From a virus: a stretch of DNA of 64,000 bases. Where the stretch lies: positions 8,014-72,013 of the IMG/VR virus record IMGVR_UViG_3300046804_003540. One strand, 5' to 3'. This document shows positions 1 through 64,000 of the stretch, one piece after another (within the stretch, counting starts at the first letter, position 1; every line of letters begins with the position of its first letter). A model generated the notes under the pieces. That model saw nothing but the letters and a program-made list of their open reading frames with translations, was not told the origin of the DNA and ran no database searches. The position numbers were made by a program, and so were the translations under genes.

Positions 1-720
1 AGCACCTGCAATTTTATTGCCCGATCGTTTAATCATAACGCCGTTGACACTATCCACTACCTGTTGAATTTGCGGAGCAGGATAGATGCCACAGGCCACT
101 TTGATAAAGTGTTGGTCAAAAATATCAACATTTCTTTTATTTCGTACATTAATTGCTAAAAACAAAATACCTGCAATATACAATGCCAATTCGTGAGTGT
201 CATCAAACGAGCCTTGATCTGGTACATCTGCTACCCAAAAAGGCAGCTCAGTGTCACCTTTACGAATTCTGTTTACGCCGGTATGTGTACTGTCTGCATT
301 ATAAACCATGGATCCATACTTGGCAGGCATTTTAAGACCGAGTCCCGTCATTGCAAAATGATCAAACCAATCCCCTTCTAGTTTAATGCAATGATTTGGG
401 CTGGTATCTCTATTAAAACTGGGATGACTGAAAACTTTTTTAACTGACACCATTTCAAAGTGCGGCACAAGATTAAACATAGTTAAAGTCTTGCCAGCTA
501 GAGTTTGACTGTGATACTGATTGATACGGCCTTGCCAAGGTCCGGATACTGCATCTACTGCGGCAGCAAGATCAGTCATTGGAATGAGCCCATACTTATA
601 GTTTCTGCTCATTTCCTTGCAGTCAATAAATGCTTCTTCAATATCAAATGTGTGGGAGAATTTGGACAAGAACTGTCCAAGAGAGTTGTGAGCCGTAGCA
701 CGGCGTTTGCTTTTTGCCAT
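1..720 (-). CDS. ParB-like (DUF6551-type) protein, runs off the window edge
   Basis: Not in the ORF track. Hand translation from ATG at 720 (AAGGA RBS upstream) is open to position 1: MAKSKRRATAHNSLGQ...SHPSFNRD...YNADSTHT...FLAINVRNKRNVDIFDQH. These resemble the ParB-like QR / DGQH / FxxxN motifs. Confidence 0.55.
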   Translation of the reverse strand, partial: MAKSKRRATAHNSLGQFLSKFSHTFDIEEAFIDCKEMSRNYKYGLIPMTDLAAAVDAVSGPWQGRINQYHSQTLAGKTLTMFNLVPHFEMVSVKKVFSHPSFNRDTSPNHCIKLEGDWFDHFAMTGLGLKMPAKYGSMVYNADSTHTGVNRIRKGDTELPFWVADVPDQGSFDDTHELALYIAGILFLAINVRNKRNVDIFDQHFIKVACGIYPAPQIQQVVDSVNGVMIKRSGNKIAGA

Positions 721-839
721 TTGTAATTTCCTTGTTCTCTAACCCTGTGGGTTATTAAAAATTCAGTTTCTAGCAGAATCGCTCTCAAACTGTAAAGGGA
801 ATTATATATGAGATCTATTAATTCGTCAAGTCGATTTGG

Positions 840-1169
840 TTATCGAGACATCTGTTGCATTCGTTGTTGGTCTTCCCAGCTCTGCCCAGGCAAGGGTTGA
901 CTGGCAGGTGCAGTGGGAATGACAACAGGTCTGACTACACTGATAACGGTAGTGCTTGGATTGTCAACTCTGTCACGAATGTGCTGAGGCACTTGATTGA
1001 TATGTGTGTATTGGGGCCCATACTTCTTAGCGGCCCAACATTCAGGCCCGCAGGGGTTATTAACTAACGGCCCTTGATATGGACTGACAATCTGTTGCTG
1101 TTGGTAAATGATGATCTGGGCTTGGGCAGAGCCAGCCAGGACGGCAAAGACAAGTGCTAATTTTTTCAT
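840..1169 (-). CDS. Secreted Gln/Pro-rich hypothetical protein
   Basis: N-terminal signal peptide MKKLALVFAVLAGSAQA. Confidence 0.7.
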   Translation of the reverse strand: MKKLALVFAVLAGSAQAQIIIYQQQQIVSPYQGPLVNNPCGPECWAAKKYGPQYTHINQVPQHIRDRVDNPSTTVISVVRPVVIPTAPASQPLPGQSWEDQQRMQQMSR

Positions 1170-1213
1170 AGTTTATTATACCTTTTTGAAGAATTATTGT
1201 CAATGCGTACTTT

Positions 1214-1795
1214 TTACTTAACTTTGCGCCAGCATTGTTTGATAACTTCTACAGCCCTAGTACACTGTACAATTTCATAATGGTTATTGGAAATTTCAAC
1301 ATAGTCAACATCCGACCTTGCCATCATGCTTCGTTTTGTAACTACGCCGTCGTTGGGCTGTTCCATCCAAGGCACTTCACCTGTAGTGGTCACAATCTGT
1401 GTCCAAGGTATCTTAACATCTATGTCTCTAGTTGTACGAATAAACTCACTGCGAGGTGTTATGTCGTTGAACAGTTTATAACTGGGGTTCATGATCTTGC
1501 CCCACACTGCTATGTCACTGCCCGCAAATGGTGTAGCCAAACTGACTACACCACGAATATTATCGAACTGTTCTAACAAGTGCAGAGCATAAATGCCACC
1601 CAAACTATGACAGACAATAAACATGGGTTCTGTTTCGTTGTTTAGAATAATATCTTTCATATTATCTAAATTTTCAAAGGCTGTTTTGTCACGGGGATAT
1701 TCTATGTACAGATAGTTTTTGGCTTCTAAGCTTTTTTGTATAAAAGCAAAGCTGTTGTGTGTGGCAGTAGCACCGTGAATGTAAACTACTTTCAT
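1214..1795 (-). CDS. Alpha/beta hydrolase
   Basis: YIHG oxyanion motif, HSLGG nucleophile elbow, LATPFAGS, NDGVV, terminal His (NHY). Confidence 0.85.
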   Translation of the reverse strand: MKVVYIHGATATHNSFAFIQKSLEAKNYLYIEYPRDKTAFENLDNMKDIILNNETEPMFIVCHSLGGIYALHLLEQFDNIRGVVSLATPFAGSDIAVWGKIMNPSYKLFNDITPRSEFIRTTRDIDVKIPWTQIVTTTGEVPWMEQPNDGVVTKRSMMARSDVDYVEISNNHYEIVQCTRAVEVIKQCWRKVK

Positions 1796-4275
1796 GCTTT
1801 GTAGCTTTGTGCTAGTGCTTCACGGGCCTGGCGTTCGTTTTCTGCGGCAAATTGTTGTAGAGCTTGGCCGTCACTTATTTGTCCGCGATCTAATGCTTGC
1901 CAAATTGGTAAATCAAATGTAAGGTATTTGTTTTGCACTGCTTGAGCAAAACTGCTTTCACCTGGACGACCTTGCCAGTTTGCTGGTTTTCCCCATACTA
2001 CAGAAATATACTTGCCATCGGGTGATGTAATTCTCATACGCTCACCGTAAAATGTATAGGTATTGCCTTCCCATGTAAACGCAGGGTCACCGCTACTGGT
2101 TTTGCCCATGCTCCAGCCATGCTTTTTCAGTAAAGCTGCAACAGCAGCTTGATCTGTGTTTTCTGTCAGTTCTTCATCGTCCCAACCTGCAAACGGATCA
2201 ACAATGACCAATTGTCCGTTGTCTCGTTGCATGATATTGTATACATTGCTCAAATCAAATTGATATTGATCACCAATGCCTGCCCTAAACAAATCATCCA
2301 CAGCATACATCAAGCCATCAATGGCTCTGGCACTCAAGCCCGGTGGAATCTTGGCAAAGTCGGGTTCTCGACCCTGGCCGATTTTCTCCATTGCATATTC
2401 AAGATAATCAAGTACTGCTTCGTCACCGGGGAGATGTTTGAGTTTTTCTTGAGTGTAAGCGTAGTAGGTTTTATCACCCCATTTGAGCAATCTATCACCC
2501 CCCACTCTAGGCCAATGAGGATTTTGCTGATTCTGTCTATAAAAATCTATATATCTACGAATTTGATCTATTCTTGAACCGGATCCTTGACCTACGATCT
2601 TAAGCACATATCTACTGTTGGGTTTGCCTAACACAATTTGGTCGCGGCCTTCACCTACTATTTGCCAACCTGCGTTGGTAAAACGCTGTACAAGTTCTTC
2701 AGGAACTGTGAGTTCGTCTGCGGCATTTATTTCAAAGATTTTTCGTTCCGCCACACCTTCATTCATAGTGTATAAATTATACACAGTGGTATCAGCAAAG
2801 TCATCTATGTCAACATTGTATCCCCAACTGTTGGCATAGCGTTGCACCAAACGGTTGTATAGGTTTGTGCGACTCATTGATTTCTGCCCAGGTTCAACTG
2901 CTTTGTTTGCACTGAATCGAAGACGCTCGGGATGATATTTTTTAATAAACTTTTGTATGGCATTTAATACAGTAGCAAAGATGCGCTGTTGATCACCTTC
3001 GCCAGTGACATCCTGACTGTTGCTGCGCCAAAACTCCACAGTCCATTCTTCGTCACCGTATGCACCGTAGTCCATACTAAACATAATACTGAGGTTAGAA
3101 CCGTCGGGTAATTTAACTAACATGTCATGTGATTCGTCACCGTGTTCCCACTTGCCTTTATATGGTTTATCAAATGCTTCCGCTACACCTTCTTCTAATG
3201 CAGTATAATTGTCGAATTCTTCTGGATCGCTAGATACCTTGTTAAACACAACATCTCTTGAATCGAATTTTATGTCGGGCAGTTTTTTCCAGTTAAATCC
3301 ACCGCCTGTTTCGTATATGCTATATGGTATATCTATAGTATATACACCTTCTTCTACTTTTACTGCCACATATACATGTTGCTCATAACTGCAACTCACT
3401 GTAGTACACTCTATGCCTATATCCCACATAATATCGCATATGGCATCTGCAATAATATGACAAATACCACCACCTGCATAGGTGTCTATATTTGATTCGT
3501 CCCACTCATCGTATATGCGTTGAGCAGCCACTAATATGCGATGAATATTTTGTTTTGCCAAGTTTACACTAGGTAGACTGTTTACTTGATCTTGGCCTTC
3601 CGCCACTGCCTGTGTAAAGTTCTCATCCAGCATTGAGCTGTACCATGGATCAGTAATAACAATAGTGCCATCACTGCGCAGCATGGCATTTTCTGTGTGT
3701 AAATCCCAACCAAATCCCTGCTTGCGGCCTATGTGGTACATTAGCTGCATGGTCAAATACAAGTACTTGAGAGTGGTTCGTTTACCGCCAGCAATCTTTT
3801 TTGCAACTGCTTCACTGTCGCCTTCATAGTATTGCCATATTTTACTCTTGGGATTAGTCAGCTGTTGAGAAGCAGCTGGCCAGTCAAGGCGATTGGCCAC
3901 GCACTCACTCATGGCCCATACTACAGCTTCTTCAAAACTGCCGTCAGGCAACGGCTGTAATTTTTCTACAGCTATTTGATAAAATGTTTCGCCGTTGATG
4001 TCAAACTTAGTATAGTGCTGTCCGCCTATGGGGACAAACTTCATCATGTGTGGATTGTCACTGTATTTTTGTGCGGTTTCATAATAGGCCAAGAATACTT
4101 TTTCTGCAGGTGTTAGGTCGCCACTTTCGGGCATTAAAATTTTAATAACACGGCCTTCATCCTTGCCCCATACTGTACTGTCTACACCTGACCCCAGTTC
4201 AGTGTAGCCGGCCTTACGCATTGTTTTGTTAATTTTGTCCCACTGTTCAGGACCGTGTAGTTCGTGTAATAACAT
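1792..4275 (-). CDS. Multidomain polyvalent protein: two protein-kinase-like domains, a papain/transglutaminase-like module and further modules
   Basis: Kinase 1: LGSGVDSTV, VIKI, DLHTEN, ITDP. Kinase 2: VGEGRDQIV, VLKI, DLSNVYN, IVDP. Cys-His-Asp module: GGICH..HVYV..IDI. Repeated VAE linkers. Confidence 0.75.
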   Translation of the reverse strand: MLLHELHGPEQWDKINKTMRKAGYTELGSGVDSTVWGKDEGRVIKILMPESGDLTPAEKVFLAYYETAQKYSDNPHMMKFVPIGGQHYTKFDINGETFYQIAVEKLQPLPDGSFEEAVVWAMSECVANRLDWPAASQQLTNPKSKIWQYYEGDSEAVAKKIAGGKRTTLKYLYLTMQLMYHIGRKQGFGWDLHTENAMLRSDGTIVITDPWYSSMLDENFTQAVAEGQDQVNSLPSVNLAKQNIHRILVAAQRIYDEWDESNIDTYAGGGICHIIADAICDIMWDIGIECTTVSCSYEQHVYVAVKVEEGVYTIDIPYSIYETGGGFNWKKLPDIKFDSRDVVFNKVSSDPEEFDNYTALEEGVAEAFDKPYKGKWEHGDESHDMLVKLPDGSNLSIMFSMDYGAYGDEEWTVEFWRSNSQDVTGEGDQQRIFATVLNAIQKFIKKYHPERLRFSANKAVEPGQKSMSRTNLYNRLVQRYANSWGYNVDIDDFADTTVYNLYTMNEGVAERKIFEINAADELTVPEELVQRFTNAGWQIVGEGRDQIVLGKPNSRYVLKIVGQGSGSRIDQIRRYIDFYRQNQQNPHWPRVGGDRLLKWGDKTYYAYTQEKLKHLPGDEAVLDYLEYAMEKIGQGREPDFAKIPPGLSARAIDGLMYAVDDLFRAGIGDQYQFDLSNVYNIMQRDNGQLVIVDPFAGWDDEELTENTDQAAVAALLKKHGWSMGKTSSGDPAFTWEGNTYTFYGERMRITSPDGKYISVVWGKPANWQGRPGESSFAQAVQNKYLTFDLPIWQALDRGQISDGQALQQFAAENERQAREALAQSYKA

Positions 4276-4278
4276 CTA

Positions 4279-4914
4279 TTATTCCCAAGCCACCATTTTA
4301 AATCGTTCTTTTGGAATGCCAAAGTAATTGCATTTCCAATCGCTTTGTGCAAAAAAATCTAAATGATGCCATTTATCTTTGTGTTCTAGTATTTGCAGTG
4401 CAGCATCGTCCCAATCAATGGCGGCCAGTTTAGGTTCTATCTGTTGTCTCACTGCTTCTACTTCTTCGTAGCTAAAACCATCCCATTCCCAATGCAATAC
4501 TTCAAAGGCATTGCCTTGACGATCTACATAGTCTATGCTGAAATCTAAGCCCCACTTGGGACGCATGGCTATGATTTTATAAATCAAAGGTAACCTTTGC
4601 GCCCATCTTTGTAGTTGCTCCAGTGCTTGTTCACTGTAGGCCTTGCGTTCAAACAACAGGCTGTGATTGAGCACAGCACCTTCTAGTTTATCTTCCTGTG
4701 TGAACCATGGCTGTTTGATAGCTGCTCTATGTTGACGATGGCGCTGGGGTCTAGCATCGTTTACTTCAGCATATCGCTGTTCTAGTTCAGTAAGGTCGTA
4801 GCCATTTTGATCGAATAATTCCAAGTCGCTGGGCAAAGGTGTAAACAGTGTTTTGTCTATGGGCTTGCTCCAATGACCGTTAAAGTTGAAACGAGTATCA
4901 GCTAGTTTTATCAT
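4279..4914 (-). CDS. Conserved-type phage hypothetical protein
   Basis: Long ORF; ATG at 4914 overlaps the upstream TGA (ATGA). Confidence 0.75.
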   Translation of the reverse strand: MIKLADTRFNFNGHWSKPIDKTLFTPLPSDLELFDQNGYDLTELEQRYAEVNDARPQRHRQHRAAIKQPWFTQEDKLEGAVLNHSLLFERKAYSEQALEQLQRWAQRLPLIYKIIAMRPKWGLDFSIDYVDRQGNAFEVLHWEWDGFSYEEVEAVRQQIEPKLAAIDWDDAALQILEHKDKWHHLDFFAQSDWKCNYFGIPKERFKMVAWE

Positions 4915-5309
4915 TTTACAATAGGACCGCCTGTTATCCAAAGTTCACAACTGCGAGAGCCTGCACATTTAAAATGCAGCAAATTGCAGTAGCCTAGGTC
5001 AGCTGCTTCACGAGTTTTTTCTGCTTCATAAGCTTCCGCACCCATGCCATCGTGAATACATTTATACATAGCATCAGTAATATTAAAAGCCGCACAGTTA
5101 GCACACTGCATGGTTTTAGCAGTCTTTTCATCTATGCCCCATTGCTTGGCAGATTGTTTCCAATAGTTGCCAGGCTTGTCAGGGTTAGCGGGACCGTAGT
5201 GATGTTTGTCTATGGCCACTTGTCTATTCTTTACATTGACTGAGAGATCATGTGTAGCAATAGGACAACCTTTACTGACTGCTTCTACTATTTGTATATA
5301 ATTTTTCAT
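4911..5309 (-). CDS. Cys-rich metal-binding protein
   Basis: CANC...C...GYC...KC...SC pattern; capsid-targeting-like leader MKNYIQIVE. Confidence 0.7.
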   Translation of the reverse strand: MKNYIQIVEAVSKGCPIATHDLSVNVKNRQVAIDKHHYGPANPDKPGNYWKQSAKQWGIDEKTAKTMQCANCAAFNITDAMYKCIHDGMGAEAYEAEKTREAADLGYCNLLHFKCAGSRSCELWITGGPIVK

Positions 5310-5310
5310 A

Positions 5311-7635
5311 TTACCTCATTTCAGGAGCGATTTCAACACCGTCTTGCATGTGTCTTGGGTTTCGTCGTAACCATTGCATGGCCACACGGTTAGCATCACT
5401 TTGTGCATTGCCTATACCACCAAAGCGATGTATTTCATTGCCATCGGGATCTAAAATAAGCCAATTGCCTGTAAAAGTACCACCACGCTGTTGTTGTGCT
5501 GGTTCACGTTGTTGGTCATTGATTGCACGCCATCCGTAGTCTTCGGTGTCGTGCGGCAATCCAAATACATCCATAACCTGTGTATATTTTCTTGCGGCTT
5601 CTTGGTCTGTGTTGGCAATAAACTTGAACACTGGCTGCATAGTTCTTCGCTCAACAATTTCGTAGTTAGCATCCGCTGCTTGGCCGCCCCAACCCAGTCT
5701 ATTCTCTATGTCTGTTTGACCTAAACCATTTGCAAATCCTTCGCCGGGCAGTGGCTGTTGTCCTGCTGTGCGGCGTAGACCCAACTGGCTTCTTTGAAGA
5801 CCAGTGTTAGCTACCATTGACTCTCTGTACCTATTGCCAATTTCCAAGGCCATTTGATCATCAGCAGCCCAAAATTCTCTGTAAGGCGTATCAGTTTGTC
5901 TATTGTACAATTCGTATTGTATACTGCCTGGTTGGCCTGCTGGACGAGGTTCACCTGCTGTAGCCTTAACAGGTTCAGTGCTGTACGGACGCAGAGGTTT
6001 AGCAGTGGCTGCAGGCATGTATTCGGGGCTTTTCAATCCAAATTCTGTTGCGGCTTTTGTTAATGCTTCTTCTCGAGTCTTAGCAACAACTTCCACACCA
6101 GGACCATTGGGCACATCGCCGTCTCTCCAAACTTCCCACCAGTAGTCAACATCACCCTTGGGTCCACGCTGTATATTACGCTCTAACTGTGCTTGTTTGA
6201 TAAAGCTTTTCAATGCAGCCTTGGGCATTTTGCCTGCTACATAGTCAGCAAAGAATTTTACAGTGTCAGCACCTTCTGTTCGAGCTCCCAGCAACTTGTA
6301 TAGCTTCTTTAAGTATTCTTCGCGATACTTTTCTGGATCTGCAGCTGCATCTAGGGCCACTACAAAACGCAGCAGTGTATTTTTAATTTTTGCAGGATCG
6401 TTCTGTAGATCTGCTAACCAATTGCCACCAGGACTGCGAAACTCCACATAACCATCCTTGGTATTGATACTGGTATACTTGCTGGTAACACCCGTGTGAA
6501 TTGCTTTACTGGCTGCAGCATTCAAATGCGCTTTCATTTGCTTTAGCAGAGCTGCAACATCTTCAGGACGCTGTCGTGCCTGTTCGCGAACTTTGTCGAT
6601 GGCAGGTCTGGTATAGGTATTGTTCATACGGTCAAAAGATTTTAACACATACTCATCGCCCAACAACAGTGCTAATTTAACATAGTCTAATTTGTTTAAA
6701 TCACCTGACCAACTGGGTACACTGACATTCATGTGCAGGCCTGTGCTCTTGTTAGTATAACAGCCTCGGCGTTTGGCCCAAGTTCTAATTTTATCCAAGT
6801 CTGAAAACATTTCGTCAATGGGCAAAGGTGGACTAACAAATTCTAGACCTGCTTCGCCTGGATCATCTGCGTCAATGCTGCCGTCGGGCTCTACTACATA
6901 GTGTCCGGCTTCACGACGACCACCGTGATAGTTTTGGCTGGTGTTAACTGGTCTGCCCACTGCTTGACTGAATTCATCTCCTATGGCGTCAACATTGATA
7001 TCACTGTCCTGGCTGGTATAAAATGGCCAGGACAAACCAGTGGCATTTTCAATGTCCGACATCATGGGGTAGTTTCTACGCAGCCAATTTTCTTCATCTG
7101 CATTGCCAAAATAATCATCAGAATGCTGTTGTCTAGCTTCGTCATAGTATGAGTTTTGGTCTTCTATACACTGTTTGGCAAATTCTTCATAGTCTTCTCT
7201 GAAAATATCTTCTTGACTATCAGGTAAGTTTAATGCACTGCGTATTTCATCCGCTGAAGCATTGTCTCTTACATACCCATAGACAATGTCTTCAGCATCA
7301 TTGTCAAAATCTTCATTTGCCGTTTCACCTATATAATCATAAAATTCTTCTTGTAATGGCTGTAATGCTTGTTCAACAGTTCTAGTAGAGTTTACACCAT
7401 CTCCGCCAGTAAAGAAGTCTATAATATCGCTCCAACTGCGTGTTCTTTCGTCTTGGTCGTAGTCAGGTTCTAAGTCGCCTTCGTCGTCCCCGCCCATGGC
7501 GTTGGGCACTACCATTTCAAATTCCATGCCTGCACGAGCATCGATTTTGTTGGCCAGCTTTTCCAAGCTGGAAGGGCTCATGTTAATTTCAAATAATTCG
7601 GATTCTTCTAAGGGTTTAATATCGTTAAATCGCAT
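5311..7635 (-). CDS. Putative amidoligase (COOH-NH2 ligase type 2) with C-terminal repeated small domains
   Basis: Motifs GMEFE, EPDGSI, LEFVSPPL, STGLHMNV, KYTSIN, VEFRSPGG. Confidence 0.8.
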   Translation of the reverse strand: MRFNDIKPLEESELFEINMSPSSLEKLANKIDARAGMEFEMVVPNAMGGDDEGDLEPDYDQDERTRSWSDIIDFFTGGDGVNSTRTVEQALQPLQEEFYDYIGETANEDFDNDAEDIVYGYVRDNASADEIRSALNLPDSQEDIFREDYEEFAKQCIEDQNSYYDEARQQHSDDYFGNADEENWLRRNYPMMSDIENATGLSWPFYTSQDSDINVDAIGDEFSQAVGRPVNTSQNYHGGRREAGHYVVEPDGSIDADDPGEAGLEFVSPPLPIDEMFSDLDKIRTWAKRRGCYTNKSTGLHMNVSVPSWSGDLNKLDYVKLALLLGDEYVLKSFDRMNNTYTRPAIDKVREQARQRPEDVAALLKQMKAHLNAAASKAIHTGVTSKYTSINTKDGYVEFRSPGGNWLADLQNDPAKIKNTLLRFVVALDAAADPEKYREEYLKKLYKLLGARTEGADTVKFFADYVAGKMPKAALKSFIKQAQLERNIQRGPKGDVDYWWEVWRDGDVPNGPGVEVVAKTREEALTKAATEFGLKSPEYMPAATAKPLRPYSTEPVKATAGEPRPAGQPGSIQYELYNRQTDTPYREFWAADDQMALEIGNRYRESMVANTGLQRSQLGLRRTAGQQPLPGEGFANGLGQTDIENRLGWGGQAADANYEIVERRTMQPVFKFIANTDQEAARKYTQVMDVFGLPHDTEDYGWRAINDQQREPAQQQRGGTFTGNWLILDPDGNEIHRFGGIGNAQSDANRVAMQWLRRNPRHMQDGVEIAPEMR

Positions 7636-7668
7636 GGCTTAATTCCAGATATTATATTTATAGTAAAG

Positions 7669-7692
7669 CAAAAAGGACCCTTAGGTCCTTTA
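7669..7692 (-). terminator. Intrinsic terminator
   Basis: AAAGGACC/GGTCCTTT hairpin with a T-run on the minus strand. Confidence 0.7.
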
Positions 7693-7909
7693 TACACCAT
7701 ATAATTCATGGTATCTAGCCATTGCCTTGCTTCTAGCTAAAGCAAGCCTTTTTGTGATATCTGGGGGTAAATCTTCGTCGGGTTCGTAAATTTTAGTGTC
7801 TTTTACGATTTCTGGACGACGAGGACTTACATAGATATCTTCATCATCAATTGTAACTTCGCGGGGATCGCGTCCCTCCAGTCTAATTAATGAGAATCGT
7901 AAAGGATTA
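7690..7909 (-). CDS. Protein-like reading frame without an obvious own start (possible frameshift extension of the upstream gene)
   Basis: Open frame ...VTIDDEDIYVSPRRPE...RLALARSKAMARYHELYGV ends at a terminator; no ATG/RBS after the upstream stop. Confidence 0.4.
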
Positions 7910-8140
7910 CTTCTTAGCAGCTTCGGCTTTTTTATCTTCGGCTTTTGCAGCAGGCTTGGCTGCAGGGCTTTTGTTGTCAGCAGGTTTGGCCTCCTTGACA
8001 GCACCAGCGGCAGCGCCGGCAGCAACTGGAGCAGTTACAGCAGGTTTAGTTTCAGCTTTCTTTTCTTCTTTTTTGGTAGCATCTGCGGCAAATGCAGTGA
8101 CAGCAAACAAACCAGCGATTAGAGTTGCAACGAGTTTCAT
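7907..8140 (-). CDS. Small exported Ala/Lys-rich protein
   Basis: AAGGA RBS, signal peptide (…AVTAFA), low-complexity AK/PA tail. Confidence 0.8.
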   Translation of the reverse strand: MKLVATLIAGLFAVTAFAADATKKEEKKAETKPAVTAPVAAGAAAGAVKEAKPADNKSPAAKPAAKAEDKKAEAAKK

Positions 8141-8230
8141 GGTAATTTCCTTTAGGTTAAACGCAAAACAGTTCTTGCGTATATATTAAACGCACAAGAA
8201 CTGCTATTGGTTTACAAATTTGGTAAAAGT

Positions 8231-9046
8231 TTATTCAGCGTTTTTGCCGCATTTGGCTCGTTTGGCGGCTGTAAGTTTTCCATAGTCCACTGCCCATTCT
8301 TGTCCTGGCTGTAGTTCTACTGCACCCTGTGGCATGCCAAACTTAACACCTGTTTTGGCTGTGATGTCTGCTACAGGTACTCTAAACTTGGTCAAGTCGT
8401 TGCCCAAGTTAGGATAAGGTGCTACATGTGGGAACCACCAAGCAGCTACTTGTTTGGTATTATTGTTGATTACAATTTTATAAAATGCATTGGGCACAAC
8501 AACACCAGCACCAATGTACTTGTCACCGTTATAGACACTGCCGGTTAGAATAGTATAGTTATTATTGGTCTGTACTGCCCAACCACGCACTGATGTTTCC
8601 AATAGTTTCCAAGCACCACGATTTAAACTGCCTGCTTGAGGTGCCATATTAGTCATCAAAAAACTTTCATATTCTACCTGTTGATCCCAACTCATATCAC
8701 CATCGGGTGCCATGTGTCCTTTGTCATAGCCTGTGCCTACATAATCTTCAGGTCTGGGACCATTTGGCACACTTGCGTCTGCTACAAAAGCATTGGTGCG
8801 AGGAAAGCAACCTAGTGCATTTTGTGGTGTTAATGTCCACATAACATATTGTGGTACTTTGACAGCCGCATCATAGCCTACAAAATAAGCACGGCGGCAA
8901 ACAGGTATTAGTTGTCTTGAGCTTTGAGGAAAGCCATATGGAGCATGTATTTGGCATCGTTCAACAGGCAGGGGTGCGGTCTGTGTCCATGAAAAGCTGG
9001 GCAGTGAAGCAAATAAAAGTGCGAAAGAAAGTAATAATTTTTTCAT
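8231..9046 (-). CDS. DNA/RNA non-specific endonuclease (NucA/EndoG family), exported
   Basis: GYDKGHMAP, NMAPQ..LNRGAW..LE, VPNAFYK; signal peptide. Confidence 0.92.
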   Translation of the reverse strand: MKKLLLSFALLFASLPSFSWTQTAPLPVERCQIHAPYGFPQSSRQLIPVCRRAYFVGYDAAVKVPQYVMWTLTPQNALGCFPRTNAFVADASVPNGPRPEDYVGTGYDKGHMAPDGDMSWDQQVEYESFLMTNMAPQAGSLNRGAWKLLETSVRGWAVQTNNNYTILTGSVYNGDKYIGAGVVVPNAFYKIVINNNTKQVAAWWFPHVAPYPNLGNDLTKFRVPVADITAKTGVKFGMPQGAVELQPGQEWAVDYGKLTAAKRAKCGKNAE

Positions 9047-9070
9047 CGAAAATCCTTAGATATAGAATAT

Positions 9071-9961
9071 TTAGTGCAGCTTAACTGACTTAACAAACTG
9101 GTGGGTGTCCAGTATGTCTAAAATTTCCTTTTCGTGTAAATTAGAAACTAGTTTTGCTACAGGTATTCGGCCGGGTGTTAGGTAAGGATGATCAATTCGT
9201 AAATTTCTTTCTAAGAAAAAATTAGCGTTATTTTCGTAATATAATTTTGCAAGTTTTCTTTGCTTTTCGACTTCGTTGCTATCACTATTAAAAAATAGTG
9301 TAGTAAAATCTGCACTATAAAATCTAAAAGGTTTAAATGCTTGATCAGTTATATACTTGTCATTATCTATAGCAAGATCCTGTAGTGTTTTTCCTATTTC
9401 AACATAGTTGATGTATACAGTGCCAAATTCATAACAATCAGTAAAATATTGGTAGTCGTCTATTTCTAATCTATGAGTTTTTGGTAATCCATAATAAGTT
9501 ACTACGTGTCGAGGTTTAGCACCTCTTGTAATGCTTTCGCATCTATGCACACTGACATTTAGTTCACATAAACTTAGTTTTACAGCGTCAGGCGCTTGGG
9601 CAAATAAACTATCACTTTGCTTGTCTAAATGTCCGTGATAAGTTTCAAAACAGTAGTGCAGGTAATTCAGCGTGTCTTGATCTTCAACAGTAAATAATTT
9701 TCTATCAATCACAGGACTAAAACTATTAATAGTGTCAATGTGAAAGTTGATAGTATCTACCGCAGTTTTGATCTGTTGGTCCAAGGGACCGAATCCATAA
9801 AACCGTGTGGGATCGTCTATGGTATATTTTTTTTGAGCAGTGACCAATCTTTCCATCCACAGTGGAACAACGGGGTTGGCCAGTAACTGATATGTAAAAG
9901 CAATGGAATCATTTAGATTGCTGGGGTCAGCATATTCAACTATTAGTTTGGACAGCATCAA
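9071..9961 (-). CDS. Phage hypothetical protein
   Basis: 296-aa ORF; LNYLH..FE, LNVSVHRCE and YVEIGK blocks. Confidence 0.7.
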   Translation of the reverse strand: MMLSKLIVEYADPSNLNDSIAFTYQLLANPVVPLWMERLVTAQKKYTIDDPTRFYGFGPLDQQIKTAVDTINFHIDTINSFSPVIDRKLFTVEDQDTLNYLHYCFETYHGHLDKQSDSLFAQAPDAVKLSLCELNVSVHRCESITRGAKPRHVVTYYGLPKTHRLEIDDYQYFTDCYEFGTVYINYVEIGKTLQDLAIDNDKYITDQAFKPFRFYSADFTTLFFNSDSNEVEKQRKLAKLYYENNANFFLERNLRIDHPYLTPGRIPVAKLVSNLHEKEILDILDTHQFVKSVKLH

Positions 9962-10455
9962 GATTTTGCGAATTCTTGATATTTAAACCAACGGCGTTGA
10001 CTCCAATAGATTTTTAAACTTAGACCAAATGCTTCAAACTTTGGGCGCCACATATAAAAACTAGGGCCATGTGCGCCGCTGGTCTTGTTCATTTCTTTAC
10101 CGTAATAGTCTAAGTGATCCCAGCGATATATATCCCACTGATATTGATGTACCATTTCGTGAGCCAGTGTATTCATGAACCACTGTTCGCAAAACCATTT
10201 ATCGCTTAATTTGATAGTGCAGTAACTGCCTGTGTCCTGTTGATCTTTTTGCCATTGACAGTAGCCCCATATTTTTCTCAGTCTACCTAGTTCAATTTCG
10301 GGACGATATAACTGATTGTCAAACACATATTTGTTGATGATATTATATGCGTATATAACTTCACTCTGCGTGGGTCTAAAACATTTACGCCGTTGCTCGG
10401 TAATCATGGGCAACGGTTGGCTCATTATTCTTCGAATGGGATTCGGTCTGGCCAT
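9958..10455 (-). CDS. SprT-like zinc metalloprotease
   Basis: TLAHEMVHQYQ (HExxH) and HGPSF. Confidence 0.85.
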   Translation of the reverse strand: MARPNPIRRIMSQPLPMITEQRRKCFRPTQSEVIYAYNIINKYVFDNQLYRPEIELGRLRKIWGYCQWQKDQQDTGSYCTIKLSDKWFCEQWFMNTLAHEMVHQYQWDIYRWDHLDYYGKEMNKTSGAHGPSFYMWRPKFEAFGLSLKIYWSQRRWFKYQEFAKS

Positions 10456-10457
10456 AA

Positions 10458-10493
10458 AAAATGCTCCTTTGTATTTACACAGAGGAGCATTTT
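10458..10493. terminator. Hairpin/terminator with a TAAATA motif in its loop
   Basis: AAAATGCTCCT...AGGAGCATTTT inverted repeat. Confidence 0.65.
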
Positions 10494-10509
10494 ATAATAA
10501 CTAAACTAA

Positions 10510-11418
10510 TTATCGTACAGTCATTTGTCCAATTACAGCATTGGGTTTTTTCAATGTTTCTTCCCTACGCCGCTTGTATTCTTCATTATCCACATCCAGC
10601 AACTGAATATCACCCTGGTTAGTACTGACTTTGTCCAAAGGTTTTAGGGGCTGTTCATCTGGACTCAAACTTTCCTTCAGTGGAATTTGAATATTAGGGT
10701 TAACTTGGGGTTTTGGCCCAACCTGTTCTTTCAGCTGTTTGTAGCTTTGAGCTTCTTGATCTGCTTTGCGTTTAAGCTGACGATCCAATTCCTGTTCAGC
10801 TCGTTGTGCTCGCAGGTTAGCTTCCTGTTTGGCCTGTGCGGCTTCGCGAATTTTACGCAGGGGATTATCTTCGGGCAAGGGATAGATCATCAAGACCATA
10901 GCGTACCACTGATTTCCTTCACGCACAATTTCTGTTTTGATTCGACGAACACCTTCAAGGGTGCCTTTGCTGACAGTGCGAGTAAAACGCTCGTATTCTT
11001 CACGACTGCTGTCAGCAGTTTCATATTCAAAACTTTTTGTTAGCGTTTCAACTTCACTGTTGATCTTAATGCTCAATGCCGCATAACCTTTGTGAATGGC
11101 CTTTTCCAATGCACGACCGCGATCTGTGCTCTTGGTACCCTGTACCGCTACCACAATGGCATTGGGCATCTGTGGAGGATTTACAAACCACTCAGGACCA
11201 TTGTCAATAGTGCCCACAGTCTGACTCAGTGTTTCACGAACTTTAACAACTTCATTATTCAGTGCTCGTTGTTCTGCTTTTAGTTCAGCTTGTCCTTGTC
11301 GCAGTTCAGCTTGACCTGCTTCAAGATTTTTTACTGCTTCACTTTTGCCAAACAATTGAGCGTTGGCGTTTACACCTAGTGCCATTGCTACAGCCAAAAA
11401 TACAAGATTGCGTTTCAT
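10510..11418 (-). CDS. Exported LPP20-like coiled-coil protein
   Basis: Signal peptide; PEWF…A.EKA…A.L…V pattern typical of LPP20-like domains; ATG at 11418 follows GGAG. Confidence 0.6.
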   Translation of the reverse strand: MKRNLVFLAVAMALGVNANAQLFGKSEAVKNLEAGQAELRQGQAELKAEQRALNNEVVKVRETLSQTVGTIDNGPEWFVNPPQMPNAIVVAVQGTKSTDRGRALEKAIHKGYAALSIKINSEVETLTKSFEYETADSSREEYERFTRTVSKGTLEGVRRIKTEIVREGNQWYAMVLMIYPLPEDNPLRKIREAAQAKQEANLRAQRAEQELDRQLKRKADQEAQSYKQLKEQVGPKPQVNPNIQIPLKESLSPDEQPLKPLDKVSTNQGDIQLLDVDNEEYKRRREETLKKPNAVIGQMTVR

Positions 11419-11462
11419 TGGATTCTCCAAGAGTTATTGATAAAGATATTATATAACCAACT

Positions 11463-11837
11463 TTAAAATTTGTCAATTATACGCCAAACATTTGGTTGAA
11501 CTTCACAGGCTATACCTTGATATTGAACCAAATCACTGTTTGCAGTCTGTGCTTGAGCAAACCATCTGCAATTAATGCCGCGATAATAAAAATCAATTTT
11601 GATAACAGGATGTTGCAGTAATTGATTACTGCGAACAATATCACCAATTCTCAATCTTGGCACATCTACACCGGGTTCTTCTACGCACCGTTCTGTTTGG
11701 CGAGTAGTTACCGAACCTCGATTATTAACTGTAGTTTCGCTTTCGTGAGTACAGTCACTGCGTGGCTCCAATTTTTGGCTCCATGCTGAAGTCACAGTTA
11801 CAAAAGCAATCAACGGCAATAAGTTCTTAACTGCCAT
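11463..11837 (-). CDS. Exported hypothetical protein
   Basis: Signal peptide, paired cysteines. Confidence 0.65.
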   Translation of the reverse strand: MAVKNLLPLIAFVTVTSAWSQKLEPRSDCTHESETTVNNRGSVTTRQTERCVEEPGVDVPRLRIGDIVRSNQLLQHPVIKIDFYYRGINCRWFAQAQTANSDLVQYQGIACEVQPNVWRIIDKF

Positions 11838-12181
11838 ATCTTAGTCCTTGCGGCACTGTTGAGCCTCCGTTGAGGCGCAGATAGATTTTCAGGGTCAACA
11901 GGTTGAACTCCTACCATTTGTTCCAAATAGTTGATAGTAAGATCTCGCTGTTCACAACTGAGCCCAATGTTCTGCACCTGCTGATACCTTTGTTCTAACA
12001 GTGCAGGATTGTTAGGATCTCTTGTTTGGTAGATCTGCACCTGCGGCTGTTGACTAGGTTGCTGAACAGGTTGCACTTGCTGATACTGCGGCTGTTGGTC
12101 TGCGGGTTTAGGGCAAGGAGCCAAAGGCCAGCAAGTGCCTAGAATCCAGGATGTAATAATACCTGGAACGGGTCCGCTCAC
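11810..12181 (-). CDS. Gln-rich hypothetical protein
   Basis: ORF coupled to both neighbours. Confidence 0.6.
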   Translation of the reverse strand: MSGPVPGIITSWILGTCWPLAPCPKPADQQPQYQQVQPVQQPSQQPQVQIYQTRDPNNPALLEQRYQQVQNIGLSCEQRDLTINYLEQMVGVQPVDPENLSAPQRRLNSAARTKIWQLRTYCR

Positions 12182-12333
12182 AGTTTATAGCCTACCATGA
12201 CTTGTTTTAGTGCTTGACCTGCGGTCTTAGCATCAACACCTGCGGTTTTAATAACATAACGCATCGCGTCTTTGGTCTGCAACTGCATGTGAAATACAGC
12301 TTCGGTTGCACGATCGATTGCCAATTGGTTCAT
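12178..12333 (-). CDS. Small hypothetical protein (MNQLAIDRATEAV…)
   Basis: AAAGGAG RBS before ATG at 12333. Confidence 0.7.
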   Translation of the reverse strand: MNQLAIDRATEAVFHMQLQTKDAMRYVIKTAGVDAKTAGQALKQVMVGYKL

Positions 12334-12346
12334 GATTTCTCCTTTA

Positions 12347-12787
12347 TTACCAACTTGAGTTATAGAAAACTTTGAGTCCCACAAAAATTTCTGCACGAGC
12401 ATTTTTAATAAATTCAAGGTCCTGTGCTTTGTAGTAATCGTCACGGTTGTCGCCAAAGAAAAATCCTCGGGTAGCGGGCAGTGCTTGACCTTTGACAGCC
12501 TTTTCTAATTCATCAAGATCCTCCCAAGTTAGCTCAAGCTCAACGTCGTTAAATGAACTACTCCATTCCGAATCCTCGGGTGCCAGTCCTTGTGCAGCCA
12601 GTTTACGACGCCAAAGTTCTTCCATCCAACCCTGCAGATTAGGATGTTTACGCCAGTAAGCAATTTCGCGTGGCTTTTCAACGCTCTTAGACTTCCATTC
12701 ACCGTCAACGTGTTCGCCGTCGCTTTCGTAAAATTCGTTATGTTGGCCTGCGCGAGCCGCTGCATAAGCATATTGATCAAGTCCCAT
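12347..12787 (-). CDS. Conserved-type phage protein (MGLDQY…YWRKH…GFFFG…YNSSW)
   Basis: Recognisable small phage protein motif set; AGGAG RBS. Confidence 0.8.
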   Translation of the reverse strand: MGLDQYAYAAARAGQHNEFYESDGEHVDGEWKSKSVEKPREIAYWRKHPNLQGWMEELWRRKLAAQGLAPEDSEWSSSFNDVELELTWEDLDELEKAVKGQALPATRGFFFGDNRDDYYKAQDLEFIKNARAEIFVGLKVFYNSSW

Positions 12788-12789
12788 AA

Positions 12790-12972
12790 TTACTCCTGTT
12801 TAACACACACATAACGAATTTCTTTTGTAGTTCGTTTAGCCAAAGACTCTGCGGCTACGCCAGCAGACTGACATGCTGCTTCGGTTTTAAAACCCGGCAC
12901 ATTAGTAATGGCCATGCTGTCAGCGTTGCTTAATGGACCGGCGTGAACAAATAAAACTAAAATCCAAGTCAT
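12790..12972 (-). CDS. Small hypothetical protein
   Basis: MTWILVLFV…F.TEAACQ.A…YVCV. Confidence 0.65.
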   Translation of the reverse strand: MTWILVLFVHAGPLSNADSMAITNVPGFKTEAACQSAGVAAESLAKRTTKEIRYVCVKQE

Positions 12973-13066
12973 AAAATACCTGTAATCGTTAAGTAAAAAC
13001 AAACAGTAAAGCCTAATGCGAAATACACAAGACGACCTGCGATTTCGAGTGCTATATTTTTCACAG

Positions 13067-13297
13067 TTATTCCTTGTTGCGAATTTTGTTGATTATGCTA
13101 TTTGCAGACTCACGGTACTCGCCAAGGTCTGCTTCCATTTCATCCATCTCAGCTAACCTAAGTGCAGTCAGTTCAGTTTGAACCAGTCCCACCATATACT
13201 TAAGATCGCTGATGTCTGCTTGCTCATACCACTGTTCCAGTTCTTCCGCACTGGCAGTGGTGAACCACAAAAAGTTATCACGGTCAAAGTCATTCAT
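13067..13297 (-). CDS. Hypothetical protein
   Basis: Acidic 76-aa ORF, GAGG RBS. Confidence 0.65.
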   Translation of the reverse strand: MNDFDRDNFLWFTTASAEELEQWYEQADISDLKYMVGLVQTELTALRLAEMDEMEADLGEYRESANSIINKIRNKE

Positions 13298-13454
13298 CTT
13301 TAATTACCTCATCAAAAAGTTCTGCGTATTCGTCTGCATCCTGACGGTCTCGAAACGGACGCATTTCCACAAGATTGTCATCTTCATCAAACACCATAAC
13401 TTGCCAGACTGTACGATTTTCGTCCATGTCTAGAACGACTCTTGCTGAATTCAT
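13290..13454 (-). CDS. Small acidic hypothetical protein (MNSARVVLDMDE…)
   Basis: Hand-translated 54-aa ORF; ATGA overlap and GGAG RBS. Confidence 0.6.
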   Translation of the reverse strand: MNSARVVLDMDENRTVWQVMVFDEDDNLVEMRPFRDRQDADEYAELFDEVIKDE

Positions 13455-13693
13455 AGTTCAACTCCAAAATGTTCCTTGATCAAATCACAATCAAGTTTGG
13501 CTTGCGCCTTACGATCATCATTCCAGCCAACTCGGCCCTGTTGGTCACAGATGCCAGCACATTCTCTCACAATCAACTCGGCAAACTTTTCAGCAAAAAA
13601 TTGAGGTTGTGTGTCATAGTCGGCACCTTCATCTATTTGTTGCCAAGCATAAGCATCAGCCTGACGAGCAAGTTCTTTAATTCGTTCGTTCAT
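13451..13693 (-). CDS. MNERI…EKFAELIVREC…HFGVE family small protein (isolated copy)
   Basis: Same three conserved blocks as five paralogues at 37.5-39.2 kb. Confidence 0.8.
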   Translation of the reverse strand: MNERIKELARQADAYAWQQIDEGADYDTQPQFFAEKFAELIVRECAGICDQQGRVGWNDDRKAQAKLDCDLIKEHFGVEL

Positions 13694-13694
13694 A

Positions 13695-13955
13695 TTAATT
13701 GCTCCAAAAAGTTTCTGAACTGGGGCTAGCAAAACAAGGCGTGTCATAACGCTCTTTATATTCTTCACCAGTCATGGCGTTTCGACGAGTAACATAAGTT
13801 TCGTGGATCATACGCACATAGCCTCGCTTGACAGGAAAGTCGTTTTCAATAACAGCCAGATCCTCACAGTAATAGTCCATCTTGGCCACCAACTTCTTAC
13901 CGTCTTTGCATCGCTTGTCCAACTTGTAAAGTTCTACAGTATAGTCCTTTTTCAT
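13695..13955 (-). CDS. Hypothetical protein
   Basis: ORF downstream of an early promoter; C-terminal TPCFASPSSETFWS. Confidence 0.75.
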   Translation of the reverse strand: MKKDYTVELYKLDKRCKDGKKLVAKMDYYCEDLAVIENDFPVKRGYVRMIHETYVTRRNAMTGEEYKERYDTPCFASPSSETFWSN

Positions 13956-13987
13956 GATCTAGTCCTGTTTTGTTACTTGATGTCATT

Positions 13988-14016
13988 ATTATAGCAAAAT
14001 AACCAATTTCACACAA
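13988..14016 (-). promoter_or_regulatory. Sigma70-type early promoter
   Basis: TTGTGT-N17-TATAAT with extended TG. Confidence 0.6.
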
Positions 14017-14030
14017 GTACACTAAAAGTA

Positions 14031-14396
14031 TTACTTTTTCTTCTCTGCTTCGCAGGCAACTTCACCCAGCAATTTATAAGGATCGCCCCAAGGCATCATT
14101 TTATATTGGTCTGTATAATCTGACTTCAAATCTTGCAATGTTCTTGGCGTGCCTTTATTAAGCCATCTGAATGTTTTGTATTGACAATCAATTTCAAAAG
14201 CATGAAAAATAAACATAGGCTCGCTTAAAGAGATTGATTTAACTACTACAAAACGGCGACCGTTGACGGGGTCATTTATAACGATTTCTTTTATATAACC
14301 GGGATCAGTCTTTTCTCTGAACATAGGGTTCCATTGGGCCATGGCCGCCACGGAAGTCAATGTAAGAGCTGTGATAATGATTTTTTTCATAACCAT
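14031..14396 (-). CDS. Exported hypothetical protein
   Basis: Signal peptide; EIDC…C. Confidence 0.65.
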   Translation of the reverse strand: MVMKKIIITALTLTSVAAMAQWNPMFREKTDPGYIKEIVINDPVNGRRFVVVKSISLSEPMFIFHAFEIDCQYKTFRWLNKGTPRTLQDLKSDYTDQYKMMPWGDPYKLLGEVACEAEKKK

Positions 14397-14399
14397 TCC

Positions 14400-14669
14400 T
14401 TAGCAAAGGTCAACTTGGACTTGAACATCAACTTTTTTATCGTCCTCACCATACACTGTAAAGGTTCGTGCGATACCAGTAACCTGTTCCTTATAAGGAT
14501 TGCCCTGCGACAAACCAATTGACAAGAGAGCCATTGTGACTGCCTTTTGTTGGCTAGTAAACACCATATTGAATGCACCAGCCACAGTGGTGTAAAACCC
14601 AACACCATTGACAATCACGCGGATTTTTTGACTGTTATTCAAACCATCGACAAAACGTTTGGTACGCAT
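14400..14669 (-). CDS. Hypothetical protein
   Basis: AGGAGTTGAAG-ATG start. Confidence 0.7.
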   Translation of the reverse strand: MRTKRFVDGLNNSQKIRVIVNGVGFYTTVAGAFNMVFTSQQKAVTMALLSIGLSQGNPYKEQVTGIARTFTVYGEDDKKVDVQVQVDLC

Positions 14670-14701
14670 CTTCAACTCCTGTTTTGTTACTGTATGCCAT
14701 T

Positions 14702-14755
14702 ATTATAGCAAAATTGGGAATTTCGGTCAACCAAAAAAGTAATACTCAAGTATTA
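14702..14755 (-). promoter_or_regulatory. Sigma70-type promoter with upstream palindrome
   Basis: TTGACC-N17-TATAAT (14730-14702); TAATACTCAAGTATTA at 14740-14755. Confidence 0.75.
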
Positions 14756-15067
14756 CCATTGATGGTAAATGACCATGTGGTCCACATTGGGCACGGGGTC
14801 AACGGGACGATAGATCTGCTGTTCGCCGTCCCATTGATCTTGATCAAACAAGGGATCGGCAGGATTAATGGGAATGAAACGCATGACTTTGCCAGTGTGA
14901 TGGCTTTTAACATAGAATGTCAAGGGCATGCCCACATACTCGCTGGCCAACTTCAGCACCTTGCGACTTTTGTCATATTCGCATAGTTTCAAGTCAATCA
15001 TGGGAATCTTTTTCATGGCCGCATTAAACAATATGGGATCGTTGATGGTGTCTTTGTCCAGTTTCAT
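14753..15067 (-). CDS. Hypothetical protein
   Basis: AAGGA RBS, 104 aa. Confidence 0.7.
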   Translation of the reverse strand: MKLDKDTINDPILFNAAMKKIPMIDLKLCEYDKSRKVLKLASEYVGMPLTFYVKSHHTGKVMRFIPINPADPLFDQDQWDGEQQIYRPVDPVPNVDHMVIYHQW

Positions 15068-15076
15068 TGCGTATCC

Positions 15077-15346
15077 TTAGGGACGATAATGATTGTAGCT
15101 GCGGATTTTACTTTGACGATTTGATGAGCCGCCGCGAAATTTAATTTCCTCGTAGCCCTGGGCTTTAAGGGCATTGATCAAAACGGTCAAATCACAGTCT
15201 TCTTCCAAGAAAGCATTGTTGCCATTTTGATAACTGTAAGAGCTAATTTTATCTGCAATGCCTAATTTTTGAAGTCGAGCTTTAGGGAAACGAACCCAAC
15301 CGTGTCCTGGATCCGAAAACATCTGCAAGGTAATTGTGCGTGTCAT
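15077..15346 (-). CDS. Conserved-type phage protein (DPGHGW…SSYSY…FLEEDCD)
   Basis: Recognisable DPGHGW/EEDCD motif family. Confidence 0.8.
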   Translation of the reverse strand: MTRTITLQMFSDPGHGWVRFPKARLQKLGIADKISSYSYQNGNNAFLEEDCDLTVLINALKAQGYEEIKFRGGSSNRQSKIRSYNHYRP

Positions 15347-15375
15347 TTCAATCCCCGTTTGTTAACAATATCATA

Positions 15376-15404
15376 ATTGTAGCAAAATGGGCATTTTTGG
15401 TCAA
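15376..15404 (-). promoter_or_regulatory. Sigma70-type promoter
   Basis: TTGACC-N17-TACAAT; near-duplicate of 15641-15670. Confidence 0.75.
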
Positions 15405-15631
15405 CCAGATTTTTTTAGGGCAAAAAACACAGCATCTTGGCTGTGGCGGAAATACAACACAAGACGCAGGTTTGACCTGCGTCCTTTTATGTGCCAATCT
15501 GCCGTATTGTATAAACGATAAAACCAACGGCGATCGCTTTGAGTTCCGTCAGGACCAAACAGGGATTCTGCCAGCTCGACATCCGTGTTATCTATAGTAA
15601 AAATTCCGCAATCGATTTTTGTTGTTTTCAT
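15401..15631 (-). CDS. Hypothetical protein
   Basis: ATG just downstream of a promoter; C-terminal F…DAVFFALK. Confidence 0.65.
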   Translation of the reverse strand: MKTTKIDCGIFTIDNTDVELAESLFGPDGTQSDRRWFYRLYNTADWHIKGRRSNLRLVLYFRHSQDAVFFALKKSG

Positions 15632-15640
15632 AATACCCAT

Positions 15641-15687
15641 ATTGTAGCGAATATGGGCATTTTTGGTCAAGTAATACTTGAGTATTA
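15641..15687 (-). promoter_or_regulatory. Sigma70-type promoter with adjacent palindrome
   Basis: TTGACC-N18-TACAAT; TAATACTTGAGTATTA at 15672-15687. Confidence 0.75.
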
Positions 15688-16200
15688 ACTGTTTAGTACT
15701 TTAGCAACTGAGTTCATTACTGCAGCAATACGACCAATGTCGCGCAACTGTTCTACAGTGTAGCCTTCTTTTTTCAATGTTTCGTAGTGTGCCTTTACAC
15801 AGAAATGGCACTTGCCAACAATACTTGCAGCAAGACTGTAGGCTTCAAAACGAGCTTTGGTTGTGCCGCCGTGACCGGCAATGGCATTCATACGCAACTG
15901 AGCTGGCAAGCCTTTTAGGTTTTCATCATCAGCCATTTCAACATACGGGTACCAAGTATTGTTCTGTGCCATAATTGAACCTGCGGTCAGTGCAGCATCA
16001 CGCTCTTTTACATCAGTCAAACTATTTTGAATAAACTGTACCAGTTTACCATTGCCTGTGGCAAATGCTGCGGCTAGAGCTACTGCTTCAGCTTCTTCCT
16101 GTGGCAGTGTGCTGCGTTTGATAACCGCGTCGATGTTTAACTTGGTATCTTTGGCATATTCTGGCAAGCCTTCTTTAAGTTGATCTACCCATTGTGTCAT
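15685..16200 (-). CDS. ahpD: Alkyl hydroperoxide reductase AhpD
   Basis: LPEYAKDTKLN, MAQNN.WY, LRMN, CHFC..AH. Confidence 0.92.
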   Translation of the reverse strand: MTQWVDQLKEGLPEYAKDTKLNIDAVIKRSTLPQEEAEAVALAAAFATGNGKLVQFIQNSLTDVKERDAALTAGSIMAQNNTWYPYVEMADDENLKGLPAQLRMNAIAGHGGTTKARFEAYSLAASIVGKCHFCVKAHYETLKKEGYTVEQLRDIGRIAAVMNSVAKVLNS

Positions 16201-16616
16201 TGTGTTTTCTCCGATAATTGTTTGTAACCTGCAGTGCTGGGATGTATGTTGTCCTTTTGTACTCTTGTAATAGGAACAACTATATCACCGTGCTCTGCAG
16301 CTATTTGTTTTACTATTGTTTGAATATGTTCTATTGGCACTTCACTGGCCTTCAAATTACCATGTGGTAAAATCCAATATACTTGTCTTGCTTGAACTCG
16401 TTGTCTTAATTTAGTTAGTTCTTCCAGTGTTTTAATATGTTTGTGATCATTGCTGCCTAAACTGATAATAACTGAATCAGCAGTTAAATCTTGTGACTTG
16501 TACTGTTTATTGTATTGCCAAGTGTTAATGCCGCCTTTGCTTAAACTGGCACATTCCTGTTTGTGTGCAGCAAGGCCCACGGCGATGCTGTCCCCTATAA
16601 TCAAACACTCAAGCAT
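16197..16616 (-). CDS. SGNH/GDSL hydrolase
   Basis: IGDSIA, SLGSND, DNIHP. Confidence 0.85.
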   Translation of the reverse strand: MLECLIIGDSIAVGLAAHKQECASLSKGGINTWQYNKQYKSQDLTADSVIISLGSNDHKHIKTLEELTKLRQRVQARQVYWILPHGNLKASEVPIEHIQTIVKQIAAEHGDIVVPITRVQKDNIHPSTAGYKQLSEKTQ

Positions 16617-17271
16617 TATGACCTCTTGAACTTAGGACAATTTTGCAGATATGCTCTAGTCGTTCGATGTGTTCAAACGCACGCCAAGGACTGGTATCAA
16701 TTGCAACAACACCGTGACCTTTGATGCCCACGATGTCAAAGGCAATATTGCCTTGTTTATCTAAACCAAGATTTTCGTGACAACGATCTGCCAGTTCTTG
16801 ACTGATAGGAGGCACATCCGGAACATTGGGTGCTACACGAGTATAGCGACTAAGTTCAGGAAAGTCTGAGACCACAGTGCTGAGATCAATACCTGCATGC
16901 ATGGCTGCAACACAGTAAGTTGGATGTAGATGTACAACTACACGCACATCGTCTTTGTGCTGTCCCATTTCACGCTGTAGGCCAAAGTGCAGGGGCAGTT
17001 CACCGCTGGGTCTTAGTCCTTGACTAATATCCGAATAAGGCAAAACTTCCCAATCATAGGTATATTGCAGATCTGCAAATCCTGTGCCTGCGTTCTTTTT
17101 TATAGCAATTTTCTTGAACTGATCTGGTTGCAGTGTCTGCTTACGAACACCACTGGGCGTGATGTAAAAGTGATCACGGTCGTGGTGTCGTATGCTGACA
17201 TTACCATCTCTGCTGGTAATCCAGTTACGCTTGTAAGCCTCTACCAGTGTTTCGCAGATTGTTTCAAGCAT
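16609..17271 (-). CDS. Class II aldolase/adducin family protein
   Basis: DGNVS, ITPSG, PSGELPLH, VHLHP, GHGV. Confidence 0.9.
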   Translation of the reverse strand: MLETICETLVEAYKRNWITSRDGNVSIRHHDRDHFYITPSGVRKQTLQPDQFKKIAIKKNAGTGFADLQYTYDWEVLPYSDISQGLRPSGELPLHFGLQREMGQHKDDVRVVVHLHPTYCVAAMHAGIDLSTVVSDFPELSRYTRVAPNVPDVPPISQELADRCHENLGLDKQGNIAFDIVGIKGHGVVAIDTSPWRAFEHIERLEHICKIVLSSRGHNA

Positions 17272-17599
17272 TATGATTCCTTACATATTCTGCTAGCCAT
17301 TCAAGATCAAGTTTAAGTTCTTGACCTATCCATCTTGCACCTTCTGTATGATCACGCAGATCGTCGCCTGTGTCTTCGTGTAGTAGTACATTTAGTCCTT
17401 CGCCCTCAAGCCAGTTCTCTACGATGTTTTTTATATCATCACAGTAATTAACTTGGTACATAGGTAAAGGATGGGGGCCAATTGGCGTATCCCACACTCT
17501 ACCTAGGCCAGCACCTGCGTTAGACAAAGGTTCTCTTAAACTTAAAGCTATGGCTCGTTGCTCAGGAGTTGACCAGTAAACGTGTGCGTGATAGTACAT
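17264..17599 (-). CDS. DOPA 4,5-dioxygenase family protein
   Basis: YHAHVY, PIGPHP.PM, LLH..TGD.L.DH..A.W.G; start overlaps the ahpC stop (TAATG). Confidence 0.85.
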   Translation of the reverse strand: MYYHAHVYWSTPEQRAIALSLREPLSNAGAGLGRVWDTPIGPHPLPMYQVNYCDDIKNIVENWLEGEGLNVLLHEDTGDDLRDHTEGARWIGQELKLDLEWLAEYVRNHNA

Positions 17600-18132
17600 T
17601 ACAGAGTCTCGCCGCCTACTGTACGGTTGCAAGCACAGAGTTCACCGGTTTGCAGGGCGTCAAGTACACGCAGAGTTTCTTCAGGACTACGGCCAACATT
17701 CAAGTTGTTGACAGTGACATGTTGAATTTCGTTGTTGGGATCAACAATAAAAGTAGCACGAAGTGCAGCACCTGCTGGAGCATAGAACACGCCCAACTGA
17801 TTGATTAGGCTGAGTTCGCCACGCTGTGTATCAGCAAATTGAATGTGCTTGATTTTTTTCAAGTCTTCGTGTGCAGCTTGCCATGCTAATTTACAAAACT
17901 CATTGTCTGTGCTGCCAGTCAATAGAACTGCGTCACGGTCTGCAAAGTCTTGATATAGTTTGTCGTATGCTACAATTTCAGTTGGACATACAAAGGTAAA
18001 GTCCTTGGGATAGTATACGATTACTTTCCACTTACCTTCAAAACTAGTTTCAGTAATGGTAAAGAAATCATCCTTACCTGGGTTGACGCCGGTTACGGCA
18101 AATGCTTCAATTTTATCGCCTACGGTTTTCAT
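17599..18132 (-). CDS. ahpC: Peroxiredoxin AhpC
   Basis: YPKDFTFVCPTE, RATFIVDP, VGRS, GELCAC. Confidence 0.95.
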   Translation of the reverse strand: MKTVGDKIEAFAVTGVNPGKDDFFTITETSFEGKWKVIVYYPKDFTFVCPTEIVAYDKLYQDFADRDAVLLTGSTDNEFCKLAWQAAHEDLKKIKHIQFADTQRGELSLINQLGVFYAPAGAALRATFIVDPNNEIQHVTVNNLNVGRSPEETLRVLDALQTGELCACNRTVGGETL

Positions 18133-18268
18133 TTTCGATTTTCTCCTTATTAAAAATGTAATTCAGTGTTTATACTGATGTTGTGTAGTATACAAGTATT
18201 TACTATGAAGATCAAGCCTTTAATAGAATATTTCAATGGTATTTTCTAATGCCTGCAATAGTAAAAAT

Positions 18269-18850
18269 TTATGAGTATATAAAAGGTGTATCGATATCGC
18301 TGTAGTCAACATCAATTGTTGTGCCCGTTACATCATCGTATTCTTGGTAGTATGTTTCGTTGGGCATCAAAATTCTAAATTGATTAGCATACTTCAAACC
18401 CAAAAATGTCATGTCTGCTTGGTCTAAGATATCACAGATAACGAATGTACTGGAACATCGGCCTACGATTTTTTTAAATGGACTGTGTCGCGCTTCGTTC
18501 TTTTGTAATGCCTTATTGATATCTTCATGAGGCTTAAACATAATACGAGTAATGCCTAACTTTTGATTACGCAGTCTAAACTTATCGTAGATGGTTAATT
18601 CAGTTAAGGTAGCTTCATTTTCTTCATTGACAGTGACCAGCACATCTTTGAATTTTAGTGAGCCTTTGGTGTGACTGTTATCGGGAGTTTCTTTGGTAGA
18701 CCAGGGAAGTTTAGCGTCTACATGATTGACATAATAAGTTTCGCCATGAAATTTTAAGACCCACATGGGAATGGTCTCGTCTTCTAAGTGTTTCTTGTTA
18801 AAGTGGAAGACTACATCTTTAGCTGCAAATTCAATCTATTTTTGTGTCAT
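18269..18850 (-). CDS. Phage protein interrupted by an in-frame TAG at codon 5 (readthrough candidate or pseudogene)
   Basis: AAGGAG RBS then ATG ACA CAA AAA TAG ATT GAA TTT…, in frame with the 165-aa ORF 18269-18766; TAG at 18836-18838. Confidence 0.7.
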
Positions 18851-18877
18851 GTTGGTTCTCCTTGTTAATGACAGTAA

Positions 18878-18885
18878 TATTTATA
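18878..18885 (-). promoter_or_regulatory. T4-like late promoter motif TATAAATA
   Basis: Exact motif upstream of the RBS. TAAATA recurs upstream of many genes, for example near 7655, 21395, 32825, 36693, 55637, 56050, 56578, 58955 and 62110. Confidence 0.6.
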
Positions 18886-18887
18886 GT

Positions 18888-18961
18888 TGGTGCGCTGGAC
18901 AGGAATCGAACCTGCTATCGGGAGTTTAGAAGTCCCTGCCTATCCATTGAGCTTCCAACGC
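18888..18961 (-). tRNA. tRNA, best fold with a CUA anticodon (amber suppressor); alternative reading tRNA-Arg(UCU)
   Basis: 74 nt: GCGTTGG AA GCTC AATGGAT AGGC A GGGAC TTCTAAA CTCCC GATA GCAGG TTCGATT CCTGT CCAGCGC A CCA. Acceptor and T stems pair fully (one G-U each) and CCA is encoded. tRNA status is secure; the anticodon assignment is less so. Confidence 0.85.
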
Positions 18962-18969
18962 ATGGCAGC

Positions 18970-18998
18970 ATTGTAGTGCAGTTTTTGAATGTTGTCAA
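18970..18998 (-). promoter_or_regulatory. Sigma70 promoter for the tRNA
   Basis: TTGACA-N17-TACAAT, ending 8 nt before the tRNA 5' end. Confidence 0.8.
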
Positions 18999-19061
18999 GA
19001 TTTTATTTTGGAATTATCTAACCAATAAATATTCATACTCAAGGCACACAAAGGTTATTCA

Positions 19062-20732
19062 ATGAACAAATACGATGAACTAGAATTATTAATCAAGAAA
19101 TTTACAAGAGCACTACCCGACACCGAACAATATCAACTACGCTTAGAACAAGAATTAGAATTAATAGCGAAACTAGGATTTGCCAAGCACTTTCTTCGTG
19201 TTAGAGAAATCCTGGATCTTACCAAAGATATACCACACATTACCCGTGGGTCAGCAGGTTCAAGTTTAATCTGTTGGCTCATGGGCATTTCGGATGTAGA
19301 CCCCATACAAGAACGAATCCCCCTAGCAAGATTTATGAATCCCAAACGAGATGACTTGCCAGACATTGACTTGGACTTTCCGCACTATCAACAGGAAACT
19401 GTCATGAACAGAATCTACAAGCGATGGCCTGGGCAAAGTGCTAGGGTCAGTAACTTTGTTACTTACAAAGAAAAGTCAGCTGTGCGCGAAGCGGCCAAAA
19501 GATATGGTGCCAAAGGTCGCTTAAAGCGAAACTTTAAACTAGCAGATGTCGTGCCTGAGTATGCCGAAGAAGCAGAACGACTGGCTAAAAAATTAGTGGG
19601 CAAAAAACGCTGTATTAGCAAACACTGTGGTGGCATCCTAATCTTTGATAGGCCTGTGCCTAAAAGTCTTATTAACGCTGAAAATCAAATCTTGTTGGAC
19701 AAGTATGAAATTGAAGACTTAGAACATTTTAAGATTGATATTTTAGCTAATCGAGGACTCAGCCAACTGTGGGAAATAGCAGAGCGTGATCTACTAGACT
19801 ATCCCGAAGAAGATGCGGCCACTGCTGAACTATTGGCTCGTGGAGATGTTTTGGGAGTCACACAAGCAGAGTCACCTGCTATGCGTAGACTGTTTAGAGC
19901 AATCAAACCTCGCAGTCGTGCAGACTGTGTGTTGGCCACGGCATTAATTCGCCCCGTGGCCACACAGGGTCGTAGGCGTGCGTCATTTTTTCAAGACTGG
20001 AGTCAAGACAGCTTTGACAATACCATTGTGTTTGAAGACGATGCCATAGAACTAATTGCTAATATCTTGGGCTGTGACCACTATGAAGCAGACATGTGGC
20101 GTCGTGCGTTTGCTAAAAAGAACGAAGAAAAGATGTTTGAGTTCATGCAGTTGGTGGGTGACCATCCTCGTCGAGATGAAGTCACAGCAGCACTAAAAGA
20201 ACTCAGTCATTTTGGTCTTTGTCGTGCTCACGCCATCAACTTGGGTAGATTGATTTGGGCACTGGCTTACCAAAAAGCACACAATGCCAAACAGTTTTGG
20301 ACAGCAGCACTGAAACACTGCCAAGGCAGTTACAGTCGCTGGGTCTATTGGCAAGAAGCCAAATTGGCCGGTGCTGTGCCCAGTGTGTTAGAAGGCAATG
20401 AAGTAGATGACCTACAACATACTGGACAATGGCGCAGTCGCAAGTTCATACCTGCTTGTAGAGAAATACGCAGACCTGGTGAAGTTGAATTCTGCGGCCT
20501 AATTGCCAATTATCGTGTGTTTAAATCTGGTACCAAAGACTATATTACTTTTGCCACAGTAGGCACAGGTAATGGTAGATATTTGGATGTTATATTGAAA
20601 CATGCCATAAGTTTTCATGACTACCCTGTACTCTGGGGTTCGGGTAAACTGGGCTATAAAAATAACACAGAATATGTTACAGTTGTTAAACACAAGCGAT
20701 TGAAACTACAGGACATAAGGCACATAGAATGA
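19062..20732 (+). CDS. dnaE: Compact family C DNA polymerase (DnaE-like) lacking the PHP domain
   Basis: RGSAGSSL, RFMNP.R..LPDIDLDF, SKHCGG, KIDIL, Q.ES, ALIRP, RAHA; OB-fold-like C-terminus. Confidence 0.85.
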   Translation: MNKYDELELLIKKFTRALPDTEQYQLRLEQELELIAKLGFAKHFLRVREILDLTKDIPHITRGSAGSSLICWLMGISDVDPIQERIPLARFMNPKRDDLPDIDLDFPHYQQETVMNRIYKRWPGQSARVSNFVTYKEKSAVREAAKRYGAKGRLKRNFKLADVVPEYAEEAERLAKKLVGKKRCISKHCGGILIFDRPVPKSLINAENQILLDKYEIEDLEHFKIDILANRGLSQLWEIAERDLLDYPEEDAATAELLARGDVLGVTQAESPAMRRLFRAIKPRSRADCVLATALIRPVATQGRRRASFFQDWSQDSFDNTIVFEDDAIELIANILGCDHYEADMWRRAFAKKNEEKMFEFMQLVGDHPRRDEVTAALKELSHFGLCRAHAINLGRLIWALAYQKAHNAKQFWTAALKHCQGSYSRWVYWQEAKLAGAVPSVLEGNEVDDLQHTGQWRSRKFIPACREIRRPGEVEFCGLIANYRVFKSGTKDYITFATVGTGNGRYLDVILKHAISFHDYPVLWGSGKLGYKNNTEYVTVVKHKRLKLQDIRHIE

Positions 20733-21025
20733 AATCAAGACTACACCTACACAGCCACACAGGACCACAGACTAGAGCATATATTGTGGCTGAACCTGCA
20801 GCACTAAAAGCCTTGGCACAGGCCGCGGATCGAGCAGCTAAAAGTGTTATTGGCATGGAAACCGTAAAGTTCTACAGCAGTGATGGGCATGAATATGAAC
20901 TGTTTATTGCCTGTGATGTAAGTGAAGACGAATGGCAGACCATGCCAGGGCCTTATGAAAAAACCAGCCAACCTGATGAATTGGCTGTGGTAAAACTCTA
21001 CGATGAAATAAAAAAGCCTGCTTGA
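20729..21025 (+). CDS. Hypothetical protein coupled to the dnaE-like gene
   Basis: ATGA overlap; followed by a hairpin. Confidence 0.7.
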   Translation: MKSRLHLHSHTGPQTRAYIVAEPAALKALAQAADRAAKSVIGMETVKFYSSDGHEYELFIACDVSEDEWQTMPGPYEKTSQPDELAVVKLYDEIKKPA

Positions 21026-21038
21026 TTGCAGGCTTGTT
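21014..21038. terminator. Hairpin between convergent genes
   Basis: AAGCCTGC…GCAGGCTT. Confidence 0.6.
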
Positions 21039-21054
21039 GTGAATTAAAATCCAA

Positions 21055-21327
21055 TTACTTGGTCTTAACTTTGAAAGCTTCAGTGATGCTGTCAAAGTGC
21101 TTCATCCAGTCATACTTCATTGCTTCTTGTGACATGCGAACACCTTCGGTGTAGAGCTTGCTGGCAACTTCGCTAGTAGCTTTTGCAGCACTTTTGGTAT
21201 AAGCAGTTTGGGCATCAACAAATTGATGCAGTGCATCAGCAACTTTTTCTTGCTTGGCAAATACTGTGCTGATTGCGGTTTTTTTAGCAGTTTGAATGCT
21301 GTCGATGGTTGCGTCTAGTGTAAACAT
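21055..21327 (-). CDS. Phasin-like small helical protein
   Basis: IDSIQTAKK…FVDAQTAYTK amphipathic helices; AAGGAG RBS. Confidence 0.55.
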   Translation of the reverse strand: MFTLDATIDSIQTAKKTAISTVFAKQEKVADALHQFVDAQTAYTKSAAKATSEVASKLYTEGVRMSQEAMKYDWMKHFDSITEAFKVKTK

Positions 21328-21503
21328 GATTTCTCCTTGTTAAGCGAGTTTACGAATACTTTCAGGACCCGCCCTATTGCGGCATCCTTATTAGTATTTA
21401 TACTAGTATACTGTCAAAAAACTAAAAAATCAATGAAAAAATTAGTGTGCCAACACTAATAAGTAAATACTGTACATTCAATAAACTTGCAAGGAGAAAT
21501 CGA

Positions 21504-21761
21504 ATGGAAATCATTATTTTTATTCTTATTGTAGTTGGCGGCTGGTGGCTCTACCGCGCTAACAGCAGTAAAAAAGTTGAAAGTAACACTTCAACCGCAG
21601 TAGAAGCAGCACCAGTAGTAGAAGAAGCTAAACCAGTGACTATTGCTGTAGCAGCACAAGATACTGTTGCAGGAAAACCTGCTAAGAAAAAACCAGCAGC
21701 TAAAAAAGCGCCTGCTAAAAAGCCAGCAGCTAAAAAAGCTGCTAAACCAAAAGCAAAGTAA
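21504..21761 (+). CDS. Membrane-anchored protein with a histone H1-like PAKK tail
   Basis: AAGGAG RBS, N-terminal TM helix, KKPAAKK repeats. Confidence 0.75.
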   Translation: MEIIIFILIVVGGWWLYRANSSKKVESNTSTAVEAAPVVEEAKPVTIAVAAQDTVAGKPAKKKPAAKKAPAKKPAAKKAAKPKAK

Positions 21762-21778
21762 TTAATTTTGTAGATGGT

Positions 21779-21810
21779 AAAAAAAGCCACCCCAGGGTGG
21801 CTTTATTTTT
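21779..21810. terminator. Bidirectional intrinsic terminator
   Basis: AAAGCCACCC/GGGTGGCTTT with A and T runs between convergent genes. Confidence 0.8.
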
Positions 21811-22927
21811 TGGTGAAAACATAAACACCTTCATATTTTTCTTTACCAGCTGTTTTGTCATTACCTACCCCGGGTCTAGTATTCAACATCATTTTAATTG
21901 TACGCGAATGTTTGAATCCTAGCTGTTCGGCAGTTTGTATCCAACGGTCTACAACAAAATACTCTTTGTTGCCATAGCTTTTATAATCAGCAATGTTGGT
22001 AGCAAATACTCCGTCGCTGTTTAGTCCTCGATGGATGTTACGCATGGTGGGCACAACATAACCCTCAAACCATTCATCCATGGTAGTGTATCGAACCATA
22101 CACTGTGTGGGTTCATCACAGTACTTTTCTAAGTTAAAATAAGGAGGACTACTGAACGCCAAGTCGATGTTTTCAGGTTCATATTCTTCGCTGACTGTTT
22201 GAACGATTGTGCCCTGATTGCCTACAGCTGATTCAATCAGTGTGTTAAGATATTGTAAGTTATTAACAGTTTCAGTATTGGGATCTATGCCAATATAATT
22301 GTACTTCATTTTACTGGTTGTAATGCCCAACAGTCTACCACCAAAGCCTGCACTATAGTCGTATACCGACCCCCACATAACAGGACATAGTTCTTCCGCA
22401 ATGGCTCTGGCATTAAGGCTTTTAAAATTCTGTATATTTTCACCTGTAACCAACTCTAGTGCTCTGCGTATAGCAGTGGGATGAACTAAGTTGTTGCCTT
22501 CTCTGTGTTCAAAGCACAGTTTTATTGCTCGTTTAAATTTGGCATCATCTAGGAATCTATCTCTCAAACTGTTACTGCCACGACCCTTTGGTTCAGCAGT
22601 CATCATATTAGGAAATAAAAACCTATTGATAGTCTGTCCTTGGTTATTACCTAAACCTATTACATTTGCATCCACAGCATTAGCCACCGTATTAGCTAAA
22701 TTTTTAATTGCAGCAACAAGCCCTTGTTCCGTATAGTAAACAATTGGCACTAAGTTTATAGACCTATACAAGTCAAAGACTCTAGTGACTGTGCCCTCTG
22801 CGTCCTTATCGTAAGTGTCTTTGGTAATACCTGCTAATTGATCATATATGGGCTCGTAGCCAGTAAACTCATCACCATATATGTGATGCGGCTGAATAGC
22901 CCACTGCTGATATAAATTACCAATCAT
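21803..22927 (-). CDS. DNA amino-methyltransferase-like protein
   Basis: YDYSAGFGGRL (motif I), GIDPN, SSPPY (motif IV). Confidence 0.8.
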   Translation of the reverse strand: MIGNLYQQWAIQPHHIYGDEFTGYEPIYDQLAGITKDTYDKDAEGTVTRVFDLYRSINLVPIVYYTEQGLVAAIKNLANTVANAVDANVIGLGNNQGQTINRFLFPNMMTAEPKGRGSNSLRDRFLDDAKFKRAIKLCFEHREGNNLVHPTAIRRALELVTGENIQNFKSLNARAIAEELCPVMWGSVYDYSAGFGGRLLGITTSKMKYNYIGIDPNTETVNNLQYLNTLIESAVGNQGTIVQTVSEEYEPENIDLAFSSPPYFNLEKYCDEPTQCMVRYTTMDEWFEGYVVPTMRNIHRGLNSDGVFATNIADYKSYGNKEYFVVDRWIQTAEQLGFKHSRTIKMMLNTRPGVGNDKTAGKEKYEGVYVFTKK

Positions 22928-23946
22928 CGACAGTATTGTTCAAACAGTGCAAAGCTGGCTAAGTTTTTGCCTTTGCTTTCGCACATGATATCTGCCCACT
23001 CATTATGACTAACAGCCCATTTATTCACTTCGTGATTCCAATAGAAATCACTGTGTGCTCTTAGTCGGGCTTTTTTGTAGTTACTGGCCAGCAGAGACTC
23101 CATAATTGGGCGATTTCCTGTGTCATGATTGACGAGTACATCTTCACGGCTAACACTGTAATGAATAACAGGCCGCACACCACGCCAACTATCAATAACT
23201 TTTTTAATACGGTCATCGTTAGCTTCAATGTATTCTCCTGTCTTAATCCAGTGGTGATGTATGTCCAATACCAATGCAAGATCTTTTGCCAGTTCTAGCG
23301 TACTGTCTAGTCCCCAAGCCATTTCTTCGTTTTCGATGGTAATAGTATTGCGAGCTTCGGGCGACATCTGTTTGAGCGCGGTTCTAATACCTTCGGGACC
23401 GGCTCTACCCGCGATGTGGACATTGATCTTGAAGTCTTGAAATTTCTTGCCGTATCCCATCCAACGAGCCATGTCCACATGATATTCAAACTCCTCTATT
23501 GACCTTTGAACAACATCGCTTTTATCGCTAGCCAACACACAAAACTGGCCAGGATGAAAACTAAGACGGGTATCGCTCCTACGAGCACTATCACCGATAA
23601 GGCCAAAATTGCGTTCGCAATAACGAATAACATCGTCCCTGCGCCAAAAATAACTCCAATTAGGTTCGGTGTAAGCAGGTAACAGATCACTGCTAAGGCG
23701 AACCATCCTAAGACATTCATGTTGCTCTCCTATTCGATCTACCAAAAGTTTGGTTGCTTGAATGTTTTGGACCATAAGGTCCCATAGCTTTTGTTCAGCA
23801 ACTTCGCGCTTTTGTTTATTTAACCAAGTAATGGTAGTGGTGCCGGTATTGTATTTTTTGCAGTCATCTTTGGGCTTGATGCCGTCAATCTGTCGGGCTT
23901 CATCAATCCATTTACAGGCAAAACCAATGCGTTTAAGTGTAGTCAT
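22924..23946 (-). CDS. uvsE: UV damage endonuclease
   Basis: RIGFAC, RLSS, SFHPGQF, NVH, TIEN, LDIHHH, HYS, AHSD, ESKGK. Confidence 0.92.
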   Translation of the reverse strand: MTTLKRIGFACKWIDEARQIDGIKPKDDCKKYNTGTTTITWLNKQKREVAEQKLWDLMVQNIQATKLLVDRIGEQHECLRMVRLSSDLLPAYTEPNWSYFWRRDDVIRYCERNFGLIGDSARRSDTRLSFHPGQFCVLASDKSDVVQRSIEEFEYHVDMARWMGYGKKFQDFKINVHIAGRAGPEGIRTALKQMSPEARNTITIENEEMAWGLDSTLELAKDLALVLDIHHHWIKTGEYIEANDDRIKKVIDSWRGVRPVIHYSVSREDVLVNHDTGNRPIMESLLASNYKKARLRAHSDFYWNHEVNKWAVSHNEWADIMCESKGKNLASFALFEQYCR

Positions 23947-23982
23947 GCTATAATTATAACAGCATATAATTTACTAGTCAAC

Positions 23983-24699
23983 TTAGTTGTTTTCGAATCT
24001 AATTGAAATAACGTGTTCGTAGTTCTTTTTGATTAAGCTCTTATACATCAAATTTTTATGTACCAAAAAGTCTGTTGCACCTGCATCCATACAGAATTTA
24101 GCCATTTGTTTGAAATACATGGTTTTTCGATTTGATACAGCTCTACAAGCAGTTTTAGATCCTGCTAATTCATAGGTCGTTGTTGTAAAACTGTTTTTAT
24201 CAGTTTGGTGCCAGTCGTGAATTTCTGTGTATGCAGTTATACCGTTATTTTTAACAATAGCTGGTTGGCTGTATTCTCTATCTTTGAAATCTTGATTTTT
24301 ATAATCTTTAACTGTTGTTATAATGATTTCGTTGGCCAATCTACACATATTTGTAATGGCATCTTTTTGTGCTTGATCAGAATCTGCAAAGGTAAAGTAT
24401 TCATCAACTGCTATGATGCAGTCTACCGTTTTGGGTTGATCGAGCTGTCGAATTTCTGGTCTGTGAGATTTTAGCCAAGTGAAAATTTTGTCACTTATTT
24501 CAGTAACATAAATTTCTTTTGCTTGAACACTTAGAATAGCAGGATTGAAACCAACAAACAGATACGACTCTGGGCTTACATTGTAAAACTCAGTAATTTT
24601 GTCGATTATGTCTTGTTTTCTATCTACTATGTCTTTGTTCTTATTATGCAAGCAAAAAGCATCAAACACAATTTCTGTGTACTGACTAAACTGACTCAT
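23983..24699 (-). CDS. Hypothetical protein, possibly a degenerate methyltransferase fold
   Basis: LFVGFNPA; DCIIAVDEYFTF. Confidence 0.55.
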   Translation of the reverse strand: MSQFSQYTEIVFDAFCLHNKNKDIVDRKQDIIDKITEFYNVSPESYLFVGFNPAILSVQAKEIYVTEISDKIFTWLKSHRPEIRQLDQPKTVDCIIAVDEYFTFADSDQAQKDAITNMCRLANEIIITTVKDYKNQDFKDREYSQPAIVKNNGITAYTEIHDWHQTDKNSFTTTTYELAGSKTACRAVSNRKTMYFKQMAKFCMDAGATDFLVHKNLMYKSLIKKNYEHVISIRFENN

Positions 24700-24730
24700 A
24701 AATTCTTTCTAACCAAAAGTTATTAGTTAT

Positions 24731-25744
24731 TTATTGTGTTCGTTCCAAATCCAAAGTCACACAATGAAAGCCGCCGCCCAATGTTCTGCTATGTCTTAGC
24801 TCTAAAGGCACAACAGTTTGACCTACTTGTTCTAATTGGCGAATAAGATCAGTTTGGTTCTTATCTACTACCACTGTTCTAGGATTGATGCTGAACATAT
24901 TGAGTGCTATCCACTTACTGGCGTAAGGATAATTGAAAAAAGTTTGTGGCACAACATCTTTAACATAAATCTTTGTCCAACCTTCAAACAGTTGAGGACA
25001 GTTAGATTCATTTACTCTGCTGCCATTTAGGACTACAACACCGTCCCGCAATACGCTTATTGTACTATCTATATGTGCATAACTGTATAGGTTATCGATA
25101 ACATGCACTCTATATTTTTTACCTAATATGTTTTGCAACCATTCAGCGCCTAATCTGTTACCACTGTTACTTACAAGATATAATATATCGTCATTATGCC
25201 TTAAGATATTGGCAGCATCAAACATAGGCTCACGCTCACTTAGAATAATATTGCCGTCTCTTACATAATTGTCTAAACTTAACAGTCTTGGTCTGGGTGC
25301 GGACAACCATCTAGCACCATCTTTTATGGCTCGGTCTCTAATGTGCCAATATGCCTCTGCTTCCATTTGTCTACTGCGATAGACCATGGGACATTCTATT
25401 ACCATGTCATCAATGACCAACAGCACATCTCGGGGACAATAATTGTACATACCGTCAGTGGTCCAATGATATGTGGTAAGTTTATATTCGTGATCTAATT
25501 CTTTAGGCCTATAAACTTTAACACCAAAACTTTTTAAAGTTTGAGCTAACTGTTCTAGGTCTTCGTTGGCTTCATCAATAATATGTTGAGGGAAAGGGCC
25601 CGCAGGCAAAGGTGTTTCAGTCCAAGTAGTGACTTCTTGATTATAACGAAAAATCTCGTCAAGCTTGGGAAACTGTGCTCCTGTGGCATCGCCCACAACA
25701 CAACTGACCAATGGGTCATATTCATTACTGCTGGATATTTTCAT
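24731..25744 (-). CDS. Amidinotransferase (glycine/inosamine-phosphate type)
   Basis: NEYDPL…VVG, CPRD, FDAAN, HIDST, GGGFHCVT. Confidence 0.92.
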   Translation of the reverse strand: MKISSSNEYDPLVSCVVGDATGAQFPKLDEIFRYNQEVTTWTETPLPAGPFPQHIIDEANEDLEQLAQTLKSFGVKVYRPKELDHEYKLTTYHWTTDGMYNYCPRDVLLVIDDMVIECPMVYRSRQMEAEAYWHIRDRAIKDGARWLSAPRPRLLSLDNYVRDGNIILSEREPMFDAANILRHNDDILYLVSNSGNRLGAEWLQNILGKKYRVHVIDNLYSYAHIDSTISVLRDGVVVLNGSRVNESNCPQLFEGWTKIYVKDVVPQTFFNYPYASKWIALNMFSINPRTVVVDKNQTDLIRQLEQVGQTVVPLELRHSRTLGGGFHCVTLDLERTQ

Positions 25745-26259
25745 ATATGCCCAGTAATTTGCAGTGTATATCTAGGATCCAATCCAAGGTTAGCTGCCAT
25801 GTGTACAGTGTCGTAGCGCCAAACAACACAGTCTCCTGCACGCCAACCTACAAAAGGTTCATTATCGTACTCAGCGTAATGACCGCTACACCAGTCTTCA
25901 AGAAATATAACTGCACGATAGATTCTATCTTCACGACCTTCTAAGTTGAATAATTTAATGTAGGCTTTGTACAAGTCACTGTGATTGGGCAGTACTACCC
26001 CTGTGTCCATTCTGTAGTAACTGGTACCTACATCTTGCCAACCTTTGCTTTGAAAAATGTCAATTATGCGTTGATTCCATGAAGGCTGTGGCCTACGCAT
26101 GTCACACATAACACCAGTAAATGGGCCTGAGTAACCTTGCGTTACCCAGACTGCTACATTTTCAGAATCGTTAAAAGGTTCTCGAATATAATCAAGTTCC
26201 TTATACTGATTATCCCAAAACGGATGTAAGTGTATTTTACTGACCGCGGGTGTTACCAT
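25741..26259 (-). CDS. Cupin / 2OG-Fe(II) oxygenase-like protein
   Basis: HSD…H (HMAAN)…RYTLQITG facial-triad pattern. Confidence 0.7.
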   Translation of the reverse strand: MVTPAVSKIHLHPFWDNQYKELDYIREPFNDSENVAVWVTQGYSGPFTGVMCDMRRPQPSWNQRIIDIFQSKGWQDVGTSYYRMDTGVVLPNHSDLYKAYIKLFNLEGREDRIYRAVIFLEDWCSGHYAEYDNEPFVGWRAGDCVVWRYDTVHMAANLGLDPRYTLQITGHI

Positions 26260-27484
26260 AATGGATAACTTTAATGTTTCCAACAGTTTGTAGTTTACGC
26301 CAAGGATCTACAATGATACTTCCACCCGCAATGGTTACATATGGTGTTGTATCTTGCTGATCGCCTGTGTATTCATAGGTAATTTTTCTATTATGTGCCC
26401 ATAGATAAACAGCAGGACCTGCTATATCGTCAACCACTTCTGTTTTGTCGTCAGCTAGTGGATCAACATAACGAACAGTTCTACCAAGCTCTTTGACATA
26501 GTGTCCGACCAGTGTACTGTAGCTACCAATGCAGTATTCAACATCAGGTTTATAAGCCTTACCATGAATAACAATTGGCAAGTCTGCTGCATTGGCGGTC
26601 TTAACTAAAAACTCAGCTAGGTTTTTTGCTTGAATTTCACGAGCATGCATGATAGTGTCAAACAAATCGTAGCCCAATTCATATTCTTGTGCCAACCAAC
26701 GCAGTGCAATATTATCACGGGGGTGGCAAGCACCAGCATCACCCATACCAGCAGTCATATACTTGGGACCTTGTAGTCGCATAGTACTGCGAGCCAATGC
26801 ATTAGTAACTACATCAACATTGATATTGCCGATCTTCATGGCAAAGTCTTGAATCATGTTAACGATACCAACTTTAGCACTGATATAGGTATTGTAGAAA
26901 ATCTTAATTGCTTCACATTCGTCCCATGTGCCAACTTCATAACGAGGATCATTCTGCATCATGGTCTTGTACAGTTGAATTAGTTCACCTGCAACACCTG
27001 TCAAGCTGCCATCTTCAGTGCCGATGATAACCATCTCTGGGTTGGCCATGTCCCACTTAACTGATCCCATGGCAATCAAATATGGGTTATACAAAAACTG
27101 GTGTTTTGGATCTAGTCTAGTAATAAAATTACGGCGTGTAGTGCCAGGTAATACTGTAGAAATTAGCACAACCTTTTTGCTGGTCTTGGCATATTTGTTT
27201 ACGGCATCAATTGCGCTGTATACAGCGTCATGTCCAAAGTCTCTTGGCTGCATATGACTAGATGGTACTGACCCGTCGTAGCCTTCTGCATGTGGTGTAG
27301 GTACAGCGATGAAAATCCATTCAGCATTTTCACACAGTTCTTCAATACCACAAACTGTTACAGTATCACTTTGTCTGGGGTAAATATCATATCCCCACAC
27401 ATCATGTTTTTCGGCCATAACTTCAGCACAATCAAGTCCTAGTTTGCCGATACCAATAAAACCAATTTTTTGTCGATTAGTCAT
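26237..27484 (-). CDS. UDP-glucose/GDP-mannose dehydrogenase family protein
   Basis: GIGKLG, IAVPTP, STVLPGT, KIFYN, GACHPRD, AYKP. Confidence 0.92.
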   Translation of the reverse strand: MTNRQKIGFIGIGKLGLDCAEVMAEKHDVWGYDIYPRQSDTVTVCGIEELCENAEWIFIAVPTPHAEGYDGSVPSSHMQPRDFGHDAVYSAIDAVNKYAKTSKKVVLISTVLPGTTRRNFITRLDPKHQFLYNPYLIAMGSVKWDMANPEMVIIGTEDGSLTGVAGELIQLYKTMMQNDPRYEVGTWDECEAIKIFYNTYISAKVGIVNMIQDFAMKIGNINVDVVTNALARSTMRLQGPKYMTAGMGDAGACHPRDNIALRWLAQEYELGYDLFDTIMHAREIQAKNLAEFLVKTANAADLPIVIHGKAYKPDVEYCIGSYSTLVGHYVKELGRTVRYVDPLADDKTEVVDDIAGPAVYLWAHNRKITYEYTGDQQDTTPYVTIAGGSIIVDPWRKLQTVGNIKVIHYGNTRGQ

Positions 27485-27486
27485 TT

Positions 27487-28698
27487 ATGTTTTCCTTAGA
27501 ACAATTTTATCACATATTATATATTAATTTACTAAAGCCTGCAAATATTCTTCCGTTGTATTTTTCTAAATTTGGCTCAACTGATTGGCAAGATTTACAA
27601 CCTGTTGAAATGAACGAATATAAAACGGTAATGAAAACAAGATATAGTCATTGGATTGATGAACAAAAGGTATTAAATCACGGTTGTACTTTTTGGGACC
27701 AAGAACCATTTTTGCAACATAGTTTCGATAAATTATTTTCCGACGGAAATTTTTCTATTACTACAAAAAGACTATGCATGTGGGCTATTAGTGAAAAATC
27801 AATATTAGTAGATGATATTTGTAATACTTATGATTTAAAACACTGGTACTATTTTTTCCATGGTTTCGCAGCACTAGACTGGTATAGAGATTATCAATAT
27901 TATCCCAATTTGAATATTCAGCCTAGTAAAGTTTTTATGTCATTGAATAGATTATACAGCAGTGATAGAAGTTACAGGTTAACATTGGTCTCGCATTTTC
28001 TTAAAGAAAATTTAATTGATAAAGGGTTAGTAAGTTTATATTTAATTGATAAATCTCAAAAAACTTGGCAAGAAGAACTTAAAGATCCCTATACTAAATT
28101 AAGTGAGTCCTCTAAAGAACTCATAAACACTCACATAAAAAATATTAACGGATCTTTAACAGTAGATAAACAACATCCGCAGGGTAATTTAAGTGCTTAT
28201 TCAGGCTACATGGATATGAAACTTCAACAAAGCGTATATTGGCATGTAGTAAGTGAAACAGTTTTTTACTATCCTAAATTACATTTAACTGAAAAAATTT
28301 TTAAACCTATTGTTAACAGAAGGCCATTTATTTTAGTCGGAGCTCCAGGCAATCTTGCTTATTTAAAAAGTTATGGATTTAAAACTTTTGATAATTGGAT
28401 AGATGAAAGTTATGATAAAGAAACTGATCCCGACTTAAGAATCAAAATGGTAGTCGATCAAGTTAAAAAATTATCTATGCTTTCGACCAGTCAACTTAAT
28501 AAAATGCACGAAGAAATAAAAGAGATAACTGAGTATAATTTTAAACATTTTTTTGGAAATTTCAAAGTTATTATTGTAGACGAGTTAATAAAAAACTTAA
28601 ATAAAATTTTAACAACATGGAATTATCAGCATCCATCTAATCCTATTAGACTAGATCAAATTAATTTTAAAAATATCAAAGATAGATTAAACAGTTAA
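27487..28698 (+). CDS. Glycosyltransferase-like protein
   Basis: VVSET…LTEKIFKPI…PFILVG…LKSYGFKTF…DESYD block; very AT-rich. Confidence 0.65.
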   Translation: MFSLEQFYHILYINLLKPANILPLYFSKFGSTDWQDLQPVEMNEYKTVMKTRYSHWIDEQKVLNHGCTFWDQEPFLQHSFDKLFSDGNFSITTKRLCMWAISEKSILVDDICNTYDLKHWYYFFHGFAALDWYRDYQYYPNLNIQPSKVFMSLNRLYSSDRSYRLTLVSHFLKENLIDKGLVSLYLIDKSQKTWQEELKDPYTKLSESSKELINTHIKNINGSLTVDKQHPQGNLSAYSGYMDMKLQQSVYWHVVSETVFYYPKLHLTEKIFKPIVNRRPFILVGAPGNLAYLKSYGFKTFDNWIDESYDKETDPDLRIKMVVDQVKKLSMLSTSQLNKMHEEIKEITEYNFKHFFGNFKVIIVDELIKNLNKILTTWNYQHPSNPIRLDQINFKNIKDRLNS

Positions 28699-28841
28699 AT
28701 TCTTTCCCTATAATGTAAATATGCCAAAAGTATCCCCATGGCTAAAAGCCAGCAAGAGAAAAATATTGCCCATACCAATCCTAATGCTTTTTTAAGACCT
28801 AAATCTAATAACCATTCAAACAATGTCTTCCTAGGTTCCAT
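28695..28841 (-). CDS. Small membrane protein
   Basis: One TM helix. Confidence 0.55.
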   Translation of the reverse strand: MEPRKTLFEWLLDLGLKKALGLVWAIFFSCWLLAMGILLAYLHYRERI

Positions 28842-28842
28842 T

Positions 28843-29607
28843 TCATCTTCCAGTATACCTGTACCCGCCGGACTCAATTTTTCTTTGTTTTTCAGTTTTG
28901 GGTACCCACTCATCACCAAGATGAGGATATTTTTGTGCTCTGTCATTTACCAGCCAAGCAAACATACATCCAACTGTAATAAGGGCAATCAGTAGCATTA
29001 CACCCCATATAGCATTTTCTCTTATATGTTTCATTCTTCGGCGTCTTCTTGCTCTATCTCTGGCTTCAATTTCCATTTTCTTGTGAACAGCAATTTCTTG
29101 TTCAGCACTGATTCTCTCCATCATTTCTGAAACTTCAGTATACAGTGCTCCTAGTTCTGGTGGACTTTGATAGACCATTACTTCACGCAGTTCCACAGAC
29201 ATTGCTTCTAGTTTTTTACGCATAAGAACTCGTTGCAGTGCTCGCTTGCCTACACTGACACTGCCATCATATAATTCTTCTGCATGCTTTTCTTCAGCTA
29301 TAAAAATTGCTTTGCATTTTGCGTAGTTTTCATAGTACGCACCTAACTGTTCTCCCAGCTCAGCGTAAACATCATCTGCATTCTTTTCACCTAGTTCTCT
29401 TATCCTTTGCTTTTCTTCGTTGAATTGTTTAACTGCGGCCTTAGGTGCTACACCGCCAGGATACTTTTTAAAGAACTGTTCATCTAGATCTTTTATGACG
29501 CCTTTTACATCGCCAGCAACACCTTTTATTTCTTTATAAAGGGCGCAACCTTGCTTGACTGCTTTAACAGCCCCACTAGCCAGCGCGAATAATGTAAACG
29601 GATCCAT
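28843..29607 (-). CDS. Coiled-coil protein with C-terminal TM helix
   Basis: MDPFTLFA start, helical body, TM near the C-terminus. Confidence 0.75.
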   Translation of the reverse strand: MDPFTLFALASGAVKAVKQGCALYKEIKGVAGDVKGVIKDLDEQFFKKYPGGVAPKAAVKQFNEEKQRIRELGEKNADDVYAELGEQLGAYYENYAKCKAIFIAEEKHAEELYDGSVSVGKRALQRVLMRKKLEAMSVELREVMVYQSPPELGALYTEVSEMMERISAEQEIAVHKKMEIEARDRARRRRRMKHIRENAIWGVMLLIALITVGCMFAWLVNDRAQKYPHLGDEWVPKTEKQRKIESGGYRYTGR

Positions 29608-29680
29608 ACTATAACAACAATAACCGCCAGGAGGGCGGTTATATTACTTATAGAATGGTGGTAATTATTTTTATGGTAAT

Positions 29681-29708
29681 AAAAAAGCCCGATAAATACC
29701 GGGCTTTT
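29681..29708. terminator. Intrinsic terminator
   Basis: AAAAGCCCG…CGGGCTTTT. Confidence 0.7.
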
Positions 29709-29726
29709 GTCCTCTGAAAATTAAAT

Positions 29727-30221
29727 TTAAATTTCAGGCATTGGGGGTTGTGGTACAGGACTTGTAGCACTTAGGCCTGTAGCTGGGGGCATAGCCGTTG
29801 CAGCTGCAAAACCGCCTGCTGCACCAAACGCCGCGCCAGTTGCAGGAGCAGCGAAACTTGCGCCACCACCGAAGCCAGAAGGTTTACTGGCAGGACTGAA
29901 TGACGAGGGAGGGGCTGGGGGAGGAGCACTTTTACTAGCTGCATCTAAAGCTTTGGCTCTAAGATCTTTGTCATCACCTGCTAACATAATACCCGACAGT
30001 GTACCAGTTAGGAATGTAGCGATAGGAATAATAAGTTCAAAAAACTTATTGTCTACAGGACTCATACCGTTCATAGGCTGTGTTACAAATATCAAACTGT
30101 AGAGAACTACAAACACAATGCCAAATAGTGTTAGGCCCAATACAATACCAATAAAGAATTTTAATCTTGCATTTAGTTCTTCTGTTGTGTATTTTTCATC
30201 TGAGAAAAGACTCTTAATCAT
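29727..30221 (-). CDS. Two-TM membrane protein with a Pro/Gly/Ala-rich tail
   Basis: Two hydrophobic helices. Confidence 0.75.
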   Translation of the reverse strand: MIKSLFSDEKYTTEELNARLKFFIGIVLGLTLFGIVFVVLYSLIFVTQPMNGMSPVDNKFFELIIPIATFLTGTLSGIMLAGDDKDLRAKALDAASKSAPPPAPPSSFSPASKPSGFGGGASFAAPATGAAFGAAGGFAAATAMPPATGLSATSPVPQPPMPEI

Positions 30222-30460
30222 TTACATGCTCCTGCGTTAGTTGATTGTTGTGGTGCGGGTGCGCTAATAGGTGCCCCGGTTTTTCCTTTTTCGTAATGTG
30301 TTAGATCTTCCGGACAAGTTCCGTTGGCACTACAATAGGGTTTTTGACACTGTTTTGTATTCCAATTATCGGGATCTTGGCAAGGATATCTGTAACGCTC
30401 TTCGCAGCCTGTAAGCAGTAAAAATACTGGTATTGCTGCCAAAGCCCATTTGAATTTCAT
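30218..30460 (-). CDS. Cys-rich lipoprotein
   Basis: Lipobox LLTGC; RYPCQDP..W…C..PYC…G.CPEDL. Confidence 0.8.
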   Translation of the reverse strand: MKFKWALAAIPVFLLLTGCEERYRYPCQDPDNWNTKQCQKPYCSANGTCPEDLTHYEKGKTGAPISAPAPQQSTNAGACK

Positions 30461-30503
30461 ACTAGCTCCTTATAGAATTATGCTAGTATTTACCAAAAAC
30501 TGC

Positions 30504-30653
30504 TTATTTGGCGGTATGGGGTTCAGGTGCTTTCTTTTGTTGTGGAGCAGATTCTTTGAACTTGTCCCATGCTTGTTTAGTAATTGGACCGGGTGTCCTG
30601 TGAGGCACAGGTTTTCTTCTTTTGGGCTGTGGCTTGTGTGAAAACCAACTCAT
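30504..30653 (-). CDS. Small basic hypothetical protein (MSWFSHKP…)
   Basis: Hand-translated 49-aa ORF after a TAAATA motif. Confidence 0.5.
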   Translation of the reverse strand: MSWFSHKPQPKRRKPVPHRTPGPITKQAWDKFKESAPQQKKAPEPHTAK

Positions 30654-30689
30654 AAAAAATCCCCTTGAAGTATTTAAGGGGATTGTGTA

Positions 30690-31001
30690 TTAATTTTCAG
30701 ATGTTTTAATTCTACTAATTATTTCTTCGTAGAAAGTATCTAAATTACCGTTGAATTTACCTAAAAGATGCTCTACTGCATCTAAACAAAATTTATAATT
30801 TTTGTTATTATATTCTGCAATAAAGTTGCTGTGTAGTTGTTTACTAGCCTCAAGCGTCCCTAGTTCGCTAATGGGTATATATTCAACTACACAATATGCT
30901 GTTATGGGAGAACCGTCGGATTTGGCAAAAGTTTCTAATTCCAATACTGTATAAGTGTCTTTAATTTTTTCTGCTATTTCTTTACCAAGTATTATGTTCA
31001 T
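30690..31001 (-). CDS. Hypothetical protein
   Basis: YTVLELET…AYCVVE…LDTFY. Confidence 0.75.
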   Translation of the reverse strand: MNIILGKEIAEKIKDTYTVLELETFAKSDGSPITAYCVVEYIPISELGTLEASKQLHSNFIAEYNNKNYKFCLDAVEHLLGKFNGNLDTFYEEIISRIKTSEN

Positions 31002-31425
31002 ATTCTGTAACCTCGTCGATAGCGTGATAAATCTGTTCTAAGTTCATATTATGGTCAAGATAACCTTCAGTTACTGTTTTTAAATAATGTTCACTGGGCA
31101 AGCTGGACTTATAAAAATCCGTCATATAATAAATCATAGCTTTAATTGGTTTGCTTTGATAAAACACTGTGACTTCTTTTTTGCCATAAAAGTCTGGATA
31201 GCCTTCTAAACGATCCAAGGCAGCTTCACATCTATCAGTTATAGTCCATAGTACACAGTCCATGCTATCACCTTCACTGACAACTGCATCGCAGAATAAC
31301 TTAAACGCTAACTTGTGATCTTTTAGTTTTACTGGGCCTAAACTTTTAGCCGCAGGACATCGCAGTGCCATTTGAGCCAAGTTAGTGTTCATACCATAAG
31401 CAAGGTAATATCGTCTAGTGATCAT
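30982..31425 (-). CDS. Gamma-glutamylcyclotransferase family protein
   Basis: YLAYGMN…QM..RCP, LDRLEGYP..Y. Confidence 0.88.
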   Translation of the reverse strand: MITRRYYLAYGMNTNLAQMALRCPAAKSLGPVKLKDHKLAFKLFCDAVVSEGDSMDCVLWTITDRCEAALDRLEGYPDFYGKKEVTVFYQSKPIKAMIYYMTDFYKSSLPSEHYLKTVTEGYLDHNMNLEQIYHAIDEVTEYEHNTW

Positions 31426-31952
31426 AGTTCTGTGAGGTTATATCGTTTTACTGCTGACTGAATTGCCTGTGCTTGACTGACGCAGTCTGCTAGGGCGTTG
31501 TGTAACATAGCACCAGGTTTTCTTGTGTCGCCCAAGGCCTTTAATAGTGTTCTACTGTCACGGATAACATAGTAGGGCCATGGCGCGGGCTTTTGTAGTT
31601 GCCTATATAAGTTTTCAAGAATAACAATATCAAATACAGGACCTTGTGCCCAAATTCTGTCTGCACCTACTACAAATCGATTTAGTTCTCGAGTAAATTC
31701 TTCTAAGCTGACACGGTCATGCTCACCCAATGCTTCTTCACGAACTTCCGCATTTTGTTGCCCCCACCATGCTACAGTGCCTTCGTCCACATTCCTGCCT
31801 AAGGCAATTTGCTCATCTACATTGATGCGAAAATAAAGTCCACTGTCTAGTTCTCGGTGATCATCAAAAGGATTGAATTTAACAGCACCAAAGGTCAATA
31901 CTACACTGTCTGGGCTAGTAGCCAGTGTTTCCAAATCCAGCATGATGTCCAT
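31422..31952 (-). CDS. DEDDh 3'-5' exonuclease (Rv2179c-like)
   Basis: MLDLETL, WAQG..FD, RDSRT, HNALAD. Confidence 0.88.
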   Translation of the reverse strand: MDIMLDLETLATSPDSVVLTFGAVKFNPFDDHRELDSGLYFRINVDEQIALGRNVDEGTVAWWGQQNAEVREEALGEHDRVSLEEFTRELNRFVVGADRIWAQGPVFDIVILENLYRQLQKPAPWPYYVIRDSRTLLKALGDTRKPGAMLHNALADCVSQAQAIQSAVKRYNLTEL

Positions 31953-32266
31953 TATGCACTGGGCTCCAATTTAACTACCAAGGGAAAACCATTGTTGCGA
32001 GCCAACATGGTTACTTCGATACCTTTTTGTTCGGCCATTTCAAATGGCAGTGTTGCTACCACTGCACTGCCTTCAAGGTGAACCTTCATAGTCATATCTT
32101 CAGCTGCTTCTTCAGTGTATTCAAAATAGATCAACAGTGTCTGTACTACAAATTCCTGTGTAGTAACTTCATCGTTAATGTAGATAACATTCCAAGGAGG
32201 AGGTTCTTTAATATCCTCACGAGGTTTAATTTTGATTGTGGTTTTTTCTTGTGTGTCTGTGGCCAT
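31952..32266 (-). CDS. clpS: ATP-dependent Clp protease adaptor ClpS
   Basis: EPP.WNVIYINDEVTTQEFV, M.VH.EG.A, AEQK, FPL. Confidence 0.92.
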   Translation of the reverse strand: MATDTQEKTTIKIKPREDIKEPPPWNVIYINDEVTTQEFVVQTLLIYFEYTEEAAEDMTMKVHLEGSAVVATLPFEMAEQKGIEVTMLARNNGFPLVVKLEPSA

Positions 32267-32316
32267 AATAAAACAAAAAGGGGAGTTGAACTCCCCTCTA
32301 TTATAACATCTTCACA

Positions 32317-32763
32317 TTATTTTGTGTAGACAATTTGGATTTTCTTTGGCTTATTTTCTTCCGGAACCATCTGTTCCAGTGCAATAGCCAAAATACCGTT
32401 CTGCACTGTGGCTGCTCGAACTTCTACATTGTCTGCTAATGTAAAGTTGCGTTCAAAACCTCGTGTGCTGATGCCCTTATGAACATATTCAGTTTCTTGT
32501 TCTTTTTTGGCTTTGGTGCCTTTAACAATCAAACTGTTTTCTTTTAGCTCAACATCGATTTCTTCCTCACCAAAACCTGCCACAGCAATTTCGATAACAT
32601 AGTGAGTGTCATCCAATTTTGCAATGTTGTAGGGAGGATAGTTGTCGTTTGTGCGACTGTTGGCAAAAGTCCTATTCATTTCATCAAACAGTCGGTTAAA
32701 ACCAATTGCGTGACGAGCAAAAGTAGGAATGTCAAGGGTACGGATTTCAAAAGTGTTTGTCAT
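32317..32763 (-). CDS. Small heat shock protein (Hsp20/IbpA-like)
   Basis: IGFNRLF, NYPPYNI, EIAVAGF, HKGIS.R.F, NGIL. Confidence 0.95.
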   Translation of the reverse strand: MTNTFEIRTLDIPTFARHAIGFNRLFDEMNRTFANSRTNDNYPPYNIAKLDDTHYVIEIAVAGFGEEEIDVELKENSLIVKGTKAKKEQETEYVHKGISTRGFERNFTLADNVEVRAATVQNGILAIALEQMVPEENKPKKIQIVYTK

Positions 32764-32830
32764 AGTATTTCTCCTTTATAAGCAAGTTATGACTTGTAGA
32801 CCCCAACCAGGCATCTACACAAGTATTTAT
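32764..32830 (-). promoter_or_regulatory. ROSE-like 5' UTR of hsp20
   Basis: TTGCT just upstream of AAGGAG; upstream GTAGATGCC…GGGTCTAC stem. Confidence 0.55.
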
Positions 32831-32846
32831 TATAGTTTTATCTAAA

Positions 32847-33131
32847 TTAATTGTCAATTGATTTGGGAGGCTCCATGGGCTCTACAAATCTATATTTTAT
32901 GATATAACTTTTAAGTTGGTGATCAGTTTGGGGATTCCAAGTCAATGCAAAAAAGTCATAATATTTTGGATCAGCAAAAGTTACTCTAAGTGTATATCTA
33001 ACTGATTTTACACCTAGAAATTCTATGCCGTAACGCTTACTCCATATAGCTAACTGATTTTTAATACCTGATGCTGTATAAGCTGCCGCCATACCGCCTG
33101 CACCTGTTGGCAAGCTGAACTCTATGTACAT
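32847..33131 (-). CDS. Hypothetical protein
   Basis: MYIEFSLP.GAGG…FFALTWNP. Confidence 0.7.
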   Translation of the reverse strand: MYIEFSLPTGAGGMAAAYTASGIKNQLAIWSKRYGIEFLGVKSVRYTLRVTFADPKYYDFFALTWNPQTDHQLKSYIIKYRFVEPMEPPKSIDN

Positions 33132-33373
33132 TAGTACAATCTTTTAGGTAAACTTTGACTTTCAAGTTTTTTACGCCAACGGTTTTTTGCGGCTCCAGCT
33201 GCTCGCTTTTTGGCGGTTGTGGGTTTTTCGTAGAATTCTCTTTCTTTAAGATTCTGTAACAGTCTACTTTCTGCTACTTTTTTCTTGAACTTGCGTAGTG
33301 CTTTATCCAGTGTGTCAGTATCTTTGACAATAACAGCTATTCCACGCAGATGTGGCCTTTTTTCATAACTCAT
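33131..33373 (-). CDS. rpsU: Ribosomal protein bS21
   Basis: LDKALRKFKKKV…LKEREFYEKPT..KKR. Confidence 0.9.
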   Translation of the reverse strand: MSYEKRPHLRGIAVIVKDTDTLDKALRKFKKKVAESRLLQNLKEREFYEKPTTAKKRAAGAAKNRWRKKLESQSLPKRLY

Positions 33374-33635
33374 TGTAAATCCTTTGTAAGATTTCCACTG
33401 GCGTTTGATTAGGATAATCTCTGCAATTATATCGTTTGACACATCTATGTTTCATGCCTTCTTCCCATATGGGATCATTCATGCTGGCATCATAAAGATA
33501 AAAGTCAAAGTCTTTATCCATGGGCCAAGTTTCAAATGCTGCAACAATTTCAGCATCAGTCCACTTACAATTAAAAATCCAGATTTTCTTTAGTTCACTG
33601 TCTACTTCTAAATCTGGTGGCGTATAAATGTGCAT
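33363..33635 (-). CDS. Hypothetical protein
   Basis: GAGG RBS; YTPPD start. Confidence 0.65.
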   Translation of the reverse strand: MHIYTPPDLEVDSELKKIWIFNCKWTDAEIVAAFETWPMDKDFDFYLYDASMNDPIWEEGMKHRCVKRYNCRDYPNQTPVEILQRIYNEL

Positions 33636-33636
33636 G

Positions 33637-34419
33637 TTATCCTCGTTTTGCAGTGATCAGCAAATGCCAACCCAGTGCTCGTTCTAGTATCTTAAACAGC
33701 TCGGGAGGCATGGCTGCGAACCAAGGTTGTTTAACATATTCATATTTAACATAATGTTCAATGTTCCATGGGAAAATAAAGTCCTGTTCAACATGAACAT
33801 TGTCAAATTCTCTAAATAGTTCTCTAGCTTCTTGTTTTGTATAAGTGATTGCTTGGGGACAATTATCCTGTGCTTCAGGCTGATCCCATCCTGCATCAAT
33901 AAGGATATTTTTCCAACTGTTCTTAGCATAAATCATAGCACGAACTTCGCCGCCATCGGCCAATAGTTTAGGGAAATTTGCAACTACAATTTCGGGTCTG
34001 GGAGCATGATGAATAACTCCAAAACTGTAGATTAAATCAAATTTTTCATGTGGATCAAACTTAGTTACGAGTTCTTCGGCATTGGCTTCAAATATTTCGC
34101 CTTTAAGTCCAAACACATCAAGTCTCTTTTTTGCAAGTTTTACACTTTCACCACTTAGATCCACGCCAGTGTAAATTGCGCCTGCCCTAGCAAAATTAAC
34201 CGCATCAGTGCCGATTCCGCAGCCAACTTCTAATACTCGTTTACCCTTCCAGCGGTCGAACTGGGGGAAGGTATAGTTGTGCGGTTCGTTGGCATATCGA
34301 CGAGCTTCTACTTCGTCAAAGTATTCTTTAGTACCCACAGGACTGCGGCTGTGCCGGATATTACAGGGCCTGTTATTCCAGTAAGTCCTAATTTGTTCTA
34401 ATAATTCACTGTTGCTCAT
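33637..34419 (-). CDS. Class I SAM-dependent methyltransferase
   Basis: VLEVGCGIGTD, GVDLS, FDLIYSFGVIHH. Confidence 0.9.
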   Translation of the reverse strand: MSNSELLEQIRTYWNNRPCNIRHSRSPVGTKEYFDEVEARRYANEPHNYTFPQFDRWKGKRVLEVGCGIGTDAVNFARAGAIYTGVDLSGESVKLAKKRLDVFGLKGEIFEANAEELVTKFDPHEKFDLIYSFGVIHHAPRPEIVVANFPKLLADGGEVRAMIYAKNSWKNILIDAGWDQPEAQDNCPQAITYTKQEARELFREFDNVHVEQDFIFPWNIEHYVKYEYVKQPWFAAMPPELFKILERALGWHLLITAKRG

Positions 34420-35125
34420 TCTTTACCCTATTGTATAATTTTTGTACCCATTCGCGAAGTTCTTGTTGTCTGTCGGGATGTGCGTAATCTTCGGGATTAC
34501 TAGGATCTTTGCCGTCTGCAGCATAACTTTGTTCACGAAAGGTTTCGTCGTTGTTACCGCCAGTTACATCTGCTCTATCATGATATACTTCAACTGGAAT
34601 ATTTTCTAGTCTGCCTACCGGCACTGTAACATTGTAGATCCACCAGTCACTGTGATTAACAGGACTGACACGACCAAAAAAGTCTACCCATTCGCGAGGA
34701 ATAATAGGAAACAGTGCAAAGGGATGATTCATTGTGACACAGGGCATACGCAGTAGTCCGAACCAACCATCATGTTTGACAATTTCATCGTCCCAGTTTT
34801 CTGTCAGCATCAGTGCGTCATCGTTCCAGAACATGATCCAGTCGCCTGTGGCCTGTTCGGCCAAGAAGTTTACATATTTGTAAAGACGCAGATATCCAAA
34901 TCGCTCAGTCTCAAATACTTTACTAGTGGCGTCGGATTGTCCAATAAAAGGAAACCAAGTTTCATTAAAGAACTGTTGACTTTCTTCATCGTCGTTGTCG
35001 TAGGCAATTAAGATTTCAATTCTGCTGGTGTCACGAGCACTGGCTAATAAACTGCCTATGCTTTTGACAACTGCTTCTGTTCTTTTGCGTGTGGGTAATA
35101 ATATAGATATTTTAGGTTTGGTCAT
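34406..35125 (-). CDS. GT-A (family 2-like) glycosyltransferase
   Basis: ISILLPTR, YDNDD, WNDD. Confidence 0.85.
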   Translation of the reverse strand: MTKPKISILLPTRKRTEAVVKSIGSLLASARDTSRIEILIAYDNDDEESQQFFNETWFPFIGQSDATSKVFETERFGYLRLYKYVNFLAEQATGDWIMFWNDDALMLTENWDDEIVKHDGWFGLLRMPCVTMNHPFALFPIIPREWVDFFGRVSPVNHSDWWIYNVTVPVGRLENIPVEVYHDRADVTGGNNDETFREQSYAADGKDPSNPEDYAHPDRQQELREWVQKLYNRVKNEQQ

Positions 35126-36686
35126 TTTGTTGAATCTTGAGTTCTTCAGCTACCAGTTCTTGCTCGGTAGCACTTAATTGATCAATGTCATATTCACCAG
35201 TTTTCAATTTTTCGATTAGGAATAAAATGTATTGACGGTCGTAAGTATAGCTGTCTGTGCGTTCTTTGTCAACTTCAATCCATTTGGTGCCATTGTACTT
35301 AAACAATTTATTAGGCGTATAGTCAACTCGCAAAAACATTTCGCCTTTTTCCGCAGTGTTAGGGAAAGTTAAGCCAAAGCTGCTTTTTACTGCACGGCCG
35401 TCTACATTGTCTGCTTGTAATTTTAACCCTGCGGCAAGTTGAGGAAACGCTGACTGAAACACAGCCTTGTGCATTTTCTTGCCGTCAACTTCTACATAAT
35501 CACCAATGGTCTTAATAGACTGTTCTGGTTCCTGTGCAGATAAGTAATCACCAGGTCTATCTATAACATCAACGCCTACTGCTAAAATTTGTTTATCCTC
35601 TTTTGTTACTAATCGTTCATCGTCGTAGGCATGCACTACTTCATCTGTGCTTATTGTAGTATTGGCGTCTTCCTTGTAAACCATTGGCTGAAGATTAGCA
35701 AAGTGTACAAATGGCTTTGTAAGATAAGGATGCTGTTCCAGTAAAGATTTTTCGGGTTCTACTTCGTATGTTTGTTCACCACGGCTGGTGTCATTTTCCT
35801 CCCGAAACATCCAACCCGGTGGATGTGGGTCAGGCTTGGCAGATTCTTCAGCGGTTTGTTTTATTTGGTCAATCTGTTGGGCAGTAAGCGGACCATTGTC
35901 TGGTTCATAGGCAGGCTTAGATTGTTTTTCTTCTCGTGCCCAACGCAGGCTTTGTTGTGCGGCCAGAATCAATACTAAAGCTAATGGGTCAAAGACCGCA
36001 ACAATAATGATGATAACCCAGCGTACTGCTCGCTCTAAGATGTTTGCGTCAGGGTTATCACCGTAGATCAGCGCCGCAATGTATTTGATCGGACCGACTT
36101 CAGCTTCGACCTTTCTAACTTCGGCGGCAAGAGGCGCACGGGCATCGTTAAGTTCCGCAATAAGCTTCTGCGACTGTAGTATTTCAGCTTGAAGTCTAGT
36201 ACGCTCTTTCTGCTGGGACCTTCTAAGATTAACAGCTTTGTCGGCACCTTTTTCATCTGTTGAGCGGCCCAGTACTTGGTCCACTCCCTCATCCATCTGT
36301 TTAAGTGCTCGACGGTTCGCTTCAATATTTTCCTTTTCGGTCTTGATCTTTTCATCATATATTGCTACCTTGGCTGTGCTGTCACCTGATACCAAACTTT
36401 GGTCGCTGTGTGCTTTACTGAGATAACCAAAGATACCCATGCTGGTCAGCAACATTAAAAATGCCACTGCTGGGACCAAATACAGTTTGTAAGTAATGCT
36501 GGCACGAGCCCAGTACATCTTTAGCCATACAGCCGCAGTGACTTTGCCTACTTCAAGGGCCGCGCCCATAATAATAATAGGAATAACTGCGGCACTGAAG
36601 ATTGCGGTAAGACCAACAATGCTATAGTAAGCAGCAACTGCACTGATAGTAATTGCCACCAGTAAAGTGAATAAACCAAATATCAT
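35112..36686 (-). CDS. Multi-TM coiled-coil membrane protein
   Basis: Three N-terminal TM helices, coiled coil, EVGPIKYIA, VFDPLA TM. Confidence 0.8.
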   Translation of the reverse strand: MIFGLFTLLVAITISAVAAYYSIVGLTAIFSAAVIPIIIMGAALEVGKVTAAVWLKMYWARASITYKLYLVPAVAFLMLLTSMGIFGYLSKAHSDQSLVSGDSTAKVAIYDEKIKTEKENIEANRRALKQMDEGVDQVLGRSTDEKGADKAVNLRRSQQKERTRLQAEILQSQKLIAELNDARAPLAAEVRKVEAEVGPIKYIAALIYGDNPDANILERAVRWVIIIIVAVFDPLALVLILAAQQSLRWAREEKQSKPAYEPDNGPLTAQQIDQIKQTAEESAKPDPHPPGWMFREENDTSRGEQTYEVEPEKSLLEQHPYLTKPFVHFANLQPMVYKEDANTTISTDEVVHAYDDERLVTKEDKQILAVGVDVIDRPGDYLSAQEPEQSIKTIGDYVEVDGKKMHKAVFQSAFPQLAAGLKLQADNVDGRAVKSSFGLTFPNTAEKGEMFLRVDYTPNKLFKYNGTKWIEVDKERTDSYTYDRQYILFLIEKLKTGEYDIDQLSATEQELVAEELKIQQNDQT

Positions 36687-36707
36687 AGATATATTTATTG
36701 CATATAG

Positions 36708-37055
36708 TTAGGTAATTTTTAGTTTTGCCGCATCCTGTCTGTCCGAATACAAACAGGTACCTCGGTCACGCACAAGGTCAGCACTGCCTTGTGGATCACG
36801 CTCAAACATTTCTTTGATGTCATCTTTATCAATACCATCTTCAACTTCTATGGCATAGATTTCATAGTGTCGTTGCTGATTAAATTTTGCACGAAGTTTG
36901 AGATAGTGCAGTAGGGTCGCACCACCGTGTCTAGGTGCAGTTCCATCGTAGGTGCCTTGAAGGATTTCAAATGTAATTTGACGATCCGCTTCTGTGGCAT
37001 TGAATACACATTCTACACCAAGTTGATCCCAACTAATAATAAAAGTATTTGACAC
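36708..37055 (-). CDS. Hypothetical protein
   Basis: SWDQLGVE…LRAKFNQQRHYEIY. Confidence 0.75.
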   Translation of the reverse strand: MSNTFIISWDQLGVECVFNATEADRQITFEILQGTYDGTAPRHGGATLLHYLKLRAKFNQQRHYEIYAIEVEDGIDKDDIKEMFERDPQGSADLVRDRGTCLYSDRQDAAKLKIT

Positions 37056-37119
37056 AGCAGTTTCTAAAAATTATCTGTTAGTGTAGCATAAAATAGCAGA
37101 GCGATCAATGCGATTGGCG

Positions 37120-37290
37120 TTATTTTTTATCCTCAAACCATGCGTTTACCATAACATAGCATAGACTGTATATTTCTTTGGTCATTTTGAAAAAACCAAA
37201 AAGTATAAAATAGATGCCCATTGGCACCAACCAAAGAGGACTGGTAATAAGCAGTACAAAGGCTAAGAATTTTTTTACTGATTCGTTCAT
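37120..37290 (-). CDS. Small membrane protein
   Basis: Hand-translated MNESVKKFLAFVLLITSPLWLVP…; ATGA overlap. Confidence 0.55.
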   Translation of the reverse strand: MNESVKKFLAFVLLITSPLWLVPMGIYFILFGFFKMTKEIYSLCYVMVNAWFEDKK

Positions 37291-37484
37291 TTTATCAACT
37301 TATTAAAAATATCTAATTTGTCAATACAGTTAAGGCACAGGGCATTGTAGCGTGGTCCCCCGTGGCCAGACACAGCACCGCCACAACTGGTACAAAGAAT
37401 AAAGGCTTGAGTCACAATAGCACCTTTTGGCGTTTCGTAAATTGGCTCAAGTGTATAGCCAATTATTTTCCGTTCTTCGGTCAT
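37287..37484 (-). CDS. Small zinc-finger protein
   Basis: CTSC…CLNC. Confidence 0.7.
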   Translation of the reverse strand: MTEERKIIGYTLEPIYETPKGAIVTQAFILCTSCGGAVSGHGGPRYNALCLNCIDKLDIFNKLIK

Positions 37485-37720
37485 TGTTCAATCCCAAAAT
37501 GTTCTTCTATGTATGCGGCGGCTTTCAATTGACCTTCATACAACGCATCATTCATACCACGATTGTAGCACTGATCCAAACACTCACGCACAATTAACTC
37601 GGCGAACTTAGCCAATTCATCTTCCCAACACTCAGCAAAGGCTCGCATTGGTGTTTCCGTTGGATCGTAAGTAAATTCAATTTTAGCCTGGCGAGCAAGT
37701 TCTAAAAGGCGTTCGTTCAT
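37481..37720 (-). CDS. MNER…KFAELIVREC…HFG family small protein
   Basis: Three conserved blocks. Confidence 0.8.
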   Translation of the reverse strand: MNERLLELARQAKIEFTYDPTETPMRAFAECWEDELAKFAELIVRECLDQCYNRGMNDALYEGQLKAAAYIEEHFGIEQ

Positions 37721-37986
37721 TCTTCAACTCCGAAATGTTCTTTAATCTCGTCAACGGCATCTTCTTTCAAACGGTATGCGGCAAACAATGCTCCACTTGC
37801 GTTATGTGCTTGTCCTTGGGGCGGGTTCTTGGCAAACTCGTGCCAGCTTTCGCCCATTTCCTCTAACTTGGAGCAACATTCCCTGACAATCAACTCGGCG
37901 AACTTTTCAATATTGCCTTCACCATAACCCATACCATCAATTGAACAATTAGCCTGTTTAGCAAGTTCTAGAATTCGTTCGTTCAT
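37717..37986 (-). CDS. MNER…KFAELIVREC…HFG family small protein
   Basis: Three conserved blocks. Confidence 0.8.
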   Translation of the reverse strand: MNERILELAKQANCSIDGMGYGEGNIEKFAELIVRECCSKLEEMGESWHEFAKNPPQGQAHNASGALFAAYRLKEDAVDEIKEHFGVEE

Positions 37987-38222
37987 TGTTCAACTCCTCT
38001 AAATGTTATTGGACTGGTACCCATCCAAGTTGTGTGGGGTTGATCCACTATTTCTGTCATGTCTCCATAGGTATCAGTATAAAACAATCTATGATTAGGA
38101 TAGTTTCGCTTGCACCACTCTAAGACCGCTTCGGCGTCATTTGTAATGCTAACCGGACCGTCCAAGTCTTGTAAATATACACTTTGATCTACAATGCGAG
38201 AAACTTCAAACCTACACTTCAT
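37983..38222 (-). CDS. Hypothetical protein within the repeat array
   Basis: SITNDAE motif; ends FRGVEQ. Confidence 0.75.
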   Translation of the reverse strand: MKCRFEVSRIVDQSVYLQDLDGPVSITNDAEAVLEWCKRNYPNHRLFYTDTYGDMTEIVDQPHTTWMGTSPITFRGVEQ

Positions 38223-38428
38223 TCTTCAACTCCGAATCGTTGTTTGATCAATTCATCTGCACCGACAGTCTTACCCAACCGATTAGTTGCACAGGCTGAA
38301 ATACATTCCTCAATAATCAACTCGGCGAACTTTTCCAAAAATGCATCCAGTTTTTTATAGTTAAGGTCAAATTCGTTACCGGTTTGATCGTTAGCCTCTA
38401 CTGCAAGGTCTAAAAGTCGTTCGTTCAT
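38219..38428 (-). CDS. MNER…KFAELI…FGVEE family small protein
   Basis: Three conserved blocks. Confidence 0.8.
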   Translation of the reverse strand: MNERLLDLAVEANDQTGNEFDLNYKKLDAFLEKFAELIIEECISACATNRLGKTVGADELIKQRFGVEE

Positions 38429-38431
38429 TCT

Positions 38432-38554
38432 TCAACTCCAAAATGTTTGTTTAAGAAAACTAAAAATAACCATAAAGATCGTGAAGTAAGCAGCCGCTCC
38501 TACCATCAATAGATATGCCACAGCCCACCAGCCTGCCTTCTCGCCTTCCGTCAT
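38432..38554 (-). CDS. Small single-TM protein (MTEGEKAGWW…QTFWS)
   Basis: Hand-translated 40 aa; reads the junction repeat in a different frame. Confidence 0.6.
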   Translation of the reverse strand: MTEGEKAGWWAVAYLLMVGAAAYFTIFMVIFSFLKQTFWS

Positions 38555-38751
38555 TCTTCAACTCCAAAATGTTGTTTTAGATAGTGTGCCGCAGTGGTTC
38601 CTTGTAGCATCGATGAACCCCATTCCACTTCAAACAGGTCAGCACATTCCCGAACAATCATTTCGGCGAATTTTTCATTATCAAAATGAAGTTGTCCTTG
38701 AGGGCGTTCATCCCAGCATTGTTTAGCAAGTTCTGCAATTCGTTTGTTCAT
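38551..38751 (-). CDS. MNKR…KFAEMIVREC…HFGVEE family small protein
   Basis: Three conserved blocks. Confidence 0.8.
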   Translation of the reverse strand: MNKRIAELAKQCWDERPQGQLHFDNEKFAEMIVRECADLFEVEWGSSMLQGTTAAHYLKQHFGVEE

Positions 38752-38780
38752 TCTTCAACTCCGAAATGTTATTTAAAATT

Positions 38781-38999
38781 TCAAGCAACACACTTCTCAA
38801 CATCAGCCAGGATCTTTTTCAATTCTTCCAGGTTAAGTTCCAAATATTTCACTGTGGATTCTGCCACAGCATAGCCCAAAGCACCACCACGGTATTGATC
38901 CCAACTCAGACGATTTGCTTTTAGTTTCAATTCTTCAAGGAACTTTTCCTTGCCGGCGATTGTGTTACGCAGGTTCTCTGCCACGGTCGAGATGTTCAT
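38781..38999 (-). CDS. Small helical-hairpin hypothetical protein
   Basis: 72-aa ORF starting at the junction repeat. Confidence 0.7.
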   Translation of the reverse strand: MNISTVAENLRNTIAGKEKFLEELKLKANRLSWDQYRGGALGYAVAESTVKYLELNLEELKKILADVEKCVA

Positions 39000-39220
39000 T
39001 CTTCAACTCCGAAATGTTCTTTAATCGCTTCATCAGCATAAGAACAAGGGTCCATATAGTAGTCTTCTACTACACGCATACATTCCCGCACAATCAACTC
39101 GGCGAACTTTTCTAGTTCATCAAGATAAAAAATAACTACACCATTTTCACGGATCTGAATCTTTTCAGGTCCACGACCAAGTCTAGCCTGTTCAGCAAGT
39201 TCTTTGATTCGTTTGTTCAT
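38996..39220 (-). CDS. MNKR…KFAELIVREC…HFGVEE family small protein
   Basis: Three conserved blocks. Confidence 0.8.
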   Translation of the reverse strand: MNKRIKELAEQARLGRGPEKIQIRENGVVIFYLDELEKFAELIVRECMRVVEDYYMDPCSYADEAIKEHFGVEE

Positions 39221-39225
39221 TTCAT

Positions 39226-39348
39226 TTACTCAGGAGTAGTTTTACGCACATGGCCACACATATAGCATCGCCACAAATAACCCTTTTTGATACTTTTACT
39301 GTCATCAAAGTTAGGTTGCCAAACATGAAATTTTTTGCAAGTTTTCAT
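39226..39348 (-). CDS. Small zinc-ribbon protein (MKTCKKFHVW…CYMCGH)
   Basis: Hand-translated 40 aa; AGGAG RBS. Confidence 0.6.
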   Translation of the reverse strand: MKTCKKFHVWQPNFDDSKSIKKGYLWRCYMCGHVRKTTPE

Positions 39349-39359
39349 CGTTCAACTCC

Positions 39360-39674
39360 TTAGTATTGATTCAGTGCGGGACAAAGTTCAGCAATCAAGC
39401 CGCGTTCCATGGTGTGTGCAACATCACGACCACGCACTACACCAATTACTTCCATTTCAAAAGCTTCAGCACCGTGTTCACGGATGCTGCGGCACAGGGG
39501 CCAGTCTTTGTTTTCTGTTACAGCCCTGCGAATGTGCTTTTGCATTCGAACTTTGAGGGCTTGTTTGAGCTGTTGGCCGCAAACTGTAATACCAATGTAG
39601 TATTCGCCGGTGTTAGTGTTTGCTAACATATAGACAGCGTGTTTGCGATCCGAGCGGGCTTTGCGTTTCATCAT
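39360..39674 (-). CDS. GIY-YIG domain protein
   Basis: AVY…EYYIGIT, RMQKH, E, LN. Confidence 0.85.
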   Translation of the reverse strand: MMKRKARSDRKHAVYMLANTNTGEYYIGITVCGQQLKQALKVRMQKHIRRAVTENKDWPLCRSIREHGAEAFEMEVIGVVRGRDVAHTMERGLIAELCPALNQY

Positions 39675-39679
39675 AGTGT

Positions 39680-39734
39680 ATTATACAACCAAAATGAATT
39701 ATTTGCAAGCCCAAAATGTAATACTTAGGTATTA
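39680..39734 (-). promoter_or_regulatory. Sigma70-type promoter with upstream palindrome
   Basis: TTGCAA-N17-TATAAT; TAATACTTAGGTATTA at 39719-39734. Confidence 0.7.
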
Positions 39735-39735
39735 G

Positions 39736-39948
39736 TCAGTGCAGTGTATGTGTGGCATGCAAGTCAATGCCAAATGCTTTCATTAAACTTAAAATTTGGT
39801 CGCTGGCCACGGTAGTTTCATCTTCAGGGCACAACAGTGTTTTAAGTGCGCCATTTTTATCTACCACAAAAACATAGTCATCGTCTGCAATGTTATCGAA
39901 AAAATCGTCCTCGGTACCTTCATCAACATTGTTTAAATTTTGTGCCAT
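39736..39948 (-). CDS. Small acidic protein
   Basis: 70-aa ORF ending TLH. Confidence 0.7.
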   Translation of the reverse strand: MAQNLNNVDEGTEDDFFDNIADDDYVFVVDKNGALKTLLCPEDETTVASDQILSLMKAFGIDLHATHTLH

Positions 39949-40585
39949 TTTTTTGTTTCTCCAATTTTTTCAAATAGCGATTGCCTTTACGAACAAATTT
40001 TAACACCACAGGGTCATTTTTGTCAAAGACCCTTGTGTAAGTTTTGTAAAGATTGGTACGCTCAATGCGCCTTGCGCTGTCTTTAATTTCAATTACAGCG
40101 TTTGCGGCCGCTGACCACGCATAAGCATCTAATTCATCGCTGTCACCATAGTAGCATTGTTGCTCACGCTTGGCAGCATTAAGACTGCTGGCTGCATAGG
40201 GTCTGTTCATTTTAAAGTCACGGCGTCTAAACTGATGCATGTGTATAAACTCGTGACCTAAAATGCAAGCAAAGTCTATGCAAAACTCTGCCCATTGCTC
40301 AGGGCCAATGTCATTCTCGTTGAATAACAAATGCTTCCTGATTTTGTGTATGCTGATTTCCATTTCGATTGGCTTATGACCTGCTTCGTCAAGTTCAGCA
40401 TCATACAGTCCTGCTACTGGCAATTGATTGGGCAGTAGATTAAGACTTTGAACGAGAGTAATTTTGCATTCGCGAAATGGAACTGCGGCTTTGATTTTTT
40501 TTAAGAATTCATCACCAGTCAATCTTTGATTATATACTCGTTCGTATAAGCCAAACAATCTTTCCAGTAATTCAAAATAGTTCAT
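39923..40585 (-). CDS. Zincin-like metallopeptidase
   Basis: LGHEFIHMHQ…ELDAYA. Confidence 0.75.
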   Translation of the reverse strand: MNYFELLERLFGLYERVYNQRLTGDEFLKKIKAAVPFRECKITLVQSLNLLPNQLPVAGLYDAELDEAGHKPIEMEISIHKIRKHLLFNENDIGPEQWAEFCIDFACILGHEFIHMHQFRRRDFKMNRPYAASSLNAAKREQQCYYGDSDELDAYAWSAAANAVIEIKDSARRIERTNLYKTYTRVFDKNDPVVLKFVRKGNRYLKKLEKQKNGTKFKQC

Positions 40586-40899
40586 TACTTAAACAGTATA
40601 AAAGCCATCAGCACAGATTGTCCAATAAATCCAATACCAATGGTAATAATATTTAACTGATCTTTAAGTAAAATGGCTCTGCCAAATAACATGACTAAAC
40701 TGATGTAGATAAACAGCACAAGGTCAATGTTTGGTGGTTTGTCAGTGAGTCCGCTCATCAAAGCCAACATACTGGGCACAGTACTGAGATGCAGTGTGAT
40801 TGCAGCCATCCATCCCAATGTTTCAGCAGTTAGTTTTTTTAAATGGTCAAGAAAGAATTTCTTTACAAGTACAAAAAACTTTAACAAACTGTAGTTCAT
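40585..40899 (-). CDS. Three-TM membrane protein
   Basis: Three hydrophobic helices. Confidence 0.75.
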   Translation of the reverse strand: MNYSLLKFFVLVKKFFLDHLKKLTAETLGWMAAITLHLSTVPSMLALMSGLTDKPPNIDLVLFIYISLVMLFGRAILLKDQLNIITIGIGFIGQSVLMAFILFK

Positions 40900-40900
40900 T

Positions 40901-41482
40901 TTATTCCTTATAGAAAATGTGTTGACCGATTTGTGCTATGCGTTCTTTGCGCCAACCCGGGCTGACATAGGCAGCATGATAATACATCGCGTTCGTTAAA
41001 CCGGGCAATCTAAAATTTTCCAGTAAAACTTTTTTGGCAACTTCCTGACTTTCTTTATACAAGGGTGCGTACACAGGCTTGACCATGTGTGTGCTTTCGC
41101 AGACCCAGCTGAATTGACAAATTACCTTTTGATAAAATGTATTTTTTTGATAAACAACTCCGCAGACATTGTCTGCAAACTTGCCTGATTGTACACGATT
41201 CATGGTGACCTGAGCAACCGCAACTTTGCCTTCAAATGGTTCAGAAGCTGCTTCCCAATAAATATTTTTGGTTAAGCAGTCTAATTGTCGCTCACGCTCG
41301 GCCATGGTGATTGGTGGATTACTTAGACCTTCGGCAATTTTAAATTTCAAGCTGTCGAATTTGGCTTGAACTGCTGTGGTTCCTAACGCAAATAAAATTG
41401 CGCCGGCTATGACTAATAATAATATTTTGGTTGACTTTATCACTCTGTCATAATATTGATTTGATATAGCGTGTGATGCCAT
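40901..41482 (-). CDS. SleB-like cell wall hydrolase (Hydrolase_2)
   Basis: CL..NIYWEA..E…G..AVAQVT.NR, CQFSW, YYHA.YV.P.W, IGQHIFY; N-terminal TM helix. Confidence 0.92.
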   Translation of the reverse strand: MASHAISNQYYDRVIKSTKILLLVIAGAILFALGTTAVQAKFDSLKFKIAEGLSNPPITMAERERQLDCLTKNIYWEAASEPFEGKVAVAQVTMNRVQSGKFADNVCGVVYQKNTFYQKVICQFSWVCESTHMVKPVYAPLYKESQEVAKKVLLENFRLPGLTNAMYYHAAYVSPGWRKERIAQIGQHIFYKE

Positions 41483-41616
41483 ATGTACTTTCTCCTTTCT
41501 TAAAGAGTGTGTTTTTATATAACTCGTTGGAATTTTATGATCTATGCGTAGTTAATGGATTAACTGCATATATTATAGCGGTTTTTTAGTGATTTTTCAA
41601 GGTTTTTGACTGCTTT

Positions 41617-43551
41617 TTACACTAGTCCGGTGATTTTTCCACCAGCATTACTAATGAAGTCACTGTTCTTGTATTGGTTTAAAATGTTCTGAGCAATGTT
41701 GCCAGACACGGTTGGTTGTGACAATTGATACAACAAATAGTCAGTGCCAATTTGATTTCTGTCTACGCCGTATTCCGGTAAACTGCTGACAAAAGAAAAT
41801 ATTTGACTGTTGTCGCTGAACGCACTAGTAGAAATATTGGCCTTTGCATAATTAGTGGATTCGATGGATAAAAATTGACACACTGTGTTGTAGTTGTTAT
41901 TGATTTTATCTACAATAGTTTTTACAGCTGGATCTGCTGCAATGTTATTTAACAATGCAAGATACTGACTTTGCTTGGCAATACACTGTGTTTGCCACCA
42001 ATCTGGACCACCGGTGCCAGGAATAGCAACTGCCACTCCTTCTACATTGAACTGTACCTGCGGTGGAGGTACAGGAGTATAGTTCGCTGCGGCAATATTT
42101 TCAGATTCACTTAGTGCTACTCTTGCAAAATATCTACTTATTTCGGACAGTACGCTTGTAATTTGTGGTCCATAGTCTGTGGCTGTAAGTTCTGCTATAC
42201 CTTCATTGACTTTTTCTAAATATTCTGTGTAATAGCCCGATGCAGTACCGATGACATTTAGCACGGAAATAGGAGCATTGTTTGCACTCATTGGCAAATA
42301 ATTACGCAACTGTGCAATTATTTCCGGAGTCAGCAAACTGTTATTGGTCTGCAGATCTTCTATACTAGTAGAAGTTTCTGTTTGAATTTTTATAATCAAA
42401 TCTGCTACTTGTATGCCCAAAGTAAAGTTACTGCCAGGAGCTTTAAGATAAATGTCTTTACCTACTTCAGCTAGATTTACAAAACCACTGTCATTGGTTA
42501 ATCCACTAGTAGCTTCTATGCTGGTATAGCTTAAGGGACTGGTAAACAGATCTGTTGGAACTGTTGTTTGTAAAACACTTTGAATTACAGCTAAATCACT
42601 GGCAGCAGTGATAGACTGCAAAATAGCATTCAGCTGTTGAGTATAGTTAGGATTTTCAATCTGTTGATAAATTATGCCAGATTCAAACAATTTTGTACTA
42701 AGACCGCCGATAGCACCAAGTCCATTATCAATTAATGTTTTTGTAACACCGTTGCTGGTTCCAAAAATACCCAAGGCCAGTGTGTCTACTAATTTCCCGA
42801 TGTTTTTAAAAGATCGTATCAGTGCTTCGCTGCCTTTGTAAGCGGCCCACCCTTGTGTAATTAAATCATTATAACTTTTAAAACCAAAATATTGTAAATT
42901 TTTTGCTTCCGATTCTAGTAGACCTTTAGTATAAATGTTGCTGGTCAACACCCATCCCACTACTTGATTTAAAACATTTATAAAATAAAAATTATCCCAA
43001 TAGTTACTACCCGCCAGTCTTGCCATTTGCAAGTCAACATAGTAGACAAAACTGCCCGGCATAGTGGCTTGATACTGTTGGGGCATTACTCCAGTTAGCG
43101 CAGGAATCGCGCTATTAGCCCCAAAAGTTGTTTTTTGTGGATTAGTCCAATAAGTTCTAAAATATCCCGATAGCCACGGTGATACGGTTGTGCCTACTGG
43201 ATAGGTTGAATATTGCTGTCCTGTTGTGGGGTCTATAGTTGTAGATATAGGTGTAGCTGGGTTTCCGTTTGAATCAACATATTTGTAATCTAAGGGGCGA
43301 TTTTTATCAATAAGATAGTTATTACCTAGCGCAGTTGCTACCATGTTACCTAGTGCAGAAATAGACCCTGTATAAACTCCACTTAGATTTCCAGGAGAAG
43401 CATCAGTTATTTGTCTCCAATAGTTAGGATCGAACACCAAATCTTGATTATAACTTGCTCCCCAGGTGGTATCGAAAATGGTTGCGGCGTTTGCACCAAT
43501 AACTGGTCCGTTGGCAAAAATAGCATTAACTTGTTGTGAATAGTCACTCAT
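41617..43551 (-). CDS. Putative virion (tail/baseplate) protein
   Basis: 644 aa, N/S/T/G-rich, charge-poor, near the PAAR gene. Confidence 0.55.
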   Translation of the reverse strand: MSDYSQQVNAIFANGPVIGANAATIFDTTWGASYNQDLVFDPNYWRQITDASPGNLSGVYTGSISALGNMVATALGNNYLIDKNRPLDYKYVDSNGNPATPISTTIDPTTGQQYSTYPVGTTVSPWLSGYFRTYWTNPQKTTFGANSAIPALTGVMPQQYQATMPGSFVYYVDLQMARLAGSNYWDNFYFINVLNQVVGWVLTSNIYTKGLLESEAKNLQYFGFKSYNDLITQGWAAYKGSEALIRSFKNIGKLVDTLALGIFGTSNGVTKTLIDNGLGAIGGLSTKLFESGIIYQQIENPNYTQQLNAILQSITAASDLAVIQSVLQTTVPTDLFTSPLSYTSIEATSGLTNDSGFVNLAEVGKDIYLKAPGSNFTLGIQVADLIIKIQTETSTSIEDLQTNNSLLTPEIIAQLRNYLPMSANNAPISVLNVIGTASGYYTEYLEKVNEGIAELTATDYGPQITSVLSEISRYFARVALSESENIAAANYTPVPPPQVQFNVEGVAVAIPGTGGPDWWQTQCIAKQSQYLALLNNIAADPAVKTIVDKINNNYNTVCQFLSIESTNYAKANISTSAFSDNSQIFSFVSSLPEYGVDRNQIGTDYLLYQLSQPTVSGNIAQNILNQYKNSDFISNAGGKITGLV

Positions 43552-43554
43552 AAT

Positions 43555-44028
43555 TTATTCGTTTCCTGGGTTACCTGCACCATCATAAGTGCCGCCAAAA
43601 TCGCCAGGGTTGGCGTTTGCATCAGCAATAGAGCCTCCCGGTACTCTTGTGGCATAATATAACCAAGTTAAAAACCCCAATTGAGATCTTTTTGCTACCC
43701 ATACATATTCATATCTATTTTCATCGGGTCCGCAATCCTGTGCCCTACGATACAAATAAATGTCATCACCTTTTGCTTGATAATTAAGACCCACTAAATC
43801 TTTACTGATATCAGGCACTCTTGACAAACCCGTTCTCGGATCCACTGCTAATGGTTTTAAAGGAACACTGTCAGTAAAAACATTCATCGCATTAGCAAAC
43901 CGTTGATTAGGACCAAATGCCAATGGTGTTCCTTGCGCCATATAAGCAGCCAGTGCTAACTGCAAAGGACTTAGTTGTGCTTCGGTTATTGGATTATTGT
44001 TTTGATATACTGAAGGTACTGTTGCCAT
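43555..44028 (-). CDS. Putative virion protein
   Basis: Between the PAAR gene and the 644-aa gene. Confidence 0.55.
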   Translation of the reverse strand: MATVPSVYQNNNPITEAQLSPLQLALAAYMAQGTPLAFGPNQRFANAMNVFTDSVPLKPLAVDPRTGLSRVPDISKDLVGLNYQAKGDDIYLYRRAQDCGPDENRYEYVWVAKRSQLGFLTWLYYATRVPGGSIADANANPGDFGGTYDGAGNPGNE

Positions 44029-44031
44029 AAA

Positions 44032-44322
44032 TTAACCAAAGATTACATCGCTGCTAGCGGTTCTAACGGTGTGCCCGCATAGGCCAGGACTGCCTTTTAC
44101 TACAGGTGGAAGACCATTTACTTTAACTACAAATGCAAGACTTCCAGTAGGACCTCCGCAATGTGTAGGTGGGCAACCTTTTAAACCGCAACAGGGATGT
44201 GGAGTGTAAATACAGCCCAGCAGTGCTACAGGTCTACCGTTAACAAAAACATCAGGACTAAAAGGTGCTGTAAGTATACCTCCTGGTCCCAATATGTCTC
44301 CTACTCTTGCTGCTCCTGGCAT
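44032..44322 (-). CDS. PAAR-domain spike tip protein
   Basis: MPGAARVGD, VFVNGRPVA, PH, H, V.VNG.P, CGH. Confidence 0.88.
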   Translation of the reverse strand: MPGAARVGDILGPGGILTAPFSPDVFVNGRPVALLGCIYTPHPCCGLKGCPPTHCGGPTGSLAFVVKVNGLPPVVKGSPGLCGHTVRTASSDVIFG

Positions 44323-44332
44323 ACGAATCCTA

Positions 44333-44638
44333 TCAAGTAATGATGGATCCTTTGCTGACTGTTTTGATACCTGTAGTAGTTTGAATGTAATGACTTTCCA
44401 TCTCTGCAATTACAGGAGCGTGTAGCATTACATGATCAGCACGGATCTCTATAGCAGTATTTATATCCCCCGTAAACAGGCTCTGCACAAGTCCAATACC
44501 CTGATTGCTGGGCAATACTGTACAGGGTCTATCAACTAACCAATTTGAGCCGTTGATTGATTTGATTTTAGCTACGATTTCGTCGCCGTTTACCATTTTA
44601 AATGCAACAATATCGCCTTCTTTGTATGATTTATTCAT
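44333..44638 (-). CDS. Small beta-barrel (Sm-like) phage protein
   Basis: GDIVAFKMVNGDEIVAK…YIQTTTGI. Confidence 0.65.
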   Translation of the reverse strand: MNKSYKEGDIVAFKMVNGDEIVAKIKSINGSNWLVDRPCTVLPSNQGIGLVQSLFTGDINTAIEIRADHVMLHAPVIAEMESHYIQTTTGIKTVSKGSIIT

Positions 44639-44885
44639 TAACATTTGCTCGTTCCTTGAGTTCACTTTCTGTTAGCCTAGCCAGGCCTTGATATCCACCT
44701 TGTACAAACAGTTTACCATCCTTATAAATTTGTGGTACTGTTCTGTGTCCTTCGTTTACAATAAATTGTCTTGCATCAGGATTTTCATCTACACGGATTT
44801 CTTCAAATTGAATGTTTTTTAATTTAAGTAAGTTTTTTGCTTGATCGCAAAAAGGACAGTTGGCTTTACTGTAAACAGTTAACAT
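44631..44885 (-). CDS. Glutaredoxin
   Basis: CPFC, TVPQI, GG. Confidence 0.93.
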   Translation of the reverse strand: MLTVYSKANCPFCDQAKNLLKLKNIQFEEIRVDENPDARQFIVNEGHRTVPQIYKDGKLFVQGGYQGLARLTESELKERANVNE

Positions 44886-44930
44886 AGTTTTCCTTTGTTT
44901 ATTTTAATTAGTCTTAGTAAGCAGCCGAGA

Positions 44931-46031
44931 TTAAATTACTGGTAGTTCGTCATAATTTAAATTGTCTGACATGACTCCTATTACATAGTTGGTTGATTCG
45001 TTTTCTTGCAATGCAGTCTGTTTCTTACTGGTATCACTGTGTTTATTGAACCAAGGAATAGGTGTTGTCTTTGGTGCAGGCAAATGATATTTTAATCCAA
45101 TATCATGTAGTGCTGACTTTGCTGTGTAGTCAACAAAGTCTTTGAGAATAGTTGAACCTAGTCCAATAACAGGACCTTTCTTAAACAAATAATCTGCCCA
45201 TGCTTTTTCTTCACGGATAACATCCATGTACATGGCATAGACTTCGTCTCGGCATTCTTCAGCAGCCTGTGCAAATCTTGCGTCTTCTTTTACCACTTGA
45301 TTGATAATCCAAGCAGTCCAACCTTTGTGCAGCAGTTCATCTTGTAGAATCAAACTAATAATATTGCCGTTGCCAATAAAGATCTTGTTCTCAACCATAG
45401 CAAGACTGGTAGCAAATGACACCATAAAGCGGAATGCTTCTAGTGCATAACTGGCATTCAGTGCAAGCCAAATTGCTTTTATGTGTTCTTTTTCCGAAAT
45501 TTCTTCACCCAGTTCTTTGCGGCAGTTAACCATGTGTAAGCGGTCATAATACTCGCCAACACTTGAAGCCATGTCCACAATTTCTTTAGTATCGTGAATA
45601 GTGTTAAAAACTTCTTTAGGTACATTATAAATGTTACGGATGATATGACTGTAACTACGGCTATGAATATTCGTTTCAAAAAAGGTCCAATTGTAAACAA
45701 GTGCTTCTAACTCCGGTAAACTAACCACAGGTGTAAAGATTTGACTAGGACCACGGCCTTGAAGACTGTCCAGGGCTGTTTGTCTCAGTAAATTGCTGGT
45801 AAAGATATGTTTAACTGCTTCGCTGGCTTCTTTGAAGTCCCCAGCATCTTTGGTAAGACTGATTTCTTCAGGCACCCAAAAGAATCCGCGAGCAGTTTGT
45901 TCAAAGTCTACAACTTTTTTATATTTTACTTCTTCAAATCTTTGAATAGTAACTGGACCTGCAGGGTCAAGAAACATCTTACGATGTAGATAATCTGTAG
46001 TGGTGGCAAGGTTATATTGTTGTTTACTCAT
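44931..46031 (-). CDS. nrdB: Ribonucleotide reductase class Ia beta subunit
   Basis: FFWVPEE, LDSLQGR, ETNIHSRSY, LEAFRF, QDELLH. Confidence 0.96.
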   Translation of the reverse strand: MSKQQYNLATTTDYLHRKMFLDPAGPVTIQRFEEVKYKKVVDFEQTARGFFWVPEEISLTKDAGDFKEASEAVKHIFTSNLLRQTALDSLQGRGPSQIFTPVVSLPELEALVYNWTFFETNIHSRSYSHIIRNIYNVPKEVFNTIHDTKEIVDMASSVGEYYDRLHMVNCRKELGEEISEKEHIKAIWLALNASYALEAFRFMVSFATSLAMVENKIFIGNGNIISLILQDELLHKGWTAWIINQVVKEDARFAQAAEECRDEVYAMYMDVIREEKAWADYLFKKGPVIGLGSTILKDFVDYTAKSALHDIGLKYHLPAPKTTPIPWFNKHSDTSKKQTALQENESTNYVIGVMSDNLNYDELPVI

Positions 46032-46618
46032 TGTTGTTTCACATTCAAAATTTTATCAGCAAATGGATCTGGTGCTGCCACTGGATGCTGTACGCAAGCA
46101 ATGGGATCACCTTGTCCGGCTTCAGTTAAAAACTCAGTGCCTTTGGCAATTTGATTAATAGGACAGCTACAGCGAGCAACTGTGGTTCCGTTAATGGGAT
46201 CTTTTTCATAACGGCACATCATACCCCAACAGTTGGCACTGCCTTCAGCTACCGCACCTGGACAGGCCTGTACTTTGGCTCTAGTTGCAGACTTAGGTGT
46301 TTGTACAAAGTTGTTGGCTTCTTGAGGATAGTGGAATCGGGGCGCAAACAAACTCCAAACTTGCTTAGTAGGATCGTCTACACTGCAACTACCTTTCATA
46401 ACACCAGCACTGGTATCAGCAATGCTGGGGCCATCTAATACTGGACATTTGCACTCAACTTCGGGATAAGTTACGCCATTGTTAGTAGTAATTGTTTTTC
46501 CTGTTGGTTTACAAGTACTGGCAGCACAAAGAGCGTACTTGCCTTTACAAATAGTAAGTTCGCCTGCATGAACAAAGCCAGCTGCAAACAATGATAATGC
46601 CAATATTAGAGCTTTCAT
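46028..46618 (-). CDS. Exported 12-cysteine protein
   Basis: Signal peptide MKALILALSLFAAGFVHA; 12 Cys. Confidence 0.75.
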   Translation of the reverse strand: MKALILALSLFAAGFVHAGELTICKGKYALCAASTCKPTGKTITTNNGVTYPEVECKCPVLDGPSIADTSAGVMKGSCSVDDPTKQVWSLFAPRFHYPQEANNFVQTPKSATRAKVQACPGAVAEGSANCWGMMCRYEKDPINGTTVARCSCPINQIAKGTEFLTEAGQGDPIACVQHPVAAPDPFADKILNVKQQ

Positions 46619-46619
46619 A

Positions 46620-46700
46620 TTAATGATTTCCTGGTGGGATATGTGGGCATGGTTCTTTTGGTCCATGTCTTGTGTGACACTTAGGGCAGAATGGTTCCAT
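46620..46700 (-). CDS. Putative 26-aa Cys/His peptide MEPFCPKCHTRHGPKEPCPHIPPGNH
   Basis: Hand translation; fills the gap between aceA and the next gene. Confidence 0.4.
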   Translation of the reverse strand: MEPFCPKCHTRHGPKEPCPHIPPGNH

Positions 46701-46709
46701 AATTATATC

Positions 46710-47918
46710 TCAATGAAACTGATCTGCTTCAGTACTGCTTTTATTAGCCACTGTTGATGTAGCACCAACTGCTTCGCTTATTAAATCAAAGTAACTGACA
46801 CCAACTTCACGCTGATGTTTTACTGTGGTAAAGCCACGCTCCTGTGCAGCAAACTCACGCTGTTGCATTTCGCTGTAGCCAGCCATACCACGCTGTTTAT
46901 ATGCTTCAGCCAATTCAAATGTAGCCAAGTTAACACTGTGGAAACCTGCTAATGTAATGAATTGGAACTTGTAGCCCAGTTCGCCTAGTTCGCGCTGGAA
47001 AGTTTCACATTCATCTGCACTTAAAAACTTACGCCAATTAAAGCTAGGACTGCAATTGTAGGCAAGCATCTGATCAGGATATACAGCATGAATGGCATCG
47101 GCAAACTTTCTAGCCTGTGCAATGCTAGGCGTCGAAGTTTCGAACCATAATAGATCAGCGTAAGGGGCAAAAGCAAGACCTCTGCTAATACAAGCATCAA
47201 TGCCATTTTTAAATTTGTAAAAACCTTCTTCAGTACGCTCATTTATGATAAAATCCTTGTCTAAAGGGTCATGGTCACTGGTAATTAGTGTAGCGGCTTC
47301 TGCGTCAGTGCGAGCCATGATAACTGTATCAACTCCAGCTACATCAGCAGCTAATCTTGCGGCATTTAGTGTGCGAATCATTTGACTTGTAGGTACAAGT
47401 ACCTTGCCGCCTAAGTGACCACATTTCTTTTCACTGGCCAATTGGTCTTCAAAGTGTACACCTGCGGCGCCAGCTTCAATCATTGCAGCCATCAACTCGT
47501 ATGCATTTAACGCACCACCAAAGCCTGCTTCTGCATCTGCTACAATAGGCAGGAAGTAATCTGTTTCGACTTGTCCTTCGCTGTGCTCGATCTGATCAGC
47601 ACGACGGAAAGCATTGTTGATGCCTTTGATTACACGGGGAACAGAATCGACGGGATACAGTGATTGGTCAGGATAAGTTTGATTAGCAGTATTGTTAGCA
47701 GCCGCAACTTGCCAGCCACTTAAGTAAATTGCTTTTAGTCCTGCTTTGGCATGTTGTACTGCCATTTGACCATTGTACGCACCCAGTGTGTTAATATAAG
47801 GTTCCGTGGCCAACAGCTCTCTCAGCTTTGCGGCTCCTCTTTTAGCTAGGGTATGCTCGATTTGAACACTGCCTTGCAGTTTTTTCACTGTTTCCACAGT
47901 ATAGTTTCGTTTTTTCAT
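46710..47918 (-). CDS. aceA: Isocitrate lyase
   Basis: [54 protein letters not shown]. Confidence 0.97.
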
Positions 47919-48103
47919 TTTAACTCCAAATAAATTCGATTCTCTTTAACTACGACATCAACAACAATTTTTTCTAGCCCTTCTGTTTTTACAACTACAG
48001 GAATACTGGGCCAGCTCTTAGTTAAATTGCCTGTTTGGCTCTGTTGCATGGCAATGGTACTCCATGCTTGTTTAAGCCGTTCTTGAACATCGTAAGCGTC
48101 CAT
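47915..48103 (-). CDS. Small hypothetical protein
   Basis: Coupled between nrdA and aceA. Confidence 0.65.
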
Positions 48104-48106
48104 TAT

Positions 48107-50452
48107 TTACAACTTGCAACTTTCACAGTCTTCTTGATCTTCAAAGTTAATGGCACTGCTGATGCTGCTGCTGATCTGTGCTTCAGGTTGTGCTTCCTGC
48201 ATGTCTGCTTTTGCACCTTGCTTGTTGATAAGACTGTAATAAAATGTTTTCAAGCCCCACTTGTGTGCTTGCATTAGATTCTTAGCAATCAATGTAGTAG
48301 GTACTTTGCGTCCGGGGAAATGTGCAGGATTGTAGAAAGTGTTGGTGCTGATACTTTGGTCAACATACGCAGCCAATACCGCAGCGGTTTTCAAATAACC
48401 CACACAGTCTTTCTGTTCCCACATTAATTCGTATTTGTGTTTTAGTTTGGCATAGTCAGGTGCTACTTGTGTAAACGAACCTGCTTTGCTTTCTTTTACT
48501 GTGATCAAACTCATAGGCATTTCGATGCCATTGGTACTGTCAATTACTACACTGCTGCTTTCCACAGGAGCGATAGCCATTAGTGTAGCGTTTCGAACGC
48601 CCCACTGTCTCATGTTGTTTCGCAGTGTTTCCCAGTCTAGTTCAGGTGTAAAATCTGCTAGTTCATTTACGCCGTCAGCTCTAAGTTCCCAAGGAAAAAT
48701 GCCCTGTCCATATCTTGTTAAGTCACTGTGTCCACATTTGCCGCGTTCACGAGCAAGATCAACTGTGGCTTCTGTTAAGTAAAATGCTTGATGTTCCATC
48801 CATGTCTTTACATCTTGCAGTGCATCTTTGTCGCCATACTTAAAGCCACGCTTGGCATGCCAATTGGCCAAGTTAGTTACGCCAATACCCAAAGGTTGAA
48901 TCTCTTTGTTGCTTAACTCACTTTGTATGGAAAGAAAATCTTGATAGTCCAATATATTGCAAAGGCTACGCTGTAGAATGCGACAAGCCCTACGCATATC
49001 TTCAGGATTACGGAACGCACCCCAGTTAATCGATCCAAGAGTGCAGAGGGCAATGCGGCCGTCAGGATCATCAAGACGCTTAAAAGGACGAGTAGGTAAA
49101 AGTATCTCACAGCACAAATTACTTTGATAAATGGTATGATATTCAGGATTGAAAGGACCTTGGTTCATGACATTGTCAATGAACACAAGATAAATTCTGC
49201 CTGTGTCGGTGCGCTCTTTTAGTATTCCGCTTTTGAATACTTCTTCGGCATTCATGGTCTTTTTACGAAGTCCAGGTGTGCGTTCATACTTGACATATAG
49301 TTCTTCAAACAGTTTACTATTACTGTAAAAAGCTTCGTATAAGTCAGGTACTTCGTTGGGATCAAAGAATGTAATATTCTCTTTATTTTTAAAGCGGCGC
49401 CAAAAGAATGCTGACAGTACTACTCCGTAGTCCATGTGACGAACACGAGTTTCTTCTGTACCTTGATTGTTCTTAAGCACAATAAGGTCATCAAACTGAT
49501 GATGCCAAATAGGATAGAATACAGTAGCTGACGCATTGCGGATACCACCCTGGCTGCAACTACGAAGGTCGCCAAACCATTTCTTAAGGAAAGGAATCAT
49601 ACCAGTGTGCATGATCTCGCCACCGCGAATGGGCGAACCCAGAGGACGCAAACGACCAATTTCTAGACCAATACCAGCTCGCTTGCTGGCATACTTGGCC
49701 ATCATCTCCCCGGATGCAAAAATACTGTCAAGATCGTCGTCACTGCGGATGAGAACACAGCTACTAAATTGTTTTGTTGGAGTGCCCAGACCAGCAAGAA
49801 CAGGAGTGGCAAGAGTGAAAAGACCGTCGCTAGCCGCATTGTAATATTCCTTTATGTAGCGCATTCTCGCTGTGTTGGGTTCTTCTTTGTGAAATACAGT
49901 TGCAGCTGCTATCATATATCGAACCTGCGGAGTTTCATAAATTTCTTTTGTGGCACGATTGCGTACTAGATATTTTTCTATCAGCTGTTCAATGGCTGCA
50001 TAACTGTACTGTTCATCTTTTTCATGATCCAGCATTTCATTCATTCGGTCCCAGTCTGCTTCACTATACCATTCCAACAGTTCAGGAGTATACAGACCAA
50101 CTGCCACATTTCGTTTTACAATGTCATAAAGATGTGGCACTTCATAGCTGCCGTAGACATCCTTACGCAACATGCTAAGACGCTGTTTGCCTGCAACATA
50201 TTGATAGTTGACATGGCCAACATCAGGATTAGACTCTACATCGATCAAGTCTACAATAGCTCTTAGAGTTAGTGCGTCAATTTCTTTAGTTGTGATACCG
50301 TCAAAAAACTGTGGATGTGTTTTGATTTCAATCATGCTTTGACTGACATCGGCTACACCTTTGCATACTTTTTGAATCTGTGCTTGCCACTTTTCTAGAT
50401 TTAATTGTTCTTTTGTGCCGTCTCGTTTAATAACTTGAATCATTGTGCTCAA
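48107..50452 (-). CDS. nrdA: Ribonucleotide reductase class Ia alpha subunit
   Basis: ATP cone (VIKRDG), TP..AG, SSC, QSNLCCEI, LCTL, P..SSS, C-terminal CESC. Confidence 0.97.
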   Translation of the reverse strand: MSTMIQVIKRDGTKEQLNLEKWQAQIQKVCKGVADVSQSMIEIKTHPQFFDGITTKEIDALTLRAIVDLIDVESNPDVGHVNYQYVAGKQRLSMLRKDVYGSYEVPHLYDIVKRNVAVGLYTPELLEWYSEADWDRMNEMLDHEKDEQYSYAAIEQLIEKYLVRNRATKEIYETPQVRYMIAAATVFHKEEPNTARMRYIKEYYNAASDGLFTLATPVLAGLGTPTKQFSSCVLIRSDDDLDSIFASGEMMAKYASKRAGIGLEIGRLRPLGSPIRGGEIMHTGMIPFLKKWFGDLRSCSQGGIRNASATVFYPIWHHQFDDLIVLKNNQGTEETRVRHMDYGVVLSAFFWRRFKNKENITFFDPNEVPDLYEAFYSNSKLFEELYVKYERTPGLRKKTMNAEEVFKSGILKERTDTGRIYLVFIDNVMNQGPFNPEYHTIYQSNLCCEILLPTRPFKRLDDPDGRIALCTLGSINWGAFRNPEDMRRACRILQRSLCNILDYQDFLSIQSELSNKEIQPLGIGVTNLANWHAKRGFKYGDKDALQDVKTWMEHQAFYLTEATVDLARERGKCGHSDLTRYGQGIFPWELRADGVNELADFTPELDWETLRNNMRQWGVRNATLMAIAPVESSSVVIDSTNGIEMPMSLITVKESKAGSFTQVAPDYAKLKHKYELMWEQKDCVGYLKTAAVLAAYVDQSISTNTFYNPAHFPGRKVPTTLIAKNLMQAHKWGLKTFYYSLINKQGAKADMQEAQPEAQISSSISSAINFEDQEDCESCKL

Positions 50453-50456
50453 TCTC

Positions 50457-50912
50457 TTATTGTAATAGTTCTAACCCTAAATCCTTAACGGAAATAGTTT
50501 TCTTTAGTTTAAGTGTCTTGTCAATCTGTGTTTTATTTAATACAGTATCATGTTCCATATTAAGAACATATTTTCCTTGGTCAACAAATAATAAATTATA
50601 TTGCGCCATGGATGATGGCTCATAATATACTCTTATTTCTAATTCGGGGCGGTGCTCACTTAGATATAGAGTATACAACATTCCTAGTGCAATTGCAAGA
50701 TTGCAGTAGTAGTTTTCGAATAATAATTCCCAAGGTCCAGGCCAATCTTTGACTTCATCCAGTGTAAGATAGTATTTTTGATATGGCGCATAAGTCCATA
50801 GGTGTTCGGTTTCCCAAACTGCTTGTTCTAGGGATAACGAACTGATGCGATGTCTAAAATCCTGCCATAACCTTAAACGGTCATAGGGCATTTCGTTCCA
50901 AAAATTATTCAA
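50457..50912 (-). CDS. Conserved-type phage hypothetical protein
   Basis: WPGPWELL…YC..A.ALGM.YTL; TTG start. Confidence 0.7.
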   Translation of the reverse strand: MNNFWNEMPYDRLRLWQDFRHRISSLSLEQAVWETEHLWTYAPYQKYYLTLDEVKDWPGPWELLFENYYCNLAIALGMLYTLYLSEHRPELEIRVYYEPSSMAQYNLLFVDQGKYVLNMEHDTVLNKTQIDKTLKLKKTISVKDLGLELLQ

Positions 50913-51428
50913 TTAAGACCAAGAAACTTTAGTAAAATTATACTTTAAATTAGCATCAATACCAGTGTTGGTAGTTTTGTATTGCACTGCCGCAATGTTG
51001 CCGAACATGTTAACTGACAATACAACGCCCACATTGGCTGTTTCTACGAATGTGTCAGAGTAAGCAACAGTTGTATTATACTGTGCTATTGTTAGTGTAC
51101 CTGTTTTATAGTTATCACCACGCTGTACGCTATAATCCACTGTTACACTGGGTGTTGTATTTGCAAAATATAAATCGCCGCCTATGTTGGCATTGGCGCT
51201 GGTGTTATTAGTTAAAGTATAAGCAGTGGAATAAGCTACATTAGGCAAATCATTTTCTGTAAGAATTCTTGTATTGCCTACTTCAGGTGCGCCTTCAGCT
51301 AGGGTACCATTACCAATGTACAATTGTTGTGTGTCTACAGCCCAGCCTAGTTCTGCACTGGCTAGCTGTGGTAAGTTTTCTTCAACGCCCCTGCGATGTT
51401 TGATCTGACTGATTTGAACTATGGCCAT
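50913..51428 (-). CDS. Virion protein with an Mtd-N-like domain
   Basis: QI.HRRG…LPQLA.AELGWAVDT..LYIGNG. Confidence 0.75.
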   Translation of the reverse strand: MAIVQISQIKHRRGVEENLPQLASAELGWAVDTQQLYIGNGTLAEGAPEVGNTRILTENDLPNVAYSTAYTLTNNTSANANIGGDLYFANTTPSVTVDYSVQRGDNYKTGTLTIAQYNTTVAYSDTFVETANVGVVLSVNMFGNIAAVQYKTTNTGIDANLKYNFTKVSWS

Positions 51429-51452
51429 GTTCTTGTTATCCTAATGTTGTAT

Positions 51453-52136
51453 TTAGTACAAACTATAATACTGCTGTATGCGATTGAGCCACTTTTCAGT
51501 CCAATCCTCAAATTCTTGGCCTTCTACTGTAAATTCCTGATACTCAAAGTTTCCACTGCACATTAAAATAACACCCTGTTTTATATCAGTGCCATGTGTT
51601 TCATTGTGTGCTAGTGCGTAGGCTGCTAACTGTAAAAAATAATCTTCAATCCACTCACGCTTTTTGGGTTTATTTGTTTGTTTAAAGTCCAAAATAGCAG
51701 GTTTTCCATTCCAAACTGCAATACAGTCTGTGGTGCCTGCGTATAACCCACTGCAATATAATGGAACTTCTACTCCCCAGTATTCCTGTACCTTTTTGCC
51801 CAGGCCTTCAAAAATAATTGTATTGGCCATGCCATGACTTTGTTTACTAAAAGGATTAGTACCAGGCTGTCCCAGTTCACCATCTTTAATAAAGTTTTCT
51901 AGCCACTTGTGCATTCTTGTTCCACGATTAGCAGCTTCTGTAGTAATCTGCTGAGCAGCTGCTTCACCAACACTCTTACGCCAACGCATTAACGCTTGCA
52001 CTTTTTCCTGTGGTTTAGTAGCATCTAGGATTGTTGTAACTGACGGAACTTTAGTACCATCGGGCAAACAATAGTGTCTGCGGCCATCTACGCTTTCGCG
52101 ATTAATAGGGGTATAGTTATATTTTTGAATTAACAT
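51453..52136 (-). CDS. PD-(D/E)XK exonuclease
   Basis: PSVTTIL, RGT.MH, E, AGTTD, DFKQ, QLAAY. Confidence 0.9.
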   Translation of the reverse strand: MLIQKYNYTPINRESVDGRRHYCLPDGTKVPSVTTILDATKPQEKVQALMRWRKSVGEAAAQQITTEAANRGTRMHKWLENFIKDGELGQPGTNPFSKQSHGMANTIIFEGLGKKVQEYWGVEVPLYCSGLYAGTTDCIAVWNGKPAILDFKQTNKPKKREWIEDYFLQLAAYALAHNETHGTDIKQGVILMCSGNFEYQEFTVEGQEFEDWTEKWLNRIQQYYSLY

Positions 52137-52831
52137 GATATTTGAGATAAAAATTTTTCTGCTATTGCAATGTGTGTTTTAGGTCCAGGGTGTGCAAAAT
52201 CTCTGCCAACATCCATGGGTTCGTCTATCCAGTTATTTGTTAGATCTTGATATAGATTAAAATTATAAATTTTAGAGAAGTTATTTACATAAATTTTATT
52301 TTTTGCAGTCCAGTTAGTTACATTATGATCTGTTAATAGTCTTAATGCACTTTTGTCATTACTCCACGATGATATAGAATCAATACCATACTGATCATAC
52401 AGTTCATATCTGTACATATCGGGCCATAGTATTAAAACAATTTTTGGCCTTAATAGCGGTACATAATTTGTAATTAATCTTGCCACAGTGTCCGAACTGC
52501 CACCACCGTGGCCATAATTATAGACTTTGTAAGTAGGTAATCTCTGCTGTATGATTTCAGGCCACGGAGTTTGAACTGCTACACCTTCAGTGTGACTACA
52601 ACCAAAACATAAAATTGTATTGTCGGTATTTGCTAAGTCAACTTGATGCGTTCTAAAACCTTGACTGTTATAGGTATAAGTTATGCTGGTCTCAGTGTAA
52701 TCAGGATGCGGATTTTTCTTGTAATTTTCTTCACTGTCCATGCCTGACCAATACTCGGTTGCATTGAGAGGATTCCACCCGTGGCGAGCTAGGTAGCCTT
52801 CTTGCCAATGATTTTGTATTGATTTCATCAA
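52130..52831 (-). CDS. SGNH-like hydrolase-fold protein
   Basis: FGCSHTEG, N.G..G.S, RD..HPG. Confidence 0.7.
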   Translation of the reverse strand: MMKSIQNHWQEGYLARHGWNPLNATEYWSGMDSEENYKKNPHPDYTETSITYTYNSQGFRTHQVDLANTDNTILCFGCSHTEGVAVQTPWPEIIQQRLPTYKVYNYGHGGGSSDTVARLITNYVPLLRPKIVLILWPDMYRYELYDQYGIDSISSWSNDKSALRLLTDHNVTNWTAKNKIYVNNFSKIYNFNLYQDLTNNWIDEPMDVGRDFAHPGPKTHIAIAEKFLSQISC

Positions 52832-53148
52832 ACTCTAAAACTTTCTCCGCAACCACAGCGATCTCGCTCATTTGGATTGATAAATTCAAATCCTTCATTA
52901 AGACCATTTCGTTTGTAGTCTATTGTAAGTCCCTGCAGATATACGCAACTTTTTGGATCTACAAATATCTTACAGTCGGCACAGTCTATGCATTGGTCTT
53001 CAGGCTGTGGTTGATCAACATATTCTAACACATAAGCCAGTCCGCTGCAACCGGTAGTTCGAACACCAACGCGAAGTCCAACACCTCGACCTCTTTTGGC
53101 AAGCTGTTGTTGGACTTTTCGAGCTGCTAGTTCAGTTAGCGTTATCAT
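52828..53148 (-). CDS. iscA: Fe-S cluster assembly A-type carrier IscA
   Basis: TGCSGLAY, CGCGESF. Confidence 0.95.
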   Translation of the reverse strand: MITLTELAARKVQQQLAKRGRGVGLRVGVRTTGCSGLAYVLEYVDQPQPEDQCIDCADCKIFVDPKSCVYLQGLTIDYKRNGLNEGFEFINPNERDRCGCGESFRV

Positions 53149-53524
53149 GTCGTTTGCGATAGTCTGCTACTGCGGCTTTGATAGCATCTTCCGCTAAAAT
53201 AGAACAATGGATCTTAACTGGAGGCAGTGCCAGTTCTTCGGCTATTTCGCTGTTTTTGATACTACCGGCTTCGTCCAAAGTTTTGCCTTTGACCCACTCT
53301 GTTACCAAACTGCTGCTGGCAATGGCAGAACCACAACCATAGGTTTTAAATTTGGCATCAGTAATAATACCCGTTTTGGGATCAACTTTGATTTGTAATT
53401 TCATCACATCACCGCAAGCAGGCGCACCTACCATGCCTGTACCAATGTCTTGTTCGTCTTTGGCAAAACTGCCAACATTTCGGGGATGTTCGTAATGATC
53501 AATCACGGCTTGACTATAGGCCAT
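53132..53524 (-). CDS. iscU: Fe-S cluster scaffold IscU
   Basis: GAPACGDVM, GCGSAIASSS, LPPVKIHCS. Confidence 0.97.
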   Translation of the reverse strand: MAYSQAVIDHYEHPRNVGSFAKDEQDIGTGMVGAPACGDVMKLQIKVDPKTGIITDAKFKTYGCGSAIASSSLVTEWVKGKTLDEAGSIKNSEIAEELALPPVKIHCSILAEDAIKAAVADYRKRHDNAN

Positions 53525-53556
53525 ATAAATCTCCTCAGTGATTATACTGTATTTAA

Positions 53557-53937
53557 TTAGTCTTGTCTACGCTTCATGGCGCTTTTGGCCATGTTGGCGA
53601 CTGTTTGTTCTAGATTGTCTACTGGAGCGCCTTTGGCTTCGGGCTCTTCAGGATTGTTAACACTGCTATAACTGTGTGTAACAAAAACGATTTCATCGGG
53701 TGTGATTTGTTTTACAATGTTCTTCATAGCAGGAATAGCTTCATTGGCTGCTCTTAAGTCATCTACTGTAAAACTGGTTAAGCCTGTGTTTTGAATTAGT
53801 CGCACAATAAACTGTACAGGCAGTTTAGCCTGTAGTTCACCTTGGTCAACTTTGCTTTTTATAAGGCTCAAAGCAGTGACGATGCTGCTGTTATCGTCAC
53901 TGGTTTCAGTCACGCGAATAAAATCTCTGGCTCGCAT
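53557..53937 (-). CDS. Hypothetical (putative head-associated) protein
   Basis: Leader MRARDFI..TE. Confidence 0.7.
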   Translation of the reverse strand: MRARDFIRVTETSDDNSSIVTALSLIKSKVDQGELQAKLPVQFIVRLIQNTGLTSFTVDDLRAANEAIPAMKNIVKQITPDEIVFVTHSYSSVNNPEEPEAKGAPVDNLEQTVANMAKSAMKRRQD

Positions 53938-54608
53938 TATCGTCTTTCGCGGCCAAGTTCTTCTTCACCGCCTGCAGCTGCATCAGCTGTGGCAAAGTCT
54001 TCACCACCTGCTTCTAGGTCTGCATCTGGCGCAGGCATTTCTGCACCACCTACTGCACCTGCACCACCCAGTGCCATTGGCTCAGCAACTTGCTCGCCCG
54101 CCAGTTGACGACTGCCATTGTCTAGGCTGTCACGAGCAGTGTTCAACGAATCCATTAAACCCTGTAGTGCGCCTGTAGCAGTAGTTTTAAACTGATCTGC
54201 TTGCGCAGCACCCATTTGGTCACGAATAGTGTCTAGCAGTGGAGGTAGCTGTTCGTTTAACATTTTAGAAGCATCGGTGATCATGTCCTGAATGCTGTCT
54301 ACCATGTCTTTGGCTGCTAGTACTGCTTCAGCAGTTTCTAGTTCGCCTTCGGTTAGTAGTCTGTTGTCACGCAACCAAGCATCAACGCCTTCTTTTACCA
54401 TGAACATTTCCATGTATTTAGGGTTCTGTTCAGCTGTATGAATGCCATAGCTTTGGCGGATTTTATTAAGACTTTCTTCAATGGCAATGCTTAGGCGCTG
54501 TGCTTTAGTATAAGTCATGTTGTCATAGTCTACTGTAAAACCAAAGCGGCTTTCCATAACTTTGTTAAGACGGTGTGTCTTTTTAGGTGCAAGTTCTTTT
54601 AAATTCAT
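53937..54608 (-). CDS. Putative prohead core/scaffold-like helical protein
   Basis: Leader MNLKEL, internal LTE, acidic tail ending LGRERR. Confidence 0.6.
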   Translation of the reverse strand: MNLKELAPKKTHRLNKVMESRFGFTVDYDNMTYTKAQRLSIAIEESLNKIRQSYGIHTAEQNPKYMEMFMVKEGVDAWLRDNRLLTEGELETAEAVLAAKDMVDSIQDMITDASKMLNEQLPPLLDTIRDQMGAAQADQFKTTATGALQGLMDSLNTARDSLDNGSRQLAGEQVAEPMALGGAGAVGGAEMPAPDADLEAGGEDFATADAAAGGEEELGRERR

Positions 54609-55117
54609 AATATGGTATCCCAGATTTTATTATATTTATGCGTAATCATTGTTTTCTTGAATTCCGATTCGGCTCGTTTTAGCCTAGCATAAGCTTCTTG
54701 AAATTTAGCTAAAATGATGTCTCTGTTTGACGCAGGGCCGGCTTTTTTATTGTTTAGCTTGTAGTACAGTATGTCATACTCTGCTCTAGCCAAGCCCAGT
54801 TCAGTGTCTACCCTAAGTAGATTATCTGAACTGGTGAATTTATAGAGTTTTTCGTAGGCACAGTAGTAAATTGCTATCTGTTTGTTTTGAAAATGATGTA
54901 AAAACTTGCCGTCTTTGTGTACTTTGGCCGTATTATCTGACAGTATTTTAATATCAAAATCACCTATGCCATAATGACGGTCTGAATATTCTAAACAAAA
55001 GGGTTTTGGGTTGTGTTTAAGTTTTGTAAGCTCGTTGTGAGACCAAAGTTCGATTTTTTTAATTGTTAAATTAACTAAAAGTTTACCTAGTTTTTCTTTT
55101 ATAGACGATACGGCCAT
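54605..55117 (-). CDS. Hypothetical protein
   Basis: 170-aa ORF in an operon. Confidence 0.7.
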   Translation of the reverse strand: MAVSSIKEKLGKLLVNLTIKKIELWSHNELTKLKHNPKPFCLEYSDRHYGIGDFDIKILSDNTAKVHKDGKFLHHFQNKQIAIYYCAYEKLYKFTSSDNLLRVDTELGLARAEYDILYYKLNNKKAGPASNRDIILAKFQEAYARLKRAESEFKKTMITHKYNKIWDTIL

Positions 55118-55295
55118 TTTCTTTGATTCTCTTTAGTACATTTTTATTTACTAGATTGTTGGCCATGAGTTGTTGCCTTTGATCCAAGTCACGGCGTGCC
55201 ATGCTTGGAGTTTGTTCGTCAAACTGCAATAACAGATCTGCTTCTTCGTTTGTGATAGCTACGGACATTCCATTAGTGATTTCTACTATTTTCAT
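55083..55295 (-). CDS. Small winged-helix-like protein
   Basis: ITNEE..LL…ANNLVNKNVL.R. Confidence 0.6.
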   Translation of the reverse strand: MKIVEITNGMSVAITNEEADLLLQFDEQTPSMARRDLDQRQQLMANNLVNKNVLKRIKENGRIVYKRKTR

Positions 55296-55552
55296 TTTTG
55301 TGCCAAGTGTATTAGTAAACTGATTATAGCCGTAAACATAACGCCTAAAATAGTAGTGCCTATAGTAATAAATTTACCGTCTATGCCGCTGGTTTTATTA
55401 GTAATAGAATCTTTGATTTCAATAAGGTGGTTTTCGACTGTGTCTAGTCGTTTTTCGACATCAGTAAGTTTATTTTCCAACTGTTTGTACCTTTCAGCGC
55501 AAAGCTCAACGTGCGCCTCAAGATTCTCTTTTTCAATCGCGGTGGTTGCCAT
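55292..55552 (-). CDS. Coiled-coil protein with C-terminal TM helix
   Basis: LEAHVELCAERY coiled coil followed by a TM helix. Confidence 0.75.
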   Translation of the reverse strand: MATTAIEKENLEAHVELCAERYKQLENKLTDVEKRLDTVENHLIEIKDSITNKTSGIDGKFITIGTTILGVMFTAIISLLIHLAQK

Positions 55553-55573
55553 ATTATCTCTTGGGTTAAATGA

Positions 55574-55630
55574 GATGCGTGTCGTGTGCCTTTGTGTGCC
55601 ATAAAGAGTGCCTATTGGTGCCTGAGCATC
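55574..55630 (-). repeat. Four GGCAC repeats enclosed by a GATGC/GCATC stem in a 5' UTR
   Basis: GTGCC (plus strand) at 55586, 55596, 55608 and 55618. Confidence 0.65.
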
Positions 55631-55638
55631 AACATTAT

Positions 55639-56043
55639 TTATAGTTTGATGTTTAATTGTTTAAAGTATATGTTTTTTAAATGACCCTGTGTAAAAAACA
55701 CGGGCAACATAAATCTCGCAGTTTCGTCTAGGCCCACTATAATGGGTACTTGGTCGAAGTCTTCTTCCAGTATGTCTAAGTTATAGAAATCGTCTCGTTC
55801 TCCACGAAATTGAAAAGCCCAAATCGAGTGTCGGCCTTCATAAAACTCGCCAAACTCAAAATATTTAAGTTCTTCATTGGCCCACAGGCCTGGACGATTA
55901 ATGATAATGGGCTGTGTTTTAAGGCCCAGTACTTGTAGCACAGTTTCCCAATTACGCTGTTGATCCCTGACTAAGGATTCACCTTTAATTACGCCGGTAG
56001 CTGTAACATCAACTAGAGTAAAAGCTGTTATTACGGGTTCCAT
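55639..56043 (-). CDS. Hypothetical protein
   Basis: TLVDVT.TG, QQRNWET..Q; ATG just after TATAAATA. Confidence 0.75.
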   Translation of the reverse strand: MEPVITAFTLVDVTATGVIKGESLVRDQQRNWETVLQVLGLKTQPIIINRPGLWANEELKYFEFGEFYEGRHSIWAFQFRGERDDFYNLDILEEDFDQVPIIVGLDETARFMLPVFFTQGHLKNIYFKQLNIKL

Positions 56044-56062
56044 ACAGATATTTATAGCCAAC

Positions 56063-56089
56063 AAAAAAGGCACTGCGAAAGTGCCTTTG
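56063..56089 (-). terminator. Intrinsic terminator
   Basis: AAAGGCACT/AGTGCCTTT hairpin with a T-run. Confidence 0.75.
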
Positions 56090-56111
56090 TTTGTGTTGTG
56101 TAAACTTCTGA

Positions 56112-56534
56112 TTAGTTACCAGCTGTTGTAACAAACTGTAGACCAGGTTCAGCAACCTTAACACCTGTTAGGTTAACAGAACTTACTGTGCCTAGAGCAA
56201 CAATGTTAGCTTGTAGGTCTGTGGTTGTCCAGCTGTTGTCTTCAACAACAACGCTGACCAAACCGTTTGTAACACCACCAATACCAGCACTGGAAACTTG
56301 GTATGCTAGTAGAGTAGCTTTCTGGCCAAATACGCCTAGAATAGCTTCAACTGCTTCGCCTGTGCCTAGAGCGGTTGTCAAAGCAACGTTACTGTTTACA
56401 GAGAAAGCGCGGATTGGCTTGCCAATACCTGTGCTTACGATTGTACCTAGTGTAGAAGCTTCTGTGCTTAGGGCAACGTTACCAACGCTTACAACGTTTT
56501 GTGCATTACCATTTGTTCTTGTAAAAACTGCCAT
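56112..56534 (-). CDS. Putative abundant virion protein (decoration-type)
   Basis: Own late promoter, strong RBS and terminator; small-residue-rich. Confidence 0.6.
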   Translation of the reverse strand: MAVFTRTNGNAQNVVSVGNVALSTEASTLGTIVSTGIGKPIRAFSVNSNVALTTALGTGEAVEAILGVFGQKATLLAYQVSSAGIGGVTNGLVSVVVEDNSWTTTDLQANIVALGTVSSVNLTGVKVAEPGLQFVTTAGN

Positions 56535-56589
56535 TTTATTTTTCCTTTTAAAAGTTTAGTGCTCGCGCACATAAATTTATTTATACCGA

Positions 56590-57954
56590 TTAATCTTTTT
56601 TCCACTGTTTAGGTGCGGAAAAGTTCTGTTTGCTGAACTCTAGTCTATCAACCAGTTTCACAGCGCCGCCGTCATGTCCAATGGCTACAAAACCTTCAGG
56701 GGCAGTTACTTTGTAACCGTTATCAGTTTTAATGAAAGTACCTATACTTTCTACTTTCTGCATTTTGCCGAGAATCATTAGCTTGACTTCAATTATACGC
56801 TTGTAGATAGCCAATACGCCCAATAGTGTGTTGCTATTATCTTCCATGAATTCTTCGTTGGCAACAATTTTTTCAATTCTACGCAGTACAGCTACTTTTA
56901 CACCCGATTCTAGCAGTGCTTTATCTAATTGTTTTCTGGCAGCAGCGTCTCTTGTTGCCATGTATTGGTGTACAAGTTCTTCCTGTTGTTCAGTAAATTG
57001 ACTGTTTTTCATTAGTGTGTCAATTTCTGCTTCCATTTTACCACGATAAAATGTAATAAATTCCTGCAGGAACGCAGTGGGTTCACCTACTTGTTCGCCG
57101 CCTTTAACTTTACTGTTAATAAAAGGTTTAATGTATTGGCTAAACTCTGTGTTATTCAATATGGTATTAAACTTAGCTGGATTTATCTTTTTTAAGGTAT
57201 TGGCAGCAGCACCCAGTGTACGACTGATCATTGTATTTTCTTCAGGTGTTAGGCTAGCAATACCAGTAAGGTCTTTGTAAGTAGCATCATCAAACCACAC
57301 ATCTTTGCTGGGGTTCAGACCTGCTACACTAACTCCAAAACTAGCAGTCATTTCAGGCAAACTAGCACCTTCGTAGGCAGTATGAAATACTATACCGATC
57401 TTAGCACCGCGGATTCGTTCTGCTAGTTGTTCGTTGGCAGGTACAGCGTAAGTAATGGTGTTGGGAGTAAATGTAATGCATTCTTCGCCATTTATATCAG
57501 CAGTTTGCAGTGTGTCTGCGGTAAACATCAAGTCGCCTTGCAAGACATTGCCAATGCCAATTTTGCTAAGATTCTTGAGTGCAATAATTAACTTGTTGGC
57601 TAGATCGGGTTGTTCACTATAAAACTTTTTAATATCTGCTGTAGACTTACAAGCTTTAGGTTCGGTTTTGCTGAACACACTTTTTGTACCTACGAAAAAT
57701 TTTCCATCGGCGGGATCAACGCCGCAGATAATAGCAGGAGACCCATCCCATTTTACTGTAATTTTCGTTGCTGTACCTGTGCCTTCAGCAAACATTTGAC
57801 GAAGGTTTTCACAGTAGGTCAGTGCTCGTTGTGCGCCTTGATATCCTTCATTAAATATCAAATCTTCAATGTGTTCAAGATGCAGATTCTTGCCTTCCTT
57901 GCTTTCAAATATCTGCCACTTAGGCGTATTCTTTTTTATTTCAAATAATTTCAT
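56590..57954 (-). CDS. Protein with ligase/nucleotidyltransferase-like motifs (DUF6267-like)
   Basis: HLEH.ED, TVKWDG, LQGDLMF, PEGFV, VKLVDR. Confidence 0.65.
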   Translation of the reverse strand: MKLFEIKKNTPKWQIFESKEGKNLHLEHIEDLIFNEGYQGAQRALTYCENLRQMFAEGTGTATKITVKWDGSPAIICGVDPADGKFFVGTKSVFSKTEPKACKSTADIKKFYSEQPDLANKLIIALKNLSKIGIGNVLQGDLMFTADTLQTADINGEECITFTPNTITYAVPANEQLAERIRGAKIGIVFHTAYEGASLPEMTASFGVSVAGLNPSKDVWFDDATYKDLTGIASLTPEENTMISRTLGAAANTLKKINPAKFNTILNNTEFSQYIKPFINSKVKGGEQVGEPTAFLQEFITFYRGKMEAEIDTLMKNSQFTEQQEELVHQYMATRDAAARKQLDKALLESGVKVAVLRRIEKIVANEEFMEDNSNTLLGVLAIYKRIIEVKLMILGKMQKVESIGTFIKTDNGYKVTAPEGFVAIGHDGGAVKLVDRLEFSKQNFSAPKQWKKD

Positions 57955-58694
57955 AACATTGACAAATATCTATTTAAAATTGCTGCTTCACCTGCGCTGA
58001 CAGTTCGTTTCATACCTAATGGGTGCCATTGATCTAAATCGTCTAACTCAAATTTTTTCTTGCCCACTTGTAATACCACTGGACTAGTTGCCAGTACAGA
58101 CACATTTGGAGGCAAACCAGTGTCTTGTCTTGGTGTTTCTGCAGGTGCAGGAGTTTCTTTAGGTGTTGGTTGTTGAGTAGAAGCAGGGGTAGCTGTAGAA
58201 GGTGTTTCTGCAGGTGCAGGAGTTTCTTTAGGTGTTGGTTCGGTTTTTTCTGGTTGCACCGGTACTCTATATAATTTTGTAGCGTTGTCTATGGCATCAC
58301 TTCTGGCGTCGTTAACACTGTTAAAAAATTGTGCTATAGAAGCATTTGTGAGATTTTTTGGTGTAGATAAAGAATCAATTTCACTTGTAATATAACTGGC
58401 AGCTGGGTCTTGTACTCCACTGGCAAAGTAATATTTAGAGTAATCTTTTAGATACTGTGATAATTGATCGTAATCATAAGTTCTGGGATTGGCCAAGTTA
58501 ATACCAGAATTTGTTAAAAGTTGTTGAAACTGTTTAAAGGCTTGAGCGGGTAATTGTGCTCTTGTCTTAAGCTCTGCTTTTGATCTAAGTTCTTTGGTCC
58601 TCGACTGATCGTCGGGCTGTACACCAAAACCTTTTGCAATACCTCTACCTAAAGTGTCTAGTATTCCTTCTTGAACTATGTCTTTAATCTTCAT
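57951..58694 (-). CDS. Hypothetical (putative internal head) protein
   Basis: Leader MKIKDIVQE; Pro/Thr linker duplication. Confidence 0.7.
   Translation of the reverse strand: MKIKDIVQEGILDTLGRGIAKGFGVQPDDQSRTKELRSKAELKTRAQLPAQAFKQFQQLLTNSGINLANPRTYDYDQLSQYLKDYSKYYFASGVQDPAASYITSEIDSLSTPKNLTNASIAQFFNSVNDARSDAIDNATKLYRVPVQPEKTEPTPKETPAPAETPSTATPASTQQPTPKETPAPAETPRQDTGLPPNVSVLATSPVVLQVGKKKFELDDLDQWHPLGMKRTVSAGEAAILNRYLSML
58132..58240. repeat. 40-bp direct repeat (PTPKETPAPAETP twice)
   Basis: 58132-58171 is identical to 58201-58240. Confidence 0.9.
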
Positions 58695-58932
58695 TTTTTA
58701 GCCTTTTGACGCCACGACTAAATTTAGCAGGATCCTGTGCTCTAATACTGTTTATTAGTCTGCGCTCCAGTTCTTCAGCGGCCGCAGGCTCATAGTTTTC
58801 ACGGATAAAGTTTACTAGATTAATAGCGCCCTGGATAATATTATTGGCGCGGCTTTCTACTAGATTTTCGCGGTCTTTATGTAAACGCAAAGAATCCAGC
58901 TCTTCTAGCAAACTACGGGTCTTTTTTTGCAA
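58684..58932 (-). CDS. Small helical phage protein
   Basis: TTG start with GGAG RBS; KTRSLLEEL…ERRLINSIR. Confidence 0.75.
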   Translation of the reverse strand: MQKKTRSLLEELDSLRLHKDRENLVESRANNIIQGAINLVNFIRENYEPAAAEELERRLINSIRAQDPAKFSRGVKRLKNED

Positions 58933-58956
58933 AATTCAGCTCCAGATTAAGTGTAT

Positions 58957-60399
58957 TTATTCGACTTTCTTTAATCCGGCTAGCATAGCTTTCAGCTTAG
59001 TGCTATTAGCTTCTCCATGTACAGGTTTATCCAAGCTCCAGCCTTCTTTGGGTTGTGCTCGTTGAAATCCCCCAGGCTGTTCTTCACCGTCACCAACAGT
59101 GCTTTTGGCTTTAATTTGACTCATGATGCTGCCAACCTGTGGCTTGACCGTTCCAGGTGTGCCCTGTGCTTCCTCACCAGGGTCAGTAATACGCAGTGTT
59201 TCAAGATCGAACTCTAAGTCCACTTTCATACCAACACCCGAACTGCTACGAGTTTTCATTAGCTGGATTTGATAACGACCACGCTCACGCATTGCTCTAC
59301 TTGTAAAGATACCAAACACATTATCTGCTGTGTTAATCTTACTGATACCACCCGAGATATGGCTGTGGTCAAATTCAATTTCTTCAACTGCACTTCTATT
59401 CAGCTGACTTGCAGTGACCATTAGTATGCCAAACTCACGAGCCAAGTTACGCAGTTCTTCACTGACATACTTGTCTTTGACAAACAGGTCATTGGGGCTA
59501 ACTTTAGCACTGACTGGCATGACCAAGTCTAAGTAGTCTACCATGATAAAATCTGTTTTGCGACCTGTCTGTACTTCCAGTTCCTTCAAGTACGCACGGA
59601 TTTGATTTACATTACTCTGTGCTGGCATATACTTGATACGCAGGCTACCGGACTTCTTACCTACCATCTTAACTTTTAGTTCAACTGTTTCCAAGTCTTT
59701 AAACACTTCTTTAGTGCTGACATTAGCCACCATTGAGTCCATACGCATAGCACAGAGTTCTTCACTGAGTTCCAGTGTTAAAAACACACCGTTAAGGCCC
59801 TGTGTAGCCCAGTTAATGGCAATGTTCTGCATGAACAAACTCTTACCTGAACCTGAGCCCCCAGCAAAGATGTTGAGTTCACCTCTGTTCATACCACCAA
59901 ACAGTCGCTTGTCTAGCGTGGGCCAACCTGTGCTGACTTGCCCGTTGTTGTCTTTGATCTTCATTAATCTAGCACGAGGATCTGCAAAATACTCAGTGCC
60001 CATGTCTTTGGTCAAACTGATCTGTACCGCATCCTTGATTAGTTTTTCTACTGGATCAAACTCACCTTTTTCAATCATGTCTGCGGCTTTGAGAATAGCT
60101 CGTTCCAGTTCTTGTTTCTTAGTAAAGCCTTCAAACTCGCCCATAAACCAATCATAATGGTTGTCTGTTAGGTTTGGCACTGGTTTTAGTTCTGTGCCGG
60201 TAAATGCCAGCACCTGTTCCCTTGTGGGCATGGCTCTGTGGTTGTCCACATGTTCTCTAATAAACTTGGCTGTGCTTTTTAGACTACGATCAAAGTTTTC
60301 GGGATTGTAGATGTTTTGAACACGCAAATAGCTTTCAGCGTTTTGAATCATCATCTCTAAAAATAATTTTTGTAGATCTGTGGTATATTCTTTTGACAT
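58957..60399 (-). CDS. Replicative DnaB-like helicase (T4 gp41-like)
   Basis: GGSGSGKS, LELSE, MVDYLD, TASQLNR, KTR. Confidence 0.93.
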   Translation of the reverse strand: MSKEYTTDLQKLFLEMMIQNAESYLRVQNIYNPENFDRSLKSTAKFIREHVDNHRAMPTREQVLAFTGTELKPVPNLTDNHYDWFMGEFEGFTKKQELERAILKAADMIEKGEFDPVEKLIKDAVQISLTKDMGTEYFADPRARLMKIKDNNGQVSTGWPTLDKRLFGGMNRGELNIFAGGSGSGKSLFMQNIAINWATQGLNGVFLTLELSEELCAMRMDSMVANVSTKEVFKDLETVELKVKMVGKKSGSLRIKYMPAQSNVNQIRAYLKELEVQTGRKTDFIMVDYLDLVMPVSAKVSPNDLFVKDKYVSEELRNLAREFGILMVTASQLNRSAVEEIEFDHSHISGGISKINTADNVFGIFTSRAMRERGRYQIQLMKTRSSSGVGMKVDLEFDLETLRITDPGEEAQGTPGTVKPQVGSIMSQIKAKSTVGDGEEQPGGFQRAQPKEGWSLDKPVHGEANSTKLKAMLAGLKKVE

Positions 60400-60402
60400 A
60401 TT

Positions 60403-61455
60403 TTACTTATTTTTCATCAATTTGATTTTCAATGGATTAGACTCTTGTGCATCTAATATAGCTTTGAGCACAAATAACTTGCCGTATTTTTGTACAGCAG
60501 AATTTATGTCCTTGCAGGTTTCACGCCATACAGGAAAACTTACGCTCCATCCATATTCAACAGCCTGTTCTACTGCGGCATAGCCTGGCCATACTTCACG
60601 ACCTTGTTTGTCTGTGTGTTTGTCAAAGTCCGGCACAAATATAACAGGCTTGCCTAGTTGTTCTATCAATTCTGCCTGTTGTTCACTGATTTCGTTGCTT
60701 TGCACACTGACACCATCTACGCTCATGGCATCAAAAGTTCCCTCACAGACTATGACAAATTTATTGTCAGGCCGTTGATTGTCTAAGTTAAACACAAAGT
60801 CAGCGGGATGATTGCTGTGGTACTTGGGTTTGATACCATCGTTTATAGCACGAGCTGTATAACCAACTATTTCATTCTTGTATTTGAATGGCACTATGAC
60901 ACGATGCGCTAGTTTGTGCTCTACTTCGGGAGTCCAGTAAAAATCATATCTGTTACAGTCAATCTTTCTGTCTACAACATAGTTTACTGCATGAACAAAG
61001 TTTGCAGGCAAGTTATTGTTATCAGCCAACTTATAAAACTCTGCCAATGCCCAAAAACTTTTGGCTTCGGCGGGCAGAGATCTGCGTTCAAAAGTAATCG
61101 ATTCTTTTTCTTCTTCTATTTCTTCAGGTTTGATTAGGTCTTTGATTCTCAGTGCTTCAATGACCAAACGCTGTATTTCATTTAGATCTCCGCCCAACCA
61201 ACGCAGAAGTTTTCTAAATTTGAAACTTAAGGGCCTGCCAGGAGTATAGCTGGTTTTGAACTGGCAGTTAAAACAATGCCAGCTTACGCTGCCGTTGCCA
61301 TTAACCATCAGGCCGCCGCGGCCCCTTGTATCTTGACTATCACCATTATGGATACAACAAACTGCATTGCTCGATAGCCAACCCGATTGTGATTTTTTAA
61401 GTTTGCGCCCAGTAGACCACAATTGCTGTGTATAATTTGCTATTTCATGTATCAA
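60403..61455 (-). CDS. DNA primase (T4 gp61-like)
   Basis: Zinc-binding CC..H / HCFNC; TOPRIM EG.FDA, PDFD, KDIN. Confidence 0.9.
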   Translation of the reverse strand: MIHEIANYTQQLWSTGRKLKKSQSGWLSSNAVCCIHNGDSQDTRGRGGLMVNGNGSVSWHCFNCQFKTSYTPGRPLSFKFRKLLRWLGGDLNEIQRLVIEALRIKDLIKPEEIEEEKESITFERRSLPAEAKSFWALAEFYKLADNNNLPANFVHAVNYVVDRKIDCNRYDFYWTPEVEHKLAHRVIVPFKYKNEIVGYTARAINDGIKPKYHSNHPADFVFNLDNQRPDNKFVIVCEGTFDAMSVDGVSVQSNEISEQQAELIEQLGKPVIFVPDFDKHTDKQGREVWPGYAAVEQAVEYGWSVSFPVWRETCKDINSAVQKYGKLFVLKAILDAQESNPLKIKLMKNK

Positions 61456-62104
61456 TGCGAGTTACCTTCCAGTTGTTTTGATCTTTTCTTTTTTTAATGG
61501 TTACAGTATTATTGTAACACTTTCTGTAAGCGGAAAACAACTGCCAGTAGCTTATTTTAATTTCGTTTTTGTAATGTTCGGCAAAATCCTTCAACCCAAT
61601 ATCAGTTATCCAAATTTTTCCTTCGGGGGACTCAATTTTATATGATCCTTTGTGCGAATCACTTTTGCGTTGTTTAGTTTCTTGTGTATCTGGACAATTT
61701 TGATACCTTTTCTTTTGTCCTTTACTGCAATTTTTACTTCGCGATAGTTTCTTTTCTTCTGACATGGATGCATGATGTTTTAAAGCATTATTTCTCGCAC
61801 AAGCTGAATCAACACCATCTCCACCCATTGTCATATTATATCCTAAGTTAACTGAGTTGTAATGTGCTATCCAATATATTTCTCTGTTATCGAGTTCTTG
61901 TTTAGTCCAATCATCATTTCTTTCGATTACTTCAAATTTCATATTTGCCCAGCTATATTTTTTGATAGCATTTACTATTTTTCTATCTGTGGTATCTTTA
62001 TGTTCTAGTAGACTATACCAATATTTTTTCCTATTATAGCTTACTTTAGATTGCCCTACATAGTGTTTACCTACGGGGGAGGTAATAAGATAAATGTACT
62101 TCAT
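61445..62104 (-). mobile_element. Free-standing GIY-YIG homing endonuclease gene
   Basis: YIY..T…YVGQS, E..WI..YNS…GYN.T.GG, NUMOD-like ETKQRKSDS. Confidence 0.85.
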
Positions 62105-62119
62105 GCATATATTTATCAA

Positions 62120-62185
62120 CTAACAATTAAAACAAATTCTTCTATACCCGAGACTGACGGTATAATCTTGAACCGCATTAAACAT
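62120..62185 (-). pseudogene. Probable displaced primase 5' remnant (MFNAVQDYTVS…) ending in TAG, in frame with the endonuclease
   Basis: ATG 6 nt after a TTGATT-N17-TAAACT promoter; resembles the present primase N-terminus MIHEIANYT. Confidence 0.5.
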
Positions 62186-62229
62186 CACTGTAGTTTATAG
62201 GATTTTTTGATAGAAATCAAACTTTATGA

Positions 62230-63897
62230 TTAAACCCAATTACCAATACTTAAATTGCCGTTAGTTGGACCTAATGGATTAATTGTGAAATTACTACCAG
62301 TGGTTACAGTAACAGTACCAGCCGCAGTTGCACCACTCCATGTAACTAATGGAGTTATTATGCCAGCAGTTGTGGTATCAATTACGCCTGTAATTATTAA
62401 GGTAGTGGAACTTGGTGCGTTTGATGTTGCTGATACAACAACGTTAGATCCAAAATTTGAAGTTGTATTGTATTCAACTGTATTTTCGGAACCCAGTGTG
62501 CCTATTACACCAGTTTTACTTTGAACAGCGTATGCTACTCTTGCTAGGCCTACATTTCCACCCCAAGCAAGATTAAGTGAAGTGTTGTTATCACCGGTAG
62601 TACGGCTAATATAAGCTTTGATTCTAAACCAGTATTTTGTATTTGCAACCAAATAAGGACTCAAACCAAATAAACTTTGAGCAACAGTGTTTGCATAAGT
62701 AATTGTCCTATCTGATCCTAATACATACCATTGCTCATTTGGAATTAGGCCTCGACTAGCATCGACAGGTGTTCCATAAAACACATTACCGTCAAATTCG
62801 ATTGTGCCTGGCGTTGCAGTTGTTAATACTGGTCCTGCTGTAAATACCAATGGTGCCTTGCTTACAGTGCCTGCTGATGCGTTAAGATAACTGTTGACAT
62901 TGCCTGCTGTTATGTTACTGGTTACCGACAAAGATCCAGTGGTTGATAAATTACCGCCAGTTACATTACCGGTAGAAGTTATTGTACCAGTTGTTATTAA
63001 ATTACCACTTGAAATGTTTCCATTTACAGTTAATCCAGTGCCAGTTACCCATGCTTTATCTGCAAGGGTTGTGCTGCCTACTGGTACTACTGATAATATT
63101 AAATTGCCACCAAAATTTGTTGTGGTAAAATTTTCTGATGCTCTGAATGTAATTCTACTACTAGCAGTGCCAGGTATGCTATTGCCGTCATACCCAGTGG
63201 CAGAAATACGCATAATATCTTGGCCTGACAAAATAGGAGTTGGACTTGCCAGATTTGTATTAAATCTTCTACCAACGAATGCTGCAAATTCATTATTGCC
63301 GTCGTTGTAAATTCTAGAAGGTAAGCTACTTTGTCCAGTAACATGCAACATTACACCAGTATTAACCACAGGGTATATGTTTCCTGATGTAGATCCAATG
63401 ATTTCTACGGCGCCAATCAAGGGATCTATAGTAGGAACCACAAACTTAACTTGTCCGTCTGATAATGCAGAAAAATATCTATTGGCTACATTAGGAGGAA
63501 GGCCGTCGGCTTTATAAAAACCAATATTACCGATAAGTTGTATTTCTGCATTACCTTGAGTCTGCAGGATCATGTCCTGGTTATTGTTGACAACAGTAAG
63601 TACATTATTATTGGCAGTAAAATTTCCAAAACTTAACGATAAGTTAGCAGTATCTATAAGCAGCACACCTTCGTTGCTGATATTAACTCCAGGACCTGCT
63701 TTAATACCACCAATGGTAGTGTTGGATGCAATATTGTAGGGAATAGGCATGCCACCTGGTGTAATGCCATCCGACATGCGGATTACACCATTGGCAAAGT
63801 TGTAAAACAGTATACCTTTTTCACCCAAGTAGGATTCAACATTAGGTACATTGTTTACTCTGCTAGCTTTTATCTTACCAATATTGCCTGTTGACAT
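62230..63897 (-). CDS. Tail fibre / virion appendage-like protein
   Basis: G/T/N/S-rich; SDG.TPGG N-terminal motif; GN(I/V)T.GNL repeats. Confidence 0.7.
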   Translation of the reverse strand: MSTGNIGKIKASRVNNVPNVESYLGEKGILFYNFANGVIRMSDGITPGGMPIPYNIASNTTIGGIKAGPGVNISNEGVLLIDTANLSLSFGNFTANNNVLTVVNNNQDMILQTQGNAEIQLIGNIGFYKADGLPPNVANRYFSALSDGQVKFVVPTIDPLIGAVEIIGSTSGNIYPVVNTGVMLHVTGQSSLPSRIYNDGNNEFAAFVGRRFNTNLASPTPILSGQDIMRISATGYDGNSIPGTASSRITFRASENFTTTNFGGNLILSVVPVGSTTLADKAWVTGTGLTVNGNISSGNLITTGTITSTGNVTGGNLSTTGSLSVTSNITAGNVNSYLNASAGTVSKAPLVFTAGPVLTTATPGTIEFDGNVFYGTPVDASRGLIPNEQWYVLGSDRTITYANTVAQSLFGLSPYLVANTKYWFRIKAYISRTTGDNNTSLNLAWGGNVGLARVAYAVQSKTGVIGTLGSENTVEYNTTSNFGSNVVVSATSNAPSSTTLIITGVIDTTTAGIITPLVTWSGATAAGTVTVTTGSNFTINPLGPTNGNLSIGNWV

Positions 63898-63901
63898 TTA
63901 A

Positions 63902-64000
63902 TCAAGCATCCAGTACATCGTTGTCGTCGCCGCCATTGTGCATAACACCGGCCAAGCGTTTAATTTGCTCCAGTTCTTCGTCAGTTTTAAAACCTTCTTC
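63902..64000 (-). CDS. C-terminal end of a gene starting beyond the window
   Basis: …EELEQIKRLAGVMHNGGDDNDVLDA*. Confidence 0.6.
   Translation of the reverse strand, partial: EEGFKTDEELEQIKRLAGVMHNGGDDNDVLDA

What the first reader, a model, noticed from the sequence alone, without database searches (positions are those of the whole stretch)
18269..18998. Amber-suppressor-like tRNA directly upstream of a gene broken by an in-frame TAG
Seen: a near-consensus sigma70 promoter (TTGACA-N17-TACAAT) drives a 74-nt CCA-ending tRNA. Its anticodon arm pairs best as GGGA/TCCC around a loop centred on CTA (U33, C34-U35-A36, A37-A38; C31:C39 mismatch). The Arg(UCU) register gives two mismatches plus a G-U. 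Only 37 nt downstream on the same strand, a gene with an AAGGAG RBS begins ATG ACA CAA AAA TAG ATT GAA and stays open for about 190 more codons. The internal ATG at 18766 has no comparable RBS. Established: some phages recode TAG and carry Sup-CUA tRNAs. Inference: this is a local suppressor tRNA plus amber-gated gene module rather than genome-wide recoding. It could act as a translational switch or be an early stage of codon reassignment. The tRNA has A20 (an Arg identity element), A73 and an atypical A8, so the inserted amino acid is uncertain.
Basis: partly seen in the sequence, partly recalled or inferred. Interest (0 to 1): 0.88.

Follow-up and report, generated by a model that had tools for sequence, protein, structure and literature searches.

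The report
Suppressor tRNA gating one phage gene
A large freshwater phage carries a stop-codon-reading tRNA right next to the one gene that has that stop codon (TAG) near its start, and the same pairing is kept in dozens of related phages, so the tRNA probably acts as the key that lets this gene be translated.

Summary
A CCA-ending tRNA with anticodon CUA lies at 18888-18961 (-) behind a TTGACA-N17-TACAAT promoter. 37 nt downstream, a gene with an AAGGAG ribosome-binding site carries TAG as codon 5.

The window is part of a 72-kb fragment of a jumbo phage that uses the standard code. None of 98 long ORFs ends in TAG, and no other long ORF needs TAG read-through.

- **The TAG is conserved.** All 55 related viral loci that reach the gene start, plus the cultured Rhizobium phage RHph_I1_18, have an in-frame TAG. 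It is never TAA or TGA, always follows a short unconserved leader, and is always followed by A.
- **The tRNA is linked.** 51 of these 56 loci carry a CUA tRNA on the same strand. Three of the other five stop within 180 nt upstream.
- **The segment after TAG is coding.** Variation sits at third codon positions, and the segment forms the first β-strand of the predicted fold.

Best reading (0.7): the linked suppressor tRNA decodes the TAG, and selection keeps the TAG as a gate that couples this protein's synthesis to suppressor activity. Suppression, the inserted residue and the protein's function are untested. The protein matches no family. Published jumbo-phage papers report CUA suppressors without known targets. 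I class this as a new variant of phage stop-codon recoding.

The parts
18993..18998 (-). -35 hexamer TTGACA of the tRNA promoter
   Evidence: Read. Scan: 11 of 12 matches, 17-nt spacer.
18970..18975 (-). -10 hexamer TACAAT, ending 8 nt before the tRNA 5' end
   Evidence: In the listing, 19 of 38 distinct upstream sequences of related CUA tRNAs have a -10-like hexamer (at least 5 of 6) ending 7-9 nt before the tRNA.
18888..18961 (-). 74-nt tRNA with encoded CCA and anticodon CUA. The body is tRNA-Arg-like.
   Evidence: ARAGORN. Rfam 38.9 bits. Family model R1 74.3 bits. Nearest phage tRNAs are all annotated tRNA-Arg.
18927..18929 (-). Anticodon C34-U35-A36 in the loop UUCUAAA
   Evidence: U33, C34, U35, A36 and A37 are invariant in 37 distinct family members.
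18858..18863 (-). Shine-Dalgarno AAGGAG, 7 nt before the ATG, inside the 37-nt tRNA-gene spacer
   Evidence: Read. No terminator-like site in 18100-19150.
18848..18850 (-). ATG start of the gated gene. The leader M-T-Q-K is not conserved.
   Evidence: Leaders differ in length and sequence among relatives.
18836..18838 (-). In-frame TAG (codon 5), followed by A
   Evidence: TAG in 55 of 55 viral loci and in RHph_I1_18. Zero entropy at all three positions. Confirmed in contigs of runs X4 and X10.
18557..18835 (-). Residues 6-98: conserved N-terminal β-rich domain, including the segment before the internal Met at 18766
   Evidence: Codon periodicity and excess of synonymous changes. AlphaFold pLDDT 85.9, first strand at residues 2-13 of this piece. 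The domain also occurs alone in RHph_I1_18 and fused in Atu_ph07 and Phosso.
18269..18556 (-). Residues 99-193 plus the TAA stop: C-terminal βαββαβ domain
   Evidence: AlphaFold model. Weak ACT/RRM-like matches, Z up to 5.6.

Best explanation
The promoter at 18998-18970 makes a transcript that begins about at the 5' end of a tRNA with anticodon CUA. I infer it runs on into the gene 37 nt downstream. Ribosomes start at the ATG behind AAGGAG and meet UAG after four codons. If release factor 1 wins, only a tetrapeptide is made. If the phage's charged CUA tRNA wins, any residue can go into an unconserved tail and the 193-residue protein is completed. Selection keeps the codon as TAG, so the amount of this protein follows the activity of the suppressor tRNA relative to RF1. 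That makes it a translational gate, or a sensor of the cell's UAG-decoding state.

- **Shown here:** the anatomy, the conservation of TAG and of the tRNA linkage, the coding nature of the segment after TAG, and the lack of genome-wide recoding.
- **Inferred:** actual suppression, co-transcription, and the purpose of the gate.
- **Unknown:** the inserted amino acid (Arg, Lys or Gln are candidates) and what the protein does. Weak fold hints point to an OB-like plus ACT/RRM-like, possibly nucleic-acid-binding, protein.
For: 1. **TAG is invariant.** 55 of 55 related viral loci that contain the gene start have TAG at this place, never TAA or TGA. So does cultured phage RHph_I1_18. All three TAG positions have zero entropy in 37 distinct sequences, while neighbouring third positions average 0.79 bits.
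2. **The TAG sits in an unconserved tail.** It directly follows a leader that varies in length and sequence. It is codon 3 in 33, codon 5 in 11 and codon 4 in 7 of 56 loci, with a range of 2-10. A neutral sense codon there should have drifted.
3. **The tRNA is linked.** A CUA tRNA lies on the same strand in 51 of 56 loci. It is upstream in 50, with a gap to the ATG of 21-2885 nt, and at most 300 nt in 36. In RHph_I1_18 it lies directly after the gene. Three of the five loci without one have under 180 nt of upstream sequence.
4. **The segment after TAG is translated in the TAG frame.** Entropy by codon position is 0.27, 0.20 and 0.79. Synonymous versus non-synonymous codon differences are 4677 to 2478, against 806 to 6098 and 493 to 6246 in the other frames. 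The segment forms the first β-strand of a confident model.
5. **The tRNA family looks functional.** Fourteen of 18 predicted pairs show compensatory changes. The loop Y32-U33-CUA-A37 is invariant in 37 distinct sequences, with A38 in 35.
6. **The context favours suppression.** The base after TAG is A in all 56 loci. A purine at +4, especially A, raises amber suppression about tenfold for SupE (passages of PMC6266110). True TAG stops in G001 and G004 are followed by T 20, C 16, A 9 and G 5 times.
7. **This genome avoids TAG stops.** The 98 long ORFs end in TAA 66 times, TGA 32 times and TAG never. The TAG trinucleotide is not rare: 2105 occurrences against 2566 for TGA.
8. **Gene callers agree with the pattern.** On short contigs they give full-length homologues with Q at this position in 41 of 41 rows with an N-terminus. 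On long contigs they give 165- or 180-residue truncations. I read the Q as code-15 calling of TAG.
Against: - There is no direct evidence of suppression, of charging of the tRNA, or of the full-length protein.
- Two fragments (L012, L017) have 3 kb of upstream sequence and no CUA tRNA. None was found elsewhere in those 11-kb records.
- Relatives that carry the module still use TAG as a stop: G001 14 of 369, G004 36 of 357, RHph_I1_18 18 of 221. So the suppressor cannot be very efficient at all times, and the TAG-free state of this genome is not a family rule.
- The codon after TAG is always an Ile codon (ATT, ATC or ATA) in the 55 viral loci, even in three loci with an insertion there. That would also suit restart at a near-cognate codon.
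- The window's own tRNA can be drawn as a poor tRNA-Arg(UCU), and its nearest relatives are tRNA-Arg.
- The loci are related by descent, so the counts are not independent events.
Confidence: 0.7

Rival explanations
1. Plain incipient code-15 recoding. The suppressor tRNA makes TAG a sense codon, and this gene simply holds the first TAG that became fixed. The TAG has no regulatory meaning.
For: The model in the Borges et al. preprint (passages) runs from depletion of a stop codon, to gain of a suppressor tRNA, to in-frame stops. This genome has 0 TAG stops among 98 ORFs and a CUA tRNA.
Against: - A neutral TAG in an unconserved tail should have been replaced by sense codons in some lineages. 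It is TAG in 56 of 56 loci, across relatives down to 48% protein identity.
- No further TAG-containing gene has accumulated. None appears among the long ORFs of the 72-kb record. The two candidates in the 364-kb genome G001 proved to be separate genes or true stops.
- G004 and RHph_I1_18 keep TAG stops at 8-10%.
Confidence: 0.12
2. Termination-reinitiation. The short ATG...TAG leader is a mini-ORF. After release at UAG the ribosome restarts on the adjacent AUU, AUC or AUA codon. The tRNA is not needed for this gene.
For: The codon after TAG is ATT, ATC or ATA in 55 of 55 viral loci. This includes three loci (L019, L055, L057) where extra residues follow it. Mini-ORFs of 2-5 codons are the commonest form.
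Against: - Any stop codon would serve for this mechanism, yet only TAG occurs, in genomes that otherwise prefer TAA and TGA.
- RHph_I1_18 has AAC after the TAG.
- ATC and ATA are weak starts (recalled).
- The Ile is the first residue of the conserved β-strand, so its codon is explained by the protein.
- This reading does not explain the linkage to a CUA tRNA in 51 of 56 loci.
Confidence: 0.08
3. The tRNA is an ordinary, slightly aberrant tRNA-Arg(UCU). The gene is a decaying gene, or is expressed from the internal Met at 18766.
For: - All annotated features under the 45 phage-record matches to this tRNA are tRNA-Arg, at 76-84% identity. Three of them were checked and have anticodon TCT.
- The window's loop contains CUUCUAA and A20 is present.
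Against: - In the UCU register, 22 of 37 distinct family members would have C at position 33. The window's stem would have two mismatches and no nucleotide 26.
- G001 and G004 carry canonical tRNA-Arg(UCU) genes besides the CUA tRNA.
- The segment upstream of the internal Met is under purifying selection. It is a structural strand.
- No comparable ribosome-binding site precedes the internal ATG.
Confidence: 0.03

Closest known systems
TAG-recoded (code 15) phages with Sup-CUA tRNAs, such as crAss-like and Lak phages (Borges et al. preprint 10.1101/2021.08.26.457843, passages read; PMC9523058, search listing only)
   Same: A phage-encoded tRNA with anticodon CUA in a host presumed to use the standard code. 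In-frame TAG is used in a phage gene. Recoding is proposed as a way to time translation.
   Different: In those phages, many genes carry many in-frame TAGs, mostly late and lysis genes. Here a single gene has one TAG, at codon 2-10 in an unconserved leader and physically linked to the tRNA. The rest of the genome is standard code.
Suppressor tRNAs of standard-code jumbo phages XacN1, RsoM2USA and Atu_ph07 (PMC5852040, PMC8504454 and PMC6102473; passages read)
   Same: Jumbo phages with tRNA arrays that include a CUA (or UCA) suppressor and no genome-wide recoding.
   Different: Those papers found no target. [quoted passage not shown] Here a conserved target sits beside the tRNA. A tblastn search at E up to 1e-5 found the protein's N-domain in only 4 phage records of 3 phages, and XacN1 and RsoM2USA were not among them.
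prfB (RF2) autoregulation through an early in-frame UGA (recalled, not from a call)
   Same: It works alike in principle. An in-frame stop early in the gene makes the yield depend on the competition between a release factor and an alternative decoding event.
   Different: In prfB the alternative event is a +1 frameshift and the product is the release factor itself. Here the alternative is a dedicated suppressor tRNA, and the product has no release-factor domain or any other Pfam match.
Engineered amber-gated genes with suppressor-tRNA logic (PMC11669171, search listing and abstract start only)
   Same: Expression of a gene requires both its transcription and a suppressor tRNA.
   Different: That system is synthetic. 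This one is natural and conserved.

Membership tests
tRNA (Rfam RF00005) | Cloverleaf that scores above the family's gathering score | tested here: met
   38.9 bits against 29, full length 1-71. ARAGORN also calls it.
Amber suppressor tRNA (anticodon CUA) | CUA at positions 34-36 of a 7-nt loop with U33 | tested here: met
   U33-CUA-A37 is invariant in 37 distinct relatives. The alternative UCU register is worse.
Amber suppressor tRNA (anticodon CUA) | Is aminoacylated and reads UAG on the ribosome | not testable with these tools
   Only indirect support: conserved TAG target, A at +4, and TAG-free stop usage in this record.
tRNA-Pyl (ARAGORN's label) | Atypical pyrrolysine tRNA architecture, lacking G18G19 and the T-loop consensus, with a 3-nt variable loop (definition recalled) | tested here: not met
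   The D-loop has GG, the T-arm reads GGTTCGATTCC, and the variable loop has 4 nt. ARAGORN gives this label to any cta anticodon.
tRNA-Pyl (ARAGORN's label) | Presence of pylS and pylBCD genes | not tested
   No search for these genes was made. Pfam on 25 window proteins showed none.
Genome-wide TAG reassignment (genetic code 15) | Many genes interrupted by in-frame TAG and restored under TAG=Q | tested here: not met
   Only 18269-18850 gains a real N-terminal extension. ORF coverage is 88% under table 11, with 98 ORFs.
Genome-wide TAG reassignment (genetic code 15) | TAG not used as a stop codon | tested here: met
   0 of 98 in this record. Not met in the relatives G004 (36 of 357) and RHph_I1_18 (18 of 221).
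Structure-stimulated readthrough or insertion elements (SECIS- or PYLIS-like) | Conserved RNA structure just downstream of the stop codon | tested here: not met
   RNAalifold on 23 loci, from -22 to +78 around the TAG: -2.06 kcal/mol, 4 pairs, 0 compensatory.
Release-factor autoregulation (prfB type) | The gated product is a release factor | tested here: not met
   No Pfam, PHROG, NCBIfam or PADLOC family matches the protein.
OB-fold nucleic-acid-binding proteins (N-domain) | Five-stranded β-barrel that superposes on solved OB folds | tested here: inconclusive
   The best VIA-align Z is 4.0 (rmsd 4.8, 70 aligned). Several RPA, Stn1 and Ten1 chains score Z 2.8-3.9, below the tool's noise level. 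Foldseek found nothing at E up to 0.001.

The most novel reading that the evidence does not exclude
The tRNA(CUA)-TAG-gene pair is a dedicated feedback device. The phage uses it to measure and set the host cell's UAG-decoding state, meaning suppressor tRNA against RF1. The gated protein would be the effector, acting on the tRNA, on termination or on the ribosome. On this reading, suppressor tRNAs in standard-code phages are regulated weapons or timers, not relics of code change. It would be a natural counterpart of prfB autoregulation, built from a tRNA.
Probability: 0.25. Interest if true: 0.92.

Novelty: new variant of a known kind. Interest (0 to 1): 0.82.

Why it matters
- **It supplies a missing target.** Suppressor tRNAs have been reported in standard-code jumbo phages, but their targets were not identified (XacN1, RsoM2USA and Atu_ph07 papers). 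This finding gives a conserved, physically linked target.
- **It is a natural amber gate.** One gene needs a dedicated tRNA to be translated. The arrangement is kept across a widespread freshwater phage group and is present in a cultured rhizobiophage, so experiments are possible.
- **It bears on how genetic codes change.** A genome can hold a suppressor tRNA, lose TAG stops, and still use TAG at exactly one selected site. That is a stable state between the standard code and code 15.
- **It has a practical consequence.** Standard gene callers truncate or miss this gene. It is unannotated in RHph_I1_18 and called as 165 or 180 residues on long contigs.

Tried and rejected
- **Protein function.** Nothing identified it.
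  - Pfam and PHROGs on the X-masked protein gave 0 families.
  - NCBIfam and PADLOC on the post-TAG part gave 0.
  - Pfam on 37 N-domains gave only chance-level rows.
  - A profile search against PDB sequences had a best E of 0.26.
  - Foldseek against PDB gave nothing at E up to 0.001 for the whole model or the N-domain.
  - BFVD gave one uncharacterised homologue and weak DUF2061 rows.
  - VIA-align gave only common-fold matches: C-domain ACT/RRM-like with Z up to 5.6, N-domain OB-like with Z up to 4.0.
- **Gene neighbourhood.** Apart from the tRNA, no neighbour is conserved. The commonest family, a zinc-ribbon protein of about 275 residues, occurs in 23 of 57 loci at varying positions.
- **tRNA isotype.** BLAST against E. 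coli genomes found no match. Comparison with the phages' own tRNAs put tRNA-Arg(UCU) first in G001, by a small margin only, and nothing clearly first in G004. tRNAscan-SE isotype models were not available.
- **Further TAG-containing genes.** Two candidates in G001 were checked. For one, only the part after the TAG has a homologue in G004, so I read it as two genes. For the other, homology stops before the TAG, so I read that TAG as a true stop.
- **Side branches.** Phosso has a CUA tRNA followed by 1.3 kb without an obvious ORF. In Atu_ph07, the best match to the tRNA model is its UCA suppressor, with no in-frame TGA in the next gene's first codons. Neither repeats the module.
- **Reads.**
  - One 151-nt contig of an RNA library (X16) matches 18645-18790 exactly. 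This does not show transcription, because DNA may be present in that library.
  - Parts of the stretch without cover in X7, X10 and X16 mean nothing.
  - Runs with small shares (X16-X20) were not used for habitat.
- **Complex prediction was not used.** I claim no protein-protein binding.
Full report
**What is there.**
- The window is bases 8014-72013 of a 72,013-base IMG/VR virus record rated 21% complete, so it is a fragment of a jumbo phage.
- Genes are dense and almost all lie on the - strand.
- They include ribonucleotide reductase, a DnaB-like helicase, a pol III alpha-like polymerase, UvdE, and metabolic genes such as isocitrate lyase and a peroxiredoxin.
- On the - strand at 18998-18970 lies TTGACA-N17-TACAAT.
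- Eight bases later a 74-nt tRNA with encoded CCA begins (18961-18888).
- ARAGORN gives anticodon cta. Rfam's tRNA model aligns it in the same register at 38.9 bits.
- After a 37-nt spacer containing AAGGAG, a gene starts with ATG ACA CAA AAA TAG ATT GAA. It stays open for 188 more codons.

**The TAG is real and conserved.**
- Contigs from two laid metagenome runs of different studies cover the TAG and the tRNA without a difference. A relative in a third run reads ATG GCC before the same TAG.
- A search of viral contigs with the protein gave 56 related loci at 48-92% identity.
- In all 55 loci that contain the gene start, an in-frame stop stands directly before the first conserved residues, and in all 55 it is TAG.
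- The leader before the TAG has a good Shine-Dalgarno site but varies in sequence and length. TAG is codon 3 in 33, codon 5 in 11 and codon 4 in 7 of 56 loci, with a range of 2-10.
- The same design appears in the cultured Rhizobium phage RHph_I1_18. An unannotated 82-codon ORF there has TAG as codon 6, and it is directly followed by a tRNA annotated tRNA-Pyl(cta).
- In the large protein database the family has 1406 members at E up to 0.001.
  - Calls from short contigs are 189-198 residues, with Q at the TAG position in 41 of 41 aligned N-termini.
  - Calls from long contigs are truncated to 165 or 180 residues.
  - I read the invariant Q beside variable neighbours as code-15 gene calling of TAG. 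The DNA could not be fetched to confirm this.

**The segment after the TAG is translated.**
- Between the TAG and the conserved internal Met, column entropy is 0.27, 0.20 and 0.79 bits at codon positions 1, 2 and 3.
- Synonymous codon differences outnumber non-synonymous ones 4677 to 2478. In the two other frames the figures are 806 to 6098 and 493 to 6246.
- In AlphaFold models (pLDDT 83.0 for the whole protein, 85.9 for residues 6-98) this segment is the first long β-strand of the N-terminal domain.
- A protein starting at the internal Met would lack that strand. No comparable ribosome-binding site precedes that Met.

**The tRNA travels with the gene.**
- ARAGORN found CUA tRNAs in most loci.
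- A covariance model built from 31 of them also found copies that ARAGORN had missed, some with unusual T-loops. One lies 83 nt upstream of the gene in the 93%-complete genome G004.
- Altogether 51 of 56 loci carry a CUA tRNA on the gene's strand. It is upstream in 50, with a gap of 21-2885 nt, at most 300 nt in 36.
- Three of the five loci without one end within 180 nt of the gene. Two 11-kb fragments (L012, L017) have none.
- The 37 distinct full-length tRNAs keep U33-C34-U35-A36-A37, with A38 in 35. They also keep G1:C72 and C2:G71, and A73 in 36.
- Fourteen of 18 predicted pairs show compensatory changes.
- The 31:39 pair is oddly C·A, A·C or C·C in 26 of 37.
- About half have their own promoter. 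In 19 of 38 distinct upstream sequences a -10-like hexamer ends 7-9 nt before the tRNA.

**Which amino acid?**
- The window's tRNA is closest to phage tRNA-Arg genes. All annotated features under the 45 matching records are tRNA-Arg. Three were checked and have anticodon TCT.
- Aligned with them, the loop reads (C/U)UCUAAA where they read CUUCUAA. The family looks like a tRNA-Arg(UCU) whose loop slipped by one base.
- It is not the phages' working tRNA-Arg(UCU). G001 and G004 have canonical copies as well. In the UCU register, 22 of 37 members would have C33.
- A20 is present in the window's tRNA but in only 13 of 37 members. From recall, Arg-derived amber suppressors in E. coli insert Lys or Arg, and many CUA tRNAs take Gln. 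The residue is therefore open.
- It may not matter, because the TAG lies in the unconserved tail.

**Not genome-wide recoding.**
- Under TAG=Q, only this gene among the long ORFs gains a meaningful extension.
- Of 98 non-overlapping ORFs of at least 80 codons in the record, 66 end in TAA, 32 in TGA and none in TAG. The TAG trinucleotide itself is common.
- Given the TAG shares seen in relatives, the chance of 0 in 98 is 0.02 to 0.00003.
- This avoidance is not a family rule: G001 has 14 TAG stops of 369, G004 36 of 357, and RHph_I1_18 18 of 221.
- Their true TAG stops are mostly followed by T or C (36 of 50, against 9 followed by A). The gated TAG is followed by A in all 56 loci.
- A at +4 is the context reported to favour amber suppression (PMC6266110, passages).
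- No conserved RNA structure follows the TAG.

**Mechanism.**
- *Best reading.* The linked tRNA reads the UAG. The codon is kept as TAG because that couples the protein's synthesis to suppressor activity relative to RF1. An early position costs only a di- to nonapeptide when termination wins.
- *What for.* This is inference. Possibilities are a timer, a sensor, or feedback on suppression.
- *The protein.* It has no family. Weak fold hints suggest an OB-like N-domain (Z up to 4.0) and an ACT/RRM-like C-domain (Z up to 5.6). These would suit nucleic-acid binding but prove nothing.
- *The conserved core.* The N-domain stands alone in RHph_I1_18. In Atu_ph07 and Phosso it is fused, without a TAG, behind a helical region.
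- *Rivals.* Three were considered: neutral incipient recoding, restart at the Ile codon after a mini-ORF, and a misread tRNA-Arg. All three are weakened by the exclusive use of TAG, the tRNA linkage and the family-wide loop sequence.

**Comparison with what is known.**
- Code-15 phages carry CUA suppressors but recode many late genes (Borges et al. preprint, passages).
- Papers on the standard-code jumbo phages XacN1, RsoM2USA and Atu_ph07 report suppressor tRNAs. XacN1 states that no target was found. The other two only suppose that their many stop codons hold targets (passages).
- Six full-text searches found no description of a single conserved amber codon linked to a suppressor tRNA (and the jumbo-phage survey read). 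The library is not complete, and supplements were closed.
- I therefore rate this as a new variant of phage stop-codon recoding, of high interest. A cultured phage is available for the decisive tests.

Noticed in passing
L096:4615-4690 and L096:9728-9801 (G004); MN988519 10833-10908 and 15286-15359: Both G004 and Rhizobium phage RHph_I1_18 carry two odd tRNA-like genes. ARAGORN labels one tRNA-???(gc), with a 6-nt anticodon loop, and the other tRNA-???(tatg), with an 8-nt loop. In RHph_I1_18 the (gc) one lies directly beside the CUA tRNA.
   Followed up: partly
37 distinct CUA tRNAs (alignment A3); window 18888-18961: Position 31:39 of the anticodon stem is C·A (16), A·C (9) or C·C (1). It is a standard pair in only 9 of 37. 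Position 8 is A in 14 of 37. I have no explanation for either.
   Followed up: partly
L053:4394-4467, L055:4038-4111, L057:3943-4016: A well-formed tRNA-Thr with anticodon AGU (A34) lies about 1 kb downstream of the gated gene in the most divergent relatives.
   Followed up: partly
Upstream of the CUA tRNAs in related loci; window 18962-18998: In 19 of 38 distinct upstream sequences a -10-like hexamer ends 7-9 nt before the tRNA 5' end, usually with CAT just before G1. This suggests nearly leaderless tRNA transcripts.
   Followed up: partly
window 46710-47918, 17599-18132, 17264-17632, 16609-17271: The phage fragment encodes isocitrate lyase, a peroxiredoxin (AhpC/TSA), a DOPA 4,5-dioxygenase-family protein and a class II aldolase. 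These are probable auxiliary metabolic genes.
   Followed up: no
window 37055-39360: A 2.3-kb stretch has no ORF of 100 codons or more on the - strand, under table 11 or TAG=Q, in an otherwise dense genome.
   Followed up: no
L098:1501-2872 (PV764938 446731-448102); L099:1501-1575 (MF403008 430713-430787): Sinorhizobium phage Phosso has a CUA tRNA followed by 1.3 kb without an annotated or obvious ORF. In Atu_ph07, the best match to the CUA-tRNA model is its UCA (opal) suppressor.
   Followed up: partly
G004 209-235 kb, 283-296 kb, 314-329 kb: The 36 TAG-terminated ORFs of G004 are clustered, 17 of them between 209 and 235 kb. TAG stops may be confined to particular gene blocks.
   Followed up: no
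L059:2195-2725, L060:2207-2728: In Phosso and Atu_ph07 the N-domain homologue is the C-terminal part of a 173-176-residue protein. In Phosso it lies two genes downstream of a small ORF annotated as peptidyl-tRNA hydrolase.
   Followed up: no
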